DNA of 64,000 bases, from the NCBI GenBank assembly GCA_965232175.1, contig CBDDOW010000006.1, positions 1,315,764-1,379,763 of the forward strand, in the 5' to 3' direction. A program made the translations under genes and the position numbers. This document shows positions 1 through 64,000 of this stretch, piece after piece. The stretch comes from Nitrospirales bacterium (GTDB lineage Bacteria > Nitrospirota > Nitrospiria > Nitrospirales > UBA8639). Numbering within the stretch: position 1 is the first letter of the stretch; each line of letters starts with the position of its first letter. The notes under the pieces are model-generated. The model saw only the letters and a list, made by a program, of their open reading frames with translations. It had not been told where the DNA came from and did no database searches.

Positions 1-952
1 CATCCCCGACCAGGCCAATCCGGGTGATCTGGACACCACCCTGACCAGTCTTCACCCCTATCTGCGGTATGCCCTCACCGACCGGCTGACGGTCTGGGGC
101 CTGGTGGGCTACGGCTGGGGCGATCTCACCCTGACTCAGACGGACGGGACCGCCATCGACACGGACACGGATTTCCTCATGGGCGCGGTGGGGAGTCGGG
201 GCCTGCTGCTGGACCCGGCCACCACCGGCGGGCTTCAACTCGCCACCCGTCTGGATGCCATGTTTACCCGCACCAGTACCGAGGCCGCGGCGGACATGGC
301 GGCGACGGACGCGGATGCGCACCGGCTGCGGCTGGTGCTGGAAGGGAGCCGTCGCTACGCCTGGGCCGAAGGCCGGCACCTGACCCCGACCGTGGAAGTG
401 GGGCTCCGGCATGACTGGGGCGATGCCGAGACCGGCTTCGGGGTGGAAGTCGGCGGCCGCGTGCAATATGCCGACCCAAGGCTGGGCTTAACCGTGGAAG
501 GCGCGGTGCGGGGGTTGGTGGCGCATGAAGCCGAGGCGTATGACGAATGGGGGGCGAGCGGCACGGTCCGGCTGGCGCCGGGCGTGGGCGGTCAGGGGTT
601 GGCCCTGACGCTGCAACCGGCCTGGGGAGCCACGGCCAGTGGGGTGGAGGCCTTATGGGGCCGGCAGAGCACCGCGGGGCTGGCGCCCCGCGCCAATCAG
701 GCCGCTACCGGCAGCCTCGCGGCGGAGGTGGGGTATGGAGTCCCGGCGTTTGACACGGGATTGGTAACGCCCTATGCGGGCACGATGCTGGCGGAGGGCG
801 CGAGCCGAACGTACCGGGTGGGCACGCGGCTGCTGGTGCCGGGTCAGGGCGCTACGGGGCTGACCATGACCTTGGAAGGCCTGCGCACGGAGCCCACCGG
901 ATTGCAACCGCTCAATCAGGGCCTCCGCCTCCAGGCCACCTGGGGGTTTTGA
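1..952 (+). CDS. autotransporter outer-membrane beta-barrel domain protein (C-terminal part, 5' end outside window)
   Basis: The frame is open from the window edge. SLHPYLRYALTDRLTVWGLVGYGWGDLTL and the terminal LRLQATWGF (aromatic last residue) are typical of autotransporter beta-domains. Confidence 0.75.
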   Translation, partial: IPDQANPGDLDTTLTSLHPYLRYALTDRLTVWGLVGYGWGDLTLTQTDGTAIDTDTDFLMGAVGSRGLLLDPATTGGLQLATRLDAMFTRTSTEAAADMAATDADAHRLRLVLEGSRRYAWAEGRHLTPTVEVGLRHDWGDAETGFGVEVGGRVQYADPRLGLTVEGAVRGLVAHEAEAYDEWGASGTVRLAPGVGGQGLALTLQPAWGATASGVEALWGRQSTAGLAPRANQAATGSLAAEVGYGVPAFDTGLVTPYAGTMLAEGASRTYRVGTRLLVPGQGATGLTMTLEGLRTEPTGLQPLNQGLRLQATWGF

Positions 953-954
953 GG

Positions 955-1180
955 GGGGGCTGTCGGGATAACCCCCTGAATCCCCCTTGTCAGGGGGACA
1001 GGAGCGGGCCTCTTCGCCCCCCTGATAAGGGGGGGGCGAATTCCCGAAGAGGGAATGAGCGAGGGGGTTTGGGAGGGCAGGGGGCTGTCGGATTACGCTG
1101 CGCTCATCCGATCACCAGATCCGCCTCCTTCCGTCATCCCTGACTTGATCGAGGATCCGGCGTCTTTGTTTTTGCCTTTG
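955..1180. repeat. REP-like intergenic repeat mosaic
   Basis: cttccgtcatccctgacttgatcgaggatccggcgtctttg recurs at 35172-35212. ggattacgctgcgctcatcc-type palindromes recur at about 9009 and 35475. Confidence 0.6.
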
Positions 1181-1218
1181 TAGCTGCGCCATCACGGGTC
1201 AAAGCCCGGAACACGCCG

Positions 1219-1875
1219 TCAGGCGCGTCCCCTGCCGGTCGTTGTGGATTGCGCGGCTTCCTTCGCCAGTCGATCCACCAGCTCGTTATACGTGGCGCCG
1301 GAGTGGGCCTGCACTTTCCGCCACGTGAGGGTCATGCCCAGGGCCCGGACCCGTTCCGCGTACTCCCGGGTAAAGGACGTCCTGGTCTTCCACGTGCCTT
1401 CCACCCAACTGGCTAATCCCGCGTAGTCGAAATGGATCGTGGCCGCGGTAATGCCGCGTTCCCGGCAATGCTCCAGCGCCTGCAGGACCGCCTGAATTTC
1501 TCCGGCCACGTTTCGATGCCGGCGCGCCTCAACCGGCACGTCATGTCCGCTTGCCCGGTGGAGTTCCCGTTCGCCATCGAGGATGACGTAGGCCCAGCCG
1601 AAGCGCAGGCGGCCGCTCCCGTGCTGGAGGCAGGACCCATCAACCCAAATGTGGATGGTGCCGGTTGTGGGCGGGGAGGTTGTTGGGGGAAGCGAGGTCG
1701 CCGGGGGCGGGACGGTCGCCCCGGCAAGACCGTCGCCCACGAAGGCCAGGGCTTGGGCTTTGGTGGGGAAGGCTTTGTAGAGGGCTCCGGGAAATCCCCT
1801 GACCTGCTCGTCACACGCGGGCCACGTTGTATAGACCCCGGGCCGGCGCCCTTTGCGCACCGCGTAGAATTTCAC
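1219..1875 (-). CDS. rnhA: ribonuclease HI with N-terminal hybrid-binding (caulimovirus viroplasmin-like) domain
   Basis: N-terminus is KFYAVRKGRRPGVYTTWPACDEQVRGFPGALYKAF. The RNase H core is WVDGSC...GWAYV...NVAGEIQAV...VQAHSG..NELVDRLAKEA. GTG start. Confidence 0.85.
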   Translation of the reverse strand: MKFYAVRKGRRPGVYTTWPACDEQVRGFPGALYKAFPTKAQALAFVGDGLAGATVPPPATSLPPTTSPPTTGTIHIWVDGSCLQHGSGRLRFGWAYVILDGERELHRASGHDVPVEARRHRNVAGEIQAVLQALEHCRERGITAATIHFDYAGLASWVEGTWKTRTSFTREYAERVRALGMTLTWRKVQAHSGATYNELVDRLAKEAAQSTTTGRGRA

Positions 1876-1880
1876 GGCGC

Positions 1881-3011
1881 TTATTCACCCTTCAACTGTT
1901 TCACGCGTTCCAGAACGAACCTGATGCGCTGGATTTCCCTGGGAATCCCTTCGACCAGGGCGAGATACGTTTCGTATTCTTCGATCGCCCGGCGGGTATC
2001 GGTCTGCTCCAGGCTCTTTGCCAGATTGAACCGCGCTTCGGCGAAGTTCGGACGCAGGACGAGCGCCCGTTTGAAGAGTTCGATGGCGCGGGCCGGCTGG
2101 TGTTGTTCGTCCAGGACCCGGCCGAGATTGCTGATGATCGCCGGAGCATTGGGGCGAAGCGAAAGGGCCTGCTCCAATTCGCGTTGCGCGTCGGCCAGTT
2201 GGCCTTGATCCCGAAGCGCCAGGCCCAGTCGATGATGGGCTTCGGCCAAGCGGGCTTCGTCCTTGAGCCCGTATTGAATGGATTGCCGGTAGGCTTGAAT
2301 GGCCAGCGCCGGCCGGGCGGTTCCGCAGGACCCGAACAGCGCGGCTTCCCCTCGCGCGAATTGCTGAAGGCCCAGGAAATCGTCGCCTTGGTCCGCCTCG
2401 GGCGAGGAGTCTTCGGACGTCGCGGACCGGCTTCGATTGAGACCCGGGAGAAAGGTTTCACGATAACTCGACAGAAGCTGCTCGTACGGATCGATTGCCA
2501 TGGACGCCACGAGCAACGTCGGGTCGCCGTCGCTCTCCAGCACCAGGTATTGAGTCGTGCTGGTGTAATCTCCGGTCCGGTACAGCACCGCGGACCGCGC
2601 GCCCTCTTCCGAGAGGAGTTGCGTGGGATCGATGTAAAACGTGGACGACGGGATGAGTTCGGACAGGGTTTCCCGCAGCACGGGATACGGCTTTAAGGAA
2701 AGCCCCTGTTGATAGCGAAACACGGCGCCGACCAGACGCCGTTCATCATTGAAAAAGTAAAACCGGTCGTGATCGGGCTGACCGCCTTGCGCCAACCGTT
2801 GCAGTTGTTCTCCTGTTCCCCAGGGCACCCGTTGATAGCGGACGTCCCGCCAGCGTTGGACAATGGTTTCCTCGGCGTCGCAGAGGCGAGCTGTCCCCAA
2901 CAATTCAAGATCGCTTGCCGATGGGGGAAGCATGGGGTCGCGAGGCGGCGACGACGGCGTCCCGCACGCCGCGAGCATCGCCAGCCCCAGGACACAGCCC
3001 CATTGTCCCAC
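1881..3011 (-). CDS. TPR-repeat lipoprotein
   Basis: The C-terminal half has TPR-like repeats (AEAHHRLGLALRDQGQLADAQRELEQALSLRPN, ARAIELFKRALVLRPNFAEARFNLAKSLE). The likely GTG start at 3011 gives the lipobox LAMLAAC. The longer ORF to 3212 runs through a tRNA gene. Confidence 0.6.
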   Translation of the reverse strand: MGQWGCVLGLAMLAACGTPSSPPRDPMLPPSASDLELLGTARLCDAEETIVQRWRDVRYQRVPWGTGEQLQRLAQGGQPDHDRFYFFNDERRLVGAVFRYQQGLSLKPYPVLRETLSELIPSSTFYIDPTQLLSEEGARSAVLYRTGDYTSTTQYLVLESDGDPTLLVASMAIDPYEQLLSSYRETFLPGLNRSRSATSEDSSPEADQGDDFLGLQQFARGEAALFGSCGTARPALAIQAYRQSIQYGLKDEARLAEAHHRLGLALRDQGQLADAQRELEQALSLRPNAPAIISNLGRVLDEQHQPARAIELFKRALVLRPNFAEARFNLAKSLEQTDTRRAIEEYETYLALVEGIPREIQRIRFVLERVKQLKGE

Positions 3012-3133
3012 GCGGCGCGTGGCCGGCTTGCGCGCGGCGGGGGGAGGGTTCCACGGCCCCGGCGGGTTCACGGCTGAGGGGGTGGGGGAGGACTTCAAGC
3101 TCGACCTGCGTTGTCCGGTGAAGGATGGTGAAA

Positions 3134-3208
3134 TGGTGGGCGATACTGGTATCGAACCAGTGGCCTCTTCCGTGTGAGGGAAGCGCTCTCCCACTGAGCT
3201 AATCGCCC
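3134..3208 (-). tRNA. tRNA-Val (anticodon CAC), CCA encoded
   Basis: Reverse complement is GGGCGATTAGCTCAGTGGGAGAGCGCTTCCCTCACACGGAAGAGGCCACTGGTTCGATACCAGTATCGCCCACCA. It folds as a cloverleaf: 7-bp acceptor stem, anticodon loop CTCACAC, T-loop TTCGATA. Confidence 0.9.
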
Positions 3209-3350
3209 ACAAAACGAGTCTAGCATAGCCTGCCGATTGCTGACAATGAAACGGACTCGTCCCTGCCTTCTGTCAACGAATGCGCGAGCATCCGGGCTCG
3301 TGAAAAAGAGGTGGCCCCCGTTCCCGAATATTTGTCACAATACCCGTCCG

Positions 3351-4340
3351 ATGAATCATGGTGAGAGATACCCGGACGTGACTCCGCGTCCGGGAGGCGA
3401 TGTTCCGGCGAGCGGCGTTCCGTCGTGGCTGCGCCTGGTTCAGGACGGGTTTCTCGCGTGGGTCCTGCTCGGAGCCGCCTGGGGCTGGTTTATGCCGGGT
3501 TCCGCGGCCTCCGGGAAAATCTGGATTCCCGAAGCGTTGGCCGTTGTGATGCTGGGGATGGGACTCACGCTCACGCCCCGGGACGTCCTCGACCTGCGCC
3601 ATGGAGGCCGGACGTTGCTGCTGGGCGTGGTCTTGCAGTACGTGGTGATGCCGCTGAGCGCCTGGGGCCTTGCGACGGTTCTGGGCCTGCCGAAATTGCT
3701 GGCGCTGGGCGTCATTCTGGTCGGGGCGTGTCCCGGAGGAACCGCCTCGAACGTGGTGGCCTACCTGGCGCGGGGCGACGTGGCGTTGTCCGTGGGCATG
3801 ACCACGGTCTCGACGGTGCTCAGTCCGCTCGTGACGCCCCTGTGGATCTGGCTTCTCGCCTCCGCGTGGCTGGCGATTGATCCGCTCCCGCTCTTCTGGA
3901 CGGTCGCCAGAATTGTGTTGTTGCCGGTGGCCGCGGGCGTGTTGCTGCGCCGCGTCTGGCAACCGGGTCCCTGGTTGTTGGAAGGCGCGCTGCCGCTCCT
4001 GTCGATGGTCGTCATCGCGTGGATCGTCGGCGTGATCGTCGGGTTGAATCATGATCACGGTGGCGTGGCCGGTCCGGTCGTGCTGGCCGTCGTTCTCCAT
4101 AACGCCGCGGGCCTGACCCTCGGATATTGGGGGTCCCGGCTGCGGAAGCTCCCGCTTCGCCGTTGCCGGACTGTGGCCCTCGAAGTCGGCATGCAGAATT
4201 CCGGGCTGGCGGTGGCCCTGGCCGTGGCTCATTTCGGTCCGGTCGCGGCCGTGCCCGGCGCGATCTTCAGTATCTGGCACAATGTCACCGGTCCCCTGTT
4301 GGCGAGCGTCTGGCGCCGGGTCAAAACGGACGGGACCTAG
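3351..4340 (+). CDS. bile acid:sodium symporter (BASS) family transporter
   Basis: Polytopic membrane protein with GLTLTPRDV...VGACPGGTASNVVAYLARGDVALSV...EVGMQNSGLAVALA, typical of the BASS/SBF family. The start is uncertain (3237 or 3351). Confidence 0.7.
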   Translation: MNHGERYPDVTPRPGGDVPASGVPSWLRLVQDGFLAWVLLGAAWGWFMPGSAASGKIWIPEALAVVMLGMGLTLTPRDVLDLRHGGRTLLLGVVLQYVVMPLSAWGLATVLGLPKLLALGVILVGACPGGTASNVVAYLARGDVALSVGMTTVSTVLSPLVTPLWIWLLASAWLAIDPLPLFWTVARIVLLPVAAGVLLRRVWQPGPWLLEGALPLLSMVVIAWIVGVIVGLNHDHGGVAGPVVLAVVLHNAAGLTLGYWGSRLRKLPLRRCRTVALEVGMQNSGLAVALAVAHFGPVAAVPGAIFSIWHNVTGPLLASVWRRVKTDGT

Positions 4341-4581
4341 CTGACCCGCGATTGGCGCGGCGGCGCCCGGCTCTTGACGGAATCGGGGCAACTTGCGTAC
4401 TGATAGGTATTCATCCGGGTCGTCGTCACGCAGTGCGTCATTGGGTTCGCGCATGGGCACACGCTCTCAACTCCAGCCGCCACCGGTCGTCGCCGGCTCC
4501 TTCTCGTCCGCTTGTCCATCCCCGGTTCAGTCGATGGCGCGGCGCGCGCGACGAACGCGTCCGGGGGGCTTTTTTCAATGC

Positions 4582-5256
4582 ATGCCGGTCGGGGAGGCCC
4601 GGGAAGATTCCTCCGGGGCTATCATCCGGGTCAGGGACGTGGCGGCTCTTCTGGTTATCGGCGCGTGGCTGCTGGTGACGGTATCGGCATGTGAACATTC
4701 GAAACGCGCCCACGGCACGGGGGTCGAGGAGAGGCGCGCGCAGATGCAACAAGCGGCTGAGCCCGATGCGATGGCGGAGCAGGAAATCGCGCAAACCCGG
4801 GAGCCCGAAGTTGCCCGGCTTGCCCCGTTCGATTTCATTCCGGAGAGGCCTCCTCAGCCGCGCCTGCCTGAGGAGCCGGTCGCGGCGGTTGCGCTGCCCG
4901 CAGCGCCCGCGCCGCCCGCGGAAGAGGCCGGATTAGCCGACGTCTTTTTTGATTTTGACCGATATGCGATCCGTTCCGATGCCGTCCCCGTCCTTGAACG
5001 GAACGCCGAACTCCTCAAGCAGGCCGGTCACAATGCCGGCGTGCTGCTCGAAGGACATTGCGACGAACTGGGGAGCGTGCAATATAATCTGGAACTGGGG
5101 AAACGCCGGGCTCAAGCCGTGAAGGATTATTTGGTTGACCTGGGAGTCGAAGCGTCCGGCATTCACATTGTCAGCTACGGAAAGGAACGGCCGTTTTGCG
5201 CGGAATCCACCCGGCGTTGCCGGCAGCGCAATCGGCGGGTCCATTTTGTCCGGTAG
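4582..5256 (+). CDS. pal: peptidoglycan-associated lipoprotein (OmpA-family C-terminal domain)
   Basis: Lipobox LLVTVSAC. The OmpA-like domain is VFFDFDRYAIRSDAVPVLERNAELLK...LLEGHCDELGSVQYNLELGKRRAQAVKDYLV..GV....IVSYGKERP. Confidence 0.8.
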   Translation: MPVGEAREDSSGAIIRVRDVAALLVIGAWLLVTVSACEHSKRAHGTGVEERRAQMQQAAEPDAMAEQEIAQTREPEVARLAPFDFIPERPPQPRLPEEPVAAVALPAAPAPPAEEAGLADVFFDFDRYAIRSDAVPVLERNAELLKQAGHNAGVLLEGHCDELGSVQYNLELGKRRAQAVKDYLVDLGVEASGIHIVSYGKERPFCAESTRRCRQRNRRVHFVR

Positions 5257-5266
5257 GTCCACGCAC

Positions 5267-6736
5267 ATGCGAACACTGGAAACCCTGAACTTCGACAACA
5301 CGTATGCCCGGCTGCCCGAGGTCTTCTTTGAACGGGTGATGCCCACGGGCTTTGCCCCCTCGCATCTGGTCGGGTTCAATCCTTCGGCCGCGGCGTTGAT
5401 CGACCTGAACCCGGATGAAGCCAAGCGCCCGGAGTTCCATGAGGCCATGGGCGGCAACCTGCTGCTGCCGGGGAGCGAGCCCCTTGCCCAGCTCTATGCG
5501 GGGCATCAGTTCGGGCACTACGTGTCGCCGCTCGGGGACGGGCGCGCGATTCTGTTGGGCGAAGTGCGCAACTCCCGCGGCGAGAAGTGGGACCTGCATC
5601 TGAAGGGGGCCGGGATGACCCGCTTTTCCCGGGACGGCGACGGCCGGGCGGTGCTTCGTTCGACGATCCGGGAATACCTGTGTGGCGAGGCCATGCACGG
5701 ATTGGGCATCCCGACGACCCGCTCCCTGTGTCTGATCGGCAGCGAGGAAGCCGTGCTTCGGGACAGCGTGGAGACCGGCGCGATGCTCGTGCGCCTGGCC
5801 CCGAGCCACGTCCGGTTCGGGACGTTTGAAATCTTTTTTTATCGCCGTCAGTACGAGCATCTCAAGACCCTGGCGGATTACGTGCTGGCCGGGCATTTCC
5901 CCCATCTCGCCGGGCAGCCGGATGCTTACGCGCACCTGCTGCGCGAGGTGGCCGAACGGACGGGCCGGCTGATTGCCCGATGGCAGGCCGTGGGCTGGGC
6001 GCACGGGGTCATGAATACCGACAACATGTCGATCCTCGGGCTGACCCTCGATTATGGGCCGTATGGGTTCATGGATGATTTCAACCCCGGGTTTATTCCC
6101 AATCATTCCGACCGGTACGGCCGGTACTCGTTTCAGAACCAGCCCGATATCGGGTATTGGAACGTGCGCGCGATTGCCCGGGCCCTTTCCCCCCTGGTGG
6201 GAGAAGCCGACGTCCTTGAAGCCCCCGAACGCTATGAAACCACTATGCAACGAACCTATGCGGATCTGATGCAGGCCAAGTTGGGGCTGCAAGACGTCCG
6301 CGAAGGCGACGACAAACTCCGGCGCGACGTGCTCGCGCTCATGCACAGCAACGGCGTGGACTACACGAATTTCTTTCGGGCGCTCGGGTCCTTCAATCAG
6401 GACGACCCCGCGGCGAACGAACCTCTGCGGGACCGGTTCCCCGACCGGGACGGATTCGACTGGTGGGCGGACCGGTATTGCGCGCGACTCAAGGCCGAGC
6501 GCAGCGCGGACGCCGAACGCAAGGCGCGCATGGACGCCTGCAATCCCAAATACGTGTTGAGAAATTATCTGGCGCACGTGGCGATTGACCGGGCGATCCA
6601 ACACCGGGATTACTCCGAGATCGATCGCCTGCGGGAACTGCTGTGCCGCCCGTTCGACGACCAACCCGAGATGAACGAGTATGCCGCTCCGCCGCCGGAT
6701 TGGGGCAAGCGGATCGTGGTGAGTTGCGCCTCGTAG
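5267..6736 (+). CDS. selO: protein adenylyltransferase SelO (YdiU family)
   Basis: LNFDNTYARLPEVFF...YAGHQFGHYVSPLGDGRAILLGEV...WDLHLKGAGMTRFSRDGDGRAVLRSTIREYLCGEAMHGLGIPTTRSL...GVMNTDNMSILGLTLDYGPYGFMD. Confidence 0.9.
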   Translation: MRTLETLNFDNTYARLPEVFFERVMPTGFAPSHLVGFNPSAAALIDLNPDEAKRPEFHEAMGGNLLLPGSEPLAQLYAGHQFGHYVSPLGDGRAILLGEVRNSRGEKWDLHLKGAGMTRFSRDGDGRAVLRSTIREYLCGEAMHGLGIPTTRSLCLIGSEEAVLRDSVETGAMLVRLAPSHVRFGTFEIFFYRRQYEHLKTLADYVLAGHFPHLAGQPDAYAHLLREVAERTGRLIARWQAVGWAHGVMNTDNMSILGLTLDYGPYGFMDDFNPGFIPNHSDRYGRYSFQNQPDIGYWNVRAIARALSPLVGEADVLEAPERYETTMQRTYADLMQAKLGLQDVREGDDKLRRDVLALMHSNGVDYTNFFRALGSFNQDDPAANEPLRDRFPDRDGFDWWADRYCARLKAERSADAERKARMDACNPKYVLRNYLAHVAIDRAIQHRDYSEIDRLRELLCRPFDDQPEMNEYAAPPPDWGKRIVVSCAS

Positions 6737-6826
6737 CCGCGGAACCCACGGCGACGTCTATCCCCGGTAGTGTTCACAAAAGAAAAATTGGTATCCTTGA
6801 GCAGCCCGGGAGGTCTGTGCATCACC

Positions 6827-7513
6827 ATGATACGAGGCGTTCTTCTGTTGCTGCTGATCCTGGCCGTGTTGGTCGGACCGCAGGTGTGGACCAAATGGGT
6901 CTTCAACAAACATCGCGGGCGTCGCGAGGATTACGCGGGAACGGGCGGCGAGTTGGCCCGGCATTTGCTCGATCGTTTTGAAATGGCGCACGTGCGGGTC
7001 GAGACCACGGAACTCGGCGACCACTATGACCCGCAGGCCAAAGCGGTCCGGTTGCTCCCGGATCACTATCACGGCAAGTCGTTGACCGCGGTGACGGTCG
7101 CGGCGCACGAGGTGGGCCACGCCATTCAGGATCGAACCGGATACGGGCCGTTGCGGGAACGCACGAAACTCGTCCGGTGGGCGCAAGGCGCGGAAAAAGC
7201 CGGGTCCTTCGTCATGCTCGGGATTCCCATCGTCGCCGGGCTGACCCGTTCGCCGGCCGGCGGGCTGCTGGTGTTGCTGGCGGGGCTTGCCGTGATGTCG
7301 ATGGGAGCGTTGGTGCATCTGGTGACCCTGCCCGTGGAATGGGATGCCAGCTTTCGCCGGGCCCTTCCGATTCTCGAGCAAGGCCGGTATGTTCCGCCGC
7401 AGGACATGGACGGCGCGCGAACCATTCTGACGGCCGCGGCGCTGACGTACGTTGCGGCGTCACTGGGCGGGTTGCTGAACGTCTGGCGATGGATCATGCT
7501 CCTGCGCCGGTGA
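6827..7513 (+). CDS. membrane zinc metallopeptidase (YugP-like, HExxH)
   Basis: N-terminal TM segment, HEVGHAIQ zinc motif, and C-terminal TM segments. Confidence 0.65.
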   Translation: MIRGVLLLLLILAVLVGPQVWTKWVFNKHRGRREDYAGTGGELARHLLDRFEMAHVRVETTELGDHYDPQAKAVRLLPDHYHGKSLTAVTVAAHEVGHAIQDRTGYGPLRERTKLVRWAQGAEKAGSFVMLGIPIVAGLTRSPAGGLLVLLAGLAVMSMGALVHLVTLPVEWDASFRRALPILEQGRYVPPQDMDGARTILTAAALTYVAASLGGLLNVWRWIMLLRR

Positions 7514-7559
7514 GACTTGAAGAAGGAAATCGCGAAACTTGCAGTCCAGGCCAGGTGGC

Positions 7560-7883
7560 TTATGAAGCAACACCGCCCTTTGGGCTATTTTCGCCGATTC
7601 CTTCCTGCATATAATCGACAACAATTCTGACAAGCTGTTTAATCGTATCGTTGCACCTATGGTATGTAATGTTTTCTAGAGCTTTGTCTCCATATTGTCG
7701 AATCGCGTCACTAACCAGTGCATGAATAAACGACTGCGTTGTTGCATCAACACCGTCGAAATTCAATATAACCTTTTGATTTTGCGCCAGTGCTGGAAAA
7801 AGTTCGTTACGTCGGATATCCCTTGCGATGTCTTTGTTCTCTGCAAAAGATCCTGCTTTCGCAAAAATATTAATTCGTCTCAT
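7560..7883 (-). CDS. STAS-like DUF4325 domain protein
   Basis: 107 aa. KVILNFDGVDATTQSFIHALVSDAI matches my memory of the STAS-like DUF4325 fold. The ATGA overlap with the upstream ATPase gene suggests coupling. AT-richer than the flanks. Confidence 0.55.
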   Translation of the reverse strand: MRRINIFAKAGSFAENKDIARDIRRNELFPALAQNQKVILNFDGVDATTQSFIHALVSDAIRQYGDKALENITYHRCNDTIKQLVRIVVDYMQEGIGENSPKGGVAS

Positions 7884-8854
7884 GATGTGAACCTCGGTTT
7901 TTTGTATCGTGCCTTCCTGCGTTCTCGTATTTCTTTGCCATATGTTTCTCGGATTAAATCCAAAAGATTCGAGAATTCTCGTGTCCTATCGAGCGCGATA
8001 TTTACGCCAACAACTGTGCCCTTCCAATATGGGTATGTTTCATCCTTTGAGTGCTTATCTTCAAACGGATCGGCGGCTAAAACGGTGCGGCTTGTCGTTG
8101 GTTTTCGGAGTAATTTATACAATGCCTTCCCGCTGTAGATGATAAAGAAATCTCTATTTACACTCGCAATCGATTTGGTAAAAAACAATCCAGCTCCAGC
8201 GTTTTCCGGCGTCCCCCCCTCTCGTTTGGTTGTACCAGTAATCCCGGGCTGTAAGGCAAGCCGAATTGCGTCCATGTCAGTCAAGGCTGGATATGATTGA
8301 TTTATGGCTTTCTTAATGCCAATCCCCGTATCAGCAATCCCAATCCCGACCGAATTGCTCTTTTTGTAATATTGGGCACATATAATTGCGCCATGTTCTG
8401 CCTGCGCATGTTCGATTACGTTTCTGACTAATTCGCTGGCGATATAACGCAGGGTTTGGGCTTGGGCTGGCCGATCTTGAAGATGCAGCAATGGGATCAT
8501 GTTTGTAATAAATTGTGTGGCTTCGTCTGAGTTTTGAATCCTCGACAAGGGGATAAACCGACCGGAGGGGTCATGTTCTAGAACCGTATCCTCTGCTGGG
8601 TCAAGCCCCAAAAAATCCAGGAGCCCCATGCGAATGATGTAATTTTTCGACTTTGACGCGAATTTAATGCATTGAATATGTCGGGTTTCGACCGTTGAGC
8701 CAAGTGCCGCAATCATCGCTAAAACCACTGGATGTACAGCCATCCACTTCTCATTTGCTCTTATTTGAAGTTCCCCCGGCGAGGCTGGGTCAAAATTTCT
8801 CAGAAAATGGTTAATATTACCCAGGAAGGCGCTATTTGGTATATAAATCTTCAT
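7880..8854 (-). CDS. GHKL/histidine-kinase-like ATPase (RsbW/SpoIIAB-like) with unknown N-terminal domain
   Basis: Bergerat-fold motifs: ELVRNVIEHA (N box), IADTGIGI (G1), GAGLFF (G2). The ~130-aa N-terminal region has no recognisable motif. Confidence 0.6.
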   Translation of the reverse strand: MKIYIPNSAFLGNINHFLRNFDPASPGELQIRANEKWMAVHPVVLAMIAALGSTVETRHIQCIKFASKSKNYIIRMGLLDFLGLDPAEDTVLEHDPSGRFIPLSRIQNSDEATQFITNMIPLLHLQDRPAQAQTLRYIASELVRNVIEHAQAEHGAIICAQYYKKSNSVGIGIADTGIGIKKAINQSYPALTDMDAIRLALQPGITGTTKREGGTPENAGAGLFFTKSIASVNRDFFIIYSGKALYKLLRKPTTSRTVLAADPFEDKHSKDETYPYWKGTVVGVNIALDRTREFSNLLDLIRETYGKEIRERRKARYKKPRFTS

Positions 8855-8862
8855 GCTTGAAA

Positions 8863-8910
8863 TTTACCGGGAATCCAGGTATTTTGTCAAATACCTGGAT
8901 TCCCGGTAAA
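8863..8910. repeat. perfect 22-bp inverted repeat (hairpin, 4-nt loop)
   Basis: tttaccgggaatccaggtattt tgtc aaatacctggattcccggtaaa, 9 nt upstream of the ATPase start codon. Confidence 0.95.
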
Positions 8911-9128
8911 CTTACTTGAAAATTCTTAACGGCTCACACGTAATATCTTCATGAATAGGCTCAATAAGGAGCAACGCGCACAAGAGGTATCTGCCTTAGC
9001 TGTGTAGGTGGATTAGCGTAGCGTAATCCAACAATTGCCATTCCGCGGTCCGATGATCGAACAGGTCGAGAAAAGTTCCAAGCTTTGCACGCGCCGGAAC
9101 GTTATCCTTTTAGAACACACACTAATGC

Positions 9129-9365
9129 ATGAGGCAGAACATGAGCGCAATTGTTGGTGATGACGGATCAGGCCGGTATGTCGATCTGGTTGCGAAGTAC
9201 TATGGGGACCCGGAATTTCGGGCACGGATGGATGCGGACCCGGCCGGAACGTTGAAGGCTGAGGGCTTCGAGATCCCCGAGGGCGCGGAGGTGCGAATCG
9301 TGGTGGATTCCGGCAACGCCGTGAACATCGTGCTGCCGCCCTCACCCGGGGACTCAGCCGGATAA
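9129..9365 (+). CDS. NHLP (nitrile-hydratase-like leader peptide)-related small protein without obvious core
   Basis: DPEFRARMDADPAGTLKAEGFEIPEGAEVRIVVDSGNAVNIVLPPSP follows the NHLP leader pattern. It ends ...GDSAG with no Cys/Ser/Thr-rich core. Confidence 0.55.
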   Translation: MRQNMSAIVGDDGSGRYVDLVAKYYGDPEFRARMDADPAGTLKAEGFEIPEGAEVRIVVDSGNAVNIVLPPSPGDSAG

Positions 9366-9429
9366 CCGTCCCGCCCTGGGCGAGGCCAGGCGCCGCCCGA
9401 TTGAGCCTGAATCGAGGAGGGATTCACCC

Positions 9430-9714
9430 ATGCAAACGATTGATGAAATGCGAAAACAGTTGATTGCCAAGTCCACGGACGACCTGGCCTTCCGGAGCCG
9501 GTTGTTGGCGGAGCCCCGGGCCGTGGTCGAGGAGGAGTTCGATATCACGGTGCCGGAGGGCATGGACGTGCGGGTCCTGGAGGACAGCCCCCAGGCGGTG
9601 CACCTGGTGCTGCCGCCCGAGCCCAAACTCAACATGCAGGATATGCGGCAGACGACTGGCGGGACGGGCATGCCCAGTGGCTGCTCGGGTGGCAGCATGA
9701 ATCTCTACGAGTGA
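9430..9714 (+). CDS. NHLP-family RiPP precursor 1
   Basis: Leader is MQTIDEMRKQLIAKSTDDLAFRSRLLAEPRAVVEEEFDITVPEGMDVRVLEDSPQAVHLVLPPEP. It has a GG motif followed by the core TGMPSGCSGGSMNLYE. The RBS gaggaggg is upstream. Confidence 0.8.
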   Translation: MQTIDEMRKQLIAKSTDDLAFRSRLLAEPRAVVEEEFDITVPEGMDVRVLEDSPQAVHLVLPPEPKLNMQDMRQTTGGTGMPSGCSGGSMNLYE

Positions 9715-9775
9715 TGATGGCCCGCGGCTTTTCCGGCGTTGTCGTCGCGCCTCCCTGTCCCGAACGGGGCCGGTT

Positions 9776-12013
9776 GTGACCGGCAACGTTGCGTCTGCGC
9801 CGCAGGGCGTGCGGCATGTGACCGCGGCCGACAAGGGGCTGGTGACCGTTCCGATGCTGGCGCCGCACCTCCGGTTCGACGTCGTGAACTCGGACCGGGT
9901 GCTGTTGGTGGCGGAGGGTGTTGCCGTTGAACTGAATGGGCGGTGCTTTGGGAGCCTGCTGCCGTTGCTCGATGGCAGTCGCACGCGGCGGCAGGTGCTT
10001 GCCGAGCTTGAGAACGGGCATTCGCCGGTTGAGGTGCAGACGGCGTTGGTCCGGTTGGCTTCTTCCGGCTTCGTGGTGTCGGCGGAGTTCAATATGGCGC
10101 CGGAGCTGGCGGCGTTCTGGAGCGCGCTCGGCGCCTCTCCGTCTCGGGCGCAGGAATGCCTTGGCGCGACCCCGGTCGAGGTCCGCGGGGACGATGGCGC
10201 GCTTGCGACGTATCTTGCCGGTCTCGGCGCAGTCGTCGGCGCGGACGCGCCGGGGCTTCGCCTCGTTGTCACCGACGACTATCTGTCGCAACGGCACGAG
10301 GCGTTTCATGCGGCCGGCGGGAACGGCCGGCCATGGTTGCTGGTCAAGCCGACGGACGCGCGAGCCCTGTTTGGCCCGGTCTTCGGTCGGGACGCCGCGT
10401 GCTGGCGCTGTTTTTCACGGCGCCTGTCCGCCACGAGTCAACTGGAGTCCTTCCTGCGCGGGAAATCCGCCCGGCCCGGCTCGTCGCCGCTCGCGGCGGC
10501 GGCCTACGCCCTGGCGGCGGTGGAAATCGCCAAATGGATCGTCTTCGGAGAGGAGGCGCCGCTCCATGATCGCGCGATGTCCGTTGATGCCGCCACCGGA
10601 ACCGGCTTTCACCATGCGCCGCGCTGGCCGCAATGTCCCGACTGCGGCGTGAACGCGGACCCTGCGCCTGTGCCGCCGCAGTTGGGCGCGAGCGCGAATA
10701 CGCTGCGCAACAGCGGCGGGACGAGATCGATTCACCCCGAGGAGACGCTGAGACGTCTTCGCCATCTGGTCGATCCGGTGACCGGTATCGTCACGGACCT
10801 CCGGCGGATCGGGGACCCGTCCGATCCGTGGTTCTTTGTCTATCTGGCCAGCTTTGCCCCGACCGTCCTGGCTTCGAGCTATGCGGAGTTACGCTTCGGG
10901 ATTGTCCGCGGGTCCAGCGCCGGCAAGGGCAGCACGCCCGCCCAGGCGGAAGCCAGCGCGCTCTGCGAGGCGATCGAACGGTATTCGGGTATCCTCCAGG
11001 GCGGGGAGGTCGTGCTGCGGCGCAGGATGGATGAATTCCCCGATGGCGCGGCGTTGCCGCCCAATGCAATCGAACGGTTCAGCGACGTCCAGTTTGAACA
11101 GCCGCCCGACGTGGCGCGTCTCCGGTCAAGGCCGGTGCCGTTCGACGCCTCGCAGGCGCTCGACTGGACGCCGGTCTGGTCATTGACCGCGGAGGCCTGG
11201 CGGTACATCCCCACCCGGCTGCTCTACTATGCCTCGCCGGTGGAGGGGGAAGCCAACCAGTTCCTCGCCAATTCCAATGGCTGCGCATCCGGCAACACGT
11301 TCGAGGAGGCGATTCTCCAGGGCTTTTTCGAGCTTGTCGAGCGCGACGCGTTTGCCTGCTGGTGGTACAACCAGATCCGGGTACCGGCGGTGGACCTGGC
11401 GAGCTTCGACAACCAGTATCTGGCCGAAGCCCCGGCGCGCTACGAACGGGCCGGCCGGGAGATGTGGATGCTCGACGTCACCCACGATCTCGGCATTCCG
11501 GTGTTCGTCGCGTTGTCCCGCTGCGACTCGGGCGGCGAGGATCGCATCCTCTACGGGGTCGGGTGCCATTTCGACCCGCTTGTGGCCGCGTCGCGCGCGG
11601 TCTGCGAACTCAATCAGATCCATCTGGCGGGGACGCTCCCGCAGAAACAGGACAGCGCTCGCGCCGACGAATGGCTGCGCACGGCGAGGATAGCCGACAA
11701 ACCCTATCTTGCGCCGGACCCTGCCACGTCGCTCCGCAAGGCGCCGCCTTCCCGCGCGCCCGGCACGGGCGACCACCGCGACGATATCGCGCTCTGCCGC
11801 CGGATCGTGGAGGATGCGGGCATGGAATTCCTGGTGCTCGACCAGACCCGGGCTGACATTGGTCTGCCGGTCGCGCGGGTGATTGTTCCGGGACTCAGGC
11901 ATTTCTGGCCGAGGTTCGGATCCGGCCGGCTCTACGACGTCCCCGTTGCCATGGGCTGGCGCGCTGCGCCGCTGGCCGAAGCCGAATTCAACCCCGATGA
12001 GCCGGTGTTCTGA
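9776..12013 (+). CDS. fused TOMM-type cyclodehydratase (E1-like leader-binding domain + YcaO domain)
   Basis: 745 aa. The YcaO region is SSAGKGSTPAQAEASALCEAIERYSG...ANSNGCASGNTFEEAILQGFFELVERDAF. The size and architecture resemble PatD/TruD-type heterocyclases. The start could be 9776 or 9854. Confidence 0.8.
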   Translation: MTGNVASAPQGVRHVTAADKGLVTVPMLAPHLRFDVVNSDRVLLVAEGVAVELNGRCFGSLLPLLDGSRTRRQVLAELENGHSPVEVQTALVRLASSGFVVSAEFNMAPELAAFWSALGASPSRAQECLGATPVEVRGDDGALATYLAGLGAVVGADAPGLRLVVTDDYLSQRHEAFHAAGGNGRPWLLVKPTDARALFGPVFGRDAACWRCFSRRLSATSQLESFLRGKSARPGSSPLAAAAYALAAVEIAKWIVFGEEAPLHDRAMSVDAATGTGFHHAPRWPQCPDCGVNADPAPVPPQLGASANTLRNSGGTRSIHPEETLRRLRHLVDPVTGIVTDLRRIGDPSDPWFFVYLASFAPTVLASSYAELRFGIVRGSSAGKGSTPAQAEASALCEAIERYSGILQGGEVVLRRRMDEFPDGAALPPNAIERFSDVQFEQPPDVARLRSRPVPFDASQALDWTPVWSLTAEAWRYIPTRLLYYASPVEGEANQFLANSNGCASGNTFEEAILQGFFELVERDAFACWWYNQIRVPAVDLASFDNQYLAEAPARYERAGREMWMLDVTHDLGIPVFVALSRCDSGGEDRILYGVGCHFDPLVAASRAVCELNQIHLAGTLPQKQDSARADEWLRTARIADKPYLAPDPATSLRKAPPSRAPGTGDHRDDIALCRRIVEDAGMEFLVLDQTRADIGLPVARVIVPGLRHFWPRFGSGRLYDVPVAMGWRAAPLAEAEFNPDEPVF

Positions 12014-12174
12014 TGCTGATACCCGGAAGCGCGCGGTCAGCTCAGGCAAACGCAAGCCCGGGACGCGGGATTGAAAAAAATCTTCCCGGAATGCCAAGGA
12101 ATCCGCTCCGGCTGACGTTTACTATTAATATAAATGACAGAGGCGTCACGTAACTTGGCAAAGGAGGTATGTCA

Positions 12175-12480
12175 ATGCAAACGATGGACGAGATGCGGGC
12201 GCAATTGCTGACAAAATCCACGGACGACCTGGCCTTTCGGAGCCGGTTGCTCGCGGAGCCCCGGGCCGTGATCGAGGAGGAGTTCGGGATCACGGTGCCG
12301 GCGAGCGTGGACGTCCGGGTCATGGAGGACAGCCCCCAGGCGGTACACCTGGTGCTGCCGCCCGAACCCAATCTCAGCCTGGATCAGTTGGATCAGGCGT
12401 CCGGCGGCGGATTTTCTTACACGGCGGAAGATTGGGATCCGCAGGATCAGGGTAGTCATGGCATGTCCGGAACCGAATGA
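12175..12480 (+). CDS. NHLP-family RiPP precursor 2
   Basis: The leader is nearly identical to precursor 1. The core after ASGG is GFSYTAEDWDPQDQGSHGMSGTE. The RBS aaggagg lies 7 nt before the ATG at 12175. Confidence 0.75.
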   Translation: MQTMDEMRAQLLTKSTDDLAFRSRLLAEPRAVIEEEFGITVPASVDVRVMEDSPQAVHLVLPPEPNLSLDQLDQASGGGFSYTAEDWDPQDQGSHGMSGTE

Positions 12481-12651
12481 TGCCGGCGCGCGTTGGCCAT
12501 GACTCATTGTGAGGTCTGTCGTCGGCTGCCCTGCTGCCGCGGGCCGGGACGGGGGATCGAACAAATGTCCCCGGAGGAATCTTCACGGGCTGGTGCCTTT
12601 ATGATAAGGTCGTGATCTTACGGACTTGAGTTCGATGGTGTTTTTTTGCTT

Positions 12652-13188
12652 ATGCAATCGGACGAAATCTTGGCTCAGCGAGTCGTGGCAGGCGATGCCG
12701 ACGCCTTTGTCGAGTTGCTCGATCGGCATTACGGCCGGATCTATCGGATTGGTTTCCACGCGCTGGGCGATGCCGAAGCCGCGGCTGATTTGGCGCAGGA
12801 CATTTGTGTGGCCCTGCCCGCCAAGCTCTCTCAGTTTCGCGGTGATCACGGGTTCTCCAGTTGGCTCTACCGGGTGGTCGTCAACGCGGCAAGCGATGCG
12901 CGACGGCGCAGATCTTCGCGGCAACGCAACGAGGCCCTCTATGCCGAGGCGGAAGCCCTGAGGCGGGCCGGCGAGGTTGCGCGCGCGGAAGAGTTGATGT
13001 GGTTGCGGCAGGCGCTGGATTGCCTTCCCGAGAATCTGCTGGCCACCGCGATTCTCGTCGTGGACCAGGGGCTGCGGCATGCCGACGCGGGCGAGATTCT
13101 GGGTGTGTCTGAAGTGACCGTGTCATGGCGGATGCACCAGATACGAAAGTGCTTGCGCGCCATGGCAGCGAGTGAGGATATGGCATGA
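12652..13188 (+). CDS. ECF-type RNA polymerase sigma-70 family factor
   Basis: Region 2 is DAFVELLDRHYGRIYRIGFHALGDAEAAADLAQDI...SSWLYRVVVNAASD. Region 4 is LPENLLATAILVVDQGLRHADAGEILGVSEVTVSWRMHQIRKCL. Confidence 0.8.
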   Translation: MQSDEILAQRVVAGDADAFVELLDRHYGRIYRIGFHALGDAEAAADLAQDICVALPAKLSQFRGDHGFSSWLYRVVVNAASDARRRRSSRQRNEALYAEAEALRRAGEVARAEELMWLRQALDCLPENLLATAILVVDQGLRHADAGEILGVSEVTVSWRMHQIRKCLRAMAASEDMA

Positions 13189-13634
13189 CCGATCCACTTG
13201 AAAGATTGAAAGCTGCATTCCGCGCCACTGTGCCGGGCGTTGCCGAGGCAGCGCGGAAACGGGCGATTGAGGCTGCGCTGACGGCCTTTGGTCGCCATCG
13301 ACCGGGGAAGACCCGGTCGGCGAACACAACGCACAACAACAAAGGAAAGGATGTGCAGATGCAAACGATTGATGAAATGCGAAAACAGTTGATTGCCAAG
13401 TCCACGGATGATCAGGCCTTCCGGGGCCGGTTGTTCGCGGAGCCCAGGGCCGTGATTGAGGAGGAATTCGGGATCACGGTGCCGGCGAGGGTGGACGTGC
13501 GGATCATGGAGGACAGCCCCCAGGCGGTGCATCTGGTGCTGCCGCCCGAACCCAAGCTCGACATGAAGGAGTTACAGCAGGCCTCGGGAGGCTTTTGCGC
13601 CGAGACCTGTTCTGCGGAGGAGTTGTATGAATGA
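13185..13634 (+). CDS. NHLP-family RiPP precursor 3, in frame with a 58-codon N-terminal extension that overlaps the sigma-factor stop codon
   Basis: The minimal precursor is 13359-13634 (MQTIDEMRKQLIAK...ASGG FCAETCSAEELYE). The upstream in-frame ORF starts with an ATGA overlap at 13185. Confidence 0.7.
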   Translation: MTDPLERLKAAFRATVPGVAEAARKRAIEAALTAFGRHRPGKTRSANTTHNNKGKDVQMQTIDEMRKQLIAKSTDDQAFRGRLFAEPRAVIEEEFGITVPARVDVRIMEDSPQAVHLVLPPEPKLDMKELQQASGGFCAETCSAEELYE

Positions 13635-14680
13635 TAGCGGAAGCTGGTCGGACGCCCTTGCCGGCGGATGAATCGCGGTGTGAAGGCCCGGGGCACGTTG
13701 CAGAGGCGTGGCAGCCTGTGCGGTGCTTCCTGCCGGAGACGCTGGTGGACGAAGCGGGCTGGGGCGGCCTTCTCTCCCTGGTGGCCGGGCTGCCGCGTCT
13801 GGCCATGAACAGCGTGTTCGGGTTCGAAAGCCGGCTTGGGGAACCCCGTCTCGCCGCGGATTTCCATCTGCTTGTGCAATTGGCCACGCCTCTGGCTGAT
13901 TGGTTTCGGCGTTTCCGCGGCGCGGCTGCCGCGGGGCGGCTTCTGAAACGGCTGGGGGACCGCGAGTTCCCCCTGGCGGACCGGGTCCGCAATATCATTC
14001 TCGAATACGATCTCGTAGACGCGTCTCCGGCCGGTCCCCCGCCTGAACCCGGCCTGTTCCTGACCAGGCTCGACATGAAGCCGTCCGTCGCCGACACCGA
14101 CACGCTCCTCCGGGCCGTTCTGGACAGCGTTGAATGGCCGGAGGACGAAACAGAGTGCCGGGCGGTCCGGAAGACCGTAGACACGATCCCACAGAGCGGA
14201 CGTCTTGCCCATCTCGCGGTCCTGCCCGAACGGCGCCCTCGCGCTATCCGTCTTGGCGCCAAGGTCGGCTTGGAGGAACTGCCGGTTTTTCTTCGGGAGG
14301 TCGGCTGGCGTGGCGCGACCCCGGCCACGTGCCTGGCGATGGGGGATTTGCCGGGGATCAGGTCCGAATGCACGATCGCCTTCGACATTGTGGGAGGCAG
14401 GATTTCGCCGCGACTTTCGTTGGAATTTTTCCATGAGCAGCGAATACCCTCCACGCCGCCGGGAGCCTGGCGGGGATTCATCGACCGTCTGGTGGACGAG
14501 GGACTGTGCCTGCCGGACAAGGCGCGCGGGTTGCATGCGTCGTTCATGCCCTGTCAGGGGTTCGACGGGAACGGCTTCTGGACCGTGCGGGGAGGAATCC
14601 ATCATTTCAAGCTTGCGGTCGAGGCGGACGGCGCGGTCTCGGCCAAGGGGTATCTGGTCGTGTTCTACCTGCGTTGCTAG
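13631..14680 (+). CDS. hypothetical protein (349 aa) translationally coupled to precursor 3
   Basis: The ATG overlaps the precursor stop codon (gaatgatag). Amino-acid composition looks protein-like. I recognise no family. Confidence 0.5.
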   Translation: MIAEAGRTPLPADESRCEGPGHVAEAWQPVRCFLPETLVDEAGWGGLLSLVAGLPRLAMNSVFGFESRLGEPRLAADFHLLVQLATPLADWFRRFRGAAAAGRLLKRLGDREFPLADRVRNIILEYDLVDASPAGPPPEPGLFLTRLDMKPSVADTDTLLRAVLDSVEWPEDETECRAVRKTVDTIPQSGRLAHLAVLPERRPRAIRLGAKVGLEELPVFLREVGWRGATPATCLAMGDLPGIRSECTIAFDIVGGRISPRLSLEFFHEQRIPSTPPGAWRGFIDRLVDEGLCLPDKARGLHASFMPCQGFDGNGFWTVRGGIHHFKLAVEADGAVSAKGYLVVFYLRC

Positions 14681-14854
14681 GGGTGGGGTCCTCCCGAACG
14701 CTGGTTCAACGCGACGCGCACGGTCATGCAGGCGTCGGGGAGCCTGAAGCATCCACAAACAGGAGACAGCGTTGAAGTCCCTGGGATTCTGTCGGCGTCA
14801 TGACCGGGAGCCGGGCGGCAGTGGACCGGCCGGGTCGGGCGTACACAGGGTGCC

Positions 14855-16261
14855 ATGAGTTTTTTCGATCTGCCCCGCACGCCGGGGATCCATTGCCGAT
14901 TGCGCCGGGGGCACGATCTCTCCCGTTCCCGGGACGGCGGGTCCTTCACGCTGCGGCGGCCGGGCGGCGAATCCGAGCCGTTCGTATCGTATGAGGAAGC
15001 GTTCGCTGCCGCGCTCGACCGTCTGTCCGCGGGCGCGCATGCCTCCGAGCTGAGAAACCTTGCGCTCGGGGCCGGCGGACCGGCGCGGGCGGCCGCTTTC
15101 ATGATGTTGCTCCGGCGGCTGGCGGCTGCCGGTCTGGTCGAGTTTCCTCTTCTCGACGAGGCGGGAGAGCGGGCTGTGCTGTTGCCGCAGATTGCCACGT
15201 TCGAGCCTGCGCTCGCGGAGGAGCCGGCGCCGGACATCAGCCTCGACCGGTTCGCCTTCATCCGACGCGACGACCGGGGCTGGCTCCTGGAGTCGCCGCT
15301 GGTGGGGGCGCGGCTGTCGTTTTCCGATTCGGCGGCGCTGGACTCGCCTGTTGTGCGCCGCGCGCTCGCCGCGGCCGGGTTTCTTGAACAACGCGATGAC
15401 GATCCCCGGCATCGGGAAGCGCTCGATTTGTGGGAGTTCCACGATCTCGCTTTCTACCGTCATCATCGCGGGGGCTGGCATCAGGATCCCATGGGCGGGA
15501 TCTATCCCCATCTGGGAAGGATCGAGTCGCCGCCGGCGATCCGTTCGCCCTGGCCCGGGACACGCATCACGCTCCCCGTGGCCGTCGACCGGCCAAGCGC
15601 GGCCCTTGCCGACGTGCTGGAGCGGCGCGCTTCGATTCGGGCCTACGATCAGCGTCACCCTATTACGCTCAACGACGTCGGCGCGCTGTTCGACCGCGCT
15701 GTCCGCATCCGTGGCGACCTTGTCGTCTCCGGTACGTTCGGAGGCGGACCGGTCCGCACCGGGGCGCCGAGGCGGCCGTATCCCACCGGAGGCGGGTGCG
15801 GCGAGCTGGAGATTTACCTGGCCATCGACCGGGCCGCGGATATCGAGACAGGGCTCTATCACTACGATGCCGCGGACCACGCACTCGTGCGGCTCTGCGA
15901 CCGAACGCCCGCGGTCGCGGCGCTGCTCGCCGAAGCCCGGGATTCTGCCGGCGGCATCGACGAGACGCAGGCGCTCGTCATCGTGGCCGCGCGGTTTGCC
16001 CGGGTCATGTGGAAGTACAGCGCCATTGCCTATGCGCTCATCCTGCGCGATACCGGTGTTCTTTACCAGACGCTCTATCTGGCCGCGACCGACCTCGGAC
16101 TCGCTCCGTGCGCGCTCGGCAACGGCAACGCCGCGGCCTTTGCCGAGGCCACGGGCCTGGACCCGTTGATCGAGGGCAGCGTCGGGGAATTCCTTCTGGG
16201 CGGCCGGCCGACCGGCCCGGCGATGGCCGCGGCCGAGCAGCGGGCCGGCCGGGACGCATGA
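14855..16261 (+). CDS. SagB-type (nitroreductase-fold) azoline dehydrogenase
   Basis: ERRASIRAYD...RPYPTGGGCGELEIYLA....GLYHYDAADHAL...ALGNGNAAAFAEATGLDPLIEGSVGEFLLG resembles the SagB/ThcOx family. Confidence 0.75.
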   Translation: MSFFDLPRTPGIHCRLRRGHDLSRSRDGGSFTLRRPGGESEPFVSYEEAFAAALDRLSAGAHASELRNLALGAGGPARAAAFMMLLRRLAAAGLVEFPLLDEAGERAVLLPQIATFEPALAEEPAPDISLDRFAFIRRDDRGWLLESPLVGARLSFSDSAALDSPVVRRALAAAGFLEQRDDDPRHREALDLWEFHDLAFYRHHRGGWHQDPMGGIYPHLGRIESPPAIRSPWPGTRITLPVAVDRPSAALADVLERRASIRAYDQRHPITLNDVGALFDRAVRIRGDLVVSGTFGGGPVRTGAPRRPYPTGGGCGELEIYLAIDRAADIETGLYHYDAADHALVRLCDRTPAVAALLAEARDSAGGIDETQALVIVAARFARVMWKYSAIAYALILRDTGVLYQTLYLAATDLGLAPCALGNGNAAAFAEATGLDPLIEGSVGEFLLGGRPTGPAMAAAEQRAGRDA

Positions 16262-16356
16262 CGGCTGTCCGCGCCTTGCCGGGCGGATCGAGCGCCGGGA
16301 CGCGCCCGGCGGCGTTCAGCGCACCCGGCCGTTGCTGATGGGGAACGGTGCCTGAT

Positions 16357-16740
16357 TCAGTCGCCGCAAGCCGGCGGGTTCCCCAACGTTCTCAGCGCCG
16401 CCTCCGCCGGGGTTTCCAGTTTTTTCCTGCGGTTACATTCCAGACATGCCGGGACGGTGTTGCCCTTGGTCGATTTTCCGCCGCGGGCCAGGGGCACGAC
16501 GTGGTCCATGGACAGTTGGTCCGGTTGAAACAGCTTGCCACAGTAGTGGCAGCGCCCGTTGTGGAGTTGCCGCTTCCACCAGGGCGTGCGTTTGAGGGCG
16601 CGGGCTTTTTCCCGCTCTTTGCGAATCCGTGTGGCGGTTTCGGGATCGGGGTCGATTTCAAAGTAACGTTCGGGCGGCATTCCCGTGAGCTTAAAGAAGT
16701 TTTCTGAATTTTTCACGTCGTTGGTCCACTGCCGGCCCAT
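16357..16740 (-). CDS. HNH endonuclease
   Basis: CHYCGKLFQPDQLSMDHVVPLARGGKSTKGNTVPACLECNRRK. Confidence 0.8.
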   Translation of the reverse strand: MGRQWTNDVKNSENFFKLTGMPPERYFEIDPDPETATRIRKEREKARALKRTPWWKRQLHNGRCHYCGKLFQPDQLSMDHVVPLARGGKSTKGNTVPACLECNRRKKLETPAEAALRTLGNPPACGD

Positions 16741-16828
16741 ACGAGGCGCAGACCGCCTCTCTCCATCGTGACGCGGGGCGCGACACATTCCGCTGGCGAC
16801 GGTTCCGGGCTGATGGTATACTGCCGTC

Positions 16829-17461
16829 ATGGACCGGCGAACACGGGCACTCGGGGTGACAGGCGGCCTGGCGGCCGCTCTTTTTTTGACGGGCGGGCTG
16901 AGCGGGGCCGCGATCGATCACGGCGTGTTCGAGGGCTTCATCCACCATATCGCCCGGCAGATTACCCGGGACAAAGTCGATTTTGCGGTCGCGGAGTCCT
17001 GTACGTCGTGGTTTTATGAGCAATTGAAACCGTCTCCCGGAATGCGGCCTGACGTGAAACGCCTGTCCTTTGTCGCGGACGCCGATCCCGACCCCGATTT
17101 CCACGCCTGTGCCGGTCGCTACCCCGGCATCGAGGAAGCGCGTCAGGCCTTTGCGCATACCCAATCCACCCTCTCGTTGAGCCTGACGTTTTATCAATTG
17201 GCCCTGATTGCCGACCGGGATGATGACGAACGCTATGACGCGAGCGAACTCCGGGATATATTGGCTTCCCTGAACGTGACGCCGTTGCCGGGAGAGTATC
17301 CCGGTCAGCTCCTTGCCACGCTGACGGGAAAATTCGACGACGTTCGTGAGGCGGTCGAGTTCACGATTCTGACCGATGGCATGCAGGCGCTGTACAGCAA
17401 GGGGTATCGCTTTACCAGCGCGGATCAGGCTGCGCTGGGCCGCGTGACGGGCGAGTCCTGA
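16829..17461 (+). CDS. secreted hypothetical protein with one EF-hand-like loop
   Basis: Signal-like N-terminus. DRDDDERYDASE fits the D-x-D-x-D...E 12-residue EF-hand loop. Confidence 0.4.
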   Translation: MDRRTRALGVTGGLAAALFLTGGLSGAAIDHGVFEGFIHHIARQITRDKVDFAVAESCTSWFYEQLKPSPGMRPDVKRLSFVADADPDPDFHACAGRYPGIEEARQAFAHTQSTLSLSLTFYQLALIADRDDDERYDASELRDILASLNVTPLPGEYPGQLLATLTGKFDDVREAVEFTILTDGMQALYSKGYRFTSADQAALGRVTGES

Positions 17462-17469
17462 TTCCTCAA

Positions 17470-17614
17470 GAACCCTCTAGTTTATTTATTGTGATAGCGG
17501 GATGCAGGGCAAGGCGTCCCGGAGCGAAATCCGAGGCTTATCAAACGAGATAGGCGAGGGTTGAGCGAGGACACAACGCCGCCATGCGCCCGCTATCGCA
17601 ATAAACCCTACCCT
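17470..17614 (+). mobile_element. MITE-like ~150-nt element, copy 1
   Basis: The core gtgatagcgggatgcagggcaaggcgtcccggagcga...gagggttgagcgaggacacaacgccgccatgcgcc is shared with 39731-39880 (inverted) and 54347-54497. It has terminal inverted repeats ...tttattgtgatagcggg / cccgctatcgcaataaa... Confidence 0.75.
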
Positions 17615-18324
17615 ATTCGTTCGACGGCTTCTCGTGATCTGCTCCGCACCGTCTGATCCCAATCCTCCTTCATCGTATATTCCAATTTGGCCTTGGCTTC
17701 CGTGGCGCGCATGCGTCCCAGGGCCAGCGCCGCGGAGCCCCGCACGTATGCGTGATCGTCTTCCAATGCCTTGATCAACAGGGGAATGCTTTCCCGGTGT
17801 TGCACGACGCCCAGGTAACTGGCGGCCATGCCCCGGACCCGGTGCTGCTTGTCGCCCAGGGAGCGTTTGAAGGTGTACACGAACACCTCGGCCATGTCCG
17901 GAGCCACGCTTTCCAGTCCTTCCAGTTGATAGTCGTTGAGTTCAATGAGTTGGCTGGCGAGATCGAACCGCTTTCGCGGCGCCTTTTCGCCGGAAAATTT
18001 TTTGAGGAGCGCGGCGCGCCGGGTTTTTTGGTTTTTCGCGCGCTTGATCTTGCGCACGTTCACCCACGTGATGAGCGTGAGCGCGACGGCCAGGAACAGG
18101 ACGGGGACGACTTCATCGACGATAAAGTCCTGGGTGTCGAAATCCAAATGATTCCAAATCCAGATCCCGCCGACGACAATGATGACCAGGGCCAGGGCCG
18201 TGGTGAGGGTGGCGTGTCCCCGCTGGTTGTCGAGATGCGATGACGGCGCGTCGATGGCCATGATGCCCAAGGAACGGTTCCGCGCGCGGCCAGTGAACGC
18301 GCGGGCGGGGTTCCCGGTTTTCAA
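17608..18324 (-). CDS. membrane-anchored HEAT-repeat protein
   Basis: HEAT/PBS-lyase-like repeats VRGMAASYLGVVQHRESIPLLIKALEDDHAYVRGSAALALGRM. TM segments lie N-terminal. The start is TTG 18324 or ATG 18261. Confidence 0.65.
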   Translation of the reverse strand: MKTGNPARAFTGRARNRSLGIMAIDAPSSHLDNQRGHATLTTALALVIIVVGGIWIWNHLDFDTQDFIVDEVVPVLFLAVALTLITWVNVRKIKRAKNQKTRRAALLKKFSGEKAPRKRFDLASQLIELNDYQLEGLESVAPDMAEVFVYTFKRSLGDKQHRVRGMAASYLGVVQHRESIPLLIKALEDDHAYVRGSAALALGRMRATEAKAKLEYTMKEDWDQTVRSRSREAVERIG

Positions 18325-18327
18325 GCG

Positions 18328-19113
18328 TTACCCGATTGCCCGGCGGAAGGCCTTGGCCCCGCCGTACAGACACACGGCATCGAAAACGGCGAGGATCACG
18401 AAGGCCAGGGCCACCCGGGGAATGGCGGCGTCCCACCCCGTGATAATGAGCGGGCGCACGGCGTCGATAACCCAGGTCATCGGATTCACCAGGGCCACCG
18501 CCTGCATCCATCCCGGCATGGCGGAGAGGGGCACGAGCGCCGAGCTGAGAAAAATCATGGGCAGGGACAGAAAGCCCAGCAGGGAGAAAAAGTCGCCGTG
18601 GCTTTTGACGGAAAACGCAATGCCCATGGAGATGGCGGTCAGCCCCACGCCGAACAGCATGCCGATCGCCAGGATCACGGCGATGCCCGGCAGCCCCGTT
18701 TCGGGGCGCACGCCGAAGAGGAACGCGATGCTCAGAATGACCAGAATCTGCATGCCGGTAATGGCCATCACGAAGAGGTAGCGGCTGAGGATCACGGAGG
18801 ACCGGTGAATGGGCGTGGACATCATGCGTTCCAGGAACCCGTTCTCTTTGTCGAACAGCAGATCCACGCCTCCGGCCAGTCCGTTGTTGAGGACCGTCAT
18901 GATGACCACCCCGCCCGCCAGGAAACTCATATAATTCGGGGCCTGGAGAATTGTGACGTTGGCGGCGTGCTGAAAGAGGCTGCCGAAGAAGATCAGCCAG
19001 AACAGCATGGGTTGGACCAGGGTAAACAGCATGCTGAATTTTTCCCGGCTGAGCCGGCGAACCCACCGCATCGTGAGGGCGAGCACTTCCTGTCTGTAGT
19101 GTTGGATGGTCAT
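18328..19113 (-). CDS. ABC-2 type transporter permease
   Basis: Six predicted TM segments. It sits 13 nt downstream of the ATPase gene. Confidence 0.75.
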   Translation of the reverse strand: MTIQHYRQEVLALTMRWVRRLSREKFSMLFTLVQPMLFWLIFFGSLFQHAANVTILQAPNYMSFLAGGVVIMTVLNNGLAGGVDLLFDKENGFLERMMSTPIHRSSVILSRYLFVMAITGMQILVILSIAFLFGVRPETGLPGIAVILAIGMLFGVGLTAISMGIAFSVKSHGDFFSLLGFLSLPMIFLSSALVPLSAMPGWMQAVALVNPMTWVIDAVRPLIITGWDAAIPRVALAFVILAVFDAVCLYGGAKAFRRAIG

Positions 19114-19126
19114 CTGTGATCTTCTG

Positions 19127-20107
19127 CTATTCCTCCGCCGCGTCCGGAGTGCCTCCCCGCAATCCGTGCCCGGTATGGGCGACAAACACGTCGTCGAGCC
19201 GGGGCCGGTGATACTCGATCCCATCGAGACTGCAATCAAGGCGTTGGGCGACTTCCATCACCGCGGGGAGAGATTTCTCGGGCGATTCCACGAGCACGTC
19301 CAGTCCGGTTGGTTTGAGGCGCACGTCGCGGACGAAGGGCAGGGTGAGGACGCCTTCGCGCAGGCGGGAGAGTTTGTCTGTTTCGTGCTCCTTGACCGTG
19401 ACGGACAGGCTGTCGCCGCCCAGTCCGGTCTTCAACTCCAGCGGCGAGCCGATGATCCGAATGGTTCCGCCCTCGATGATCGCGAGTCGATCGCACAGTT
19501 GGTCGGCCTCTTCCAGGTAATTGGTCGTCATGACGATGGTGATCCCGTTCTCACGGAGTTGGCGGATGTAGTCCCAGATCCGCAACCGGCTTTGGACGTC
19601 CAATCCCAGCGTGGGTTCGTCCAAAAACACGATTTGGGGGCGAGGCAGCAACCCGCAGGCAATATCCAGTTTGCGTTTCATGCCCCCGGAGTAGGTTTTG
19701 ACCACGCGGTCCGCGTGCTCTTCGAGATTCACGAGCTTCAGCAATTCGGGGATCCGTTCCTGCATGTCCGCCGGGGAAAGATGGTAGAGCCCGCCCAGCA
19801 ACTCGAGGTGTTCCCGACCGGTCAGGAACCGGTCCACGGCGCGTTCCTGCGGCACGTACCCGATCAGGCTTCTGACGGTATCCGCCTCCGTCACGACGTC
19901 GTGCCCCAGCACCGTCGCCGTTCCGTGGGACGGGGGCAGCACGGTGATCAGCATCCGCAGGGTCGTGCTTTTCCCCGCGCCATTGGGGCCCAGGAGTCCG
20001 AAAATTTCACCGGCGTGAACCGTGAACGACAGATCCTCGACGGCCGTCACCGGACCGAAGGTTTTCCCCAAACGGGCGGCTTCGATCACGACCGCGGCAT
20101 GCATCAT
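19127..20107 (-). CDS. ABC transporter ATP-binding protein (DrrA-like)
   Basis: Walker A GPNGAGKST, signature YSGGMKRKL, Walker B IVFLDEPTLGLD. Confidence 0.9.
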   Translation of the reverse strand: MMHAAVVIEAARLGKTFGPVTAVEDLSFTVHAGEIFGLLGPNGAGKSTTLRMLITVLPPSHGTATVLGHDVVTEADTVRSLIGYVPQERAVDRFLTGREHLELLGGLYHLSPADMQERIPELLKLVNLEEHADRVVKTYSGGMKRKLDIACGLLPRPQIVFLDEPTLGLDVQSRLRIWDYIRQLRENGITIVMTTNYLEEADQLCDRLAIIEGGTIRIIGSPLELKTGLGGDSLSVTVKEHETDKLSRLREGVLTLPFVRDVRLKPTGLDVLVESPEKSLPAVMEVAQRLDCSLDGIEYHRPRLDDVFVAHTGHGLRGGTPDAAEE

Positions 20108-20772
20108 CCCCACCCTGACAATTGGGGTTCCCCGTCGAGTTTGAACTTCAGGAGGTCGATCAGGCGGCGGGTTTGTTGAAGCAGGCTTTCGGCTTCGAGC
20201 AGGAACTGTTTTTCCAACGGCGTGAAGTCCAGACACGAGGACAGCCCATTCACCAGCACGCGGTCCGTCATGGCGTCATCGCTCACAAGCTGGCAGAGGG
20301 TCTCGGCGTTTCGTGACTCCAGGTAGCGCGTCGCCAACGCCGTGAGGGTTGAGCGCGCGGCCCCTTCGGTAATCGTTTGAAACGGTTCGCTCGGCTCCAA
20401 CGCGATTTTGGCCTTGCGATACCGGGCATCAAAGAATTCCTCCCGGATCGTATACCGGGAGAGGCCTTGCAGGATCAGGTTCGACCGGCCATCCTGTAGC
20501 GGCTCGATATGGGTCATTCGTCCCACGCATCCCACGGCAAAGACGGGCGGATTGCCGTGATACCGGTCTTCCCAGCCTTGCTTGAACAACGCCATGCCGA
20601 TGCAGGCGCCTTCCCGGCTGGCATCGGCGACCATTTCCCGATACCGGGGCTCGAAAATATGAAGCGGCAGGTACGTGTCGGGAAACAGCACCACGTTGGG
20701 AAGCGGAAAAATCGGAATGATCTCCGGGACGGGAAAGGCCTTCGAAGAAGACGTGTCATTTACTGCGGGCAT
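20104..20772 (-). CDS. LON N-terminal substrate-binding domain protein
   Basis: IPIFPLPNVVLFPDTYLPLHIFEPRYREMV. ATGA overlap with the ABC ATPase gene. Confidence 0.75.
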   Translation of the reverse strand: MPAVNDTSSSKAFPVPEIIPIFPLPNVVLFPDTYLPLHIFEPRYREMVADASREGACIGMALFKQGWEDRYHGNPPVFAVGCVGRMTHIEPLQDGRSNLILQGLSRYTIREEFFDARYRKAKIALEPSEPFQTITEGAARSTLTALATRYLESRNAETLCQLVSDDAMTDRVLVNGLSSCLDFTPLEKQFLLEAESLLQQTRRLIDLLKFKLDGEPQLSGWG

Positions 20773-20913
20773 GCTGTACGATAGCCGACGCTCAAAATGC
20801 CTGTCAACGTGGTGGTTCGTTGGCCTGTGTTGACTCATGTGTTGATGGAACGAGGGGCTCGCCGCGTCGGCGTTGTCATTCCCAAACGAGCGCAACCTGG
20901 AGGGTGAAACGTC

Positions 20914-22131
20914 ATGTCGGGACTCCGTCATGGGGTCATAGGTCTCTGCTGCGTCCTGTCGATTGCTTTCCCTCTTTCCCTGGAAGAGGGCCGGGGCGAG
21001 GGTGTGCTTCCCGCTTCATCCGGAAGCCTCGCGAGGGCCGACCCTGCCTCCGTCCCGTCGCAGGACCTGATTCCGGCACGGCCCGGATACGTGTATGCCT
21101 TTCCCCGGGATCACGGGTCTCACGACAACTACGGCCTGGAGTGGTGGTACTTCACCGGTCACGTTGCTGACCGGTCGGCGCGACGGTTCGGCTATGAAGT
21201 CGCGTTTTTCCGCAAGGCCGTGGATGATGCGCGCGTCCGCGATCACCAATCCCGCTGGGCGTTGCGGCAATTGTATTTCGCGCATTTGGCCGTTACCGAC
21301 GTCGAGGCGGCGGCGTTTCGCTTTTCAGAAAAGTTGAGTCGCGCGGCCTTTGGAAAAGCCGGGGCCGACTCCGGCCGGATGAAGGTCTGGATCGACCGCT
21401 GGGTCCTGGAGCCCGTGACCGGGGAGCATCGCCGGTTGCATCTCACGGCGAAAGATTCCGGATTCGGCGTCGATCTGACGTTCACGCTGAGCAAACCTCC
21501 TGTGATCCATGGACGGGACGGGATCAGCCGCAAGGGCGCCGGCCCGGGTCAGGCGTCGCATTATTATTCCCTCACTCGTCTGGGGACTCAGGGCACCATC
21601 TGGGTAGGCGGCGAACCGTTTGCCGTCACCGGGACCGGGTGGATGGATCATGAGTTCGGGTCCGGCGCATTGGGCCGGGATCAGGTCGGGTGGGATTGGT
21701 TCAGCGTGCAATTTGACTCGAACGTGGAACTCATGCTCTATCTGCTGCGTAAGCGGGATGGGTCCCATGATCCGGCGTCGAGCGGGACGTTGATCTTTCC
21801 CGACGGCACGAGCCGGCATCTGGACCGCTCGGATTTCGTGGTGCGTACGCACGAGCGATGGACCAGCCCGCACAGCCGCGCGCAGTACCCGGCCCAATGG
21901 ACGTTGGAAATTCCGTCGGTTCCGCTTCGCGTGACGGTGACGCCGGTGCTGCCGGATCAGGAACTGCGGACCGAGCGCAGGACCCGGGTGACGTATTGGG
22001 AAGGAGCGGTGGACGCGCGCGGTCATTATCAGAATGTTCCCGTGGCCGGGAAGGGCTACGTCGAACTCACCGGATATGCAACCCCCCTGGACCTGGACCG
22101 TGGCTCCCGCCAGCCCGGCCTGAACCGATGA
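20914..22131 (+). CDS. lipocalin-like AttH / carotenoid 1,2-hydratase (CrtC) family protein
   Basis: FPRDHGSHDNYGLEWWYFTGHV...FGYEVAFFR...GTGWMDHEFGS. Confidence 0.6.
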   Translation: MSGLRHGVIGLCCVLSIAFPLSLEEGRGEGVLPASSGSLARADPASVPSQDLIPARPGYVYAFPRDHGSHDNYGLEWWYFTGHVADRSARRFGYEVAFFRKAVDDARVRDHQSRWALRQLYFAHLAVTDVEAAAFRFSEKLSRAAFGKAGADSGRMKVWIDRWVLEPVTGEHRRLHLTAKDSGFGVDLTFTLSKPPVIHGRDGISRKGAGPGQASHYYSLTRLGTQGTIWVGGEPFAVTGTGWMDHEFGSGALGRDQVGWDWFSVQFDSNVELMLYLLRKRDGSHDPASSGTLIFPDGTSRHLDRSDFVVRTHERWTSPHSRAQYPAQWTLEIPSVPLRVTVTPVLPDQELRTERRTRVTYWEGAVDARGHYQNVPVAGKGYVELTGYATPLDLDRGSRQPGLNR

Positions 22132-23177
22132 AGCGCGTCTTTCGACATGCCGTCGTCCTTTTGATGATGGTGTCCCTGCTGCCGGGATGCACGCAGCGGA
22201 GCGATCGCGTGGTGGCGGTGGTGGTGCATCCCGTCAAGCCGAAGCTGATCTACGTGGCCACCGAAGAAGCCGTGTACAAGACCCGTGACGGCGGACTGGC
22301 CTGGAAGCGGCTTTCCGAAGGGTTGAGCCGCGTTCGGGTGATGAATCTGACGATTGATCCGCAGCTTCCGGCCAATGTGTTTGCCGGCACGCTTGCGGAC
22401 GGGGTGTACCAGAGTCCGGACGGGGGGCGGCGGTGGCTCCCGCGTAATGCCGGCATTCAAAAAGGAACGATCTCGGCCAACGTGAATCAACTGGTCTTCG
22501 ATCCGGCCGACTCGCAGATCCTGTACGCGGCGACGACCGTGGGGGTGTTCTGGACGAAGGACGCCGGCCGGTCCTGGGCCGAGCGCATGCGAGGCATGAA
22601 CGAGATCAATTTTATCGTGGCGTTGGCCGTGGACCCGATCCGCCCCAATATCCTCTACGCGGGGACAAGCGGGGGAATCTATCGCAGTGTTGACGGCGCG
22701 GACCATTGGACCAAGACCAATAACGGGCTCGTGCCCGATGACGCCAAACTGGCATCCATGGCCCTGGGCGTGAATCGGTTGCTGATCGATCCCGCTGATC
22801 CGGACGTGGTCTACGCGGGCACCACGCAAGGGGTGTTCAAAACGCTCAACAGAGGCGAGACGTGGGTGAGACTGGCGGCTGATCTCGGAGAACTCTACGT
22901 GAGCAGTCTCGCGCTGGAACCGGGAAACGGGCGGCATCTCTACATGGGGACCAGCCGGGGCATCTTTCAAAGCCGGGACGGCGGGCACACGTGGAACGCC
23001 ACCAATGACGGGTTGGCCAACCTGAATATTCGAGCCATCGCCATGGACCCGAGCGATTCACGGGTGCTGTACGCGGGCACGAACGGCAGCGGCCTCTTTC
23101 GCAGTCGGGACGGCGGAGCGTCCTGGACCCACATCCCGCTGGTGCCAAAGGCATCGGCTGATGGAGGCCTGCCCTGA
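22128..23177 (+). CDS. BNR/Asp-box repeat beta-propeller lipoprotein (Ycf48-like)
   Basis: Lipobox LLPGC. It has repeated S-x-D-x-G-x-x-W boxes (TRDGGLAW, SPDGGRRW, TKDAGRSW, SVDGADHW, SRDGGHTW, SRDGGASW). Confidence 0.75.
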   Translation: MKRVFRHAVVLLMMVSLLPGCTQRSDRVVAVVVHPVKPKLIYVATEEAVYKTRDGGLAWKRLSEGLSRVRVMNLTIDPQLPANVFAGTLADGVYQSPDGGRRWLPRNAGIQKGTISANVNQLVFDPADSQILYAATTVGVFWTKDAGRSWAERMRGMNEINFIVALAVDPIRPNILYAGTSGGIYRSVDGADHWTKTNNGLVPDDAKLASMALGVNRLLIDPADPDVVYAGTTQGVFKTLNRGETWVRLAADLGELYVSSLALEPGNGRHLYMGTSRGIFQSRDGGHTWNATNDGLANLNIRAIAMDPSDSRVLYAGTNGSGLFRSRDGGASWTHIPLVPKASADGGLP

Positions 23178-23248
23178 ATCTGTTACCGGCAGTAGAGGAT
23201 GGCCCCTGTGCCGTCCTGCTTCGATGGGCAACGACCAATTCCACGGTG

Positions 23249-23364
23249 TGCTACCAATTGGAAACGTGCTGGAGCATTCTGCATCGTTCAGAAAATAAAT
23301 TACTCTCTATTTTCAATAGGTTGCGAAGATATTGCAACAACGCTCGTGATGGCGCGAAAATTGC
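23249..23364 (+). promoter_or_regulatory. sigma-54 promoter region, copy 1 (UAS-like palindrome, IHF-like site, -24/-12)
   Basis: TGGCGCGAAAATTGC at 23350-23364 fits TGGCAC-N5-TTGC. ttcaataggttg (23312-23323) is IHF-like. tgctaccaattggaaac (23249-23265) is also present upstream of nxrA. Confidence 0.6.
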
Positions 23365-23489
23365 TATAGAAATAGAGAAAACCAGCCGGCATTGATTCGG
23401 GTGGATACATGAGGCAGTCGCGTGGCAGAGAAGTGGCTTCTGCCGTAAATCGCGTCCATATTCTACCCGCCGGCAGCATGCTGTCGGCT

Positions 23490-23524
23490 CAAGGGCCGTC
23501 CTTCGGGGTGGCCCTTGCTTTTTT
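23490..23524 (+). terminator. rho-independent terminator
   Basis: caagggccgtcc ttcg gggtggcccttg forms a 12-bp stem including 2 G:U pairs, followed by cttttttt. Confidence 0.7.
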
Positions 23525-23535
23525 GGAAACGGTGC

Positions 23536-24312
23536 ATGCGAACCCGCGTCTATGTCGATGGCTTCAATCTCTACTACGGAGCCCTCAAAGGCACATCGTT
23601 TAAGTGGCTCAATCTCGTCGCTCTTTCCTATCGGGTGCTACCGTTCGGACATACCATCGAAAAGTTGAAATACTTTACAGCCAAGGTTTCCGGAGCATCG
23701 GATCCCTATGCACCGGCTAGGCAGCAAATTTATCTCAATGCGCTTAGGACGTTGCCCGAGGTGGAGATTTGTTTCGGTAGCTTCCTTGCCAAGACAGTCT
23801 GGCGACCACTCGTCAATCTGCCGATTGCCGAAAGACGGATCGATGCACCGGTGCCCGTGACCCTGCCGGCTGGAACCTTTGGCGTTTCTAGTCCGGATCA
23901 ACAGACCCAGACATTGCCCGTGGGAAGCTACGCGTCGCGGAATAGGATAGTGAACAAGCAGCACAAGACCACCAGGCCTTCGCCCGACGCGGTGATTGCG
24001 GAAGTTCATACCATGGAGGAAAAGGGTTCAGATGTGAGCCTCGCCGTGCATCTCCTGAATGATGCTTGGAAAGACCTTTTCGATGTCGCCGTGGTTGTCT
24101 CGAACGACACCGATCTCGTTACCCCTATTCGTATGGTGACAATGGAAAGGGGAAAGGTGGTATATGTCGTTTGCCCGGGGCGTTGGTCGGTGGCACCGAA
24201 GCTGCAGAATGTCGCCAGTCACATCCGGCACATACGGCGGTCTATGTTGCGGGACGCGCAGTTTCCCCATCGTGTGCCGGGCACGAATATAGCAAAACCA
24301 GCATCTTGGTAA
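23536..24312 (+). CDS. NYN (LabA-like, PIN-related) domain protein
   Basis: MRTRVYVDGFNLYYGAL...EEKGSDVSLAVHLLNDAW...DVAVVVSNDTDLVTPIRMV. Confidence 0.7.
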   Translation: MRTRVYVDGFNLYYGALKGTSFKWLNLVALSYRVLPFGHTIEKLKYFTAKVSGASDPYAPARQQIYLNALRTLPEVEICFGSFLAKTVWRPLVNLPIAERRIDAPVPVTLPAGTFGVSSPDQQTQTLPVGSYASRNRIVNKQHKTTRPSPDAVIAEVHTMEEKGSDVSLAVHLLNDAWKDLFDVAVVVSNDTDLVTPIRMVTMERGKVVYVVCPGRWSVAPKLQNVASHIRHIRRSMLRDAQFPHRVPGTNIAKPASW

Positions 24313-24390
24313 CGACGGAGCTATGAAATGCCTATGCGCATCTGGACCGTAATATGAGTCATAGAGGGAAACCATCTACACCGTCGCAGT

Positions 24391-24751
24391 CCTGAATCTG
24401 TTACCGACAGGGGGACTTATATACCTGGAAGCGCAAGCCGTGTGAAGTTTCGGTAACATCCCGCCCTCGGCATCACCACTATACACTATAGCCACTTCCA
24501 TCCGCACTATTTACTCCGCTGATTCACCCGCGCTACACTTCGGCTATTCCGCTCTACTAAGGCTGCCCCTTGTCGGGTCGCCTGCTCAATACAAGAGCCT
24601 TGCACCAGTTGAGGTGGGTCGCTCTCACCTCGACGGGTGCCGTTGTTCACAGGTAAATACGCAGGATCTCCAAGTCGCCTTGGTAGGGTAGAACCGGCCC
24701 GACCTTTGTTTGGTCGGGATTCCGATTCACCGCTCATTAAGGAGGCAACAC
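24391..24751 (+). ncRNA. candidate structured RNA leader, copy A (inverted partner at 26363-26725)
   Basis: A ~360-nt element lies directly 5' of the CDS at 24752. It shares conserved blocks with copy B, for example the 21-nt caatacaagagccttgcacca. Helices are supported by compensatory changes. Confidence 0.45.
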
Positions 24752-25432
24752 ATGAAATCCGTGCTGATGTTGTTGGCTCTGAGCCTCATCGGGCTAGGAT
24801 TATTCGGCCTGATTCGTCCAGGGAACCAATGGTGGCGGGCATCCCGACAACGAAGCGCTCTGCTAATCGTGATCGGGGTCTTTATCGTTCCTGTTTCTAC
24901 TTTCTTTGTCGGGTTTGGACAAGGGCTTAATGACGGCGGTCATCGTGTGACCGATGCATTGGATCGGCTGAGTGCCGAAGTGACAGAGCCGCAATCGCTA
25001 CCGCCCATCCCCGACAAAGCGGCGATCGTTGAAGAACTGCGATGCAAAGGCGAGTGCGACGACCCGCTCAAAGACGAGTTGCCGCCCATTCCTGGCACAG
25101 AGGCGGTCAGCACCAGAAATACGGAGGCCATTTTGTCCGCAGATTTGTCAGGCGTGTGGATTGTGGAAAATCCCTCTGATCCGGACTACGCCTACGTATG
25201 GATGTACCCGGACCATCGGTATATTATCCGGGCATCTGGCTGCACGATTACGTCGCAAGGGACGTGGAAGTACTCAGGAATAACGCTGGAATTTACGACA
25301 CAGGACGGAGAGAAAAGCTCATTGACTGTGTCGCAAGTACCACGAACGTGGTCATATAACGACCTGTTGGTGTTTAATGTCCATAAAATAATTTGGAAGT
25401 TTACAGGAAGGGATACTGAATTGCCGTGCTGA
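24752..25432 (+). CDS. hypothetical membrane-anchored protein
   Basis: The RBS aaggagg lies 6 nt upstream. There are two N-terminal TM segments (MKSVLMLLALSLIGLGLFGL, LLIVIGVFIVPVSTFFVGF). I recognise no family. Confidence 0.55.
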   Translation: MKSVLMLLALSLIGLGLFGLIRPGNQWWRASRQRSALLIVIGVFIVPVSTFFVGFGQGLNDGGHRVTDALDRLSAEVTEPQSLPPIPDKAAIVEELRCKGECDDPLKDELPPIPGTEAVSTRNTEAILSADLSGVWIVENPSDPDYAYVWMYPDHRYIIRASGCTITSQGTWKYSGITLEFTTQDGEKSSLTVSQVPRTWSYNDLLVFNVHKIIWKFTGRDTELPC

Positions 25433-25561
25433 CCATCACAGCTAATAGGTCCTGGACAAGAACGGCTTTTCAGACTGTCATTCGTCGGATTCAGAAGGGA
25501 TGTAAACCGTTTTGTTGAGTTCGTCCTCAGACGGCTCGTGATCAAGTGCTTGGATGACGTA

Positions 25562-26362
25562 TCATTTCAGCAATCCATCAATGCTGACGTTGAACATCGC
25601 TTCAAGGAACGCTTTGGTCTTGGGCTGGTTATCCAGGGAGGCACGGACAAGCTGTGTGGTAAAGAGTCCGGCTTTGGGCTTCCATTTGGCTTGGTCCCGT
25701 GTGACGGTCGCAGCCCACTTCACCGGAGCGACGTATTCGCTGTGTATCTGTTTACCATGTAAACGGTAATCGAGCAGCCACTTCCTTTTGATGATCACGT
25801 CGCTGATCGGTTTGGCATGGTCAGTGACTGTTCCAACTCCCACAAATCCGCGTCCTTTGAGATAAGCGGCAACCACATCACCGGGCTTGAATCGAAGTAT
25901 GGCTGCAAGCCACCGGCCACGGTTGCTCGCTGAAATAAAGCCGATGGTTCGGAAGTCGTCCCAATTTCGGCTTGTTGGATCTTCGCCGACGTTGTAGTAA
26001 TAGAGTCCTGGCTCGTAGTCGAAGCCAGGCAAGTCACGGTGAAGCTTATTATGGGGTCTGAATTTCTTGGCATAGTGGCCTGATGCGACGTTGGACAGGC
26101 GGTCTCCGAGCTTCCACAAGAGGGTCTTTTCGACCAGAAAGGCGTCGTATTCGGAGAGGTTGCGGGCAATGACCCGGACTATCGGATTGAGGCCGTCTTT
26201 GCGAATGGCGCGAATGCGGCGGGCTTTGGTGGAATCGGAGACATCAGACAAATGCGAGTCTTTGCGCGCCCCTTTGCCTTTGCCAATATAGAACTCCTCG
26301 AAGTTTCGAGGATCGATATAGACATACACGTAAAAGTCGTTGGAAAGGACTCGTCTAGCCAT
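25562..26362 (-). CDS. GIY-YIG nuclease domain fused to a C-terminal PUA/EVE-like domain (tentative)
   Basis: N-terminus FYVYVYIDPRNFEEFYIGKGKGARKDSH carries the GIY...YIG motifs. The C-terminal NWDDFRTIGFISASNRGRWLAAILRFKPGDVVAAYLKGRGFVGVGTV resembles PUA-like reader domains. Confidence 0.6.
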   Translation of the reverse strand: MARRVLSNDFYVYVYIDPRNFEEFYIGKGKGARKDSHLSDVSDSTKARRIRAIRKDGLNPIVRVIARNLSEYDAFLVEKTLLWKLGDRLSNVASGHYAKKFRPHNKLHRDLPGFDYEPGLYYYNVGEDPTSRNWDDFRTIGFISASNRGRWLAAILRFKPGDVVAAYLKGRGFVGVGTVTDHAKPISDVIIKRKWLLDYRLHGKQIHSEYVAPVKWAATVTRDQAKWKPKAGLFTTQLVRASLDNQPKTKAFLEAMFNVSIDGLLK

Positions 26363-26725
26363 GCAACACCGTGCCCGACCAGACAAGGTTGGGCCGTGTT
26401 CGCTCCACCAAGGGATACTTGGAGGCCCGCTTATTTACCTGTAGTGAAACAGCACTTCCCGATGAAGGAGCGACCCTCATCCGGATGGTGCAAGGCTCTT
26501 GTATTGGGCGGCGACCCGATCAAGATAGCCCCCAGTGGAGCGAACGGGTCGAGTATAGCGTGAGCGGTGAACAGAGTAAATAGTGCGGGTGGGATAGGCT
26601 ATAGTGTGTATATTGGTGGTGCCGAGGACCGGAATCGAACCGAGTCGCTTATTTGAACGTTACCAAAACTTCACATTTGCTTGCGCCTCTAGGTATATAA
26701 TTCCCCCGACAGGTAACAAGTTAGG
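26363..26725 (-). ncRNA. candidate structured RNA leader, copy B
   Basis: Inverted copy of 24391-24751, directly 5' of the GIY-YIG gene. It contains an extra ~29-nt tRNA 3'-half-like insert (26617-26648). Confidence 0.45.
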
Positions 26726-27073
26726 CGGTGGTTCCTGTGCCATCCTGTTTCGACAGCATGCGACCCGTTTCCCTTCTTTTGGCTGCATTGGCTCACCGGC
26801 CTCTGAAAACTCTCCTTTGTTGTCTTCCCAAATTGGTATTATGTCAAATTACAGGGGCTTTTGGGTAACGGTGAATAGGACAAATGGGTCACTATTGATG
26901 CTTGTGTTACGATAACTAAACGTCTCAAAACATCCTTGCCCTGAACGATATTTCTTTGAAGATCACAACCTATTGTTTTTATTGATATAAAATTGAAAAT
27001 CTGAAAAATGTCACAAGTGGCCTGCGTCATGCATGGGCTTTTTTATCCCGTTGGGTTCATCCCGGGACTGCCA

Positions 27074-27187
27074 TGCTACCAATTGGAAACACGAGCGATG
27101 ACCAGGCAGGGTCTTGAAAATATTTTCCCTTTAATTTCAATATGTTGCAAAAACTGTTTGAAACGTTCATGTTGGCTCGAAAATTGC
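27074..27187 (+). promoter_or_regulatory. sigma-54 promoter region of nxrAB, copy 2 (UAS-like palindrome, IHF-like site, -24/-12)
   Basis: TGGCTCGAAAATTGC at 27173-27187 fits TGGCAC-N5-TTGC. ttcaatatgttg (27136-27147) is IHF-like. tgctaccaattggaaac lies at 27074-27090. Confidence 0.65.
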
Positions 27188-27363
27188 TTAAAAAATGGGG
27201 AGGTTACAGGAAACCAGCCGGTATTCAAGGCGGATGATGAACAGCATGATGAAACAGGAGTCAGGAAAGGAGGTGGTAAGCGTTCCGTTTTCCCCGAGAG
27301 GGGGTTTTTCAATTCATCCATTCCACGTTAGGCCAATCGGCCTTTACACGAGGAGGTTTTGCA

Positions 27364-30300
27364 ATGTTTCTTTCTAGACGTCAATTTTTAAAAGTGACGA
27401 CCGGAACGGTGGCGGCAGTGGCGCTGGCGGACAAAGCCTTGGCCCTGACTGCGCTGCAACCGGTTGTCGAAGTGGGCAATCCGCTGGGCGAGTATCCTGA
27501 TCGCGCCTGGGAGCGGGTGTACCACGATCAGTATCGGTATGATTCGTCGTTTACGTGGGTTTGCTCCCCGAACGACACTCACGCCTGCCGCGTGCGTTCC
27601 TTCGTGCGGAACGGTGTGGTGATGCGGGTCGAGCAAAACTACGACCACCAAACCTACGAAGACCTCTACGGCAATCGCGGGACGTTCGCTCACAATCCGC
27701 GGATGTGCTTGAAGGGGTACACGATGCATCGCCGGGTGTACGGGCCCTATCGGTTGAAAGGCCCCTTGATGCGCCGTGGTTGGAAAGCCTGGATGGATGC
27801 CGGAAGCCCGGAATTCACTCCGGACGTCATGAACAAATACAAATTCACGTCCCGCTATCTGGATGACATGCTGCGGGTGAGCTGGGATACGGCGTTTACG
27901 TACCTGGCCAAAGCCATGGTCATCATCTCGGAGCGGTACAGCGGCGAAGCCGGCGCCCGTCGTTTGCGGGAGCAAGGCTATCCGCCGGAAATGATCGAGA
28001 TGACCAAGGGTTCCGGCGTGCGGTGCATGAAGTTCCGCGCGGGGATGCCCATCCTGGGCGTGATCGGCAAGATGGCCGTCACCCGGATGAACGGTGGCTG
28101 CGGCGCGTTGCTCGACCACTGGATCCGGAAAGTGAAGCCAGCCCAGGCCCAAGGCGGCCGGTACTGGTCGAACTACACCTGGCACGGGGACCAAAACCCG
28201 GCGCATCCGTTCTGGTCCGGGGTGCAAACCTCTGACAACGACCTGAGCGACATGCGGTTCGCAAAGTTGAACACAAGCTGGGGCAAGAACTTCGTCGAAA
28301 ACAAAATGCCGGAAGCGCACTGGAAACTCGAAAGTATCGAGCGCGGGGCGCGGGTGGTCGTGATCACGCCGGAGTACAACCCGACGGCGTATCGGGCCGA
28401 CTACTGGATTCCGGTTCGGCCGGAGACGGACGCGGCGTTGTTCCTGGGCGCCTGTAAGATCATGTTCGACGAGAACATGCATGACCATGATTTCTGCTCG
28501 GCCTATACGGACATGCCGATTCTGGTCCGTACGGACACGCTGCAATATCTTGATCCGCGCGACGTGATCAAGGGCTATTCATTGCCGGACTTCTCCAAGA
28601 CCTATTCGGGGAAAGTGCAAACCCTGAATCCGGCGAAGATTGCGCGTCTCGGCGGTTTCATGGTGTGGGACACCAATAAGAACCAAGCCGTGCCGATTCA
28701 CCGCGAATTGGTGGGATGGCACTACAGGAACAGCGGGATCGAAGCAGCGTTTACCGGGACCTACCGGGTGAAGTTGCTGAACGGCCGGGAAGTTGACGTG
28801 GCACCGATCTTCCAGTTGTATCAGGTCCACTTGCAGGACTATGACCTGGATACGGTCCACCAGATCAACCGGTCCCCGAAGGACCTGATCGTCCGCTGGG
28901 CCAGAGATTCAGGCACCATCAAACCGGCGACGATTCACAACGGGGAAGGCACGAACCACTACTTCCACCAAACCATCATTGCGCGTGGCGCGGCGATGGT
29001 GTTGATTATCGCCGGGAACGTCGGGAAGTTCGGGACCGGGCAACATACCTGGGCCGGGAACTACAAAGCGGGGATCTGGAACAGCACCCCGTGGTCCGGC
29101 GGTGGGTTGGGCACGCACACCGCGGAGAATCCGTTCAAGATCACGACGGATCCGAACGCACACGGTAAGGAAGTGCACGTGCGTGGCTACTACTATGGTG
29201 AAGAGGTGGCTTACTGGAACCATGGGGATACGGCGTTGATCGTGAACACGCCGAAGTATGGGCGCCGGGTGTTTACCGGAAAGACGCACATGCCGACCCC
29301 GACCAAGTTCCGGTGGGTGGCGAACGTGAACGTGTTGAACAACGCCAAACACCACTATGACATGGTCAAGAACGTGGACCCGCACATCGAATGTATCGTC
29401 ACCCAGGATATCGAGATGACCTCGGACGTGAACCATGCCGACGTTGCGATGGGTGTGAATACATGGATGGAGTTCACGTATCCCGAACATACGGCGACGG
29501 TGTCGAATCCGTGGTTCCAGGTGTGGAAAGGGGGCATCCGGCCCTTGTATGACACCAGAAACGACCTGGATACGACCGCCGGCGTGGCCTCCAAATTGAC
29601 CGACATGACGGGCGATGGGCGGTTCCGGGATTACTTCAAGTTCGTCTACGACAACCGGGTGGACGTGTACGTGCAACGGTTGTTGGATGCCAGTTGTACG
29701 GGGTACGGGTACAGCGTTGACACCATGCTCAAGTCCGAGAAGGGCTGGATGGTGCTGTGCCGGACGTATCCACGGCAACCGTTCTGGGAAGAGACGAACG
29801 AATCGAAGCCGCAATGGACGCGGACCGGACGGTATGAAAACTACCGGACGGAGCCGGAAGCCATTGAGTACGGTGAAAACTTCATTTCGCACCGGGAAGG
29901 GACGGAAGCCACTCCATACCTGCCGAACGCGATTATGACGACGAACCCGTACGTACGGCCGGATGACTACGGTATTCCTATCACGGCGCAGCACCATGAC
30001 GACAAGACGGTGCGGAACATTGCGTTGCCGTGGCAGGAAATCAAACGGTACTCCAACCCGCTGTGGGAGAAGGGGTATCAATTCTACTGCGTGACGCCGA
30101 AGACGCGGCATCGTGTACACAGCCAATGGTCAGTGAACGACTGGGTGCAGATGTATGAATCGAACTTCGGTGACGCGTATCGGATGGACAAACGGACACC
30201 GGGTGTGGGTGAGCATCAATTACACATGAACCCACAATCGGCGAAAGACCGGGGCATCAACGACGGTGACTATGTGTACGTTGACGGCAATCCGGTTGAT

Positions 30301-30801
30301 CGGCCGTACCGAGGATGGAAGCCGAGTGACCCGTACTACAAAGTGGCTCGGTTGATGATTCGGGCGAAGTACAACCCGGCGTTCCCGTACCACGTGACCA
30401 TGGCGAAGCACGCGCCGTACGTCGCAACCGCGAAATCCGTGAAGGGCCATGAAACCCGACCGGACGGACGGGCCATCGCAATGGATACGGGGTATCAATC
30501 CAACTTCCGGTATGGGGCGCAACAGTCCTTCACCCGTGACTGGTTGATGCCGATGCACCAAACCGACTCACTGCCGGGCAAACACGCAGTGGGCTGGAAG
30601 TTCAAATTCGGGTATCAGGTGGACAACCATGCGGTCAACACCACTCCGAAAGAATGTCTGATGCGGATCACCAAAGCAGAGGACGGTGGTATCGGCGGCA
30701 GGGGTCCATGGGAACCAGTCCGGACCGGGTTTACGCCTGGGCAGGAAAATGAGTTCATGATCAAGTGGCTCAAAGGCGACCACATTAAGATCAAGGTGTA
30801 A
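27364..30801 (+). CDS. nxrA: nitrite oxidoreductase alpha subunit, periplasmic (Nitrospira) type
   Basis: Tat signal MFLSRRQFLKVTTGTVAAVALADKALA. It is a 1145-aa molybdopterin (DMSO reductase family type II) enzyme, followed directly by nxrB. Confidence 0.9.
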   Translation: MFLSRRQFLKVTTGTVAAVALADKALALTALQPVVEVGNPLGEYPDRAWERVYHDQYRYDSSFTWVCSPNDTHACRVRSFVRNGVVMRVEQNYDHQTYEDLYGNRGTFAHNPRMCLKGYTMHRRVYGPYRLKGPLMRRGWKAWMDAGSPEFTPDVMNKYKFTSRYLDDMLRVSWDTAFTYLAKAMVIISERYSGEAGARRLREQGYPPEMIEMTKGSGVRCMKFRAGMPILGVIGKMAVTRMNGGCGALLDHWIRKVKPAQAQGGRYWSNYTWHGDQNPAHPFWSGVQTSDNDLSDMRFAKLNTSWGKNFVENKMPEAHWKLESIERGARVVVITPEYNPTAYRADYWIPVRPETDAALFLGACKIMFDENMHDHDFCSAYTDMPILVRTDTLQYLDPRDVIKGYSLPDFSKTYSGKVQTLNPAKIARLGGFMVWDTNKNQAVPIHRELVGWHYRNSGIEAAFTGTYRVKLLNGREVDVAPIFQLYQVHLQDYDLDTVHQINRSPKDLIVRWARDSGTIKPATIHNGEGTNHYFHQTIIARGAAMVLIIAGNVGKFGTGQHTWAGNYKAGIWNSTPWSGGGLGTHTAENPFKITTDPNAHGKEVHVRGYYYGEEVAYWNHGDTALIVNTPKYGRRVFTGKTHMPTPTKFRWVANVNVLNNAKHHYDMVKNVDPHIECIVTQDIEMTSDVNHADVAMGVNTWMEFTYPEHTATVSNPWFQVWKGGIRPLYDTRNDLDTTAGVASKLTDMTGDGRFRDYFKFVYDNRVDVYVQRLLDASCTGYGYSVDTMLKSEKGWMVLCRTYPRQPFWEETNESKPQWTRTGRYENYRTEPEAIEYGENFISHREGTEATPYLPNAIMTTNPYVRPDDYGIPITAQHHDDKTVRNIALPWQEIKRYSNPLWEKGYQFYCVTPKTRHRVHSQWSVNDWVQMYESNFGDAYRMDKRTPGVGEHQLHMNPQSAKDRGINDGDYVYVDGNPVDRPYRGWKPSDPYYKVARLMIRAKYNPAFPYHVTMAKHAPYVATAKSVKGHETRPDGRAIAMDTGYQSNFRYGAQQSFTRDWLMPMHQTDSLPGKHAVGWKFKFGYQVDNHAVNTTPKECLMRITKAEDGGIGGRGPWEPVRTGFTPGQENEFMIKWLKGDHIKIKV

Positions 30802-30872
30802 ACATCGAACCAAGATCGAATGTGGAATTTTAGAAATTGAACTGACACACGTTCAAAGAAACGGAGGAAACC

Positions 30873-32162
30873 ATGCCAGAAGTTTATAATTGGCAATTAG
30901 GGCGGAAGATGCTGTATCCCTACGAGGAACGGCATCCAAAGTGGCAATTCGCCTTTGTGTTCAACATCAATCGCTGCTTGGCCTGTCAAACCTGTTCCAT
31001 GGCGGATAAATCCACCTGGCTGTTTTCGAAAGGTCAGGAGTACATGTGGTGGAACAACGTGGAAACGAAGCCGTACGGCGGATATCCACAGTTCTACGAC
31101 GTGAAAATCACGCAGTTGATTGAACAAGTCAACCCAGGCGGACAGGTGTGGAACGTGCGGGTCGGCCGCAAACACCATGCGCCGTATGGGGTGTTCGAAG
31201 GAATGACCATTTTCGATGCCGGGGCGAAAGTCGGCCAGGCGGCGATCGGGTACATTCCGACGGACCAGGAATGGCGGTTTGTCAACATTTATGAAGACAC
31301 GGCCACGTCAATGCGCGCCATTGTGGAAGGCATTGATAAGACCGGGTTTACCAAGGAAGAACCATGGCGGATGACCGGCAGCAGCTTGCCGGAACATGAA
31401 ACCTACTTCTTCTATCTTCAACGCATTTGTAACCATTGCACGTATCCGGGTTGTTTGGCTGCCTGTCCGCGGAAGGCCATCTACAAGAGGCCGGAGGATG
31501 GGATCGTGCTGATCGACCAGAACCGGTGCCGTGGGTACAAGAAGTGCGTGGAGCAATGTCCATACAAAAAGCCCATGTATCGGGGAACGACTCGGGTGAC
31601 CGAGAAGTGCATCGCCTGCTATCCGCGGGTCGAGGGGAAAGATCCTCTCACCGGTGGCGAGCCGATGGAAACCCGGTGTATGGCGGCCTGCGTGGGTAAG
31701 ATTCGCTTGCAGAACCTCGTCAAGGTTGGCGAGGATGGACTGTGGGCGGAAGATCGGTGGAACCCCCTGTATTACACCATCCGGGTGGAACAGGTGGCGT
31801 TGCCGCTGTACCCGCAATGGGGCACGGAGCCGAACGGGTATTACATTCCCCCGCGGCAATCGCCCCGTGGCTACATCCGGCAGATGTTCGGGCCGGGCGT
31901 GGACAATGCGATCGAGAAGTACCTGGTGCCGAGCCGGGAACTGTTGGCCGTCCTCCAGCTCTGGAGAGCGAGCCAGCAGATCGTTTTCCGGTACGACATC
32001 ATTCCCGGACCGAAAGTGTTCGAAACCCAAATTCACGGTCGGAAGTTCGAGATGTACAACGACACCGTGTTAGGGTTCAACAAGTCCGGGAAGGAAGCCG
32101 TGCGGCAGCAGGTGGAAGAGCCGATTTACATTCGGCCAGCCGAACGCGCTACCTGGCTGTAA
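30873..32162 (+). CDS. nxrB: nitrite oxidoreductase beta subunit (4 Fe-S clusters)
   Basis: Cysteine clusters CLACQTC, CNHCTYPGCLAAC, CRGYKKCVEQC, CIACYPR. The N-terminus MPEVYNWQLGRKMLYPYEERHPKW is typical of Nitrospira NxrB. Confidence 0.9.
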   Translation: MPEVYNWQLGRKMLYPYEERHPKWQFAFVFNINRCLACQTCSMADKSTWLFSKGQEYMWWNNVETKPYGGYPQFYDVKITQLIEQVNPGGQVWNVRVGRKHHAPYGVFEGMTIFDAGAKVGQAAIGYIPTDQEWRFVNIYEDTATSMRAIVEGIDKTGFTKEEPWRMTGSSLPEHETYFFYLQRICNHCTYPGCLAACPRKAIYKRPEDGIVLIDQNRCRGYKKCVEQCPYKKPMYRGTTRVTEKCIACYPRVEGKDPLTGGEPMETRCMAACVGKIRLQNLVKVGEDGLWAEDRWNPLYYTIRVEQVALPLYPQWGTEPNGYYIPPRQSPRGYIRQMFGPGVDNAIEKYLVPSRELLAVLQLWRASQQIVFRYDIIPGPKVFETQIHGRKFEMYNDTVLGFNKSGKEAVRQQVEEPIYIRPAERATWL

Positions 32163-32186
32163 GAAGCCGGTAGGGTTTGAAAAAAA

Positions 32187-32218
32187 GCCGGAGGTTTTCG
32201 GACCTCCGGCTTTTTTTT
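32187..32218 (+). terminator. rho-independent terminator after nxrB
   Basis: gccggaggt tttcg acctccggc followed by T8. Confidence 0.85.
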
Positions 32219-32345
32219 GGGGAAACCCCCGGTATCGGGAAGAAATCACAAAAAATTTACTGAGATTCCTTCTCGAAATGGTGTATTCTAGAAAGACGTG
32301 TTGGCTGTTCTCCAAAGACCGTAAGGAAGACGCGACCCCGACGCC

Positions 32346-32675
32346 ATGAGTCTCTCTCCGCCAGACCCCGTTCCTGTTTCAGCGCAGGCCATTCCCTTTT
32401 GGGAACTCCTCGAAGCCGGAACGGTGCCCGATGAATATCTCGAGACGGAGTACGTGACTCAACAATTTGTCGAACGGTTGGTGCATTACGTATTGAGTAT
32501 CCCTTCCAAATCCATTTCCATTCCCCAGCTTTCGGCCGTACTCGAACAAATTGACGCCCGTCAGCAGATTCTCTTTTTCAAACGGTTAAAGGAAACGAGT
32601 CCTCACAGTCTCAAGGAGTTTGCCCCGTTGTATTACGGGTTTATGGCGGAATTTCACCCGTTATTGTTTACCTGA
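32346..32675 (+). CDS. hypothetical protein
   Basis: 109-aa ORF downstream of the nxrAB terminator. No recognisable motif. Confidence 0.4.
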   Translation: MSLSPPDPVPVSAQAIPFWELLEAGTVPDEYLETEYVTQQFVERLVHYVLSIPSKSISIPQLSAVLEQIDARQQILFFKRLKETSPHSLKEFAPLYYGFMAEFHPLLFT

Positions 32676-32709
32676 CTCTTTTCCGGAGCCCCGTTTTGCA
32701 GGAGGAACA

Positions 32710-33078
32710 ATGAACTCAACTTTACATCGAGCGATTTCAAGTTTTTATAACCTGATCTATGAAGCCCAGGCGTTTTCCACGACCATGGCTCGCATCGATT
32801 CGGCCGACCATGAGCGGTATTTGGGACGAGTGGAAGGGCTCAATTGGGTCTTGGATCGGTGCCAGGAATTTGAAGACGTGGACCAGAACCTCACCACGCC
32901 GTCCCTTCACAAATTGTTGGGCGACGTCAAATCGGATCTGGATCATGAATTGTCCGTGCAACGACGGGAAAAAGGCAGGCGGGCTGACGGAAGAGAAGAA
33001 GCGCTGATCTTCGTGACCGACTATCTCACGAGTCTGATTACGGCCACGGAAATTGAATCGGCCAAAAGCCCGGTCTGA
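32710..33078 (+). CDS. hypothetical helical protein
   Basis: The internal ATG at 32710 (MNSTLHRAIS...) follows ggaggaacaatg. No recognisable motif. Confidence 0.4.
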   Translation: MNSTLHRAISSFYNLIYEAQAFSTTMARIDSADHERYLGRVEGLNWVLDRCQEFEDVDQNLTTPSLHKLLGDVKSDLDHELSVQRREKGRRADGREEALIFVTDYLTSLITATEIESAKSPV

Positions 33079-33113
33079 CGAAGCGACGTCGAAGGGTGCC
33101 GTCCTGACAGAGC

Positions 33114-33362
33114 ATGTTTGCCGCTGATAAATTCAAATCCCGATGGGTAAGAGAATGGATTATTTTCGCCGTCTGCCTCGGCCTGGGCGGGCATATCGCC
33201 TTGGGTCTCCTGCTGCACGCTCCGGAACAATGGCCTGCCAGGACCTTATGGCTGCATGGCCTGTTACTCGCGCTCTCCGTCTACGTGTGCATCCAGTTGC
33301 TTCGCTCGATGTGGTGGTGGTGGAAAGGTGAGCGAGCCTCCGAGTCACAGGAACACGTCTGA
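33114..33362 (+). CDS. small membrane protein (2 TM)
   Basis: WIIFAVCLGLGGHIALGLLL and LHGLLLALSVYVCIQLL are hydrophobic segments. Confidence 0.4.
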   Translation: MFAADKFKSRWVREWIIFAVCLGLGGHIALGLLLHAPEQWPARTLWLHGLLLALSVYVCIQLLRSMWWWWKGERASESQEHV

Positions 33363-33363
33363 C

Positions 33364-33654
33364 TTACAGAATACCGTCGGTCGGGATCCCTTCCTCAATG
33401 AGCATGATCGGAATCATTTCCCTGATCGGGTAGGCGATTTTTTTATCGCTTCGGATCAACCCGCCGTCGAGCGGCTCTTTCACCGGGTTCCCGGCCGTAT
33501 TCTGCAATTCCCCATTCGCAATTTTTCGGTTCAGCACGTCGAGGGAGGCCACATCCAGGATCGTCATCGGCTGTTTGGTCTCCGGGCAACATAAGATATC
33601 CAGAAGCGAGGGATCGATCGGCATCGCCTGGGCGGAATTGCTGTCGGAACTCAT
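33364..33654 (-). CDS. Trm112/UPF0434 family protein
   Basis: LLDILCCPETKQPM ... IAYPIREMIPIMLIEEGI. Confidence 0.7.
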   Translation of the reverse strand: MSSDSNSAQAMPIDPSLLDILCCPETKQPMTILDVASLDVLNRKIANGELQNTAGNPVKEPLDGGLIRSDKKIAYPIREMIPIMLIEEGIPTDGIL

Positions 33655-33795
33655 GGCGTCTCAACCGGTTATCGGAGATCCGGTTTCCGTTGGTGGAGTT
33701 GTGTTCTCACGGCCGTCTTTCATACACTAGTCAATGCGTCGATGGATTGCAAGGCAACGTAGAATCATTCTCAGACGCGATCAGACACGACGGAT

Positions 33796-34479
33796 TTGCG
33801 CATGCAACTCTTTGCCACGCTTTACAAGTTGACGACTGCGGGGAAGTACAGTCGGCTGTCTCAACTCAAACGATATTTCATCGCGGGATTATTGATCGTC
33901 GTCCCGGCGTGGGGCACCTACCTGATTCTATCCACCCTGTTCGTGACGCTGGATGGTCTGTGGGCGGATCTGCTGGGACCCGTGATGACGTTTGAAATTC
34001 CGGGCGCGGGGATCGCGCTGTTATTTCTGCTGATTCTGGGGTCGGGGATGTTGGGCACCCGTCTCGTGGGGCAACGTCTCGTCAAACGAATGGAGGATCT
34101 GTTCGAGCGGATCCCCTTGGTGAGAAGTATCTATTACACCCTCAAGGGGATGACCGACGTGTTTCAATTCCGGGAACGATTCGGCCAAAGTACCGTGGTC
34201 GTGTTTCCGTTTCCCCGCACCGGCCTCTGGGCGATCGGATTTCTGATGGGCACCGCGCCCGGGATGCTTCAGATTTCCAAAGACGATGCACTGGTCATGG
34301 TGTTCGTGCCGACGGCCATTCACCCCTTTACGGGGTATTTGGCGTTCGTGGGAGAGTCGACGATCCACCGCGTCAAACTGCGTCCCGAAGAGGCCATGAA
34401 ACTGGAATTTTCCGCGGGGCTGTATCAACCGCCCCAAGGGTGGCTGGCACTCGAACCTCGCCGAATGAGCTTGTCCTGA
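33796..34479 (+). CDS. DUF502 family membrane protein
   Basis: GLLIVVPAWGTYLILSTLF...IPLVRSIYYTLKGMTDVF...VVVFPFPRTGLWAIGFL...FVPTAIHPFTGYL. Confidence 0.65.
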   Translation: MRMQLFATLYKLTTAGKYSRLSQLKRYFIAGLLIVVPAWGTYLILSTLFVTLDGLWADLLGPVMTFEIPGAGIALLFLLILGSGMLGTRLVGQRLVKRMEDLFERIPLVRSIYYTLKGMTDVFQFRERFGQSTVVVFPFPRTGLWAIGFLMGTAPGMLQISKDDALVMVFVPTAIHPFTGYLAFVGESTIHRVKLRPEEAMKLEFSAGLYQPPQGWLALEPRRMSLS

Positions 34480-34628
34480 TCCTTCGACTCCTCTTCCGTT
34501 CGTTCTGAGCCCTTCGACAGGCTCAGGACCTTCGAGTCAGGCTCAGGGCACAGGCGTAGCGAAGCGAAGTCGAAGGAAGCGTAAGGCGCAACGCGCCTGA
34601 AGTCGAAGATGGTATCGTCGCTCAAACC

Positions 34629-35126
34629 ATGAACCATGCAGACTTCCATATCCGGTTGGCCGAACCCCGGGATCTCGAGTCCCTGGTCACGTTTAACCTG
34701 GCGCTCGCCCGGGAAACAGAGGGCAGGCAATTGGACCGGACCCGCCTCAAGTCCGGCGTGGAAGCGGTCCTGGCCGACTCCGCCAAAGGATTCTACGTGG
34801 TCATGGAGCACGCGCCCACCGGGGAGACCATCGGACAGGTGTTGATCACCTTTGAATGGAGCGATTGGCGGAACGCGGTATTTTGGTGGCTGCAAAGCGT
34901 GTACGTCCAAAAGGAATGGAGACGGCACGGCGTGTTCAAACAGTTGTACGACTACGTGTTGCAGGAAGCAAAACGCCTGGGGAACGTGGCCGGCATCCGG
35001 TTGTACGTGGAACAGGACAACGCCGTGGCCCAGGGGGCGTATGCGCGCGTCGGCTTGGCTTTGTCACCCTACAAAATGTTTGAAACCGATTTCATCCTGC
35101 CGTCCGGACCGGGCGAACAAACCTGA
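34629..35126 (+). CDS. GNAT family N-acetyltransferase
   Basis: IRLAEPRDL...VYVQKEWRRHGVFKQLYDYVLQEAK..G..GIRLYVEQDNAVAQGAYARVG. Confidence 0.8.
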   Translation: MNHADFHIRLAEPRDLESLVTFNLALARETEGRQLDRTRLKSGVEAVLADSAKGFYVVMEHAPTGETIGQVLITFEWSDWRNAVFWWLQSVYVQKEWRRHGVFKQLYDYVLQEAKRLGNVAGIRLYVEQDNAVAQGAYARVGLALSPYKMFETDFILPSGPGEQT

Positions 35127-35149
35127 ACCGCCTCAACCCGGCGACCACT

Positions 35150-35545
35150 CTGCTTGATACGAAAAAAGCCTCTTCCTTCCGTCATCCCCGACTTGATCGG
35201 GGATCCCGTGTCTTTGCTTTCTTCGTGCGGGGTTTCGCCCCCGCACGACGAGGTCCTTTTGTTTCGGCAAAAGGACCCAAAACCATTGGCGCCCGGGCGT
35301 GGCCCCAGGGGTGCCTTTGCCCCAGTCCCGCTTGCGTGGGCTGCGGAACTCGCTTCGCTCAGACAGTCCTCGCCCCCAAATAGAATTTTCGGGACTGCGG
35401 CGCAGCCACGCCCGAAGGCGCCGGGAGGTGGCGCGTTCTTCCAAGTGGCCATTCCGAGTCAGGGTAGGTCGGGTTAGCGCAGCGTAACCCGGCAACGAGG
35501 CTAAAGAGGTGTTGGTCTGCGGTGTCAAGTCCGGTTTGAGCAAAC
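35150..35545. repeat. REP-like intergenic repeat mosaic
   Basis: It shares cttccgtcatccccgacttgatcggggatcc with 1120-1160. It also contains the gtcgggttagcgcagcgtaacccggc palindrome. Confidence 0.6.
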
Positions 35546-35637
35546 ACGTCCGGATCTGACGGAAAATTACAGGGATGACAGATGGGAAGGGAGGGAAGGG
35601 TCAGCGAATGAATGTGCGTCTTTACACGGACGACACC

Positions 35638-36042
35638 TTAGAGCAGTTTGACGAGCGCAACAATCAGCGTGCTTTGGGCAATCATCGCCATCACAATCCA
35701 TTTCAGCAGGTCCACTTTGGAGGATTCAATTTTGGCTACCATGTTCGACCTGACCACCTCAATTTTGGCTTCAAGCTCGGTCTTGACCGTTTCAATTTTG
35801 GCTTCAAGCTCGGCCTTGACCGTTTCAATTTTGGCTTCAAGCTCGGCCTTGACCGTCTCAAGGTTCGCCTTAACCGTTTCAAGATCCGCCTTGATCGCTT
35901 GAATATCGACCTTGGTGGCCAGGTTGCTGTTGAGCAGTTGGACCTGTTCCTTTGCAAGGGCCTCGGCCTGTTGTTCCGTAAAGCCGCTTTCGGTCAGATT
36001 CTTGACAAATCGATGGGTATCAAAGGCGATCGCTTCATTCAT
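35638..36042 (-). CDS. DUF1640 coiled-coil protein with C-terminal TM segment
   Basis: FDTHRFVKNLTESGFTEQQAEALAKEQ. It has 11-aa repeats ETVKAELEAKI encoded by a 33-nt tandem repeat at 35760-35858. Confidence 0.6.
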   Translation of the reverse strand: MNEAIAFDTHRFVKNLTESGFTEQQAEALAKEQVQLLNSNLATKVDIQAIKADLETVKANLETVKAELEAKIETVKAELEAKIETVKTELEAKIEVVRSNMVAKIESSKVDLLKWIVMAMIAQSTLIVALVKLL

Positions 36043-36160
36043 GCCATGATTCTAGTCCGCGACATGAGCAAATGCAATGCCTCCATCCCTTGTGGTCCCT
36101 GGAATGGGTTCGTAAAGGAGGCGCGGAACGTTCCCTGTCCTTCGGGGAAGGCGGTCAACG

Positions 36161-37150
36161 TCAATCGGCATGATGCGACGCGAGGGACGCGCACATGTTG
36201 GCCAAATGCCGGCGGAGTTTGGCGGGCCGCTCGACGGTGACGCTTTCCCCCCACGTGATCAGGTGCCAGCACATCTCGTTGATGCCGCCCGCCTTGAACC
36301 GCACGGTCAGTGATTGGTCCTTGTTCTTGACGGTGGTCTGGTTGGGATGGAAGAGGAACGTCCCGGCATCCGGCGCCGCACCGGCGTCGAAGCGCAGGAC
36401 GACGTTCAAGGCTTCTTCCTGGAAAACGCCGAACGAACGCCTCGCATACGCGCGGAGATCGAAATCCTGGTCGCGGGTGAATGTCTCATCGGTCATCTCC
36501 GGTTGGCTCATGTTCGAGAGACGCCAGAGCCGCATATCGTGGCCGCGATCGGTTCGGCCCACCAGGAACGCGCGGTTCCCGTAGAGCAGGCCGTAAGGCT
36601 GGACGCGCCGGGGACTTTGCCGGCCCGTGGATTGTGCGCGATAGCGGAACGTCACCACGCGGCAGGCCTTGAGGGCCTCGCGCAGGAGCGCCAGCAGGCC
36701 CTCGGCAAGTCGGGGGCGTGGTCCCGGACGCATGGCCAGGCCCTCGGCCTCCATGAGCGCTTCCCAATCGGTCTCAAGCTTGCGCAGCGATTGGTCGGAC
36801 AACGTGGCCCGAAACTTGGCGGCCAGGTCGCGCAACAGGGTTGCCCGCTCCCCCAGGCCCGCGCGTTCCAACGTCTCGGCCGCGGATGACAGTTCCGTCA
36901 AGTCCTCGGGTGACACGGATACGAACCGCTGCAACGCGGGGGACTGCAACCGCCAATACCGTTTCCGTTCGTCCCTGTTCTCCACCGGGGTCAGCGGTCC
37001 GAAGGCTTCATCCACCGCGTCGCGCAGGCGCTCCGCCGTTCGCCGGCTGATGGCGAATTCTGTCCGGATATCGTCGAGGGTCATGCCGCCCTTTGAGCCT
37101 TGCAGGCGCATGGCTAATCGCACAATGTCTTTTGCGCGTTCGAAGCGCAT
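36161..37150 (-). CDS. HTH + WYL domain transcriptional regulator
   Basis: N-terminal HTH (MTLDDIRTEFAISRRTAERLRDAV). The WYL-type core is VTFRYRAQSTGRQSPRRVQPYGLLYGNRAFLVG. ATG at 37150. Confidence 0.7.
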   Translation of the reverse strand: MRFERAKDIVRLAMRLQGSKGGMTLDDIRTEFAISRRTAERLRDAVDEAFGPLTPVENRDERKRYWRLQSPALQRFVSVSPEDLTELSSAAETLERAGLGERATLLRDLAAKFRATLSDQSLRKLETDWEALMEAEGLAMRPGPRPRLAEGLLALLREALKACRVVTFRYRAQSTGRQSPRRVQPYGLLYGNRAFLVGRTDRGHDMRLWRLSNMSQPEMTDETFTRDQDFDLRAYARRSFGVFQEEALNVVLRFDAGAAPDAGTFLFHPNQTTVKNKDQSLTVRFKAGGINEMCWHLITWGESVTVERPAKLRRHLANMCASLASHHAD

Positions 37151-37480
37151 TGCGGTATCTCCTCTTGCGGGTCCCCTTCGACTTCGCTTCGCTACGCCTG
37201 TCCTGAGCCTGTCGAAGGGCTCAGGATGAACGGGTGCTTCTCCGGTCACCCTGAGCGTAAGGCGCCACGCGCCTGGAGTCGAAGGGCGCTCAGGACAAGC
37301 AGGACAAACAGGACGGACAGGACAGGCTTTAGCAGATGCGCCGGGGGGATGCAACGCCATGGAGGATGTCGCCATTTTGCACTTTCTTTCCCCCGCCGGT
37401 TCGCCTGTGGGCTGCGCCCCCTGCTTTCGCAGGGGCAGGCTCTTGGCTCACCGACTCTCCCTCAAGGAGGGAGTGATGGG

Positions 37481-39568
37481 TCAGGCCAGAAAGCCGCTCT
37501 TTCTGGCCTGATCGGGTTTGGCCTCGCACTCGGTGCGCAGCAGGCCGACGAGGGCCTGCGTCTCCTGTGCAAGGTCCAGCGCCTCGACGGCCCTGCGGAC
37601 GACGGCGAAATCGCCGGGCGTCAGGACCGTGAGACCCTCGAGTTCCTTGGGGGGCGTACAGTTGAAGAACGCGCGGAACATGGCCGCCGCCTGCTCGGTC
37701 GAGAGGTAGCCGAGCTTGATCTTGAACGTAAAGCGGCGCAAGGTGGCCGGGTCGAGTTTCTCGACGAGGTTGGTCGTGCAGGCAAAAGGTAGCCGGTGGC
37801 TTTCCATCCAGGTCAACATCTCGTTGACCTGACTGATCTCCCAGCCTCTCCGGGCCATACGCCGGTCGGCGAGCAACGAATCGGCTTCGTCAAACACGAG
37901 GAACGCCTCCTGGCTGCGTGCCTCGGCAAAAGTTCCGGCAATGTTCTTTTCCGTGCCCCCAACCCACATGGAAAGCAGATCGGATGCCCGTTTCTGCATG
38001 ATTTCCAAACCCAGGCGTTCGGCAAGATAGCGGACGAACGCGCTTTTGCCTGTGCCCGGCGGTCCCTGCAAGCAGAGCGAGAATCGTCGCTCGTCCTTTT
38101 TCACGAGCCGGTCGGCGAGACGGACCAGGTCTTGATCCGCTTGGATGAAGGCCGGGTCGAATCGTTCCGGCGGTCTTTGGGATGGCTTCTCACACGAAAG
38201 AACCCGCGACAGATTGCGTACGCCGTGGCGCACCGTATCCAGACCGCCACCGCCAAGCTTTGCCGCGGCCGTGGCTCCGGCCGCCACGCCCGGCGTGGCG
38301 TCGAACTCCGTGGCCAGGGAGAGCGCGTCGGTTGCATCCGCCTCGATGCCGTGACGCGAAAGTTGCCTGGTCCAGATCCGCGCCCTGACCCTGGGCGGCG
38401 GCATGCGCAGTTCCATGGCAAACATCATGCGGCGGAGGATACTGGAATCGATCTCGCCGGTGAGGTTCGTGGTCCACAGAGTGGGTGCGGCGTTCTCTTC
38501 GAGCAGCCGGTTCATGAACACTTTTGATTCGCCGTGACGGTGTCCGGGAGAACACCCCAAAAGGAACCCCAACCCGCCTGCGCGTGAGTCCGAAAGCAAG
38601 TCATCCATCTCGTCAAAGAGAAGCATTGACTTCCGGTCACGGCCAACCAGGCATTGGGCCAATTTCAACTCGTTCAGCCGCTCATCCCGGCTCGGTTCTT
38701 TTTTATCTTCGTCGGATTCGCCAATGCTGTAGAGCGTGGCTCCAAGCCTGTTGGCCAGCACCTTGCAGAACTCGGTTTTGCCGGTCCCGGGAGGGCCGTA
38801 CAAGAGCACGTTGACCCCTGCGGCACCGGCCAGAATGGCGCCTCTCAGCAACCCTTCGACGTGATCCCGGTCGCGTGCAAGGTGATCGAAATCCGGCCAA
38901 TCAAGGTCGCTCGGGGTTGTGGCGCCCAGCAACAGACGTGTCGGATCAAGGCCGGCATCGCCTGAGGTCACGGCCAGCCGGTGCAACCGGTCCATGAGGT
39001 TGACGTCTCCGTCACTATCGATGGAGAGCAGTCCCGACCGAAGGAGCGGTCCGTCGGGCTTGAAGCGGCTGCGGATCGAATCGACTGATCTGTCGAGGAG
39101 ATAACGCAGAAAGATCCCCTTGACGTTGAGCTTTGCCATCTTCCGCCGGCTCCTCATGTCGAACACGTCGTCGATCAGCGACTCGATGACCGGCTGTGTC
39201 TCGCAACGGAGCATGAAATTGAGAATATCCATGTCCATTGAAGAGAGCCCCGTCGTCTTTCCAAGACTCCGGATTCGCCGGGCCGTCACATCTTCAGGCG
39301 CGTTTTTTGTTGTGGATCGCTTGCCTTGGAGGATCCTGAGGAATGCCTGCCACTCCTGTTTGGACGGACCCGCTTTGCGCTCGTCCCTGAACGATCGGCG
39401 GCCTCGCAATGGGACCATGCCGTCGAGGTTCAGTTCGTCGGCGTTGCCGGCCACCCACTCGATGAGTTTCTCCGCCTCCTTGCTGGTGTGATGTAAGCGC
39501 GCGGCGGCATTCGCCAAATAGCCGTACATGAGATGTTGTTCGTAGGGGGTCGATGCGGGTATCAGCAT
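37481..39568 (-). CDS. AAA+ ATPase with two ATPase modules
   Basis: Walker A LLYGPPGTGKTEF with Walker B LLFDEMDDL. Second module is LQGPPGTGKSAF with LVFDEADSLL. The ~260-aa N-terminal region is of unknown function. Confidence 0.75.
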   Translation of the reverse strand: MLIPASTPYEQHLMYGYLANAAARLHHTSKEAEKLIEWVAGNADELNLDGMVPLRGRRSFRDERKAGPSKQEWQAFLRILQGKRSTTKNAPEDVTARRIRSLGKTTGLSSMDMDILNFMLRCETQPVIESLIDDVFDMRSRRKMAKLNVKGIFLRYLLDRSVDSIRSRFKPDGPLLRSGLLSIDSDGDVNLMDRLHRLAVTSGDAGLDPTRLLLGATTPSDLDWPDFDHLARDRDHVEGLLRGAILAGAAGVNVLLYGPPGTGKTEFCKVLANRLGATLYSIGESDEDKKEPSRDERLNELKLAQCLVGRDRKSMLLFDEMDDLLSDSRAGGLGFLLGCSPGHRHGESKVFMNRLLEENAAPTLWTTNLTGEIDSSILRRMMFAMELRMPPPRVRARIWTRQLSRHGIEADATDALSLATEFDATPGVAAGATAAAKLGGGGLDTVRHGVRNLSRVLSCEKPSQRPPERFDPAFIQADQDLVRLADRLVKKDERRFSLCLQGPPGTGKSAFVRYLAERLGLEIMQKRASDLLSMWVGGTEKNIAGTFAEARSQEAFLVFDEADSLLADRRMARRGWEISQVNEMLTWMESHRLPFACTTNLVEKLDPATLRRFTFKIKLGYLSTEQAAAMFRAFFNCTPPKELEGLTVLTPGDFAVVRRAVEALDLAQETQALVGLLRTECEAKPDQARKSGFLA

Positions 39569-39730
39569 GTCGCGTCCTTTCGTTCAGGTTTTTCGTGAGA
39601 CGTTGCCACCCTACCACGTGCCTGCGTCAGATTCGGACGCAGTGAAAACCGTCCGGGCGGGGAGCGCCGATCGGTGTGCCCCGCGATCCGGGCGTTTCCG
39701 GTGGACAATCGTGCGAACCCGCTGTTAGAC

Positions 39731-39880
39731 TTCCGGAACCTCTGCTTTGTTGCGCTATCGGGCGCATGGCGGCGTTGTGTCCTCGCTCAACCCTCGCCTA
39801 TCTAGGTTGATAAGCCTCGGGTTTCGCTGCGGGACGTCTTGCCCTGCATCCCGCTACCACAAAAATCAGAGGTTCCTCTT
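39731..39880 (-). mobile_element. MITE-like ~150-nt element, copy 2 (inverted)
   Basis: Reverse complement of the 17470-17614 core. It has flanking inverted gaacctctg...tagcggg termini. Confidence 0.75.
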
Positions 39881-39896
39881 GATTCTTAGGTATCCC

Positions 39897-41111
39897 ATGC
39901 AATTCCATGTAGCCATAGCGCGTGAGTCGGGCGCAGACCAGGCGGCGCAGGCGTTGATCGCATCCGTCCGGGAGGCGTTCGGCCGGGTTTCTCCCGATCT
40001 GGTCTGTCTGTTTTTTTCGCCGCATTATGCGAATGCCTCGGGCGAATTGGTCGAGACGCTCCAGCGGGAACTGGCCCCTCGCGTGATGGTCGGCTGCATG
40101 GGCGAAAGCGTGATCGGGTCGTCCGAGGAATACGAACATGCCTCGGTGGTGACCTTATGGGCGGCACAGTTGCCCGGGGTCCGGGTGGTCCCCCTTCATT
40201 TGACGTTCCATGAAAAGGAACCCGCTTCTGCTGTTTCCGGGTCACAGCCCGGGACAGGCCTTGAGGGATGGCCGCAGGAATTGGACTCGCTGTCGGACCG
40301 GCCGACGTTCCTGGTGTTTGCCGATCCCTTTTCGACGCCGATCGAAGACGTGTTTGAGCTAATGGAGGAACGCTGCCCGGGCGCCCCTGCGATCGGGGGC
40401 ATTGCGAGCGGAGGGACGGATCTGGGTGAAAACCGGTTGGTCCTCAATGGCAGGATCGTGGAGCACGGCCTCGTTGGGGTCGCGTTGTGGGGACCGGTGT
40501 GGATTCGGACCCTGGTGTCCCAGGGCTGCCAACCCATCGGGGAACGTTACGTCGTGACCAAGGCCGAACGAAACATCATGTATGAGTTGGGCGGCGTGCC
40601 GACCCTGGAACGTCTTCAGGAGACGCTCCAACGCCTGGGCCCGGAACGGGGGAAACAGGTTGCCATGTCGGTGCAGGTCGGCGTGGCGTTTGATGAGCAA
40701 CGCGAGCGGTTTGATCGGGGAGATTTTCTCATTCGCGGGTTGCTGGGGGCGGACCAACGATCCGGGGGCGTGGCGATTTCCGATATTGTGCGGGAAGGAC
40801 AGACGGTTCAATTTCACGTGAGGGACCCGATGGCCGCCAGTGAAGAGTTCAATCTGTTGCTGGCTCAGGATCGCCGGAATCATCCGAATGCTCCATTCAA
40901 GGGGGCTTTGTTGTTCAGTTGCAACGGCCGTGGCCGGCGATTCTTCGCCGAACCGAACCATGATATTTCGGCCCTCCGGCGGCAGGCCGACGGGATTCCG
41001 GTCGCGGGGTTTTTTGCCGCCGGAGAAATCGGGCCGGTGGGCGGGAAAAATTTTATTCACGGGTATACCGCGAGCGTGGCGTTATTTGCCGAGCCGTTCT
41101 CAGAAACATAG
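39897..41111 (+). CDS. FIST N/C domain signal-transduction protein
   Basis: The architecture and the C-terminal GALLFSCNGRGRRFF...GFFAAGEIGPV are typical of FIST_C. Confidence 0.65.
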   Translation: MQFHVAIARESGADQAAQALIASVREAFGRVSPDLVCLFFSPHYANASGELVETLQRELAPRVMVGCMGESVIGSSEEYEHASVVTLWAAQLPGVRVVPLHLTFHEKEPASAVSGSQPGTGLEGWPQELDSLSDRPTFLVFADPFSTPIEDVFELMEERCPGAPAIGGIASGGTDLGENRLVLNGRIVEHGLVGVALWGPVWIRTLVSQGCQPIGERYVVTKAERNIMYELGGVPTLERLQETLQRLGPERGKQVAMSVQVGVAFDEQRERFDRGDFLIRGLLGADQRSGGVAISDIVREGQTVQFHVRDPMAASEEFNLLLAQDRRNHPNAPFKGALLFSCNGRGRRFFAEPNHDISALRRQADGIPVAGFFAAGEIGPVGGKNFIHGYTASVALFAEPFSET

Positions 41112-41219
41112 ATTCTCCCCAAAGGCCGTAGAGATGAGCTGGTTCCCAACCTGAACGAGGCTTTGGGACCAGGCTGCGACTTCGCGCGATCCTCAGCGAA
41201 ACGAAAGGAACGAAAGCCA

Positions 41220-41657
41220 ATGCCGTTCAAAAATCTCAGAACATGGGTATGGGTCGTCGTGACGGGCGGATTGTTTGTTCTGCAAGGACCGGGCGCGGTT
41301 CTCGGAGCCGAACCGGAACCCACCACGACGTCGTCCGGGCTGCAATACGTGGACCTGGTGACGGGCGATGGTCGAGAGGCTCACGTGGGAGAGACCGCGT
41401 TCGTCCATTATACGGGGTGGCTGGAAGATGGAACGAAATTTGACAGTTCGGTGGATCGCGGGGAGCCGTTTTCTTTCCGGTTGGGCGCCGGTCGCGTCAT
41501 CAAAGGCTGGGATGAAGGGGTCGTGGGCATGCGAATCGGAACGAAACGCAAGTTGATCATTCCGCCTCAGCTCGGATACGGCAGTCGCGGCGCGGGGCGC
41601 ATCATTCCGCCGAACGCCACGCTGATTTTTGAAGTGGAGCTGCTGGATCTCCGGTAA
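41220..41657 (+). CDS. FKBP-type peptidyl-prolyl cis-trans isomerase (secreted)
   Basis: [60 protein letters not shown]....[14 protein letters not shown]. Confidence 0.9.
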
Positions 41658-41659
41658 AC

Positions 41660-42766
41660 ATGATGAAACAGACTCCCCTGCATGAAGCCCACGTGGCCCG
41701 GAAGGCCAAAATCGTGGATTTTGCCGGCTGGGCCATGCCCCTTCAGTATTCCGGCGTCCTCGATGAGTATCATGCGGTCCGCGCCGCGGCGGGCCTGTTT
41801 GACGTGAGTCACATGGGGCGCCTGCACGTCGAGGGCCCCGGAGCCCTGCCGTTCCTTCAGCGCGTGACCACCAACGACGTGCAACGAGTCGAGCCGATGG
41901 GGGCTCAGTACTCGATGGTGTGCAATCCCGACGGGGGCGTCAAAGATGATATTTTCCTGTACCGGTTGGGCGCGGAGGAATTTCTCCTGTGCGTGAATGC
42001 ATCGAATCTCGACAAGATCAGGGATTGGCTGTTCCAACAGCAGGGCGAAGAACCGGAGCGGCTTCGCCTCAACGATCAATCGGAAGAGCTGGCCCAACTG
42101 GCCCTGCAGGGGCCTGCCTCAAAGTCGGTGTTGCAGGCGCACGTGGCATCATCGCTCGATGGGCTGAAGCCGCGACGCTGTCTGCGAGAGACGGTCGGCG
42201 ACGTCGAATGTCTGATTACGCGGACCGGCTATACCGGAGAACTCGGGTATGAATTGTACGTGCCGGCGACGCAGGTTGCCCGCGTGTGGGATCGGTTGCT
42301 GCAAGCCGGGGAGGCATGCGGCGTGCAGCCCGTGGGATTGGGCGCGCGGGATCTGTTGCGGCTCGACATGGGGTATTTGTTGTACGGCAACGACCTGACC
42401 GAAACGATCACGCCTATTGAGGCCAGCGCCAAATGGGTCGTGAGTTTGACCAAGGGCGCCTTCATCGGCGAGCCCGTTCTCAAACGACAACTGGAAGAGG
42501 GGCCGTCACGACGCCTGGCGGCCTTCGAATTATTGGAAAAAGCCGTGCCCCGTCACGATATGCGATTGCTCGTTCAGGATAAACCAATCGGCACGGTGAC
42601 CAGCGGAAACCTGTCGCCCATCCTGCAGAAAGGCATAGGCCTGGGATACGTGGACCCCGCCTGTGCCGAGGCCGGTACGGCCTTCGACGTCGAGATTCGA
42701 GGCCGGCGCGTGCCCGCCCGGGTGGTGGCGCTTCCCTTTTATAAAAAGCCCAAGCCGCCGGCGTGA
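41660..42766 (+). CDS. gcvT: glycine cleavage system aminomethyltransferase T
   Basis: TPLHEAHVARKAKIVDFAGWAMPLQYSGVLDEYHAVRAAAGLFDVSHMGRL...RTGYTGELGYELY. Confidence 0.9.
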   Translation: MMKQTPLHEAHVARKAKIVDFAGWAMPLQYSGVLDEYHAVRAAAGLFDVSHMGRLHVEGPGALPFLQRVTTNDVQRVEPMGAQYSMVCNPDGGVKDDIFLYRLGAEEFLLCVNASNLDKIRDWLFQQQGEEPERLRLNDQSEELAQLALQGPASKSVLQAHVASSLDGLKPRRCLRETVGDVECLITRTGYTGELGYELYVPATQVARVWDRLLQAGEACGVQPVGLGARDLLRLDMGYLLYGNDLTETITPIEASAKWVVSLTKGAFIGEPVLKRQLEEGPSRRLAAFELLEKAVPRHDMRLLVQDKPIGTVTSGNLSPILQKGIGLGYVDPACAEAGTAFDVEIRGRRVPARVVALPFYKKPKPPA

Positions 42767-42805
42767 GCGCCCTCTGTGCCCCATGAATGCGGGGCGTGGT
42801 TCACG

Positions 42806-43307
42806 ATGAAGACCCCGATCTATAAGGGAAAAATCATCGATCTGTCCGTGGAGACGGTGACGCTGCCGAACGGGGCCACGGCTGACCTTGAGGTCATCAC
42901 CCATCCCGGAGCCGCGGCGGTCGTGCCGATGAAAGACGACCGGACGGTAATCATGGTCCGGCAATATCGTTATGCCGTGGGCGGCTTCATCCATGAAATT
43001 CCCGCGGGCAAGCTGCATCCCGGCGAGGACCCCGGGGATTGCGCGATTCGGGAAGTGGAAGAAGAGACCGGCTACAAGGTGGGGCGGTTGGAGCCGCTCC
43101 TGAGCTTCTTGACCACGCCGGGTTTTACCAACGAGATCATTCACATTTTCGTGGGGACGGACCTTTCTCCGGGCACGCAAAACCTGGGCGCGGAGAATCA
43201 TCGTCGAAATGCCGCTTGCCCAAGCCGTCGGGCATATTGACGGCGCAATCAAAGACGCCAAGACCATCATCGGCCTCCAGGCGGTGTGGCTCAAGATGAA
43301 AAATTAA
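42806..43307 (+). pseudogene. NUDIX (ADP-ribose pyrophosphatase-like) hydrolase with apparent +1 frameshift near 43196
   Basis: The NUDIX box is GKLHPGEDPGDCAIREVEEETGY. The conserved C-terminus IIVEMPLAQAVGHIDGAIKDAKTIIGLQAVWLKMKN lies in another frame (43197-43307). Confidence 0.6.
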
Positions 43308-43375
43308 GCTGATTTTTCATGCGCGCACGGAGGCATCCATCGTTGACCGCGAAGGATGGCCCTTGTAAACTGAAC

Positions 43376-43603
43376 ATGTCTTATCGCGAACGCATCACGA
43401 TAGAACCGGGGAAACGAGGGGGGAAACCTTGTATTCGAGGCTTCCGGATCACCGTCTATGACGTACTCGAATATCTTGCCGCCGGCATGACAGAGCAACA
43501 AATTCTCGCTGATTTTCCTGATCTTGAGCCTGAAGATATCAAGGCCTGCCTGGCCTTTGCTGCCGACCGAGAACGGAAATTCGTGTCGGTGCCTTCCGAG
43601 TGA
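43376..43603 (+). CDS. DUF433 antitoxin-like protein
   Basis: ITIEPGKRGGKPCIRGFRITVYDVLEYLAAGMTEQQILADFPDLEPEDIKACLAFA. Confidence 0.75.
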   Translation: MSYRERITIEPGKRGGKPCIRGFRITVYDVLEYLAAGMTEQQILADFPDLEPEDIKACLAFAADRERKFVSVPSE

Positions 43604-43927
43604 AGTTCCTCTTTGACGAAAATCTCTCACCGCGTCTTGTTGGTCTTCTTGCGACCATGTTTCTGGCTCCACTCATGTTCGCACGTGGGTCTGGCTCAAG
43701 CTGACGATGACGCGGTCTGGTCTTATGCCAAAGACCATGGATTTGTCATCGTATCCAAAGATGCGGATTTTCGCCAAATGAGTTTTATGTCAGGATTTCC
43801 TCCTAAAGTGATTTGGATCCAACGAGGGAATTGCACCACTATGGATGTCATGATCCTCCTTCAAAGTCATCATTCTGATCTTCATGATTTCGAAGACAAT
43901 GCAGCAGCCTTTCTTGAATTGAGGTAA
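43600..43927 (+). pseudogene. DUF5615 (PIN-like) toxin-like protein, apparently frameshifted near 43655-43665
   Basis: The conserved N-terminus VKFLFDENLSPRLVGLL starts at GTG 43600 and overlaps the DUF433 stop codon. The rest (HVGLAQADDDAVWSYAKDHGFVIVSKDADF...PPKVIWIQRGNCTT) lies in the +1 frame. Confidence 0.55.
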
Positions 43928-44025
43928 AGCCTCTTTGCAGGCTTTGGCAAGCTCGACCTTCGCTTACTGAGAGAGCGTCTTCCCCGTGCGTCGACGCGTA
44001 TCGCATCTGACACTCTAAAAAATCC

Positions 44026-45018
44026 CTACCCCAACAGAAACCCGTCCTTTAATGGATCGTCCGGATCGATCATGAATTCGTGACGACCCGTGAGGTAGGC
44101 GCGACCCTCGACTTCCGGAATAATCGCCGGGTAGGAGCCCAGTTGCGTTTCCTCCACAATGGTCCCTCCGAACGACGTGCCCACAAGGCTTTCAACCCGT
44201 ATGGGTTGTCCCAATCCCAGATCTCCTTTGGCATGGAGCAGCGCCAGATGCGCGCTGACGCCCGTGCCCGTCGGCGAGCGATCCAGGGCGCCGTTGGCAA
44301 AGACACACGCATGCCGCAGGTCTCCTGCCCGCGGAGCGCCGACAAAGATCGTGCCGTAGAGATAGCCGAGTTCGGGCTCCACGGGATGGGCAATGGGGCG
44401 TTCGGCCATGATGGCCTGTTTGATGGCGAGCCCCAAGGCCTGGAGTCGGGGCGCCTGTTCCGGCTCGAGGGCGAGCCCCAGCGCGTCCGCGCGGCAAAAG
44501 GCATAGAATGCCCCGCCAAAGGCCAGATCATAGGTCACCGGGCCGATGCCCGGCACCCGGACCGTCTGCTCCACGTCAAGCACAAAGGAGGGCACGTTGA
44601 GAAACGCGACGCTCCGCACCCGGCCTTCATGAATCGAGGCCGTGGCCGTCACCAGGCCGCTGGGGGTGTCGAACCGGATTGTGGTGGACGGCGCGGCAAG
44701 CCGAAACAATCCCTGTTCCAGCATGACGGTGGCGAGCCCGATGATGCCGTGCCCGCACATCGTGCTGTAGCCGTCATTATGAAAAAACAGCACGCCGGTA
44801 TCGGCCTGCGGGTGTGCGGGGGCCACCAGCAGGCATCCGTACATGTCGTGGTGGCCTCGCGGTTCCCACACGAGCGCCGTGCGAAGATGATCCAGGTGTG
44901 TCCGGCAATACCGGCGTTTTTCCAGGATGGTGGAACCGGCGGGCTCGGGAAATCCCGACGTCACCACGCGAAGCGCTTCGCCGGCAACGTGACAGTCAAG
45001 GGTGGTGAGAATGCGCAT
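44026..45018 (-). CDS. proline racemase family protein, Cys/Thr type (trans-3-hydroxy-L-proline dehydratase-like)
   Basis: DCHVAGEALRVV, the first catalytic site STMCGHG, and the second site DRSPTGTG (Thr instead of Cys). Confidence 0.7.
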   Translation of the reverse strand: MRILTTLDCHVAGEALRVVTSGFPEPAGSTILEKRRYCRTHLDHLRTALVWEPRGHHDMYGCLLVAPAHPQADTGVLFFHNDGYSTMCGHGIIGLATVMLEQGLFRLAAPSTTIRFDTPSGLVTATASIHEGRVRSVAFLNVPSFVLDVEQTVRVPGIGPVTYDLAFGGAFYAFCRADALGLALEPEQAPRLQALGLAIKQAIMAERPIAHPVEPELGYLYGTIFVGAPRAGDLRHACVFANGALDRSPTGTGVSAHLALLHAKGDLGLGQPIRVESLVGTSFGGTIVEETQLGSYPAIIPEVEGRAYLTGRHEFMIDPDDPLKDGFLLG

Positions 45019-45072
45019 GGAGAACGTGACTGCCGTGACGAGGAGCCGTCCCGGAAAACCAATCAGCCCTCG

Positions 45073-45729
45073 TCAGGTGAAGTGTTCCGTCATGAACCAA
45101 CCGGCGATCGAAAGCCGTTTGTGGTCGCCCGCCAGCGCGTCCACCCGGCACACGCGATGGAACCGGGGCACGGCAAAGAGGGCGAGCGATCCCGGTTGCG
45201 GGGCGATGCATTGCGCCACGTCCAGGACCCGGTTTCCGCGTGAGTCCTTCCCGGCATGATAGAGGATCAGTTCGCCGCCCCAATCGGTGTTCCATTCGGA
45301 ATGCACGTAGGTCGCCAGGGCCAGCCGCCGGAGTGGCGGCGGGCGGTCACGGTTGGCGGCGTAGGCTTCATCCGTATCGTCATGCGTCGGCAGGCAGTCT
45401 CCGGCGCCGTAGGAATAGTAATTGAAATTCACGTGCCGTCGCCGGATATTGGGAAAGGATTCGACGTATTCCGCGATGCACGGCAGCGACAGTTTCTCAA
45501 GAAACAGTTGCCGCTCGCGGGCGCCGATTTCAGCCTTCAGCCAATTGCCCGACCCGGGGAAGGCCCGGGACACCGCGGGCATGTCCCGCAGGCCCGTCCA
45601 GCTCGAATGCGTCATCGCCTCCCGAAAGATTTCCATTTCCCGTTCGGTCCAAAAATTGTCCAGCACCAACACCGGGTCTTTGCGAAAAGAGAATTTTCTG
45701 GGATTGAATTGATGGAACGACACGTGCAT
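45073..45729 (-). CDS. 2OG-Fe(II) oxygenase family protein
   Basis: The H-x-D motif is PTHDD. The distal His is in VPRFHRV. Prolyl-hydroxylase-like size. Confidence 0.55.
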   Translation of the reverse strand: MHVSFHQFNPRKFSFRKDPVLVLDNFWTEREMEIFREAMTHSSWTGLRDMPAVSRAFPGSGNWLKAEIGARERQLFLEKLSLPCIAEYVESFPNIRRRHVNFNYYSYGAGDCLPTHDDTDEAYAANRDRPPPLRRLALATYVHSEWNTDWGGELILYHAGKDSRGNRVLDVAQCIAPQPGSLALFAVPRFHRVCRVDALAGDHKRLSIAGWFMTEHFT

Positions 45730-45822
45730 GAACGGACCTCGCGCCGGCGTGACGACCTTCCCCCTCCCGCAGTCGTCATCCGGTGGCGTTGATCGAAGGG
45801 TAAGGGAACGGGAGGGGGAGGG

Positions 45823-47487
45823 TCAAGAAGGCTCGGGACCCGGTTGAGCCAGGCGTTTGGCTAAGCGACGCGCCACCCGGGTCATGGCGGTGGAGCGGTC
45901 CTTGGGGTCGAGGATCACATTGAGGACGTGCAGGTGTTCGGAATCCGCCATGGCCGCATCCATGGCCTGCACAAAGGCCCCGAACGTCTCGACCCGGTGC
46001 CCGATGCCGCCGCCGAGCAACGTGCAGATTTCGTCATACTGCCATTCATGCACGTCATTGAACGGCCCTTCCAGAATTTCCCGTTCGGTGGAATAGCCGC
46101 GGTTGTTGAGGATGAGGACGATGGGCGTTTGCCCGTGCCGGAGACAGGTGGCGAGTTCGGTGCCGGTCATCTGAAACGCGCCATCGCCGACCAGAACCAG
46201 GGGTCTCAGGGACGGGTCGGCGAATCCCGCGCCAAGCGCCGCGGGGACGCTGAACCCCATGGACGTATAATAGGCAGGGGAAAGAAACTCGGCGCTTTTT
46301 CGCACGCGCAGATCCGCGGAGGCGAAGAGCGATTCGCCCACGTCGGCAATCACCACGGTGTGTTCGTTCAGCAGCCCGTCCATGTAGCCGACCATGTTGC
46401 GAAGGGTGACGGGCGCGGCCGGCGCCGGCGCGTCAAACGCGCCGAAATCCCCGGTGGGCAGGGGGCGCGGCAGAAACGAAGGAAGCGGGGCTGCGGAAAG
46501 CGCCCGGATGAAGTCCTCGAATTGCACGCCTTCATAGCGGTGGTGTTTGATGGCAATCGAATCAGCCGTGGCATGGATCGTCCGTCCGGCGGCCAGGAGC
46601 GTGGAATGGATCTTGACGTCTTCCACGTCGGTCAGGAGCGTGCCCAACGTCAGCAGGCAATCGGCCTGATCCACGAATTGCAGGATTTCCTCGCGACCCA
46701 CGAGCCCGCCGTACACGCCGATGTATAAGGGATGGTCCTCCCGAATCACCGATTTGCCGAGCAACGTGGTTGCCACGGGGACGCCCATGCGTTCGACCAG
46801 TGTCGTGAGTTCATGCTGGAGGCCGAACCGGTAAATTTCCGCGCCGGCCAGGATCACCGGGCGTTCCGCGGCCGACAGAATCGTGCGCACTTCGTCGACG
46901 GCTTCCTTTAACGCGATGGGATTGCTCTCGCCGGTTGTCGTCGGAGGGGTGGGGGAAGACACCCGGACGGGCGCGAAGACCATGTCACGGGGAATTTCCA
47001 GATAAATGGGTCGTTTGTATTGCAGTAAGGCGGCCAGGGCACGATCAATCTCCCGTTCGGCCGTGAGGGGGTCGTCGAGGATCACGGACGCCACGGTGAT
47101 TTTTTCGAACACGTCGCGTTGGGTCAAAAAATCCCGAACCATGTGATGAAGAAAGGGCGTGGTCAGCCGTTCCGCCAATCCCGGCGAGCCCGACAGCAGC
47201 ACGACCGGCGACCGTTCCGCATACGCGCAGGCAATGGCGTTGACGATGTTCAGCCCGCCGACGCAATAGGTGACGCACGCCCCGCCGATGCCGCGGAGCC
47301 GGGCATAGGCGTCGGCGGCAAATCCGGCGCAATCTTCGCGCGTGGTCCCGACGTGCTCGATGGGCGATTCTTCGATCAGTTGAAAGAGCGAGAGGACGTA
47401 GTCGCCCGGAATGCCGAACAGATGCTTCAGCCCGAGCCGGTGCAACCGGTCGAGCACCAGGGATCCTATGGTATGAGACGCGCGCAT
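45823..47487 (-). CDS. thiamine-diphosphate-dependent alpha-keto acid decarboxylase (IpdC/PDC-like)
   Basis: LFGIPGDYVLSLF...GTTREDCAGFAADAYARLRG.GA.VTYCVGGLN. The TPP-binding motif is GDGAFQMTGTEL...ILNNRGY. Confidence 0.75.
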   Translation of the reverse strand: MRASHTIGSLVLDRLHRLGLKHLFGIPGDYVLSLFQLIEESPIEHVGTTREDCAGFAADAYARLRGIGGACVTYCVGGLNIVNAIACAYAERSPVVLLSGSPGLAERLTTPFLHHMVRDFLTQRDVFEKITVASVILDDPLTAEREIDRALAALLQYKRPIYLEIPRDMVFAPVRVSSPTPPTTTGESNPIALKEAVDEVRTILSAAERPVILAGAEIYRFGLQHELTTLVERMGVPVATTLLGKSVIREDHPLYIGVYGGLVGREEILQFVDQADCLLTLGTLLTDVEDVKIHSTLLAAGRTIHATADSIAIKHHRYEGVQFEDFIRALSAAPLPSFLPRPLPTGDFGAFDAPAPAAPVTLRNMVGYMDGLLNEHTVVIADVGESLFASADLRVRKSAEFLSPAYYTSMGFSVPAALGAGFADPSLRPLVLVGDGAFQMTGTELATCLRHGQTPIVLILNNRGYSTEREILEGPFNDVHEWQYDEICTLLGGGIGHRVETFGAFVQAMDAAMADSEHLHVLNVILDPKDRSTAMTRVARRLAKRLAQPGPEPS

Positions 47488-47596
47488 GAGGTGTGCCGTA
47501 TCGATTATAACATGGGAAAACGCAGTCCGGTGTGCTACACTCCCGCTCGTATCATCGGTGAAGCGAGTTCTGATCTTTCAGCAAGGAGGAAAACCA

Positions 47597-48478
47597 ATGC
47601 GCACGGATCCTGCACGTGTTGTCCTGTCTCACAAACCGGCGTGGCTGCCGGGCGTACGGCGTTGTTCGAAGGCGGCGAAGGTCGTATGGGCCGTGCTTGC
47701 CGTGATGCTCGTCTCCGTCGGCTCGGGTGCCTCCGCGGCCGAAGGGCCTTACGTCGCGATCGGGGGCGGGGTCAACATGCTGAATAATTCCGACGTCACG
47801 GCACAGTACAACGATCCCGTGTTCTCCCCGCTCAACGCCACAACCAGGACCGATACCGGGTATAAGGTGAAGGGCGCGCTCGGTTGGGCCTTTGCCAATG
47901 GCTTTCGCGTCGAAGGCGAGGTCAGTTACCGGAGACACAATCTGGATGATATGAATGTCAGCAGTGCGGGCGCTTTTGTCCTTGACGCGTATGACCAATG
48001 GGCACGAGCCAATAATCAGCCTGAGGGTCTCGCGGCCTACCGTGCGGCCGCCCAAGCACGCCCAGCCCTGAAAACTGCTCTTGAACAGGGAACGATCGCC
48101 GCAAGCCCCCACTCCCTCACCGGCAATTTTCAGGCCATGACTTTCAAGGCCAATGTTTTTTATGATATTGATCTGGGTTTCGCGTGGAAACCGTACGTCG
48201 GTGGCGGCATTGGATTGACGAGGGTTTCTGTGAAGGGGAACTCGGGAACCACGGGCAATTTGCTTGTTGACGATCATGACACCGTGTTTTCTTATCAGGT
48301 GGGTGGTGGCGTCGGATACGAGTTCCCCTTGCCGGAGGACCACTCAATCACCGTCAGCCTGGACTACCGGTATTTCGATGCCGGTGAACCCACCTTCACG
48401 GGGGCCACAAGCCAACAGGATTTCGACGCCAGCATAGCTGGAAATTATGTGGGTGTCGGGCTCCGGTACGGGTTTTAG
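47597..48478 (+). CDS. outer-membrane beta-barrel protein
   Basis: The RBS aaggagg is upstream and the protein has a signal peptide. Alternating beta-strand pattern, terminal VGLRYGF. Confidence 0.65.
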   Translation: MRTDPARVVLSHKPAWLPGVRRCSKAAKVVWAVLAVMLVSVGSGASAAEGPYVAIGGGVNMLNNSDVTAQYNDPVFSPLNATTRTDTGYKVKGALGWAFANGFRVEGEVSYRRHNLDDMNVSSAGAFVLDAYDQWARANNQPEGLAAYRAAAQARPALKTALEQGTIAASPHSLTGNFQAMTFKANVFYDIDLGFAWKPYVGGGIGLTRVSVKGNSGTTGNLLVDDHDTVFSYQVGGGVGYEFPLPEDHSITVSLDYRYFDAGEPTFTGATSQQDFDASIAGNYVGVGLRYGF

Positions 48479-48512
48479 GCCGACCAAGGACCGGGTTCGG
48501 CGCGCGGCGCGG

Positions 48513-49769
48513 TTACGCGCCGTTGTTGCGTCTCTGCTCCAACCTGTCGATGACCGCGGACCCTGCCGCGTCTCCCCAGACGTTGACCGTGGTGCGGCAG
48601 CGGTCCAGGAACCAGTCGATCACCAGAATAAGGGCAATGCCTTCGATCGGCAGGTTCACGGACTTGAGCACGATCACCATGGTGACGAGCCCCGCTTCGG
48701 GGATACCGGCCGCGCCGACCGCGGCCAGAGTCGCCGTCAGCACGATAATCACCGTCTGCGCGAACCCGAGTTCGATTCCATAAGATTGCGCAATGAACAC
48801 GGCAGCCACGGCCTCATAGAGGGCCGTGCCGTCCATGTTGATCGTGGCGCCCAAGGGGAGCACGAAGCGCGCGGTTCGCGGCGAAACCCGGTTTTCCTCG
48901 ATGACGGCTTCCATGGTCAGCGGAAGCGTGGCCGCACTCGAACTGGTGGAGAACGCCGTGGTCAGGGCGGTCCCGATGTTGCGCGCGTACGCGAAGACGT
49001 TCTGTTTCCCGATGAAGTGGAGGAGCAGGGGAATCACGATCAGGCCGTGGATCAACAGGCCCAGGATGACGGTGCCGGCATAGGCGCCCAACTGCGCCAA
49101 TTGCGGCCAAAAGCCGCCGAACCCGCCGGCCTCACCCAGGCGGCCGGCAATCAAGGCCCCGATACCCACCGGCGCGGCCCACATCAGCAAATGGACCATG
49201 GCCATGATGGCTTCGTTCACGCCTTCAACGACGTGAATCACGAGCGCGCCCCGTTCTCCCACCGTCGTCAGGATGCCGCCGAATACCAATGAAAAAATAA
49301 TCAGCGGCAGCACGTCGGCGTTGGCCATGGCTGAAAACAGATTTTTCGGGATGAGTCCGGTCAGGATGGTTCGGAGCAGCTCGGGGACGCTGGCGGGTTT
49401 GTCCACCAATCGTTCGGAAACGGTCGTCATGTCTCCTGCGGCGGATTCCGCCGACCCCGGGATTCCCGGCTGAATCAGGAGAACCAGGACCAGGCCGATG
49501 ACGACGGCGATCCCCGTGGTCGTCATGAAATACAGGACCGCCCGGCCTCCCAGGGGGCCGAGTCGCCGCACGTCGCCGAGGCTGGTGACCCCGACGATGA
49601 TGGAACTCATGACCAGGGGGACCACGAGCACGAACAAGGCTTTGAGAAACAATTCTCCAAGGAACGCAATGGAATGTCCTGCTTCCGGCCAAGTTCCCCC
49701 AAGGATCGTTCCGGCGACAATTCCCGACACGATAGCGAACAGCAGCGTGTTTGGTGATTTCGTTTTCAT
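48513..49769 (-). CDS. dicarboxylate/amino acid:cation symporter (DAACS family)
   Basis: SSSAATLPLTME...LPLGATINMDGTALYEAVAAVFIAQ...AAVGAAGIPEAGLVTM...DRCRTTVNVWGD. Confidence 0.85.
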   Translation of the reverse strand: MKTKSPNTLLFAIVSGIVAGTILGGTWPEAGHSIAFLGELFLKALFVLVVPLVMSSIIVGVTSLGDVRRLGPLGGRAVLYFMTTTGIAVVIGLVLVLLIQPGIPGSAESAAGDMTTVSERLVDKPASVPELLRTILTGLIPKNLFSAMANADVLPLIIFSLVFGGILTTVGERGALVIHVVEGVNEAIMAMVHLLMWAAPVGIGALIAGRLGEAGGFGGFWPQLAQLGAYAGTVILGLLIHGLIVIPLLLHFIGKQNVFAYARNIGTALTTAFSTSSSAATLPLTMEAVIEENRVSPRTARFVLPLGATINMDGTALYEAVAAVFIAQSYGIELGFAQTVIIVLTATLAAVGAAGIPEAGLVTMVIVLKSVNLPIEGIALILVIDWFLDRCRTTVNVWGDAAGSAVIDRLEQRRNNGA

Positions 49770-49809
49770 GGCGCCTTCAATTGAACCCCGTCACCAGGGC
49801 GTTCGGAGG

Positions 49810-52689
49810 TTACTGATAATGCTCGACGGACGGGCACGTGCAGACGACGTTGCGGTCTCCATAGGCGCTGTCGATGCGTGAAACGGCCGGCCAGAATTTC
49901 AGATCCCGGAGCCAGGGCAGAGGGAACGCCGCCTGCTCCCGGCTATAGGGCCGATTCCAGTTCGGGTTCGTGACGTCCTCCATCGTATGCGGGGCATGTT
50001 TCAGGGGATTGTCGTCTCGCGGCAGTCGCCCCTCTTCAATGTCCGCAATCTCTTTTCGAATTGCCAGCAGCGCCTCGCAATACTGATCGAGTTCCGACTT
50101 GGATTCGCTCTCCGTGGGTTCAATCATCATCGTGCCGGCCACGGGCCAGGAAATGGTCGGAGCGTGGAATCCGAAATCCATGAGGCGTTTGGCAACGTCT
50201 TCCACTTCAACCCCGGCGGATTTCTTGAACGGTCGCAAATCCACAATGAATTCATGGGCGCACAAGCCGCCCTTTCCGGTGTACAGAATGGGAAAGTCCC
50301 GCTCCAATCGCTTGGCCATGTAATTGGCGTTCAGAATAGCGACGCCGGTGGCCCGGGTCAATCCGCGCGCGCCCATGAGCGCGATAAACGCCCAGGAAAT
50401 CGGCAGGATGCTCGGGCTTCCCTGTGGCGCCGAGGAGACCGGCCCGATACCGCGCGCTCCGCCCGTGTCGCGGAGCGGATGTCCGGGCAGAAACGGGGCC
50501 AGGTGCCCGGCTGCGGCAATCGGTCCCATCCCGGGGCCTCCCCCGCCGTGGGGAATGCAAAAGGTCTTGTGCAGGTTGAGGTGACAGACGTCGGCGCCGA
50601 CGTCGGCCGGCCGGCAGACCCCGACCATCGCGTTCATGTTGGCGCCGTCCATATAGACCTGGCCGCCGTGCTCGTGCACGATCCGGCAGATGTCCTGAAT
50701 CGTTTCTTCAAAGACCCCGTGCGTCGACGGATACGTCACCATGAGCGCGGCCAGCGTTTCGCGGTGCCGGTCGGCCTGGGCGCGCAGATCCGCGAGATCG
50801 ATGTTCCCGCGTTCGTCGCAAGCCACGGGAACGACGCGCAGGCCGGCAATCGCCGCGCTCGCGGGGTTAGTCCCATGAGCCGACGCCGGGATCAGACACG
50901 TGGTCCGGTGTCCCTGCCCCCGGCTTTCATGATACGCCCGAATGACCAGCAGTCCGGCATATTCCCCCTGGGAGCCGGCATTGGGTTGGAGCGAGACCGC
51001 GGGATACCCCGTGATTTCCGAGAGCCAGGTTTCCAATTCCCGGAACAGGTGGGCGTACCCTTCCGTTTGGTCCGCAGGGGCAAACGGATGAAGGCGACTG
51101 AATTCCGGCCACGTCACGGGAAGCATCTCCACCGTGGCGTTGAGTTTCATGGTGCAGGAGCCCAGGGGAATCATGGAATGAACCAGCGAGAGGTCCCGCG
51201 ACTGGAGGCGGTGCATGTAGCGCAACAGCTCGTGTTCGGAATGATACCGGTGAAAGACTTCGTGCGTCAGGAAGGGGGTCGCGCGGGCAAAGGGCGCCGG
51301 GATCGAGACGGCGCGCGTTGCCGCGAGTTCATGGGCTGTAAATTCCACCCGGCCGTCTTCGGCAAACGTCTTCCACAGGGTTTCCACGTCATCCGTGGTT
51401 GTGGTTTCATCCAAGGCGATGCCGAAGGAGCCGTCCGAGAATTCCCGAAGGTTGAGCCGATGCCGGTTCGCCCGGTCGCGGATCCGTTCCGCTGGCAGCG
51501 CCCCGGCGGACACCCGCAACGTATCGAAGAAGAGTGCGTCCGGCACGCGGCACCCAAGGCGGGTCAGGCCCTCGGCGAGGACAAGGGTCAGACCGCGCAC
51601 GCGTTCGGCCATGCGTTTCAGCCCGTCGGGTCCGTGATACACGGCGTACATGCCGGCAATATTGGCCAACAGCACTTGAGCGGTACAGATGTTGCTCGTG
51701 GCCCGGTCGCGACGAATATGTTGCTCCCGGGTCTGCAAGGCCAGCCGGTACGCCGTTCGCCCCTGACTGTCTTTGGAGACGCCGACGATCCGTCCGGGTA
51801 TTTGGCGTTTGTAGTCTTCGCGCGTGGCCAGGAACGCGGCGTGCGGCCCGCCGAATCCCAGGGGAACCCCAAAGCGCTGGCTGGATCCCACGGCGATATC
51901 CGCATCGAATTCACCCGGCGATTTGAAGAGGGTCAGGGCGAGCAGGTCCGTGGCCACGACGACCTGGGTGCCCGCGTCATGGGCTTGTCGGACCAGGTCG
52001 TGGTGGTGGTGAAGCGTCCCGTCCGTGGCGGGATATTGCAGGAGGATCCCGCCATACGACGCCCGTTTCCAGTCGATTTCATCAACCGGGCCGACGTCCA
52101 ACTCCAGCCCGAGCGACGCGGCGCGCGTCCGGACCACGGCCAGCGTTTGCGGGTGACAGTGGTGCGACGCGAAAAACGCCTGCCGGCCGGTGAGGGCTTT
52201 GCACATGGCCATGCCTTCCGCGGCCGCGGTGCCTTCATCCAGGAGCGACGCATTGGCCAGCGGGAGGCCCGTGAGATCAGCCACCATCGTTTGAAAATTG
52301 AGCAGGGCTTCCAGGCGTCCTTGGGCAATTTCCGCCTGGTAGGGAGTATATTGGGTGTACCACGCGGGATTTTCCAGGATGTTCCGGAGAATGACCGGGG
52401 GCGTGTGACAATCGGAATACCCCATCCCGATAAACGACCGGAACACCTGATTTTGGGCGGCCACGCGCCGGAGGTCGGTCAGGACTTCCTGTTCGCTCCG
52501 GGGGGGCGGCAAGTTAAGCGGCTTCTGAAGGCGAATGTCCTCGGGGACCGTGGCGTTGACCAACGTTTCCAGCGACGGGAACCCGAGAACGTCCAGCATG
52601 TCCCGGCTCTCGGCTTCCGTCGGCCCGATGTGTCGATCGGGAAACGTCTTCTCGGGCAGCAACCAATGTGGGGAGGCGCGTTCAGTCAT
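49810..52689 (-). CDS. gcvP: glycine dehydrogenase (aminomethyl-transferring), single-chain P protein
   Basis: 959 aa. [30 protein letters not shown]...[21 protein letters not shown]. Confidence 0.92.
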
Positions 52690-53006
52690 GAAACGAGGAA
52701 ACGGCGATAGTCAGCATGAATAAAGCGGTTCATGGCGGTCTTTTGAATGTAAAGCAGCAAACAGGCAGTGTCAGACGGCACATGCGACCGCGTTCAACGA
52801 CGTTAAGGAGAAGCCTAGCATGGGCCCATAAAGCCTGCCAAGGTATCCGCCGTTTTCAGGGCTTCTTCCGCGGCGCGTGAAGGCGGCGGGAATCCGGGCG
52901 ACCTTCTCCGATTCTGTGTCAACCCGGGATGGGTTCCCGGACTTGCGCGGCTTGAGAAATGTTGAGCGTTCCGGTACACAGGAAACCGACCGCGCCAGGT
53001 GACACG

Positions 53007-54305
53007 ATGATTATTTTCTCCAACATCCGGAAATTATATGACGGCACCTCAGGCACCGATGCCGCCGTTCATGAAGGAGTGGACGTGTGGGTGGAAGAGG
53101 GCCGGATCGAAGCGGTGAAACCGCATCAGGCCGAACCCGCTTCCGGCCAGAACGTTCACCGCGTGGATTGTTCTTCGCTCACCGCGACCCCCGGGCTCGT
53201 CGATTGCCATAGCCACGTGACCGTGTTGGGCATTCGCGACGAAGACATGGCCGCCATGAACGGGCCGGCCGCGCTGCTCTATACCGAGCGGATTCTCTAC
53301 GCCACGTTGGTCCACGGCGGCGTCACGACCGTTCGTGACGTGGGCGGCGCCACCCACGTGGTGAAACGATTGGTGGAGGAAGGGCTGATCATCGGGCCCC
53401 GTTTGAAGATTGCGATTTGCATGCTGTCCACGACCGGCGGGCATGCGGATTTTCGAAGCACAGACCGGTGCCATGACACGGTTTCCCGGTTATGGCCTCC
53501 GGGTCCCGGTCGTCCCTCCAGCATTGTGGACGGGCCCTGGGATTGTCGAAAGCGCGTGCGTGAGATCGCCGCGTGCGGCGGGGATCTGGTGAAAATCTGT
53601 ACGAGTCCCGGGGTCGTGTCTCCTTCGGATAAATTGGAGAACCGGGATTTCACGCAAGCGGAAATCGAAGCGATTTGTGACGAAGCCGCGGGTCGCGGCA
53701 TGATGGTGGCGGCCCATGCCCACAGCCGCCGCGGGATCGAATTGGCCATTGATTGCGGGGTCCATGATATTCAGCATATCTCGTTTCTGAATGAACCCCT
53801 GGCGGAAAAAGCCTATGCCAAGGGGTGTACGGTGACCCCGACGTCATGGATCAGTTATGAGTTGCCCAAGGTGGACGATCTCTCGCCTTTTATTGCCGAG
53901 AAAGTGCGTCAGGTGACGCAAGCGCATGCCGACGCGGTCAGAATCGCCCATGCGAGCGGTCTCAACATGATCACGGGGACCGATCCCATCCTGCCCCGCA
54001 TGCATGGCCGGAATTATATGGAGATGGTCTCGCTGATCAGGGACGGGTTGTCTCCGTTGGCCGCGTGGCATAGCGGGACGGGGCTCGCTGCCGAGCGCAT
54101 CGGACAGGACGATACCGGGAAATTGGCGCCGGGGTATCGGGCCGACGTCCTGTTCAGCCGAAGCGACGTCATTGCCCGGCCGCACGAGTTCGATGAAGGG
54201 GCGTTGGTGGAGGTGGTCAAAGACGGGATCGGCTATCGCGGCTACCTGACCGGCATTCCGCAGAAAACCTTTCGTTCCGTGGCGGACGATCTGCTGGGGC
54301 GATAA
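53007..54305 (+). CDS. amidohydrolase family protein
   Basis: The metal-binding motif is PGLVDCHSHV. VAAHAHS and GTD are further motifs. Confidence 0.7.
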   Translation: MIIFSNIRKLYDGTSGTDAAVHEGVDVWVEEGRIEAVKPHQAEPASGQNVHRVDCSSLTATPGLVDCHSHVTVLGIRDEDMAAMNGPAALLYTERILYATLVHGGVTTVRDVGGATHVVKRLVEEGLIIGPRLKIAICMLSTTGGHADFRSTDRCHDTVSRLWPPGPGRPSSIVDGPWDCRKRVREIAACGGDLVKICTSPGVVSPSDKLENRDFTQAEIEAICDEAAGRGMMVAAHAHSRRGIELAIDCGVHDIQHISFLNEPLAEKAYAKGCTVTPTSWISYELPKVDDLSPFIAEKVRQVTQAHADAVRIAHASGLNMITGTDPILPRMHGRNYMEMVSLIRDGLSPLAAWHSGTGLAAERIGQDDTGKLAPGYRADVLFSRSDVIARPHEFDEGALVEVVKDGIGYRGYLTGIPQKTFRSVADDLLGR

Positions 54306-54346
54306 ACAGCCTGGTCATTGAACGAATCTCCGATTTCCGAACCTCT

Positions 54347-54497
54347 GATTTCCGAACCTCTGATTTCTTGTGATAGCGGGATGCAGGGCAAGGCGTCCCG
54401 GAGCGATACCCGAGACATATCAAAGAGAGATAGTCGAGGGTTGAGCGAGGACACAACGCCGCCATGCGCCGCTAGCGCGATAAATCAGGGGTTCGGG
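54347..54497 (+). mobile_element. MITE-like ~150-nt element, copy 3
   Basis: Same core as 17470-17614. It is preceded by a 15-nt tandem repeat gatttccgaacctct x2.4 (54332-54367). Confidence 0.75.
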
Positions 54498-55079
54498 TTA
54501 GGAGGGTTGGATTTCCGGTTTGGAAAAATCCTGCTTCGCCGGGTCGTCCTGCAAGTCCACGACAAGCTCCCCCTTCGGCGAGAAAAAGCCCTGCCCGTCG
54601 ATTTGGACAATGCCGTTACAGTTGTCCTGGAAGAATTCCAGGATCCACCCGTTGAAATCATAGCCTTCCTCGGTGATGTCGTTCTGGAGGATTCGAGTCG
54701 CAAGAATGAAGTGGGCTCGCACGACGAACTCTCGCGCCAGATCGGCTTCCACGTCGCCGAAGGCGGACAGTTGCCCGGAAAATCCCTGCTGTTCCCGTTC
54801 AAAAACGTCCTGATAGGTGCCTTCGTTGCGAATGCAAAACAGTTGAATCGGTTTTTTTTCACGGTGGTACCCGAGAGCCACCTGGACCCATGAATACTCA
54901 TCGAGGATCTCCGGGTCCATTTGGGGGATGAGGGGCACCTGATTTTTCGACTTCAGAAAATCCAGCAGCAAGCGAAGCGCAGGCGGATCTTTGCGTTGGC
55001 AAAAGACCCGCGAATAGAGAAACTCGTTTCCCTTGTCATCGGATTTTGTCAGTGAAATGACGGATAATTCTCTTCCCAT
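54498..55079 (-). CDS. hypothetical protein
   Basis: 193-aa ORF with ordinary composition and no recognisable motif. It contains an A8 run at 54852-54859. Confidence 0.45.
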   Translation of the reverse strand: MGRELSVISLTKSDDKGNEFLYSRVFCQRKDPPALRLLLDFLKSKNQVPLIPQMDPEILDEYSWVQVALGYHREKKPIQLFCIRNEGTYQDVFEREQQGFSGQLSAFGDVEADLAREFVVRAHFILATRILQNDITEEGYDFNGWILEFFQDNCNGIVQIDGQGFFSPKGELVVDLQDDPAKQDFSKPEIQPS

Positions 55080-55385
55080 GGTCGTTCCCTTTCTCTTGAA
55101 TCACTCGGATGACGCCACTGTACCGTGGCCGGAGTGTACGCTTCAAGGAACCGCCGAACCGCCGGATTGTTCCGGTTGCCACGGAGCGTTGTTCGCATCG
55201 TCACGTCACAGGGTTTTGTGGTTGACAGGGTATGATGCTTTCTGTAGACTCGCTTCCATCCTCGTGGAGTCTTGTATTTTCAGAGGTCGTTGCTCTTTTT
55301 TCATCTCTTGCAATTGAATTAATCCGATTGCGCACGTGCTCTATATTCCTACAGACACGGTTCTTATACGAAGGGGAGGTCTCCC

Positions 55386-55676
55386 ATGGCCAAAGCTATG
55401 ACAAAGTCTCAGATCGTTGATCAGTTGGCGACAAAGTCCGGCGTGACCAAAAAAATCACGAGTGAAATTCTCGACAACCTGGCTGCCTTGGCGTACAAGG
55501 AAGCGAAAAACTCCTTTACCGTGCCCGGACTTGGAAAGTTGGTCCTGTCTCATCGAAAGGCTCGAACCGGAAGAAACCCCCAAACCGGTGAACCGATCAA
55601 AATCCCAGCCAAAAAAGTGGTGAAATTCCGGATTGCCAAAGTCGCGAAGGATTCCATTTTATCAGGTAAAAAATAG
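55386..55676 (+). CDS. HU/IHF family DNA-binding protein
   Basis: MTKSQIVDQLA...FTVPGLGKLVLSHRKARTGRNPQTGEPIKIPAKKVVKFR. Confidence 0.9.
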   Translation: MAKAMTKSQIVDQLATKSGVTKKITSEILDNLAALAYKEAKNSFTVPGLGKLVLSHRKARTGRNPQTGEPIKIPAKKVVKFRIAKVAKDSILSGKK

Positions 55677-55771
55677 TTTCTCGGGTGAGAAAAAGAGGTG
55701 AGCGCAGGGAAGCGTCACTTGCCCAACTGCCTCTCCGATCGTGTCTTTCCGCAAGATGGGGAACGTTCGTT

Positions 55772-56050
55772 TCAGTAAAACGAAGGCCCCAGCCCTTTCG
55801 TACTCATTCCATCGTGAGCCACGAGGCTGATTTCGTCTCCATCGTGCACGGAGGTGTCTTCGCTCGCCACCCGTCGATTGATCGTCACCATCACCCTGTT
55901 TTCCCGTAACAGCCTGGTCACCTGTCGAAGTTTGCGTCCCTGCTGTTTAATCAGTTGCTTCACCGAAAGGGGATCGTCCAGTTCGCAGGCCAAGCTTCGT
56001 TCGCCGTCGGATGTTTCCAAATCGCCCATCAGGGTAATGGTCACCATCAA
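55772..56050 (-). CDS. MoaD/ThiS-like beta-grasp protein (tentative)
   Basis: VTITLMGDL...INRRVASEDTSVHDGDEISLV resembles ThiS/MoaD. It has no terminal GG. Confidence 0.35.
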   Translation of the reverse strand: MMVTITLMGDLETSDGERSLACELDDPLSVKQLIKQQGRKLRQVTRLLRENRVMVTINRRVASEDTSVHDGDEISLVAHDGMSTKGLGPSFY

Positions 56051-56259
56051 CCACCTCTCTCCTGTTCAACAAGGTGACGAATTCCGGCTCTTTTCATGCC
56101 GGTGATTCCATGCGCCATCCTAGCAGGATTAAAATTCATCCGGCAATTGGGCGGCGGCGAGGAGAGCTGTGCGGGAGGCCCGGGCATTGGCCCGGGGACA
56201 AGAAACCAGTATACTGACGGGCGATCCCCCATAACGGCAATCTCCCGCGGGCTTCGAAC

Positions 56260-56511
56260 ATGTGGCGTCTCATTGTCATCCTGATTCTTCTGATCATTCT
56301 GTTTTTGATGGTCCGGAAATCCATTCGCGATTTTCGAGGCCGCAACGCGCCCGATCCGTCCCTGCCCTCGAAGGATATGATGGTGCAGGACCCCGTCTGC
56401 AAAATGTATATCACGGCGGGCTCGGCGGTGGTTGAAAAAATCGGAGGCCAGCGCTACCACTTTTGCAGTAATGAATGCGCCCATAAGTTCAAGAGCTATA
56501 TGTCCGGATAA
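56260..56511 (+). CDS. membrane-anchored YHS/TRASH domain protein
   Basis: N-terminal TM segment. DPVCKMYI......GQRYHFCSNECAHKF. Confidence 0.7.
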   Translation: MWRLIVILILLIILFLMVRKSIRDFRGRNAPDPSLPSKDMMVQDPVCKMYITAGSAVVEKIGGQRYHFCSNECAHKFKSYMSG

Positions 56512-56540
56512 GGTCTTGGAGACAGCGGGCGGGCGGGGGC

Positions 56541-57509
56541 TCAGGTCAGCGCCCCGCCGCAGGACGAGCCCGCGCCGGCCGTGCATCCGTAACAATGCTG
56601 GCCGATGACGATCGAACGCCGGGCCAGGGGCTCGCGATCAAATTCCGCGATCGTTTGCGGCGCGTTGCAGTCCACGGGCAAATCGAGCATCTGATTAAAA
56701 TCGCAATCGTACAGTCGTCCGTCCCATCCCACGCTGAGCAGGCCCCGGCACATGACGTGTTCAACCGAGCGCGGGTTGAAATGCTCGATAAGCAGGCTCA
56801 TGTACGCTTCATAGTCGCCTTGGGCGTACAGGTCGTTCAGAAAACGGTTAATGGGCATATTGGTGATGGTCTGGAGTTGATTGAATCTGATGCCGAACCG
56901 CGAGAGCAGTTGCTCCTTGTAGGCTTGCTCCAATTCCCGCTGATCAGGAGGCAGGTGGGGACCCAGCGGGTTGTAGACGAGATTCAACACCAGGCCCGTG
57001 TCATGGGTTCCATACCCCAACGCGTTCAATGTCCGCAGGGCGTCCAGGCTTCGGAGAAAGACCCCTTTCCCCCGTTGCTGATCCACGTTCTCCTCAAGAT
57101 AACAGGGCAGGGAGGCGACGATCTCCACTTGGTGCTCAGCCAGAAAGCGGGGAAGGTGTGATTTGCCTTTGACGGAAAAGACCGTCAGATTGCAGCGGTC
57201 GATCACGGTTTTCCCGAGGGTCCGGGATTCTGAAACGAGAAATTCAAAGTGCGGATTCATTTCCGGGGCCCCGCCGGTCACGTCCACGGTGGTGATCTCC
57301 GGTTGGCGTCGAAGGACCTGAACAATGCGCTCCATCGTCTCTCGACTCATCATTTCGGTCCGGGAGGGTCCGGCGTCAACGTGACAATGATGACAGGTTT
57401 GGTTGCAGAGCTTCCCGACGTTCACCTGTAGCGTGTGGATGGTCTTCGCGCGGAGCGGAAACGCCCCGTGTTCCCTCAGGGTTCGTGAAAAGATGGGAAC
57501 CGGTGTCAT
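56541..57509 (-). CDS. radical SAM/Cys-rich domain protein (ArsS-like)
   Basis: The CxxxCxxC motif is CNQTCHHCHV. The C-terminal Cys-rich tail is CYGCTAGAGSSCGGAL. Confidence 0.7.
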   Translation of the reverse strand: MTPVPIFSRTLREHGAFPLRAKTIHTLQVNVGKLCNQTCHHCHVDAGPSRTEMMSRETMERIVQVLRRQPEITTVDVTGGAPEMNPHFEFLVSESRTLGKTVIDRCNLTVFSVKGKSHLPRFLAEHQVEIVASLPCYLEENVDQQRGKGVFLRSLDALRTLNALGYGTHDTGLVLNLVYNPLGPHLPPDQRELEQAYKEQLLSRFGIRFNQLQTITNMPINRFLNDLYAQGDYEAYMSLLIEHFNPRSVEHVMCRGLLSVGWDGRLYDCDFNQMLDLPVDCNAPQTIAEFDREPLARRSIVIGQHCYGCTAGAGSSCGGALT

Positions 57510-57671
57510 CCTGGCGCGCGTATCAGTGAGAGGGAAAGAACGCATCACGGCAGTTCTAACAATGCCGCAGGCCATTGAGCAAGGGGAGGGCCAAGCAGCC
57601 GCAATCCATTGTACCACGGGGTTGGCAAAAACCCGCGGCGCGTCCGTTTCCTGAACGCGGTCACGGGCGGA

Positions 57672-58427
57672 CTATGGCGGCAGGAAGGTCAGCCCGCCGC
57701 CGGCCTCCTCGTCCACCAGCCACGTCAACGTTCCGGCCCGGGGTCCGATGATTTGAGCGGGGAGGACGTCGGGTTGAAAAGGCCCTTCGAGCACAGAACG
57801 GAGCGTTTCGGCTTTTGCGCGGCCACAGATGAGAAACGTGACCTGCCGGGCGTGATTGAGAAGAACCGGGGTGAAGGTGATCCGGGACGTCTGCAAGTGT
57901 TCGACCCAGGGGGCGGTCACGAGCCGGTCCGTTTCATGAACGGCCCGGATGCCCGGAAACAGGGAAGCGGTATGCCCGTCCGGTCCCATCCCCAACAGGA
58001 CGAAATCGAACCGGGGGATTTCCGGTCCGGAGACAGCGAATTGCTTGCGCAGCACGGCTTCATATTGGTCGGCAGCGGCGCGGGCATCGGGGAGTTCGCT
58101 CGGCACGCGATGAACCTGCGCCATGGAAAGGGGCACCCGGCTCAGGAGCGCTTCATGGGCCATTCGATAATTGCTGTCCGCGTGATCCGGCGGGACGTGA
58201 CGTTCATCTCCCCAGAAGATCCGGACTTTCGTCCAATCGAGTTGACTCCGGAACGGCTCGTCGGCCAGTTTCGCATAGAGGTCTTTCGGGGTTGAGCCTC
58301 CGGCCAGGGCGAGCGTAAACGCGCCCCGTGCCGAAATGGCCTGACGCGCATGGTCGAGGAGGTGCCGCGCCGCGGCGTCCACTAACGCGTGCGGAGTCGG
58401 GTAGACGTGTATGTTCCGGTGAGGCAT
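57672..58427 (-). CDS. pgl: 6-phosphogluconolactonase
   Basis: FTLALAGGSTPKDLYAKLA......WTKVRIFWGDERHVPPDHADSNY...GMGPDGHTASLFPG. Confidence 0.85.
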   Translation of the reverse strand: MPHRNIHVYPTPHALVDAAARHLLDHARQAISARGAFTLALAGGSTPKDLYAKLADEPFRSQLDWTKVRIFWGDERHVPPDHADSNYRMAHEALLSRVPLSMAQVHRVPSELPDARAAADQYEAVLRKQFAVSGPEIPRFDFVLLGMGPDGHTASLFPGIRAVHETDRLVTAPWVEHLQTSRITFTPVLLNHARQVTFLICGRAKAETLRSVLEGPFQPDVLPAQIIGPRAGTLTWLVDEEAGGGLTFLPP

Positions 58428-58706
58428 GCGAGAAGTCGGAAAGGTGAACCCATGGTTCTGCGTCAGCAGCCGGAAAAGCCGGAATCCGCGAGGGCGCGTT
58501 GACGTCCTGTCCGGCAAAATCGTAACCCTGACGCACGGTCCAGTCAAATGAAGAAATCACTGACAACGCGCAAGACGTTTGTCAACGCGTGACGGGCTCA
58601 ATTACAATACGCGCGTGTGAAGACGGGCCGGGGTTGAAAGCCTGTGGTCCATCGACGGCCCTGTGATTGAGAAGACGGTCTGCCAACGCGATGAGGGAGG
58701 AAGCCG

Positions 58707-59360
58707 ATGAAAATCTATCTGGATACCGGCAACGTCAAGGAAATTGCCGAAGCCGCTCGACTGGGGATTCTGGACGGGGTGACGACCAACCCGTCATTGG
58801 TCTCCAAAGAGGGGCGGGATTTCAAGGATCTGATCCGGGAAATCTGTCAACTCGTGGATGGTCCGGTCAGCGCGGAGGTCGTGAGCGTGGAAGCCGAGGC
58901 CATGGTCAAGGAAGGGCGGGACCTGGCCCGCATTCATCCCAACGTGGTGGTCAAGTGCCCCCTGATTCCTGAAGGGCTGGCTGCGACCAAACGCCTGGCC
59001 GATGAGGGGATTCGCGTGAACGTCACGTTGTGTTTTTCCCCGACCCAAGCCCTGCTCGCCGCCAAAGCGGGCGCGTGGTGCGTGTCGCCGTTTATCGGCC
59101 GGTTGGACGACGTCAGCAGTGACGGTATGGACCTCATCCAGCGGATCGTGACCATTTTTCGCAATTACGATTTCCCCACCCTGGTGCTGGTGGCAAGCGT
59201 GAGACATCCGCAGCACGTGGTGGAAGCCGCGCTGGCGGGCGGCGATATTTGCACCCTGCCCTATGCGGTCTTTCAGCAGTTGATCAAGCATCCGCTTACG
59301 GACATCGGCCTGAAGAAATTCCTGGACGATTGGGAAGCCCGAAACGCGCCGAAAGGGTAA
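58707..59360 (+). CDS. tal: transaldolase (short type 3B / Fsa family)
   Basis: [13 protein letters not shown]......[12 protein letters not shown]...[10 protein letters not shown]...[20 protein letters not shown]...[10 protein letters not shown]. Confidence 0.9.
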
Positions 59361-59365
59361 GCCCG

Positions 59366-60049
59366 TCAGGGCAGCCCGTCCACCAACTGCCGGGCGCGTT
59401 GAAAGACGCGATGAAACATGGGGCGGGTGAGTGTTCCGGTGAAGGTGTTTTGTTGGCTGGGGTGGTAGGAGCCCAGCAGGGTGACGCCCCAGGCCGTGGC
59501 ATAGCTGGTGTCATGCCCGAATCTGGGTTTGCCGGTGAGCCGTCCCGGCGGTCCGGCGGCGGTCACGTATTCGTCGAAGGCGATTTTCCCCAAGGCCACG
59601 ACCACGGCGATGCGCGTCAACAAACGGAGTTCTTCGCGGACGTACGGCCGGCATGTTGCAAATTCCTCTTTCGAGGGTTTGTTTCCCGGTGGCGCGCAGC
59701 GCACGGCCGCGCCCACGTAACAATCCGTCAACCGCAACCCATCGTCCCGGTGCGCGGACTCGGCCTGATTGGCGAATCCGAATCGAAACAGGGCCTCATA
59801 GAGCCAGTCCCCGCTGCGGTCCCCGGTGAACACGCGACCGGTTCGATTCCCGCCATGCGCCGCCGGAGCCAACCCAATGACGTAGAGTCTCGCGCGGGGA
59901 TCTCCAAACCCGGGAACGGGCCGTCCCCAGTATTCCCAGTGCTGAAACCGCTTCACCTTCGTGACGGCGACTTCCCGGCGGTAGGCGGTCAAGCGCGGAC
60001 ACTGCGTGCAATCGGCAATGGTCTGCTGTAACACCCTGAGGCTGCGCAT
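59366..60049 (-). CDS. uracil-DNA glycosylase, family 4/5 (UdgB-like)
   Basis: CTQCPRL...PVPGFGDPRARLYVIGLAPAAHGGNRTGRVFTGDRSGDWL...GSYHPSQQN. Confidence 0.75.
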   Translation of the reverse strand: MRSLRVLQQTIADCTQCPRLTAYRREVAVTKVKRFQHWEYWGRPVPGFGDPRARLYVIGLAPAAHGGNRTGRVFTGDRSGDWLYEALFRFGFANQAESAHRDDGLRLTDCYVGAAVRCAPPGNKPSKEEFATCRPYVREELRLLTRIAVVVALGKIAFDEYVTAAGPPGRLTGKPRFGHDTSYATAWGVTLLGSYHPSQQNTFTGTLTRPMFHRVFQRARQLVDGLP

Positions 60050-60087
60050 CAGGGGAATCGTACCATAACGAACGAGGCGGGAAACAC

Positions 60088-61431
60088 ATGCCAATCCGTA
60101 TCGATTGCCCAGACAGAAACGCCCGAACGATGTTCAGGCAACTGTTTCTCGCGGGGCTGGATGCCGCTGATCCCGAGTCGGCGATCCGGGGCGCCGTCCG
60201 GATCAGGAACAACAGGCTCACCGTGGGCGCGCGGGAGTACGATCTCACCCGATTTTCGCGCATCGTGTGCGTCGGGGCGGGAAAAGCCTCGGGTGCCATG
60301 GCGGCCGCGTTGGAACGCCAATTCGGAGCGAGGTTGGAAGGCGGCCTGGTGGCGGTCAACGAGGGCCGGGCCGGGCAAACGAAGCGGGTGCGCCTGCTCG
60401 AGGCGCGGCATCCGGTCCCGGATCATCGAAGTGAAAACGCCGCGCGCAGGATGGTTCGTCTGCTTGAGTCCCTGACGGATCGCGACCTGGTTCTGATGGC
60501 GCTGTCCGGCGGCGCCTCAAGTCTGTTGGCAGCCCCGGCCGCCGGCCTGACCCTGAAGGAAAAACAACTCACCACCCGTTTGTTGCTGCGAAGCGGCGCG
60601 CCCATTCAGGATGTCAACACGGTGCGCAAGCACATATCCGCGATCAAGGGCGGGCGCCTGGCGGGCGCCACGCCGGCCACGGTCATTGCGCTCGTCCTGT
60701 CGGACGTGCCGGGCGATGATCCGGCGATCGTCGGGTCGGGTCCCATGGCCCCTGATCCCTCGACATTTGCAGATGCGAAACGGGTGCTCGACACGTTCGA
60801 CGTCCGGCACCGAATCCCCCCGGCCGTTCGACGACACGTGGACCGCGGAATCCGGGGACGCATTCCCGAGACGCCCAAACCCGGTGAGGCGCGGTTTTCC
60901 CGGATCCAGCATCACGTGATCGGCAATAACCGCGCGGCAATCGAACGGATGGCTCAACAAGCCAGGACGTTGGGGCTCCGGCCCCTGATCCTGACCACGA
61001 CCCTGTGCGGGGAAGCGCGTGAGATCGGCAGGCTCTTCGGGCATCTCGCCAGGGAAATGCGCGTTTCCGGAAACCCCGTCCGGCCTCCGGCCTGTCTGCT
61101 GGCCGGCGGCGAACTCACCGTGGCTGTGAAAGGGAAGGGGATGGGAGGGCGCGCCCAGGAATTTGCCTTGGCGGCCGCGCCCTCACTCGAAGGGCTGTCT
61201 CGGGTATTTGTGGCCGGATTCGGCACCGACGGGACCGATGGGCCAACGCCGGCGGCGGGCGCGATCGCGGACGGGAGAACCGTCAGCCGGGCCGGGCAAA
61301 AGGGGATGAACCTTGACGCGGCGCTTGTCGAGAACGACAGCTATCGGTTTTTTCACCGGACGGGCGGCCACGTCGTGACCGGCCCGACGGGCACAAACGT
61401 GAACGACGTCTATATGATTCTGGCGTTGTAA
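60088..61431 (+). CDS. glycerate 2-kinase (DUF4147/MOFRL family)
   Basis: VGAGKASGAMAAALE...ARHPVPD...LSGGASSLL...VRKHISAIKGGRLA...GTDGTDGPT...TGPTGTNVND. Confidence 0.8.
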   Translation: MPIRIDCPDRNARTMFRQLFLAGLDAADPESAIRGAVRIRNNRLTVGAREYDLTRFSRIVCVGAGKASGAMAAALERQFGARLEGGLVAVNEGRAGQTKRVRLLEARHPVPDHRSENAARRMVRLLESLTDRDLVLMALSGGASSLLAAPAAGLTLKEKQLTTRLLLRSGAPIQDVNTVRKHISAIKGGRLAGATPATVIALVLSDVPGDDPAIVGSGPMAPDPSTFADAKRVLDTFDVRHRIPPAVRRHVDRGIRGRIPETPKPGEARFSRIQHHVIGNNRAAIERMAQQARTLGLRPLILTTTLCGEAREIGRLFGHLAREMRVSGNPVRPPACLLAGGELTVAVKGKGMGGRAQEFALAAAPSLEGLSRVFVAGFGTDGTDGPTPAAGAIADGRTVSRAGQKGMNLDAALVENDSYRFFHRTGGHVVTGPTGTNVNDVYMILAL

Positions 61432-61441
61432 ACAGGACTCG

Positions 61442-61849
61442 ATGAAAGGACGGAGTATGGACGACACGCAAAAAATGGTTCGGGAATTCCACCGGCAGTT
61501 CGACATCCACGTCGCGGAGAGCCCCAGCGTGCCGGATTCAAAGACCACGGCGTTGCGCGAACGGCTCATTCAGGAAGAGTTTGACGAATTGAAGGAAGCC
61601 ATGCACGCGGGCAATCTTCCCGGCATTGCCAAAGAACTCGCCGACCTTCTCTACGTGGTGTACGGCACGGCGGTTTCCTGTGGGATCGACATGGACCCGG
61701 TGTTCCGGGAAGTACAGCGTTCAAACATGAGCAAGGTGGGCGGGTATAAACGGGACGACGGGAAGTGGATCAAGCCGCCGACCTATTCACCGGCCAGGAT
61801 TGAACCGCTTCTCGACCGCCAGCGGAGACAGTCCGGTCGGACCGGGTGA
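61442..61849 (+). CDS. MazG-like nucleotide pyrophosphohydrolase
   Basis: VREFHRQF......LRERLIQEEFDELKEA......IAKELADLLYVVYGTAVSCGID...F.EVQRSNMSK. Confidence 0.7.
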   Translation: MKGRSMDDTQKMVREFHRQFDIHVAESPSVPDSKTTALRERLIQEEFDELKEAMHAGNLPGIAKELADLLYVVYGTAVSCGIDMDPVFREVQRSNMSKVGGYKRDDGKWIKPPTYSPARIEPLLDRQRRQSGRTG

Positions 61850-61887
61850 GCCATGGGCCGTCACCCATCATGACGGCAACGTTCGGG

Positions 61888-62430
61888 TCAGGAACGGTGA
61901 TGGCTCTCGTGCGTCAGCAGGGCTTCTTTAATGGAGAGCCCGCCGCCGTAGCCGACGAGTTTCCCGTTGCTGCCGATGACGCGATGACAGGGGACGAGGA
62001 TCGAAACGGGGTTCTGTCCGTTGGCCGCTCCCACGGCGCGGCCGGCCCTGGGCATGCCGATCGCGGTGGCGATTTGTCCGTATGATTGCGTTCGTCCATA
62101 GGGGATGGTCCGCAGGGCCTGCCAGACGCGTTGTTGAAACGGGGTTCCCTGGGGCGCCAAGTTGATCGTGAACGTTTTCCGTTTCCCGGAAAAATATTCG
62201 TTGAGTTCCCGGATGGGTCGTTGAAAGGGCTGTTCGGCATAGGTCCACCGGGGGTCCGGAGTGATCGGATGCCGGCCGTCCTGAAACGAAAGGTGCGTCA
62301 GGGCGCGGGCGGTCCCTGCCAGGAGGAGCCTGCCGACGGGACTCCGGATGATACAATAGAACACGGCATCGACGCGACGCGCGGCAGGCAACGCTTTCTG
62401 ACGGGGGCTGGCTGAAGGCATGTTGCGCAT
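61888..62430 (-). CDS. ogt: methylated-DNA--protein-cysteine methyltransferase
   Basis: FQQRVWQALRTIPYGRTQSYGQIA...RAVGAANGQNPVSILVPCHRVIGSNGKLVGYGGGL. Confidence 0.9.
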   Translation of the reverse strand: MRNMPSASPRQKALPAARRVDAVFYCIIRSPVGRLLLAGTARALTHLSFQDGRHPITPDPRWTYAEQPFQRPIRELNEYFSGKRKTFTINLAPQGTPFQQRVWQALRTIPYGRTQSYGQIATAIGMPRAGRAVGAANGQNPVSILVPCHRVIGSNGKLVGYGGGLSIKEALLTHESHHRS

Positions 62431-62635
62431 AACCTCAAAGTCGTCATCCTGAGCCTGTCCTGAGCAACGCGAAGGACCTGGCGAAAGAATGACAGACGGG
62501 TTGGGCAGAGGTCATTGTAGCATAGGCGCGCCGGGCCACCAACAAGGGGCGCGCAAGGAATTTTCTGCCGTTGCAGAAACCGCGGGGATATGAAACGGTC
62601 GATCGTGTGAGCGCGCTTGCGGAAGCAGGGGAAAC

Positions 62636-64000
62636 GTGTTGTCGCTCGAGTCATTCGCATTGAATCAGATTCTGAAGGTTGCCGGGCTGGCCCTCCTTGG
62701 GGCGGCAGCGACGGGATTCGCATCCGGACACGCCTTCCCGATTTCCATGATGAACGGTCAGGGAACGTGGCAAGCGGTGCCCCTGTTGACGATTGGAGAC
62801 CGGTTGCCTTCCCGTGATCCCCGTTTGAGGGATCAGGGGTATCAACCCGTGGGCGCGCCGGACGGTCTCGGCGCCTACCGGCTGGATGAAGAGACCGTCC
62901 GGGTGCTGGTGAATCATGAGTTGGCGGGCAGGGCGGGCTCTCCGTACCGGCTCGACAACGGCGCGACGTTGACCGGGGCGCGCATCAGCTTTCTGGATAT
63001 CGATCGCAGGACGTTGCGGATTCTCAACAGTGGACTGGCGTATCGGGCCATTCGTGACCGCCGCGGCCGGCTCGTCGAAACGGGATTGCAGATCAATGAA
63101 ATCTCCCGTACCGAACGCGGGCTGTCGCGCCTGTGTTCGAGTCAATTGATCGACAGGGGCGCCTTCAATTTTGTCGACAGGATCTACCTCGCCCCGGAAG
63201 AGCTTTCGGACCCCCTGGACCATCCGTATGGCGGAACGGTCTGGGCGTTGGACGTGGAACGCGGAACCCTGCACGCGGTGCCGGCGATGGGACGCATGGC
63301 CGGAGAAAATACCGCGCCGCTGTCCGGCCCGTCCGGTGCCGTGGCCCTCCTGATCGCAGACGATACGATCCCGCAAACCGACGAGGCCGCTTCCTTCGGA
63401 CACAGGGCCGGCCGGACCACGTCGCCGGATCATCTCGTCATGGCGCCGCTCTGGTTGTACGTGGGGCAAAAACAGGCCTCGACCGGGCCGCGTGCTCCCG
63501 GCGTTGATCCGGCCAACGCGGCGTTCCTGAACCGGAACGGATTACTCGTGGGGCAATTGTATTATTTTGTGGCGGAACAGGGCGTGCGGACGGTGGCGCA
63601 ATTTAACGGGACCGGCTCCATCCTCGCCGGCGCCTGGAAAAAGATTGAGGTCCTGGACAGGGCGAAGGCCGGCAAACAGGGGTATGACGCATTGGGCTAT
63701 AAAGCGGGATTGACGCTCAGACAGGAGGCGAAAGCCGGCGGCGCCTTTCAATTTCCCAGGCCGGAGGACGTGAGCACGCATCCGTCCATCGGCACGAGAG
63801 CGGTCCTGGCCTCGACGGGATGGGATACGGTGTTTCCCGACCATGATGCGTGGGGGACTCTGTATCAGATCGACGTCGATCTGGAACGCATGACGGCCAG
63901 GCTCACCATTGTCTACGACGGCGATGACGCCGGCGGGGCCGGATTGGCACACCCCGACGCGGGCATTCGCAACCCGGATAATCTGGATTGGGCGGATGAC
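62636..64000 (+). CDS. secreted DUF839/PhoX-like protein (3' end outside window)
   Basis: The frame is open from 62594 to the window end and is not in the ORF track because there is no stop codon. Signal-like VAGLALLGAAATGFASGHA. FPRPEDV and IRNPDNLDWADD motifs resemble PhoX-type phosphatases. The antisense ORF 62651-63469 is judged spurious. Confidence 0.6.
   Translation, partial: MLSLESFALNQILKVAGLALLGAAATGFASGHAFPISMMNGQGTWQAVPLLTIGDRLPSRDPRLRDQGYQPVGAPDGLGAYRLDEETVRVLVNHELAGRAGSPYRLDNGATLTGARISFLDIDRRTLRILNSGLAYRAIRDRRGRLVETGLQINEISRTERGLSRLCSSQLIDRGAFNFVDRIYLAPEELSDPLDHPYGGTVWALDVERGTLHAVPAMGRMAGENTAPLSGPSGAVALLIADDTIPQTDEAASFGHRAGRTTSPDHLVMAPLWLYVGQKQASTGPRAPGVDPANAAFLNRNGLLVGQLYYFVAEQGVRTVAQFNGTGSILAGAWKKIEVLDRAKAGKQGYDALGYKAGLTLRQEAKAGGAFQFPRPEDVSTHPSIGTRAVLASTGWDTVFPDHDAWGTLYQIDVDLERMTARLTIVYDGDDAGGAGLAHPDAGIRNPDNLDWADD

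Follow-up and report, generated by a model that had tools for sequence, protein, structure and literature searches.

A mobile gene pair for a GHKL kinase and a STAS-like protein in a Nitrospirales genome, related to VapKSC and CapKS

VapKSC and CapKS are kinase–substrate switches, which are activated by single-stranded DNA (ssDNA) and drive a PIN toxin or a repressor. Both systems were characterised by Chambers et al. (EMBO J 2026, PMC13373217). VapKSC is a toxin-antitoxin and anti-phage system of three genes with VapS as proven antitoxin. The C-terminal helix of VapS (residues 94-116) reaches the active site of VapC and inhibits the nuclease. CapK and CapS are autoregulated and control adjacent immune operons via palindromes overlapping promoters. 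The acceptor in CapS is a serine directly before a phenylalanine, DSS54F in E. roggenkampii and DAS58F in V. cholerae, respectively. An aromatic residue, F54 in VapK and W68 in CapK, has been implicated in the activation by ssDNA (PMC13373217).

A cassette of two genes, here named K and S, is located on the minus strand of a Nitrospirales contig. It was analysed within a stretch of 64 kb, referred to as the window. Judged from its sequence, the cassette is a third architecture beside VapKSC and CapKS and consists of K and S only. The gene order, K then S, is the same as in vapKSC, and both occur as stand-alone operons across many phyla, whereas the vapC (PIN) gene is missing here. The original prediction had treated this type of pair, with no other partner, as uncharacterised; the kind had already been described in 2026 as VapKSC and CapKS (PMC13373217). 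The following features were assigned in the window:

7515..9036, no strand: low-GC acquired segment common to related Nitrospirales genomes (BLASTN, GC profiles)
7560..7883, minus strand: ORF of the S gene, 107 aa (coding 7563..7883, stop codon 7560-7562)
7731..7739, minus strand: codons T49-Q50-S51 of S, motif TQSF, with Ser51 as predicted phospho-acceptor at the N-terminus of helix alpha-2
7880..7883, minus strand: ATGA overlap of 4 nt between K stop codon and S start codon
7880..8854, minus strand: ORF of the K gene, 324 aa (coding 7883..8854, stop codon 7880-7882)
7883..7984, minus strand: C-terminal helix of K, aa ~291-324, with the nearly invariant basic tail …KEIRERRKARYKKPRFTS (AF2 model, conservation)
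7985..8467, minus strand: GHKL (Bergerat-fold) kinase domain of K, aa ~130-290 (Pfam HATPase_c and HATPase_c_2, fold matches)
8480..8854, minus strand: alpha/beta domain at the N-terminus of K (aa 1-125), a homologue of VapK's STAS-like sensor domain
8861..8890, minus strand: predicted sigma-70-type promoter with -35 hexamer TTGACA (8890-8885), 18-nt spacer and -10 hexamer TAAATT (8866-8861)
8865..8881, no strand: proximal box TACCGGGAATCCAGGTA, putative operator, 17-bp palindrome with one mismatch to the consensus
8892..8908, no strand: distal box TACCTGGATTCCCGGTA, putative operator, directly upstream of the -35 hexamer

Layout, composition and flanks

Two overlapping minus-strand genes of 324 and 107 codons had been predicted, and the ORF coordinates agree. 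The sequence of the ATGA overlap indicates translational coupling of K and S. A drop in base composition, estimated by eye as 40-45% GC against more than 60% in the flanks, was confirmed by computation. The GC content is 44.4% at 7515-9010 versus 60.8% in the remainder of the window, 20 points separate the cassette from its flanks, and no other 1.5-kb stretch within the 64 kb is lower in GC. Windows of 1.5 kb have a mean GC of 0.602 (sd 0.045), which places the cassette about 3.5 sd under the mean. In BLASTN comparisons, the block shared with Nitrospirales relatives reaches 8999-9036. Beyond this boundary, the relatives carry other cargo or rejoin at window position ~16400. Synteny in Nitrospira at normal composition had been named as an observation that would refute the original prediction. 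This applies by half: the pair indeed occupies the same site in four Nitrospirales assemblies, yet with a GC content of 42-45% and with adjacent cargo differing between the assemblies. Across Nitrospirales, DUF4238, an IS3 element, a methyltransferase, or the peptide-precursor (RiPP-like) cluster is found at this site. As its appearance had suggested, the cassette is horizontally acquired, judging by the aberrant GC content and the phylum-crossing homologues.

Behind S, a Zn_peptidase_2 gene (6770-7513) and a SelO gene were identified via the Pfam-annotated orthologous locus L012. The peptidase gene is convergent to S at a distance of 46 nt, and nothing else lies downstream of S. On this side, the flank is as predicted; on the other side, where a RiPP cluster had been claimed, precursor-peptide and large biosynthetic ORFs start at 9129 and form a putative RiPP-like cluster. 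An intergenic region of 274 nt separates K from these divergent genes. A 12-nt direct repeat, AGGCCGGTATGT (7381/9170), was considered as insertion scar and rejected as probably a chance match, with an estimated ~0.4 expected in 3.5 kb; its second copy sits within the separately inserted peptide-precursor cluster.

Both genes are under purifying selection, with dN/dS values within Nitrospirales of 0.18-0.34 for K and 0.06-0.22 for S. Because of this range, 0.06-0.34, the cassette is regarded as functional and not decaying. A 93%-identical copy is present in metatranscriptome contigs, although RNA libraries may contain DNA; a transcription start did not emerge from these contigs.

The kinase K and the small protein S

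K starts with a STAS-like sensor domain, continues with a GHKL kinase domain resembling SpoIIAB and ends in a basic tail that is specific to the family. The N-terminal domain of about 130 residues, uncharacterised in the original prediction, aligns to VapK residues 36-140 (hhalign) and has a beta-alpha-beta-alpha pattern in the AF2 model. The homologue from Marinitoga phage MPV1 matches Pfam STAS at 1.5e-5. Neither Pfam, scanned with 37 diverse N-terminal domains, nor a profile search of PDB gave a sequence match for the domain itself, and its profile has no similarity to the S family (hhalign probability 0.4). The domain is called STAS-like on three grounds only: its homology to VapK, the Pfam match of the MPV1 homologue and the secondary structure predicted for it. 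An HTH was found neither by Pfam in K nor in the 37 diverse N-terminal domains; the alpha/beta domain starts K directly. K thus shares with VapK the STAS-like and GHKL domains and the lack of an HTH.

The kinase domain carries the N-box E141/N145, the G1 box D175-G179 and the G2 box G220-G222. The predicted Bergerat motifs ELVRNVIEHA, IADTGIGI and GAGLFF were all found, on columns that are invariant in 52 K homologues (E141, N145, D175, G177, G179, G220 and G222). The assignment as RsbW-like GHKL ATPase holds: Pfam HATPase_c and HATPase_c_2 match at 2.2e-5 and 4.5e-5, each just under the gathering score, and the top Foldseek PDB matches of the K model are the SpoIIAB structures 1thn, 1til and 1l0o (probability 1.0, TM-score 0.62-0.67 on target). 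NCBIfam yields weak matches to a histidine-kinase ATP-binding region and nothing else. As single queries against PDB sequences, K and S give noise only (SopE 0.03, chemoreceptor 0.08). The AF2 model places a helix at 288-316, and the tail residues E311, R312, R316, P320 and F322 are conserved in the 52 homologues. Most of this basic extension is absent in VapK, which has 302 aa and stops 13 residues past the last shared strand.

The K family matches VapK with an hhalign probability of 98.9% (E 3.6e-17, 217 columns, K 20-251 to VapK 36-268) and an hmmsearch score of 68 bits at an identity of ~18%. In tblastn, VapK matches K genes at 1e-9 to 1e-15. The column of VapK F54 (CapK W68) holds Ala39 in K, and an invariant Trp37 is located two residues upstream. 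With Ala39 in this column, an activation of K by ssDNA is tentative. A second relationship emerged from PADLOC, which had been proposed as a check and has no model for the pair, the DrmA N-terminus excepted. K 26-249 matches positions 31-248 of the 1750-position model of DISARM DrmA (PDLC02567) at 3.1e-18, with K homologues from phages and plasmids aligning there as well. In DrmA, as known here from the model, the module forms one protein with a large helicase, whereas K is a free protein with S as partner.

S belongs to the STAS-like DUF4325 family, as had been proposed (Pfam 4.6e-10, over the cut-off). Its AF2 model is a lone STAS-like domain with a pLDDT of 90.9, and weak STAS matches to RsbS and SpoIIAA were obtained. 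VapS is likewise a DUF4325 protein (2.7e-17); both have about 110 aa, and in either of them helix alpha-2 begins with a conserved Ser/Thr. By hhalign, the S family and VapS match with a probability of 94.2% (E 1.2e-7), and a PDB profile search matches 9z7o_A, 'Escherichia VapS'. A tblastn search with VapS found no match, since the divergence of VapS exceeds the reach of pairwise comparison. T49, Q50, S51 and F52 are invariant in 44 S homologues, and helix alpha-2 begins at residue 50 of the AF2 model. VapS S48 aligns at Q50, a column flanked by the invariant T49 and S51. The predicted acceptor TQS51F has the serine-before-phenylalanine arrangement of DSS54F in CapS (PMC13373217), and both systems combine a GHKL kinase bearing a STAS domain with a STAS protein. 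Residues 99-107 of S are modelled with a pLDDT under 50, and this end differs between homologues in both length and sequence; the VapC-inhibiting helix of VapS has no counterpart in S. CapK has an N-terminal HTH and CapS a C-terminal winged helix-turn-helix (wHTH) (PMC13373217), while K and S are without either. For S, with 107 aa, Pfam gives only DUF4325, and its AF2 model has no winged-helix domain. Neither a DNA-binding domain (Pfam, AF2 model) nor a toxin domain is recognisable in K or S.

Promoter, palindromes and distribution

The predicted promoter matches in 10 of 12 positions. Its -10 hexamer ends 6 nt ahead of the K ATG at 8854, and a leaderless mRNA is therefore predicted. Such a promoter pair is present in 61 of 90 loci, in 48 of which the -10 hexamer ends 5-8 nt from the start codon, with a mode of 6; an SD-like motif occurs in 2/90 loci only. 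The mRNA of the pair is probably bicistronic and leaderless.

Two copies of a 17-bp palindrome with the consensus TACCGGGAWTCCCGGTA bracket the -35 hexamer. The proximal box occupies the promoter spacer and reaches into the -10 hexamer. Both boxes are the only matches with up to 3 mismatches within the 64 kb, where 0.21 would be expected by chance. At least one box lies within 100 nt upstream of K in 77 of 90 homologous loci, and two boxes are present in 37. In the fetched loci, exact boxes are situated just upstream of K; otherwise, only second copies ~280 nt farther upstream were found (L068, L084). In other phyla, too, the boxes are conserved in their placement with respect to the start codon, and more distant homologues have different palindromes. 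A 25-nt inverted repeat was rejected as terminator or mobile-element end; it resolves into the two palindromic boxes around the -35 hexamer. The palindrome upstream of K, previously taken as nothing in particular, is together with the promoter a conserved predicted operator-promoter that travels with the cassette. As it moves with the cassette between phyla, the palindrome-binding protein is most likely cassette-encoded. Palindromes overlap promoters in CapKS as well; there, the half-site of CapS is TTAA and sites precede capS and the downstream operon, whereas here TACCGGGAWTCCCGGTA precedes K (PMC13373217). The palindromic operator and the predicted leaderless promoter set this cassette apart; for vapKSC, the accessible part of the report describes no operator (PMC13373217).

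K and S are both present in 78 of 80 homologous loci from many phyla, with the 4-nt ATGA overlap in 76 of the 78. Homologue identity reaches 61-67% across phyla. The family comprises ~3,000 clusters at 90% and ~2,600 at 50% identity; at least 484 relatives were confirmed among the first 600 candidate stretches of a metagenome collection. A scan of genome contigs with a single-sequence query yielded 7 loci, and the metagenome scan with an alignment was far more productive. No close relatives appeared in IMG/VR viral contigs on a scan with the K alignment. Across 65 loci, the cassette is on average lower in GC than its flanks. K+S is found in accessory regions of temperate phages, adjoining integrases in Streptococcus phage LYGO9, Marinitoga phage MPV1 and Burkholderia phage vB_E188, and also on an Alicyclobacillus plasmid. 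In Francisella phage KIRK, a DUF4325 gene follows straight after a 293-aa hypothetical gene near an integrase. Fused K-S proteins occur, and phrog_5816 is a family of such fusions.

The neighbours are heterogeneous across ~90 loci and, in metagenomic loci, mostly housekeeping genes; 25 of 58 downstream neighbours lie on the opposite strand. A recurrent third gene was not found: among 123 immediate neighbours, each Pfam family is present in 3 at most. The genes that follow S closely on its strand, read by eye, are unrelated to one another and none is vapC-like. PIN domains are present in 2/123 neighbours only, and the best VapC tblastn match in the window and 99 loci has an E value of 1.9. In line with the original prediction, the ORFs flanking the cassette contain no visible sigma factor or phosphatase. 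Sigma-factor and PP2C families are also missing among the 25 commonest of 155 Pfam families in the 123 neighbours.

Proposed function and alternative readings

The preferred reading, to which about an even chance is given, takes the cassette as a self-contained, horizontally transferred operon of the CapKS/VapKSC kind, which would act as a self-regulated mobile stress or phage sensor with K phosphorylating S at Ser51. At rest, S, alone or with K, would repress the operon via the palindromes and hold the system off. A stress signal would turn K on; by analogy with CapK and VapK, this might be ssDNA from DNA damage or phage replication. Phosphorylation of S at Ser51 by K would then change the binding partners of S. 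Unlike in the known relatives, the output would be neither a VapC nuclease nor a wHTH-repressed neighbour operon. It would reside either within the pair, e.g. in an action of K on host targets or in the basic tail of K, or in a conserved host partner. Growth arrest or abortive infection would be the expected outcome. Several points count against this reading: an autoregulated sensor without a nameable effector is an incomplete mechanism, neither protein has a recognisable DNA-binding domain that would make it the repressor of the palindromes, and the association with defence genes is anecdotal, given the housekeeping neighbours in metagenomic loci and the lack of close relatives in the IMG/VR scan. 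The candidate role in phage defence or as a toxin-antitoxin-like module, put forward originally, gains from VapKSC and CapKS being the closest characterised relatives. With neither VapC nor a wHTH here, the cassette is without the known outputs, and for the two-gene form we therefore still only infer such a role.

A bolder reading, judged unlikely, regards K and S as an autonomous, widespread abortive-infection or toxin-antitoxin system with the GHKL kinase as its effector; the K-S complex, although without a classical DNA-binding domain, would repress the 17-bp palindromes. An ssDNA-sensing K would escape from S as a pseudo-substrate and would phosphorylate conserved host targets or act via its basic C-terminal tail. 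If true, K would be the first toxin among GHKL kinases, and the STAS/GHKL complex would bind DNA in a new mode, with the system carried on a leaderless mRNA expressible in any host.

The pair may also be a selfish addiction module without a role in phage defence, with K as the most plausible toxin, the other protein neutralising it and a complex that represses its own promoter. This explanation is unlikely as well. It draws on the anatomy of type II toxin-antitoxin systems, which the cassette shares: two small overlapping co-transcribed genes, palindromes at the promoter of the operon itself, a low GC content, and single copies inserted here and there among unrelated genes of chromosomes, plasmids and prophages. 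BrnTA pairs adjoin K+S on a plasmid of Acinetobacter and in the Burkholderia phage vB_E188, and VapS is a proven antitoxin (PMC13373217). Recognisable toxin or DNA-binding antitoxin domains are, however, missing here, and some plasmids carry K-like genes without S. The covalently fused K-S proteins fit a cis-regulated sensor better than a labile antitoxin. To our knowledge, no GHKL kinase toxin has been described.

Quite unlikely is a trans-acting sensor with its effector elsewhere in the genome, e.g. a distant VapC-like nuclease or another S-binding protein. DUF4325 proteins do partner with PIN.4/VapC nucleases in other operons, and three-gene vapKSC operons are present in Nitrospira and Elusimicrobia genomes. 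The pair crosses phyla as a two-gene unit with its own predicted operator, however, and a dependency on an unlinked gene would be lost each time. The window and the 99 loci, which cover part of each genome, contain no VapC-like sequence.

A CapKS-like transcriptional control of the neighbouring cargo, here the divergent peptide-precursor (RiPP-like) cluster from 9129, is very unlikely. CapK and CapS do regulate adjacent operons through promoter-overlapping palindromes (PMC13373217), the region 8861-8908 faces the divergent genes across the 274 nt, and the symmetric palindromes yield promoter-like matches on the plus strand, too. S, however, has a STAS-like fold only and no wHTH, the window holds no additional box copy, and the cluster (9036-16355) is missing from four related Nitrospirales loci that retain the cassette. 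Neighbours vary in almost all of the ~90 loci, and where CapKS has an immune operon downstream, this cassette has a convergent gene.

Highly improbable is a host module for ordinary partner switching, as in RsbW/RsbV or SpoIIAB/SpoIIAA, that regulates a sigma factor. The kinase fold closest to SpoIIAB, a STAS-like substrate with weak matches to RsbS and SpoIIAA, the kinase-then-substrate logic and the JGI label 'anti-sigma regulatory factor' for homologues would suit it. K is far closer to VapK than to anti-sigma kinases and has an additional STAS-like domain and tail, while an adjoining sigma factor or PP2C phosphatase is missing both here and in the neighbour census. SpoIIAB-SpoIIAA and RsbW-RsbV are core regulators, whereas this cassette is mobile and accessory, with aberrant composition, a patchy distribution across phyla and a presence in phages and plasmids. 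A non-functional remnant of a vapKSC operon after loss of vapC, suggested by the three genes of the closest characterised system, is scarcely credible in view of the two-gene form in 78/80 loci, the intact ORFs, the conserved promoter-operator, the purifying selection on both genes and the conserved tail of K, which VapK is without.

CapKS and VapKSC present a GHKL kinase and its STAS substrate as a portable sensor of DNA damage and phages that can be plugged into different outputs (PMC13373217). The K+S family is apparently much larger, unusually conserved across phyla and present in temperate phages, and it carries the sensor pair alone. The palindromic operator and the leaderless promoter may explain the expression of the cassette after transfer between distant hosts. 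DUF4325 genes adjoining genes for an 'ATP-binding protein' can now be named as VapS-like and VapK-like. If the pair works alone, an unrecognised activity resides in the kinase or in the STAS protein, and its discovery would add to the immune and stress modules known from bacteria.

Genes and composition of the cassette

The low-GC segment carries two genes with an ATGA overlap in the ORF reading of the window, both on the minus strand as the original prediction had proposed:

K gene, 7880..8854, minus strand: ORF of 324 aa
S gene, 7560..7883, minus strand: ORF of 107 aa

A convergent Zn-peptidase gene lies 46 nt beyond the S stop codon. The predicted drop in base composition is borne out: 7515-9010 has a GC content of 44.4% against 60.8% for the remainder of the window and represents the lowest-GC 1.5-kb stretch in 64 kb, about 3.5 sd under the mean. 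The Bergerat motifs ascribed to the 324-aa protein are present and occupy invariant columns in 52 homologues (E141, N145, D175-G179, G220-G222). Searches with the two suggested families gave an uneven outcome. S matches the Pfam model DUF4325 (4.6e-10) above the curated cut-off, in agreement with the earlier assignment, whereas the matches of K to HATPase_c (2.2e-5) and HATPase_c_2 (4.5e-5) fall slightly below theirs.

The AF2 model of K (pLDDT 76.7, pTM 0.82) places an alpha/beta domain at the N-terminus (aa 1-125), followed by a GHKL domain and a long helix at the C-terminus. Its best PDB fold matches are structures of the anti-sigma kinase SpoIIAB, 1thn, 1til and 1l0o (probability 1.0, TM-score 0.62-0.67 on target). 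The S model (pLDDT 90.9) is a single STAS-like domain with weak matches to RsbS, SpoIIAA and SLC26 STAS domains.

After the cassette, GC in the window is lowest at 25562-26386 (about 49%). On its minus strand this patch contains a 274-aa ORF with an N-terminus that, judged by eye, is GIY-YIG-like (…YVYIDPRNFEEFYIGKGKG…), upstream of a 1145-aa ORF (27364-30801). The latter starts with a Tat-like signal and resembles by eye a molybdopterin oxidoreductase (NxrA-like).

Relation to VapKSC and CapKS

CapKS and VapKSC have been described by Chambers et al. (EMBO J 2026, PMC13373217). CapS (STAS-wHTH) is a repressor of adjacent immune operons and is phosphorylated by CapK at a conserved Ser. This acceptor lies immediately N-terminal to a Phe, within DSS54F or DAS58F depending on the species. 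The antitoxin VapS, a STAS domain with a short C-terminal helix, is the substrate of the STAS-GHKL kinase VapK. Its phosphorylation sets the PIN toxin VapC free, with ~2 logs protection against phage Bas42 as the result (PMC13373217).

Comparisons used the VapK, VapS and VapC sequences of the supplementary models of PMC13373217. The K-family profile aligned with VapK at an hhalign probability of 98.9% (E 3.6e-17) over 217 columns across both domains; hmmsearch scored 68 bits, and VapK as tblastn query matched K homologues at 1e-9 to 1e-15. VapS itself belongs to DUF4325 (2.7e-17), the S-family profile aligned with it at a probability of 94.2% (E 1.2e-7), and a PDB profile search with S found 9z7o_A, 'Escherichia VapS'. 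The names K and S follow from this homology. The motif TQS51F is invariant among S homologues and positioned at the N-terminus of helix alpha-2 in the AF2 model; by analogy with CapS, Ser51 is the predicted phospho-acceptor, with Thr49 as alternative.

The cassette differs from both systems. In comparison to CapKS, S lacks the wHTH of CapS and K lacks an HTH. In comparison to VapKSC, no vapC accompanies the pair; a tblastn search with VapC across the window and 99 related loci found none (best E 1.9). S has no counterpart of the C-terminal inhibitory helix of VapS, and K exceeds VapK in length (324 vs 302 aa) by a nearly invariant basic tail, KEIRERRKARYKKPRFTS. The cassette thus lacks a defining feature of VapKSC as well as of CapKS and represents a third architecture of K and S only. 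The catalogue of Chambers et al. is restricted to loci with all three vap genes, and PMC13373217 makes no mention of a two-gene form. The finding behind the original prediction is real; its description as uncharacterised did not hold, as the kind has been known since 2026 (PMC13373217). The cassette is a new, effector-less variant. Homology of the pair to a VapKSC/CapKS-type switch, together with its autonomy, is regarded as highly probable.

Distribution, operator and promoter

A protein search for K returned 2,978 clusters. The best 120 of these are all about 320 aa long with 61-90% identity and originate from Omnitrophota, Elusimicrobiota, Chlamydiota, Saganbacteria and others. An exhaustive search yielded 2,571 clusters at 50% identity, and a metagenome scan confirmed 484 relatives among the first 600 candidate stretches. 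Where a locus had room for a downstream gene, S was present in 78 of 80 cases, in 76 of the 78 with a 4-nt overlap. The 123 immediate neighbours are varied and include recA, gyrA and smpB as well as PIN, nucleotidyltransferase and AAA genes; each Pfam family is confined to at most 3 of them, and no recurring gene was found behind S among the homologous loci. Covalent K-S fusion proteins also exist, among them the phage family phrog_5816. Two-gene loci are the rule in the K family.

K also matches the first ~250 positions (~5-265) of the 1750-position PADLOC model of DrmA from DISARM (PDLC02567, 3.1e-18), as do all phage and plasmid K homologues tested. By implication, a DrmA helicase carries a fused K-like STAS-GHKL module in some genomes. 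K-like genes without an S partner occur on Phaeobacter plasmid pP129_f (L011, 1732-3576) and on a Bradyrhizobium plasmid (L098, 5590-12354). One such gene comes after a protein with a HEPN/RES N-terminal domain and another adjoins DUF4365 and a large DEAD/DEAH helicase; K-like modules thus also have partners among other proteins of conflict systems. In two near-identical metagenomic loci (L090, 382-1197; L091, 4001-4816), the K frame ends early, at ~272 codons, while similarity runs on to residue 322. These may be inactivated copies or sequencing errors.

The 25-nt 'inverted repeat' upstream of K consists of two 17-bp palindromes (boxes) with the consensus TACCGGGAWTCCCGGTA, interlocked with a promoter:

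Distal box, 8892-8908: 17-bp palindrome
-35 element TTGACA, 8890-8885, minus strand: bracketed by the two boxes
Proximal box, 8865-8881: 17-bp palindrome that fills the 18-nt spacer
-10 element TAAATT, 8866-8861, minus strand: the proximal box extends into it

The boxes are the only two matches in 64 kb (0.21 expected by chance). Of 90 homologous loci of other phyla, 77 have at least one box no more than 100 nt from the start codon of K, and 37 have two. In the fetched loci, exact boxes occur directly upstream of K and otherwise only as second copies ~280 nt further upstream (L068, L084); more distant K homologues carry other palindromes at the equivalent place. Neither K nor S contains a recognisable DNA-binding domain. 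The operator moves together with the cassette and changes with it, so that the boxes are most probably bound by K or S or by a complex of the two.

A clear -35/-10 pair is present in 61 loci; in 48 of these, 5-8 nt separate the end of the -10 from the start codon (mode 6, as in the window). An SD-like motif was found in only 2 of 90 loci. A leaderless K-S mRNA is therefore predicted; this would aid expression after transfer between distant hosts. Another layout was observed in a subset of loci (L043, L048, L051-L053, L056, L073, L077, L080 and others): one full box extends into a GGTAAAAT -10-like element ~45 nt upstream of K, and a half-site, ATTCCCGGTA, immediately precedes the start codon. 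This arrangement would give a short leader, not a leaderless mRNA. A ~93% identical copy spanning the cassette in metatranscriptome assemblies of a related community lends weak support to expression, as the contigs may include DNA and fix no 5' end. In contigs of a related organism (metatranscriptome runs X11, X17, X20), 284 extra bases separate the Zn-peptidase stop from the S gene end (7513/7520 in the window), in agreement with the longer spacers of the related loci L002 and L003.

Insertion site, mobility and proposed mechanism

The cassette was found in four Nitrospirales assemblies with 90-93% protein identity and likewise low GC (42-45%), at the same site beside Zn_peptidase_2 and SelO genes. 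Its far side differs by genome: nothing, a DUF4238 gene, an IS3 element with a methyltransferase-HhH-GPD gene, or the 7.3-kb peptide-precursor (RiPP-like) cluster of the window. In its behaviour, the site resembles a small variable or defence island. The DUF4238 gene (L002, 4386-5348) matches PADLOC DUF4238-Pers (3.4e-35); L003 (2398-4362 and 4535-5673) encodes a 654-aa N6/N4 methyltransferase-HhH-GPD fusion and two ORFs resembling by eye an IS3-type transposase.

Three related loci keep a duplicated Zn_peptidase_2 3' fragment (80 aa, PF04298) beyond the cassette (L012, 7588-7830; L002, 5722-5806; L003, 5759-5806), so that the end of the target gene stands as a direct repeat on both sides of the cassette. 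This suggests insertion into the end of the Zn-peptidase gene. In the window, the insertion at 9036-16355 has replaced the fragment. It includes:

9129-9365, 9430-9714 and 12169-12480: precursor-like ORFs with a repeated core in common
9776-12013: ORF of 745 aa

This cluster is absent from all four related loci, which rejoin the window at about 16400 at an HNH gene; it is thus a separate insertion into this variable site. An exact 12-nt direct repeat flanking the low-GC segment, AGGCCGGTATGT (7381-7392, 9170-9181), was rejected as probably due to chance (about 0.4 expected in 3.5 kb by our own estimate); its second copy sits within a precursor ORF of the separate insertion.

Within the Nitrospirales clade, dN/dS amounts to 0.18-0.34 for K, 0.06-0.22 for S and 0.06-0.14 for the flanking gene; judged by these ratios, K and S are functional genes under purifying selection. 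Between the window and L001-L003 and L012, dS of the cassette (7883-8854) is 0.08-0.25, roughly half the value for the adjacent core gene (6827-7513; 0.25-0.40). This suggests more recent exchange or codon constraint, and the cassette may have been exchanged after the lineage split. Over 65 loci, it averages 5.5 GC points below its flanks, with a difference of at least 5 points in 32. Distant K+S pairs reside beside integrases and in accessory regions of Streptococcus phage LYGO9, Marinitoga phage MPV1 and Burkholderia phage vB_E188, in the last adjoining BrnTA, and on an Alicyclobacillus plasmid adjoining IS elements. In Francisella phage KIRK, a DUF4325 gene comes straight after a 293-aa hypothetical gene near an integrase.

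The analysis shows that the pair is homologous to a kinase-substrate switch characterised by experiment and that its catalytic and acceptor residues are conserved. It also shows obligate pairing and autonomy of the two genes, an operator of their own, transfer between lineages and purifying selection. In the proposed mechanism, a signal would lead K to phosphorylate S at Ser51. The signal may be ssDNA; this is uncertain, as VapK F54 aligns with Ala39 of K and the invariant Trp37 is two residues away. S or the K-S complex would repress its own operon via the palindromes, and activation would produce an output within the pair or via a conserved host partner. The whole chain, in which the cassette is a self-regulated switch that responds to stress or phage and has an output of the growth-arrest type, is given about even chances. 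Possible alternatives are a purely selfish TA module and a sensor for an unlinked effector. The neighbour and locus surveys contradict three further readings: regulation of the neighbouring precursor cluster, a sigma-factor module of the host, and a vapKSC remnant that has decayed. The variant, a K+S pair with neither toxin nor DNA-binding domain attached, is notable for its conserved operator, its predicted leaderless promoter and its very wide distribution.

Follow-up and report, generated by a model that had tools for sequence, protein, structure and literature searches.

Pathways that join NHLP- or Nif11-type leaders to TOMM chemistry were predicted as a class in 2010 by Haft, Basu & Mitchell (PMC2887384), and were treated also by Cox et al. 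in 2015 (PMC4603692). In the mpr cluster of Methylovulum psychrotolerans, the YcaO enzyme MprC and the oxidase MprD were biochemically reconstituted with ten NHLP precursors (PMC12455567), and nostatin A, an azole proteusin, is an isolated product (PMC11583998). The combination of NHLP precursor, YcaO enzyme and dehydrogenase is thus an established class, and the novelty that a preceding sequence-only reading of the present locus had implied for it falls away. As for prenylation, leader-dependent modification by an ABBA enzyme has been documented for MppC, which acts on a related precursor with a Nif11 leader and targets the aromatic residue Trp of a short core (PMC12715784), while NctPC is cited in PMC13290415 as another leader-dependent ABBA peptide prenyltransferase, of Nif11-leader lanthipeptides. 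The PalX core, with its C-terminal Trp, is the substrate of PalQ, an enzyme whose activity is boosted by the leader and which was placed in the isoprene synthase domain superfamily (IPR008949), with ComX assayed beside it (PMC10853753).

Within the 64-kb window, i.e. the whole stretch of DNA that was analyzed, all ORFs of the cluster were found where the sequence-only reading had placed them, on the plus strand between positions 9129 and 16261, with a third-position GC content (GC3) of 0.71-0.84 across the intact ORFs. Every named family model scored above its threshold, confirming an azol(in)e RiPP cluster with several NHLP precursors, a fused E1-YcaO protein and a SagB-type oxidase. The three small ORFs claimed to have NHLP leaders and GG motifs all exceeded the 50.9-bit cutoff of the NCBIfam NHLP leader model TIGR03793, namely precursor 1 (94 aa, 9430..9714, plus strand, 63.1 bits, TTGG, core TGMPSGCSGGSMNLYE), precursor 2 (101 aa when counted from the second ATG, 12175..12480, plus strand, 72.6 bits, ASGG, core GFSYTAEDWDPQDQGSHGMSGTE) and precursor 3 (91 aa, 13359..13634, plus strand, 69.0 bits, ASGG, core FCAETCSAEELYE). 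At the DNA level their leaders are 83-87% identical over 233 nt, and each closes in a GG cleavage site followed by a core of 13-23 aa that differs from the other two. Cysteine occurs once in the core of precursor 1, twice in that of precursor 3 and not at all in that of precursor 2, where Trp, Tyr and Phe are present; the cores of precursors 1 and 3 have a C-terminal LYE in common.

The ORF of precursor 2 opens at 12169 and that of precursor 3 extends over 13185-13634, with the TIGR03793 match at residues 63-136. The true starts are likely to be 12175 and 13359, respectively, as each begins with MQT(I/M)DEMR and is preceded by a GGAGG/AAGGA ribosome-binding site. AAGGAGG is found 7-8 nt 5' of the ATG at 12175, and AAGGAAAGGA upstream of the start of precursor 3, whose N-terminus MQTIDEMRKQLIAKSTDD is the same as in precursor 1, a gene with its own upstream GGAGG. 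The 58 codons that precede precursor 3 in the same frame (13185..13358, plus strand), the ATG of which overlaps the sigma-factor stop codon, have a GC content of 0.64/0.55/0.62 at codon positions 1/2/3, compared to a GC3 of 0.77 in precursor 3, and gave no homolog in the related loci and no Pfam or NCBIfam match. This stretch, of uncertain status, is probably not part of the precursor 3 gene product.

Two further genes accompany the precursors. The first, here called lead0 (9129..9365, plus strand), encodes a 78-aa NHLP paralog which scored 35.9 bits against TIGR03793, i.e. below the cutoff, and aligns with the three leaders at 40-44% identity (tblastn, E about 1e-10). It corresponds to the structured part of the NHLP leader and stops some nine residues past the conserved VLPP; inspection to the end of the ORF revealed neither an L(X)4L linker nor a GG or a core. 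While it had rightly been described as core-less, it is not the oddity of the cluster's 5' edge that it had been taken for, since a lead0-like ORF adjoins the YcaO/oxidase pair in four out of four related clusters examined, with identities of 74%, 68% and 53% in loci L018, L019 and L021, respectively, and a partial ortholog beside YcaO in L002 (73% over 22 aa). On these alignments, lead0 is an accessory gene conserved in this YcaO/oxidase subfamily rather than an edge artefact. Its AF2 model is of low confidence, and the best match, the NMR structure of the proteusin DprE2, was not significant (E 0.07). As a guess, lead0 might activate or chaperone the enzymes in trans, or compete on them. The second gene, for a 180-aa ECF-type sigma-70 factor (12646..13188, plus strand; TIGR02937 81.7 against a cutoff of 42.9, Pfam Sigma70_r2 and r4_2), lies between precursors 2 and 3, i.e. 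inside the cluster as reported earlier, and its product is a probable regulator of the cluster. In L018, the oxidase gene is adjoined by 45 aa left of a homolog, with 62% identity.

The 349-aa protein (13631..14680, plus strand) had been noted as translationally coupled to a precursor, and its start does overlap the stop codon of precursor 3 (ATGA). It found no match in Pfam, in NCBIfam or by sequence among PDB chains, and similarity to known prenyltransferase families is undetectable at the sequence level. Its AF2 model (pLDDT 90.2, pTM 0.89), however, has ten strands in five alpha-alpha-beta-beta repeats, and the best 50 Foldseek matches in the PDB were all ABBA, DMATS or cyanobactin prenyltransferases, acting on aromatics or peptides, 34 of them at E<=1e-3. 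EpzP, IptA, DMATS1, NphB, PagF, LimF, KgpF and PatF were among the top matches, with TM-scores of only 0.45-0.57. The earlier label of unknown family consequently stands insofar as the family, large with its 2,966 representatives, has no name; the kind of protein can be given, namely an ABBA prenyltransferase (PT-barrel) fold in synteny with NHLP precursors, predicted from AF2, Foldseek and gene order to be a leader-dependent peptide prenyltransferase. All of the family-conserved residues E66, D77, E125/Y126/D127, R201, R207, D252, H325/K327 and K339/Y341 are kept, and those on barrel strands (E66, D77, D127, R201, K327, K339 and Y341) are 93-99% conserved among 128 divergent family members, as would be expected if the active site is conserved.

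An NHLP precursor was found directly upstream of the PT-like gene in nine of the 13 assessable loci (L003, L009/10, L012, L013, L014, L015, L016/17, L019 and the window). In these cassettes, the cores are very short and nearly always contain Trp or Tyr (e.g. FYY, TGWGGPGQGS, VSWNNHGT, AGPWLS..., AAPWGG... and TNVCSCHY), and a C39-ABC/ABC/HlyD exporter is usually close by. Most cassettes typically have a single Trp, while the window cores carry Tyr, Phe and one Trp. Given this gene order, the coupling of precursor 3 to the 349-aa gene is a conserved cassette and not an oddity. The full combination of lead0-like ORF, YcaO, oxidase, NHLP precursor followed by PT-like gene, and C39-ABC/ABC/HlyD occurs in L019, and YcaO followed by a PT-like gene in L002; in L018, a 69%-identical relative, no PT-like gene was seen within 22 kb.

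The likeliest products, with a probability of roughly 0.6, are NHLP-leader (proteusin-type) ribosomal peptides that contain azoles and are probably also prenylated, the latter as suggested by fold and synteny. By homology to LynD/TruD and MprC/MprD, the fused cyclodehydratase would bind the leader via its winged-helix/E1-like domain and convert core Cys, possibly Ser/Thr, to azolines in an ATP-driven reaction, and the ThcOx/CyaGox-type flavoprotein would, likewise by homology, turn azolines into azoles. Going by its fold, its synteny and the barrel residues it conserves, the ABBA-barrel protein may recognize the NHLP leader and use an isoprenoid diphosphate to prenylate an aromatic core side chain, with the Tyr of LYE in precursors 1 and 3, and Trp or Tyr in precursor 2, as likely targets. 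An ABBA protein of a RiPP cluster need not be active, as PatF, an inactive prenyltransferase homolog of the patellamide pathway, shows, and a possible, though unlikely, alternative is an azole pathway in which the 349-aa protein is a non-catalytic leader-binder or scaffold, or performs some other core reaction. The missing sequence similarity to characterized prenyltransferases, the moderate TM-scores and the lack of an isoprenoid-supply gene in the loci inspected all fit such a role, but the conservation of charged and aromatic barrel-strand residues and the short Trp/Tyr-containing cores speak for prenylation, and the PT barrel has to our knowledge been found in prenyltransferases only.

The sequence-only reading had also remarked that no C39/ABC exporter is adjacent. 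A tblastn search with the relatives' proteins of these kinds detected neither a C39 peptidase gene nor an ABC gene of NHLM type in the whole window, while the nearest ABC-2 exporter, placed earlier at 18.3-20.1 kb, proved to be a DrrA/DrrB-type pair (18328-20236). Further along, NxrA at 27364-30801 (1540 bits against Kuenenia NxrA, PDB 7B04) is consistent with the label of nitrite-oxidiser given to the genome. In L018 and L019, C39/ABC genes adjoin the oxidase or the precursors, and the lack of an exporter-protease near the window cluster is thus a real departure from these relatives. Leader removal and export would need a C39-peptidase ABC system such as the relatives encode beside the cluster; it may be situated elsewhere in the genome or have been replaced, or the peptides may stay unexported. 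That the cluster is decaying or orphaned, and has ceased to give a mature, secreted product with the loss of its C39-ABC/HlyD module, we regard as improbable. Besides the absent exporter, such decay would accord with the visible degradation of L018 (transposase, frameshifted oxidase, sigma-factor fragment), and with the convergent HNH endonuclease gene after the oxidase gene and the low-GC insert upstream in the window. All eight genes are nevertheless intact, with high GC3 and the family-conserved residues kept, and the exporter search spanned 64 kb, on a contig that measures at least 2.2 Mb; NHLP systems, as Haft, Basu and Mitchell reportedly noted in 2010, can have transporters away from their precursors.

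Both core enzymes were as first described. The fused winged-helix/E1-like leader-binding/YcaO cyclodehydratase (745 aa, 9776..12013, plus strand) scored 255.6 against the SagD-family model TIGR03604 (cutoff 219.25), 108.9 against the leader-binding model TIGR03882 (cutoff 36.9) and 316 bits against Pfam YcaO. It aligned end to end with LynD (2e-150), TruD (1e-146) and MusD (2e-143), the C-terminal catalytic half being about 55% identical to LynD/TruD up to the last residues, and belongs to a very large subfamily (>3,000 matches at E<=1e-50). The SagB/ThcOx-type FMN azoline oxidase (468 aa, 14855..16261, plus strand), earlier called a flavin dehydrogenase, scored 148.6 against TIGR03605 (cutoff 78.4) and matched Pfam Nitroreductase and ThcOx as well as CyaGox (E 5e-49), with orthologs in L018 (62-81%, frameshifted), L019 (46%) and L021 (54%). 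Thioamide or amidine formation, which the Cys-poor cores had kept under consideration, is very improbable, since the catalytic half is LynD/TruD-like, the leader-binding domain is fused, a dedicated azoline-oxidase homolog is present and TfuA is absent from the cluster, and against it also stand the SagD-family score above cutoff, a thioamidation YcaO score far below its own (140.7 against 365) and the Cys-rich cores of relatives (NCNYCGCNCVY, VACCTGGGW).

Compared to known systems, the window resembles mpr in its several NHLP precursors with L(X)4L linker and GG (three versus ten, MprE1-10) and, likened by description to MprC/MprD, in an RRE-containing fused YcaO cyclodehydratase and FMN oxidase making azoles (PMC12455567). 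Unlike mpr, it also has a PT-like gene of ABBA fold that is coupled to one of the precursors, as well as an ECF sigma factor and the core-less paralog lead0. With the NHLP/Nif11 TOMM class and nostatin A it shares the NHLP leader, a cyclodehydratase grouping with cyanobactin D proteins, the dehydrogenase and the absence of PatA/PatG proteases, whereas the canonical systems of that class have an NHLM C39-ABC/ABC/HlyD exporter that the window is without. Among solved structures, LynD/TruD/MusD and CyaGox/ThcOx (PDB 4V1T, 4BS9, 7U58, 5LQ4) come closest to the two core enzymes, but in contrast to cyanobactins the window leaders are NHLP, with neither subtilisin-type PatA/PatG proteases nor a PatE-type precursor.

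What goes beyond the first reading is the predicted ABBA fold of the 349-aa protein, its large, unnamed and NHLP-syntenic family, and the conservation of the core-less ORF. As in PalQ/PalX of Paenibacillus alvei (PMC10853753), a short-core precursor of NHLP type lies next to a prenylating enzyme, here a putative one. The predicted fold is that of EpzP, NphB/Orf2, IptA, CloQ, FgaPT2, PagF, LimF, KgpF and PatF, with ten antiparallel strands arranged as five alpha-alpha-beta-beta units. PalQ, which we take to be an all-alpha ComQ-type enzyme, is by contrast not an ABBA barrel. From the classical ABBA/DMATS and F-family prenyltransferases, which act on small molecules or on cyclic peptides that lack a leader, the 349-aa protein is set apart by 9-15% identity in structural alignments and by matching none of their Pfam/NCBIfam models. 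MppC and NctPC are cyanobacterial, LanM-paired and grouped by description with cyanobactin F-family prenyltransferases, while the 349-aa protein goes with a YcaO enzyme and matches no prenyltransferase model by sequence; compared by description, MppC is nonetheless like the 349-aa protein in being a soluble alpha-beta-beta-alpha barrel enzyme of similar size (its numbering exceeds residue 340), encoded with a precursor that has a long, structured leader of NHLP/Nif11 type (PMC12715784).

The plus-strand cluster at 9129-16261 comprises eight ORFs with a strong third-position GC bias (0.71-0.84). Three of these encode precursors with nitrile-hydratase-like leader peptides (NHLP), i.e. pre1 (9430-9714), pre2 (ORF from 12169) and pre3 (ORF from 13185), which scored 63.1, 72.6 and 69.0 bits, respectively, against the NHLP model TIGR03793 (cutoff 50.9 bits). 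An ORF at the 5' edge (9129-9365) remained below this cutoff with 35.9 bits. The leaders also match Pfam NHase_alpha and contain no Cys (the CxxCSC metal site is absent), and their DNA is 83-87% identical among the three precursors over 233 nt. Each precursor leader closes with TTGG or ASGG, containing the GG motif of the sequence-only reading, and is followed by a divergent core. The probable true starts of pre2 and pre3 are at 12175 and 13359, both giving MQT(I/M)DEMR behind a ribosome-binding site. At 13185-13358 (+), 58 Ala/Arg-rich codons are in frame with pre3, and their ATG overlaps the stop of the ECF sigma factor gene (ATGA). Their codon-position signal is weak and none of the related loci holds a homolog; they could be what remains of an anti-sigma gene, a small ORF or a fusion. 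A Cys-rich small ORF at 12493-12615 was dropped, its coding signal being absent. Scans of the cluster for promoters, terminators and repeats returned only the duplicated leaders and weak consensus matches.

The YcaO cyclodehydratase (745 aa), to which a leader-binding domain is fused, scored 255.6 bits with the SagD-family model TIGR03604 (cutoff 219.25) and 108.9 bits with the leader-binding model TIGR03882 (cutoff 36.9). Over its full length, it aligns with LynD, TruD and MusD, the heterocyclases of cyanobactin pathways (E ~1e-150), with about 55% identity over the catalytic half, and it belongs to a very large subfamily (>3,000 matches at E<=1e-50). The SagB-type azoline oxidase (468 aa) scored 148.6 bits with TIGR03605 (cutoff 78.4), has Pfam Nitroreductase and ThcOx domains and resembles CyaGox, an oxidase of cyanobactin pathways (E 5e-49). 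As for other cyanobactin traits, PatA/PatG-type subtilisin proteases are lacking, with no protease domain in any ORF of 9129-16261, and the leaders are of the NHLP and not the PatE type. The intact ECF sigma factor gene scored 81.7 bits with TIGR02937 (cutoff 42.9); its product consists of regions 2 and 4 only (Sigma70_r2 and r4_2), and no cognate anti-sigma factor was identified for it. As leaders, cyclodehydratase, oxidase and sigma factor all pass the curated NCBIfam cutoffs, the earlier observation of an NHLP/YcaO/SagB cluster with an internal ECF sigma factor is confirmed, far beyond chance. Thioamide or amidine formation by the YcaO protein was weighed and set aside. The attribution to a nitrite-oxidising host is likewise consistent with the window, where alpha (1145 aa) and beta (429 aa) subunits of the type II DMSO-reductase family are encoded at 27364-32162 (+). 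These are, judging from homology, probably nxrAB, the alpha subunit (27364-30801) aligning end to end with Kuenenia NxrA (PDB 7B04) at 1540 bits.

The 349-aa protein encoded directly downstream of pre3 (13631-14680) had no match in Pfam, NCBIfam or the PDB sequences, profile search included, and none to the prenyltransferase families PTase_Orf2 and Trp_DMAT or to the NCBIfam cyanobactin prenyltransferase model. Nor did a scan of 60 members of its family at E<=1 yield any prenyltransferase family or a consistent Pfam family, and the family profile found no prenyltransferase among the PDB sequences. A word-indexed homolog search returned two relatives (31-32% identity), or four with a 60-sequence profile, and was too shallow to show the family. 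This took an exhaustive HMMER search, which with three query sequences found 2,966 representatives at E<=1e-3 and 1,773 at E<=1e-10, the family size of about 3,000 referring to representatives at 50% identity. Members were seen in the genome of the nitrite oxidiser, in a MAG of Acidobacteria and in many metagenomes. AlphaFold2, run on the 60-sequence alignment, gave a confident model (pLDDT 90.2, pTM 0.89) of five alpha-alpha-beta-beta units, in which the predicted ten-stranded antiparallel barrel has the exact element order of the ABBA definition. The best 50 Foldseek matches in the PDB were all ABBA/DMATS aromatic or cyanobactin peptide prenyltransferases, namely EpzP, IptA, DMATS1, AnaPT, FunA, NphB/Orf2, CdpNPT and FgaPT2, but also AtaPT, PagF, AmbP1/3, LimF, CloQ, KgpF, PatF and FamD1. 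Among these, 34 of the 50 had E<=1e-3, with TM-scores of 0.45-0.57 and sequence identities of 8-15%. Thus, the view of the protein as one of unknown family holds for database matches, but it gives way to a predicted prenyltransferase barrel in a family of 2,966 representatives.

Over 128 members, the most conserved positions are charged or aromatic and lie on the barrel strands, and the entire set (E66, D77, E125-Y126-D127, R201, R207, D252, H325-x-K327 and K339-x-Y341) is kept in the 349-aa protein. We infer that this pattern is the one expected of a diphosphate-binding, carbocation-stabilising prenyltransferase barrel. These strand residues and the Trp/Tyr-rich cognate cores are indirect signs that the protein may bind a prenyl diphosphate and transfer the prenyl group to an aromatic acceptor. 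No natural fusion of an NHLP with the prenyltransferase-like protein was found among the long members of the family. One member, P0056 (locus L020, 1-1350), has an additional N-terminal domain interrupted by the contig end. Its 95 visible N-terminal residues show a faint match to a squalene-hopene-cyclase C-domain (E 0.076), and if real this would be a cyclase-prenyltransferase fusion resembling NctPC.

Genomic context was compared over 13 distinct, assessable loci carrying a member of the family. In nine of the 13, an NHLP precursor is found directly upstream on the same strand (L003, identical to L004/5; L009/L010; L012; L013; L014; L015; L016/L017; L019; and the window), although several loci are interrelated, and the counts are hence not independent. 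In L006 and L007/8, NHLP genes are present elsewhere in the locus. Most loci also carry the trio of C39-peptidase ABC transporter, second ABC transporter and HlyD that is typical of NHLP systems. The cores paired with these genes are very short and nearly all contain Trp or Tyr, as in FYY, TGWGGPGQGS, VSWNNHGT, AGPWLSGDGGHHT, AAPWGGGGGGPPS, ...SYTTSW and TNVCSCHY, the cognate core in the window being FCAETCSAEELYE. The recurrent upstream position of the NHLP gene marks pre3 and the 349-aa gene as a conserved two-gene cassette, and their overlap by ATGA bears out the translational coupling proposed earlier. Here, this cassette is joined to an azole module, a combination of YcaO and prenyltransferase-like genes seen in only three of these loci (the window, L002 and L019). 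Two loci with NHLP and C39-ABC genes each hold two divergent paralogs of the prenyltransferase-like gene (L003, 10001-11089 and 19266-20327; L007, 2185-3792 and 8001-9095), which points to two modification steps in succession or to two differing specificities for substrates. As further tailoring genes, a JmjC/cupin-type oxygenase (L007, 4381-5904) and a cytochrome P450 (L003, 20510-21089) adjoin the cassette in these same two loci.

Four relatives of the azole module were examined, and their gene content makes the window one version of a recurrent architecture. In the Acidobacteria MAG (L002; YcaO 70% identical), the tail of a core-less NHLP is followed by YcaO and the prenyltransferase-like gene. 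L018 (69%) has two precursors (FAVCDGGAW and VACCTGGGW), a core-less NHLP and YcaO; these are followed by a transposase, the fragment of a sigma factor, an oxidase gene with its frame shifted, HlyD and C39-ABC, and no prenyltransferase-like gene occurs within 22 kb. Its region 12000-21900 is visibly degraded, i.e. by a DDE transposase, a 45-aa ECF sigma fragment and an oxidase spread over three frames. L019 (53%) has the complete set, comprising the oxidase, a core-less NHLP overlapping the YcaO start, a prenyltransferase-like gene (37% identical), precursors with the cores NCNYCGCNCVY, TNVCSCHY and ISCMCAVTM, and ABC, C39-ABC and HlyD genes. L021 (50%) is a large cluster of the proteusin type that also holds LanM-like and radical-SAM genes, and in which YcaO and oxidase are followed by a core-less NHLP stopping exactly at GG. 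Compared with these relatives, the window has no exporter/protease in its 64 kb and carries an intact ECF sigma gene.

The 5' ORF, already recognized in the sequence-only reading as leader-like and core-less, indeed has neither GG nor core, and its NHLP kin are kept in the relatives. In an alignment, these core-less NHLPs form a clade of their own, with 45-66% identity within it and 22-39% to the precursors, and with the signature RYVDLVAKYYGDPEFRARMDADP...KAEGF.IPEGA. The protein stops 5-9 residues past VLP, and hence before the acidic L(X)4L linker, GG and core. An NHLP leader consists of a structured nucleus and a disordered region that docks on RRE and C39 domains (Wakeel et al., PMC12455567, PMC12715784); in these terms, the core-less form retains the nucleus without the docking region. 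Since the tails lack conserved Cys, Ser and Thr, it is not an azoline substrate. Its conservation beside YcaO/oxidase in four out of four relatives (L002, L018, L019 and L021) argues for a function, and one may speculate that it works in trans. An AlphaFold2 model from a shallow alignment, built of window sequences only, was of low confidence (pLDDT 62.6), and its best fold match, to the proteusin DprE2 (E 0.07), is suggestive at most and not significant.

No NHLM export genes (TIGR03796/03797/03794 types) were found in the 64-kb window, and tblastn with the C39-ABC, second ABC and HlyD proteins of L003 matched only the generic ATPase domain of a DrrA-like gene, so that the lack of an adjacent C39/ABC exporter noted earlier extends to the whole window. 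The DrrB/DrrA-type ABC-2 permease and ATPase genes that follow a HEAT-repeat gene at 17608-20236 (-) lie on the opposite strand with two genes between, and linking them to the cluster is unsupported. One of the intervening genes, a stand-alone 157-aa HNH endonuclease gene (16357-16830, -) convergent with the oxidase gene, forms the 3' boundary of the cluster, where relatives have HlyD and C39-ABC. Next to it, an ORF of 210 aa (16829-17461, +) shows a good codon bias, but neither Pfam, NCBIfam and PADLOC nor the related loci yielded a counterpart. At the other end, a putative neutral zinc metallopeptidase (Zn_peptidase_2, PF04298; 6770-7513, +) is found 1.6 kb upstream. It was considered as the leader protease and rejected, since nothing but proximity links it to the cluster, from which an opposite-strand insert separates it. 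This low-GC (~54%) insert at 7560-8854 (-), directly upstream of the cluster, consists of two overlapping genes, encoding a 324-aa HATPase-like protein with an N-terminal part resembling the N-terminus of DISARM DrmA (PADLOC E 3e-18) and a 107-aa DUF4325 STAS-like protein. After it comes a hairpin with a perfect stem of ~21 bp (8864-8909).

Taken together, a pathway can be proposed in which the precursor leaders would dock on the cyclodehydratase, which would form azolines with ATP, and the flavoprotein would oxidise these to azoles. The grounds for both steps are the closeness of the two proteins to characterised homologs and the precedent of MprC/MprD, the YcaO protein and oxidase of the mpr cluster. 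The ABBA-barrel enzyme would then, as its predicted fold, conserved residues and synteny suggest, prenylate an aromatic residue under leader guidance. Finally, by analogy with the relatives, we assume that a C39-ABC system encoded elsewhere would cleave after GG and export the product. The core-less NHLP may be a natural, cargo-free leader through which the cyclodehydratase or oxidase is modulated in trans. The joint reading, i.e. an NHLP-dedicated, leader-dependent family of prenyl- or other alkyltransferases, prenylated azole peptides from this cluster and a core-less NHLP acting in trans, is tentative, with a probability of roughly 0.35. The azole part adds one further member to a well-populated RiPP class, and the value of the cluster lies in its two leads. 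If active, the prenyltransferase-like family would offer a large and new supply of catalysts for leader-guided lipidation of peptides, and would account for many orphan loci with an NHLP, a hypothetical protein and C39-ABC. A conserved leader-only NHLP beside a cyclodehydratase could reveal trans regulation of RiPP enzymes by structured leaders, and the occurrence of this kind of pathway in a chemolithoautotroph that grows slowly is ecologically interesting.

The definition of NHLP-type TOMMs dates from 2010 (PMC2887384) and a renewed classification from 2015 (PMC4603692), their chemistry has been reconstituted (PMC12455567) and an azole proteusin, nostatin A, has been isolated (PMC11583998); the azole cluster class is thereby already described. 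In the literature and libraries consulted, we found neither a combination of this ABBA-fold family with YcaO/oxidase nor a mention of a conserved core-less NHLP, and they gave no name or characterised member for the family, which has a reasonable chance of being an enzyme family of significance that has so far gone unrecognised. That leaders of the NHLP/Nif11 type can guide prenylation is itself known, with MppC (PMC12715784) and NctPC (PMC13290415) as ABBA enzymes acting on Nif11 lanthipeptides, and PalQ as a non-ABBA enzyme prenylating an NHLP precursor (PMC10853753). The sequences of the present family would set it apart from the cyanobactin F-family and from MppC-type enzymes, and it may be a large, unnamed family reaching well beyond cyanobacteria.

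What the first reader, a model, noticed from the sequence alone, without database searches (positions are those of the whole stretch)
12652..13634. ECF sigma factor inside the RiPP cluster, followed by an anti-sigma-position ORF that runs in frame into precursor 3
The ECF sigma gene ends with an ATGA overlap onto an ORF at 13185. That is the classic position and coupling of an anti-sigma factor gene.

The first 58 codons of this ORF (MTDPLERLKAAFRATVPGVAEAARKRAIEAALTAF...) have no stop codon before the NHLP precursor, whose own RBS aaaggaaagg and ATG lie at 13359. From memory, similar N-termini (D-L-x-R/D-LKAA..A..P......A.K.A...A...F) occur on proteins encoded next to ECF sigma genes in other bacteria. 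I cannot verify that here.

If the long form is made, a sigma-partner module would be physically fused to a RiPP leader. Precursor processing would then be coupled to sigma-factor activity. That coupling is inference only. In GC-rich DNA, 58 open codons can also arise by chance.
Basis: inference. Interest (0 to 1): 0.68.

Follow-up and report, generated by a model that had tools for sequence, protein, structure and literature searches.

The report
Anti-sigma domain fused to RiPP precursor
A peptide-antibiotic gene cluster carries its own sigma factor, and the short protein module that normally holds this sigma factor family in check is fused in frame to one of the cluster's precursor peptides, an arrangement kept by selection in at least six bacterial lineages, which suggests that gene expression is tied to peptide processing.

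Summary
An ECF sigma gene (12652-13188) overlaps by ATGA a 149-codon ORF (13185-13634). That ORF consists of a 39-residue N-terminal module, a 19-residue linker and a complete NHLP precursor with its own ribosome-binding site and ATG (13359).

The module is not a chance ORF. The same about 40 residues start the gene immediately downstream of this sigma family in about 45 genomes. There they precede a membrane helix and vWF_A/VWA/YfbK_C domains, the predicted anti-sigma of group ECF289.

In all six lineages whose sigma is closest to the window's (66-73% identity), the module overlaps the sigma stop and runs in frame into an NHLP precursor. Linkers are 19, 32, 45, 50, 51 and 50 residues. The module has dN/dS of 0.12-0.37. 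The linker drifts almost neutrally but never loses the frame.

The family's promoter motif (CCAAGGAWT-N13-CGTY) lies at 12093, before precursor 2 and the sigma gene. In relatives it also precedes other cluster genes.

Best reading: a soluble anti-sigma that is itself a maturation substrate, with sigma release coupled to precursor processing. The binding and the coupling are inferred, not shown. I found no published description.

The parts
12093..12125 (+). ECF-type promoter motif GCCAAGGAATCCGCTCCGGCTGACGTTTACTAT (-35 CCAAGGAAT, 13-nt spacer, -10 CGTT). It is the likely autoregulated promoter of the operon precursor 2 - sigma - fusion - 349-aa gene (- SagB).
   Evidence: The PWM was built from the motif found 50-80 nt upstream of sigma in 39 of 40 related loci. 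This is the only window hit of 9 bits or more (16.4 bits), against 0.02 hits of 16 bits or more expected per shuffled window.
12169..12480 (+). Unfused NHLP precursor 2. The alternative start ATG 12175 gives MQTMDEM...
   Evidence: TIGR03793 at 72.6 bits. It is 73% identical to the NHLP part of the fusion. SD aaaggagg lies upstream.
12652..13188 (+). ECF sigma factor (178 aa) of the ECF289-like family.
   Evidence: Pfam and NCBIfam. Homologues at 43-64% identity have vWF_A/VWA/YfbK_C partners at +1. The sigma lies in the NHLP-type clade of the NJ tree.
13185..13188 (+). ATGA overlap of the sigma stop and the fusion start (translational coupling).
   Evidence: Equivalent overlaps occur in L001, L002, L164-L170 and L003.
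13185..13301 (+). Anti-sigma-like N-terminal module, residues 1-39: MTDPLERLKAAFRATVPGVAEAARKRAIEAALTAFGRHR. It is predicted to form two helices.
   Evidence: HMM match at 2e-24, and homology to the N-termini of sigma-adjacent proteins. dN/dS is 0.12-0.37. AF2 predicts helices 4-15 and 21-36. The family's invariant residues L8, P17 and F35 are kept.
13302..13358 (+). Linker of 19 codons, predicted disordered and with no membrane helix. It contains the ribosome-binding site of the internal start (aaaggaaagg, 13341-13350).
   Evidence: pLDDT is below 50 for residues 38-56. Maximum hydropathy is 0.58, against 1.98 in vWA-type partners. Linker length varies from 19 to 51 aa among lineages, always in frame, with dN/dS of 0.4-1.2.
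13359..13634 (+). NHLP precursor 3. The leader runs to the GG motif (13359-13592). The core is FCAETCSAEELYE (13593-13631), followed by the stop.
   Evidence: TIGR03793. The leader is conserved. The cores of related long forms are hypervariable and Cys-rich.
13631..14680 (+). Conserved gene of unknown function (349 aa). Its ATG overlaps the stop of the fusion (ATGA). It is the third member of the conserved module.
   Evidence: It is 31-32% identical to L164 6825-7901 and L167 2161-3285. In L164 it has its own copy of the sigma-type promoter. There is no Pfam, NCBIfam or PDB match.
9129..12013 (+). First operon of the cluster: a core-less NHLP-like protein (9129-9365), precursor 1 (9430-9714) and a fused leader-binding/YcaO cyclodehydratase (9776-12013). 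A weak candidate sigma-type promoter lies at 9077-9109.
   Evidence: Pfam and NCBIfam. The PWM hit of 7.3 bits at 9077 is weak by itself (between about 0.3 and 3 hits of this strength or better expected per shuffled window) but correctly placed.
14855..16261 (+). SagB-type dehydrogenase, the last gene of the cluster.
   Evidence: TIGR03605 at 148.6 bits, plus Pfam Nitroreductase and ThcOx.

Best explanation
The ORF 13185-13634 encodes a real, selected fusion protein. It has a two-helix anti-sigma-like module of about 39 residues, a disordered linker, and a complete NHLP precursor (leader, GG motif and Cys-containing core).

The module is the cytoplasmic, sigma-facing part of the partner protein of this ECF family (ECF289-like). 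In one clade its membrane anchor and vWA sensor were replaced by a RiPP precursor.

Proposed mechanism:
1. Sigma and the fusion are made at about 1:1 through the overlapping stop and start, and the module sequesters sigma.
2. The NHLP part makes the anti-sigma a substrate or ligand of the cluster's maturation machinery: leader binding by the YcaO fusion protein, modification, then leader cleavage and turnover.
3. Engagement or destruction of the fusion frees sigma.
4. Free sigma drives the CCAAGGAWT-N13-CGTY promoters before the precursor 2 - sigma - fusion - 349-aa operon, and probably the rest of the cluster.
5. An internal SD and ATG also yields the untethered precursor, so free and tethered forms compete for the same enzymes.

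The logic resembles FlgM/sigma-28, where the anti-sigma is itself a substrate of the apparatus it regulates.

Shown by computation: the homology, the coupling, the frame conservation, the selection and the promoter motifs. Inferred: sigma binding and inhibition, and processing-dependent release.

My sub-probabilities:
- fusion protein made and selected: about 0.85;
- it is the sigma's partner or inhibitor: about 0.7;
- release coupled to precursor processing: about 0.4-0.45.
For: **The module is a conserved protein element.** It has dN/dS of 0.12-0.37 in ten pairwise comparisons, with dS up to 1.6 and many synonymous codon differences.

**It matches sigma-adjacent partner proteins.**
- An HMM of the module hits the ORF directly downstream of sigma homologues in about 45 genome loci.
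- There it precedes a TM helix and vWF_A/VWA/YfbK_C domains.
- This matches the predicted anti-sigma of ECF289 (PMC7826278).
- P0025 has the module, a TM helix and an overlap with its sigma gene.

**The fusion is conserved.**
- All loci recovered for the nearest sigma homologues (66-73% identity: L001/L002/L165, L164, L166, L167-169, L170) have module-linker-NHLP in one frame.
- The linkers are 19, 32, 45, 50, 51 and 50 aa.
- This holds even where gene callers called only the short form.
- At least four length-changing events were all multiples of three, which has a neutral probability of about 0.012.
- More long forms exist in the cluster members P0146, P0157 and P0158.

**Origin and solubility.**
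- NHLP-type sigmas form one clade nested among vWA-type sigmas.
- No fusion has a TM segment.
- AF2 predicts two helices, a disordered linker and a folded NHLP domain.

**The fused copy behaves like a true precursor.**
- Its leader is 68-73% identical to unfused precursors of the same locus, and nearly identical in L001.
- Its cores are hypervariable and Cys-rich.

**Promoter motifs link sigma to the cluster.**
- The motif lies at 12093 in the window.
- In L164 it lies before an unfused precursor, the 358-aa gene and an FAD oxidase.
- In L166 it lies before the next gene.

**Internal start.** An SD lies 7-10 nt before the NHLP ATG in all lineages.
Against: - There is no experimental evidence of any kind.
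- Even for ECF289 the anti-sigma role of the vWA partner is a genomic-context prediction.
- The module has no detectable sequence similarity to any solved anti-sigma domain.
- Absence of stops in the linker is weak evidence taken alone: P is 0.37-0.67 per locus, and the other frames are mostly open there too.
- The fusion has a single origin. The evidence is therefore retention, not repeated invention.
- The conserved internal SD and ATG allow the short form to be the main product.
- No leader protease or C39 exporter is present near the cluster, so the proposed release step has no identified enzyme.
- A closely related TOMM cluster (L172) works without sigma or module.
- In L165 the fused precursor is truncated in mid-leader.
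Confidence: 0.5

Rival explanations
1. The fusion is made and the module is an anti-sigma, but the NHLP part is only a convenient soluble carrier or stabiliser. Sigma release responds to some other signal, such as general proteolysis, redox state or growth phase. Only the short isoform from ATG 13359 is a real precursor.
For: - The internal SD and ATG are conserved in every lineage.
- The module is also found fused to an unrelated cytoplasmic thioredoxin-like DUF899 domain in L017, so it tolerates different passengers.
- No leader protease has been identified.
Against: - The carrier is always a complete precursor of the locus's own type, with GG motif and hypervariable core.
- It changes subfamily together with the locus: TOMM-type in one group, W-rich acidic cores in the other.
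- Sigma-type promoters sit before RiPP genes. The sigma is therefore dedicated to the pathway, and a pathway-derived input is the economical reading.
Confidence: 0.22
2. The module is a partner of sigma but not an inhibitor. It could be a tether that holds sigma or RNAP near nascent precursor, an extra leader segment recognised by the conserved 349-aa protein, or a sigma chaperone or activator.
For: - Inhibition has never been tested for this family.
- The 349-aa gene is translationally coupled to the fusion in the window (ATGA at 13631-13634) and is conserved with the module.
Against: - The position directly after sigma, the overlap with the sigma stop and an autoregulated promoter are the standard signature of sigma/anti-sigma pairs.
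- In the ancestral form the module is the only cytoplasmic part of a membrane sensor protein, the canonical anti-sigma layout.
Confidence: 0.13
3. The 58 upstream codons are a decaying remnant of a truncated anti-sigma gene, or a non-coding leader that happens to be open in GC-rich DNA. Only translation from 13359 matters.
For: - For the window alone, an open 57-nt linker is unremarkable (P = 0.67).
- Some gene callers ignored the long form.
- L165 shows that the gene can be damaged.
Against: - The first 39 codons show dN/dS of 0.12-0.37, with saturated synonymous divergence between lineages.
- The start codon and its overlap with the sigma stop are kept everywhere.
- The frame is kept through at least four indels.
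- The invariant residues of the wider family are retained.
Confidence: 0.05

Closest known systems
ECF sigma group ECF289 with its +1 DUF3520(YfbK_C)/von Willebrand anti-sigma (Casas-Pastor et al. 2021, PMC7826278)
   Same: - The sigma family is the same: 43-64% identity to sigmas whose +1 gene is vWF_A/VWA/YfbK_C.
- The N-terminal module of about 40 residues on the +1 protein is the same.
- The stop/start overlap is the same.
- The autoregulatory promoter motif is the same.
   Different: The membrane helix and the extracytoplasmic vWA/YfbK_C part of about 600 residues are absent and replaced by a soluble NHLP RiPP precursor. The internal sigma-type promoter of the vWA-type genes is replaced by an internal SD and ATG.
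MibX/MibW, the ECF sigma/anti-sigma pair of the microbisporicin lantibiotic cluster (PMC4973701)
   Same: A pathway-specific ECF sigma and its partner are encoded inside a RiPP cluster, and sigma-dependent promoters drive the cluster. The published model is feed-forward induction.
   Different: MibW is a separate membrane anti-sigma that is thought to sense the exported product. Here the anti-sigma-like module is covalently part of a precursor peptide and has no membrane segment. The input would therefore be intracellular processing, not extracellular product.
FlgM / sigma-28 (FliA) checkpoint (established textbook knowledge)
   Same: It may work in the same way. The anti-sigma is itself a substrate of the machinery whose genes the sigma controls, so consuming the substrate releases the sigma.
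   Different: There is no homology. FlgM is exported through the flagellar type III system. Here the proposed sink is RiPP maturation, leader cleavage and turnover, which is entirely inferred.
Class II anti-sigma domains (CnrY, NepR; PMC7406223, PMC4598750)
   Same: Both are very short and consist of two helices. In CnrY, helix 1 contacts sigma-4 and helix 2 contacts sigma-2. ECF289 and the CnrH group ECF291 both descend from the old group ECF20. AF2 predicts two helices here.
   Different: There is no detectable sequence similarity to any PDB chain. CnrH is not the nearest solved sigma. The binding mode is untested.
NHLP-leader precursors of TOMM/YcaO clusters (TIGR03793)
   Same: The C-terminal 91 residues form a standard NHLP precursor next to YcaO and SagB genes. 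They have a GG motif and a Cys-containing hypervariable core.
   Different: None of the unfused precursors examined here (P0004-P0021, L172) carries a sigma-partner module upstream of the leader. No paper describing one was found.

Membership tests
ECF sigma factor (group 4 sigma-70) | Sigma-2 and sigma-4 regions only, about 180 aa | tested here: met
   Sigma70_r2 at 5e-14, Sigma70_r4_2, and TIGR02937 at 81.8 bits against a cut-off of 42.9, over 178 aa.
ECF289-like sigma family | Sigma clusters with sigmas whose +1 gene encodes a DUF3520(YfbK_C)/vWF protein | tested here: met
   Homologues at 43-64% identity have such partners. The NHLP-type clade is nested among them in an NJ tree without bootstrap.
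ECF289-like sigma family | Formal assignment with the ECF Hub group HMMs | not testable with these tools
   The ECF Hub models are not available here. The group name rests on the description of the partner in PMC7826278.
Anti-sigma factor of an ECF sigma | Encoded next to the sigma gene and co-expressed with it | tested here: met
   ATGA overlap in the window. ATGA, GTGA or 8-nt overlaps occur in all relatives.
Anti-sigma factor of an ECF sigma | Carries the sigma-facing domain shared by the family's partner proteins | tested here: met
   HMM hits from 1e-24 to 1e-9 to the N-termini of +1 proteins. L8, P17 and F35 are invariant.
Anti-sigma factor of an ECF sigma | Binds sigma and blocks transcription; released by a signal | not testable with these tools
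   No multimer prediction or experiment was possible. This is also untested in the literature found for ECF289.
Class II anti-sigma domain (CnrY/NepR) | Short two-helix domain wrapping sigma-2 and sigma-4 | tested here: inconclusive
   Two helices are predicted at pLDDT 64-74. There is no sequence match to PDB chains, and the complex was not modelled.
NHLP RiPP precursor (TIGR03793) | NHLP leader domain above the curated cut-off | tested here: met
   69.0 bits against a cut-off of 50.9, residues 63-136.
NHLP RiPP precursor (TIGR03793) | GG cleavage motif followed by a short variable core; located in a maturase cluster | tested here: met
   ...QQASGG|FCAETCSAEELYE. The cores of relatives are hypervariable. 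YcaO and SagB are in the same cluster.
NHLP RiPP precursor (TIGR03793) | The peptide is actually modified and cleaved | not testable with these tools
   This needs expression and mass spectrometry.

The most novel reading that the evidence does not exclude
A RiPP precursor doubles as the anti-sigma factor of its own pathway. The cell would measure flux through a peptide-maturation line by consuming a substrate-shaped anti-sigma, which is FlgM-like logic applied to natural-product biosynthesis.

This would be one instance of a wider rule in this ECF family. The gene after sigma encodes both a tethered (regulatory) and an untethered (output) isoform. The two isoforms come from an internal sigma-dependent promoter in the vWA-type genes and from an internal translation start in the NHLP-type genes.
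Probability: 0.4. Interest if true: 0.85.

Novelty: new variant of a known kind. Interest (0 to 1): 0.74.

Why it matters
ECF sigma/anti-sigma pairs are a major signalling system, and their inputs are nearly always envelope or stress signals read by a membrane anti-sigma.

Here the sensor half has been replaced by a biosynthetic substrate. If this is confirmed, several things follow:
- It would be a direct molecular link between precursor processing and transcription of a RiPP cluster.
- It would explain how some silent clusters auto-induce.
- It would provide a compact, portable switch (sigma, a 40-residue module and a defined promoter) for activating or reporting on RiPP pathways from uncultivated symbiont-type bacteria.
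- It would define the minimal sigma-facing module of the uncharacterised ECF289-type family and its promoter. Both become testable.

Tried and rejected
- **Profile search with the 5-sequence module alignment** against the 5.8-billion-protein set returned nothing. The single-sequence exhaustive search found only P0025. The family was instead reached through the sigma gene.
- **The metagenome scan with the sigma alignment** chose poor patterns and returned only distant ECFs of 39% identity or less.
- **The contigs of P0027 and P0032**, the two nearest sigma homologues on long contigs, are not on record.
- **The module profile against PDB** gave only noise. The sigma's nearest solved relatives are SigW, SigH and SigE rather than CnrH. 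I therefore do not claim class II membership.
- **The 349-aa protein** has no Pfam, NCBIfam or PDB sequence match. I ran no fold search and assign no function.
- **The gap between precursor 2 and sigma** shows no significant RNA structure or terminator (z = 0.18; only weak hairpins).
- **Stop-codon absence in the linker** was rejected as a stand-alone argument.
- **An internal sigma-type promoter in the window's linker** was looked for and is absent.
- **Rfam** finds nothing in the region.
- **Literature searches** for anti-sigma/NHLP, RiPP/ECF/leader peptide and proteusin/ECF found no description of such a fusion.
Full report
**1. The observation**

The sequence is as described. The ECF sigma ORF runs from 12652 (ATG; an alternative TTG lies at 12646) to the TGA at 13186-13188. 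The next ORF starts at the ATG at 13185-13187, so the two overlap by ATGA. It stays open for 149 codons to 13634.

The sigma has Sigma70_r2 and r4_2 and passes TIGR02937. Residues 63-136 of the 149-aa product pass the NHLP leader model TIGR03793 at 69.0 bits against a cut-off of 50.9. An SD (aaaggaaagg, 13341-13350) and an in-frame ATG (13359) precede the NHLP part.

The surrounding cluster is a TOMM-type RiPP cluster:
- a core-less NHLP-like protein (9129);
- precursor 1 (9430);
- a fused leader-binding/YcaO cyclodehydratase (9776-12013);
- precursor 2 (12169);
- sigma, then the fusion;
- an unknown 349-aa gene (13631-14680, again with an ATGA overlap);
- SagB (14855-16261).

**2. Is the 58-codon extension more than chance?**

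Taken alone, it is not. A shuffled 57-nt linker lacks a stop 67% of the time, and the other frames are open there too. The comparative evidence decides the matter.

A search with the whole ORF found long forms P0002 and P0003 with the same N-terminus, a longer linker and an NHLP domain. On contig L001 the long form overlaps the stop of a 71%-identical sigma (GTGA). It is followed by an unfused copy of the precursor with the same ribosome-binding region, then the NHLP-like gene and YcaO.

I then searched with the sigma itself and fetched the contigs of its nearest homologues (66-73% identity). These are L164, L165, L166, L167-169 and L170.

In every one, the ORF that overlaps the sigma stop begins MTDP[LI]ERL... 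and runs without a stop into an NHLP precursor. This holds even where the gene caller had annotated only the short precursor.

The linker lengths are 19 (window), 45, 50, 51, 32 and 50 residues. At least four length-changing events therefore all kept the frame, which has a neutral probability of about (1/3)^4 = 0.012.

Nei-Gojobori estimates give:
- dN/dS of 0.12-0.37 for the first 39 codons in ten comparisons, with dS up to 1.6;
- dN/dS of 0.4-1.2 for the linker.

So the module is under purifying selection as protein. The linker drifts in sequence and length, but its frame is protected, as expected of a disordered tether in a real protein.

Three more long forms turned up as cluster members (P0146, P0157, P0158). 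Their cores are hypervariable and Cys-rich (FCDTGCIPCW, LCGSPGLCCW, MCGGAGLCCW), while module and leader are conserved. This is the evolutionary pattern of a genuine precursor.

**3. What the module is**

An exhaustive single-sequence search found one further protein, P0025. It has the module (twice), then a membrane helix, and it overlaps the stop of a homologous sigma gene.

A scan of one genome per species with the sigma alignment gave 80 loci at 43-64% identity. An HMM of the module hits the ORF directly after sigma in about 45 of them.

That ORF always has the same layout: the module of about 40 residues, a conserved ...AFDRHHQG end, a basic stretch, one membrane helix and about 600 further residues. 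Those residues are vWF_A, VWA and YfbK_C (formerly DUF3520) domains (also L171).

This is the +1 protein that Casas-Pastor et al. describe as the anti-sigma of group ECF289, a split of the old ECF20 group alongside the CnrH group (PMC7826278).

The module is the only cytoplasmic part of that protein. If the protein is the anti-sigma, the module is therefore its sigma-binding domain.

Further properties of the module and the fusions:
- AF2 predicts two helices (4-15 and 21-36, around the invariant P17), a disordered linker (38-56) and a folded NHLP domain.
- This resembles the two-helix class II domains CnrY and NepR (PMC7406223).
- I could show no sequence relationship to those domains, and CnrH is not the closest solved sigma.
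- The fusions have no membrane segment. Their maximum hydropathy is 0.8 or less, against 1.98 for a vWA-type partner.

**4. Evolution**

In an NJ tree the NHLP-type sigmas form one clade nested among vWA-type sigmas. The next-nearest sigma homologue whose contig could be read (P0035, 64%) is vWA-type. The fusion therefore arose once, by replacing the anchor and sensor with a precursor, and has been retained.

The clade has two branches:
- TOMM-type loci (the window and L001/L002/L165), with Cys-rich cores next to YcaO;
- loci with a different NHLP subfamily and acidic, Trp-containing cores (DMWAGGTTMDPPMD, DFWDQFQL, NNWDTDNWDVSDDDGNPWTPD) that are not next to YcaO.

Both branches share a third gene, the unknown protein of about 350 aa (31-32% identity).

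A closely related TOMM cluster, L172, has the same precursors, NHLP-like gene and YcaO, but no sigma, no module and no promoter motif. The module is therefore an accessory regulatory layer.

**5. The regulon**

The motif GCCAAGGAWT-N13-CGTC/T lies 50-80 nt upstream of sigma in 39 of 40 vWA-type loci and in all NHLP-type loci.

In the window the only strong match is at 12093-12125 (16.4 bits, against 0.02 expected per shuffled window). That is 45 nt before precursor 2. The gap between precursor 2 and sigma has no significant structure or terminator. The likely unit is therefore precursor 2 - sigma - fusion - 349-aa gene (- SagB).

A weak but well-placed candidate lies at 9077, before the first operon.

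In L164 further copies precede the 358-aa gene, a divergent FAD oxidase gene and an unfused 89-aa NHLP precursor. In L166 one precedes the next gene. The sigma therefore appears dedicated to the RiPP genes.

**6. Two isoforms**

All lineages keep an SD 7-10 nt before the internal NHLP ATG. An untethered precursor is therefore probably made from the same gene.

The vWA-type genes show a striking parallel. In 34 of 40, a second copy of the sigma-type promoter lies inside the gene at a fixed offset, mostly +115 nt. Its -35 element is the conserved HQG codons at the end of the module, and a conserved in-frame Met follows just before the membrane helix.

So the family seems to make a tethered and an untethered form of the protein after sigma. 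The vWA-type genes do this by an internal promoter and the NHLP-type genes by an internal translation start.

**7. Mechanism**

Best-supported reading: sigma and the fusion are made stoichiometrically through the overlap, and the module holds sigma. The NHLP leader and core make this anti-sigma a ligand or substrate of the maturation enzymes. Its engagement, cleavage at GG and turnover release sigma, which then drives the cluster promoters. Free precursor competes with the tethered form.

This could give feed-forward induction, or could match precursor supply to enzyme capacity.

- Shown: the homology, the coupling, the selection, the frame conservation and the promoters.
- Inferred: binding, inhibition and processing-dependent release.
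- Weak points: no leader protease or C39 exporter lies nearby, inhibition is untested for the whole family, and the short isoform may dominate.

The rivals are:
- the NHLP part is only a carrier (supported by a DUF899 fusion in L017);
- the module is a partner but not an inhibitor;
- the extension is a decaying remnant (strongly disfavoured).

**8. Comparison and novelty**

The sigma and the module belong with the ECF289-type pairs, and the C-terminal part is a standard NHLP precursor.

The closest functional analogue is MibX/MibW of microbisporicin, where a separate membrane anti-sigma gives feed-forward control (PMC4973701). The closest logical analogue is FlgM.

Full-text searches found no description of an anti-sigma module fused to a RiPP precursor.

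I rate it a new variant of a known kind, with interest 0.74.

Noticed in passing
L004-L083 (e.g. L004 6649, L008 3169, L010 6646); no equivalent in the window: In 34 of 40 vWA-type partner genes, a second copy of the sigma-type promoter motif lies inside the gene at a fixed offset (+109 to +142, mostly +115 nt). Its -35 element coincides with the conserved HQG codons at the end of the module. A conserved in-frame Met follows just before the membrane helix. This suggests a sigma-dependent transcript for a module-less TM-vWA isoform.
   Followed up: partly
window 13631-14680; L164 6825-7901; L167 2161-3285: A conserved protein of about 350 aa and unknown function always accompanies the sigma-fusion pair (31-32% identity). 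It has no Pfam, NCBIfam or PDB sequence match. It is translationally coupled to the fusion in the window and has its own sigma-type promoter in L164. The low-confidence single-sequence model shows a repeated helix-strand-strand-helix pattern in the C-terminal half, and no function could be assigned.
   Followed up: partly
L017 6531-7343 (Caldilineaceae MAG): The same module, overlapping its sigma gene, runs in frame into a DUF899/AhpC-TSA-like thioredoxin-fold domain with a CRYC motif. No vWA gene follows. This may be an independent swap to a cytoplasmic redox-type sensor. It is a single example.
   Followed up: partly
L003 361-1533 (P0025): The module is tandemly duplicated before the membrane helix, and the sigma gene upstream is split by a frameshift. 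This is either a real variant or an assembly error in a Logan contig.
   Followed up: no
window 9129-9365; L001 1818-2030; L165 3215-3460; L172 9324-9569: A 70-81-aa NHLP-related protein with no GG motif and no core sits immediately before the YcaO gene in every related TOMM locus. It looks like a leader-like protein without a substrate part.
   Followed up: no
L165 2806-3198: The fused gene is truncated in mid-leader (130 aa). A deletion has removed the rest of the precursor and the following unfused copy. The module and linker are left intact.
   Followed up: no
L164 3900-9600; L166; L167: The second branch of the clade looks like a different RiPP class under the same sigma. Its NHLP leaders carry short acidic Trp-containing cores without Cys. 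The neighbours are an FAD_binding_4 oxidase or a JmjC/cupin gene, and there is no YcaO. Sigma-type promoters precede several of these genes.
   Followed up: partly
window 9077-9109: A weak match to the sigma-type promoter (TCCAAGCTTT-N13-CGTT, 7.3 bits) lies 50 nt before the first operon of the cluster. It is not significant alone but is correctly placed.
   Followed up: partly
window 7695-9000 and 16357-16830; tRNA at 3137-3208: The cluster is flanked by a low-GC segment (45% against about 65%) with an HATPase-like gene (7880-8854, minus strand) and by an HNH endonuclease gene (16357-16830, minus strand). A tRNA gene lies 6 kb upstream. These features hint that the cluster sits on acquired DNA.
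   Followed up: no
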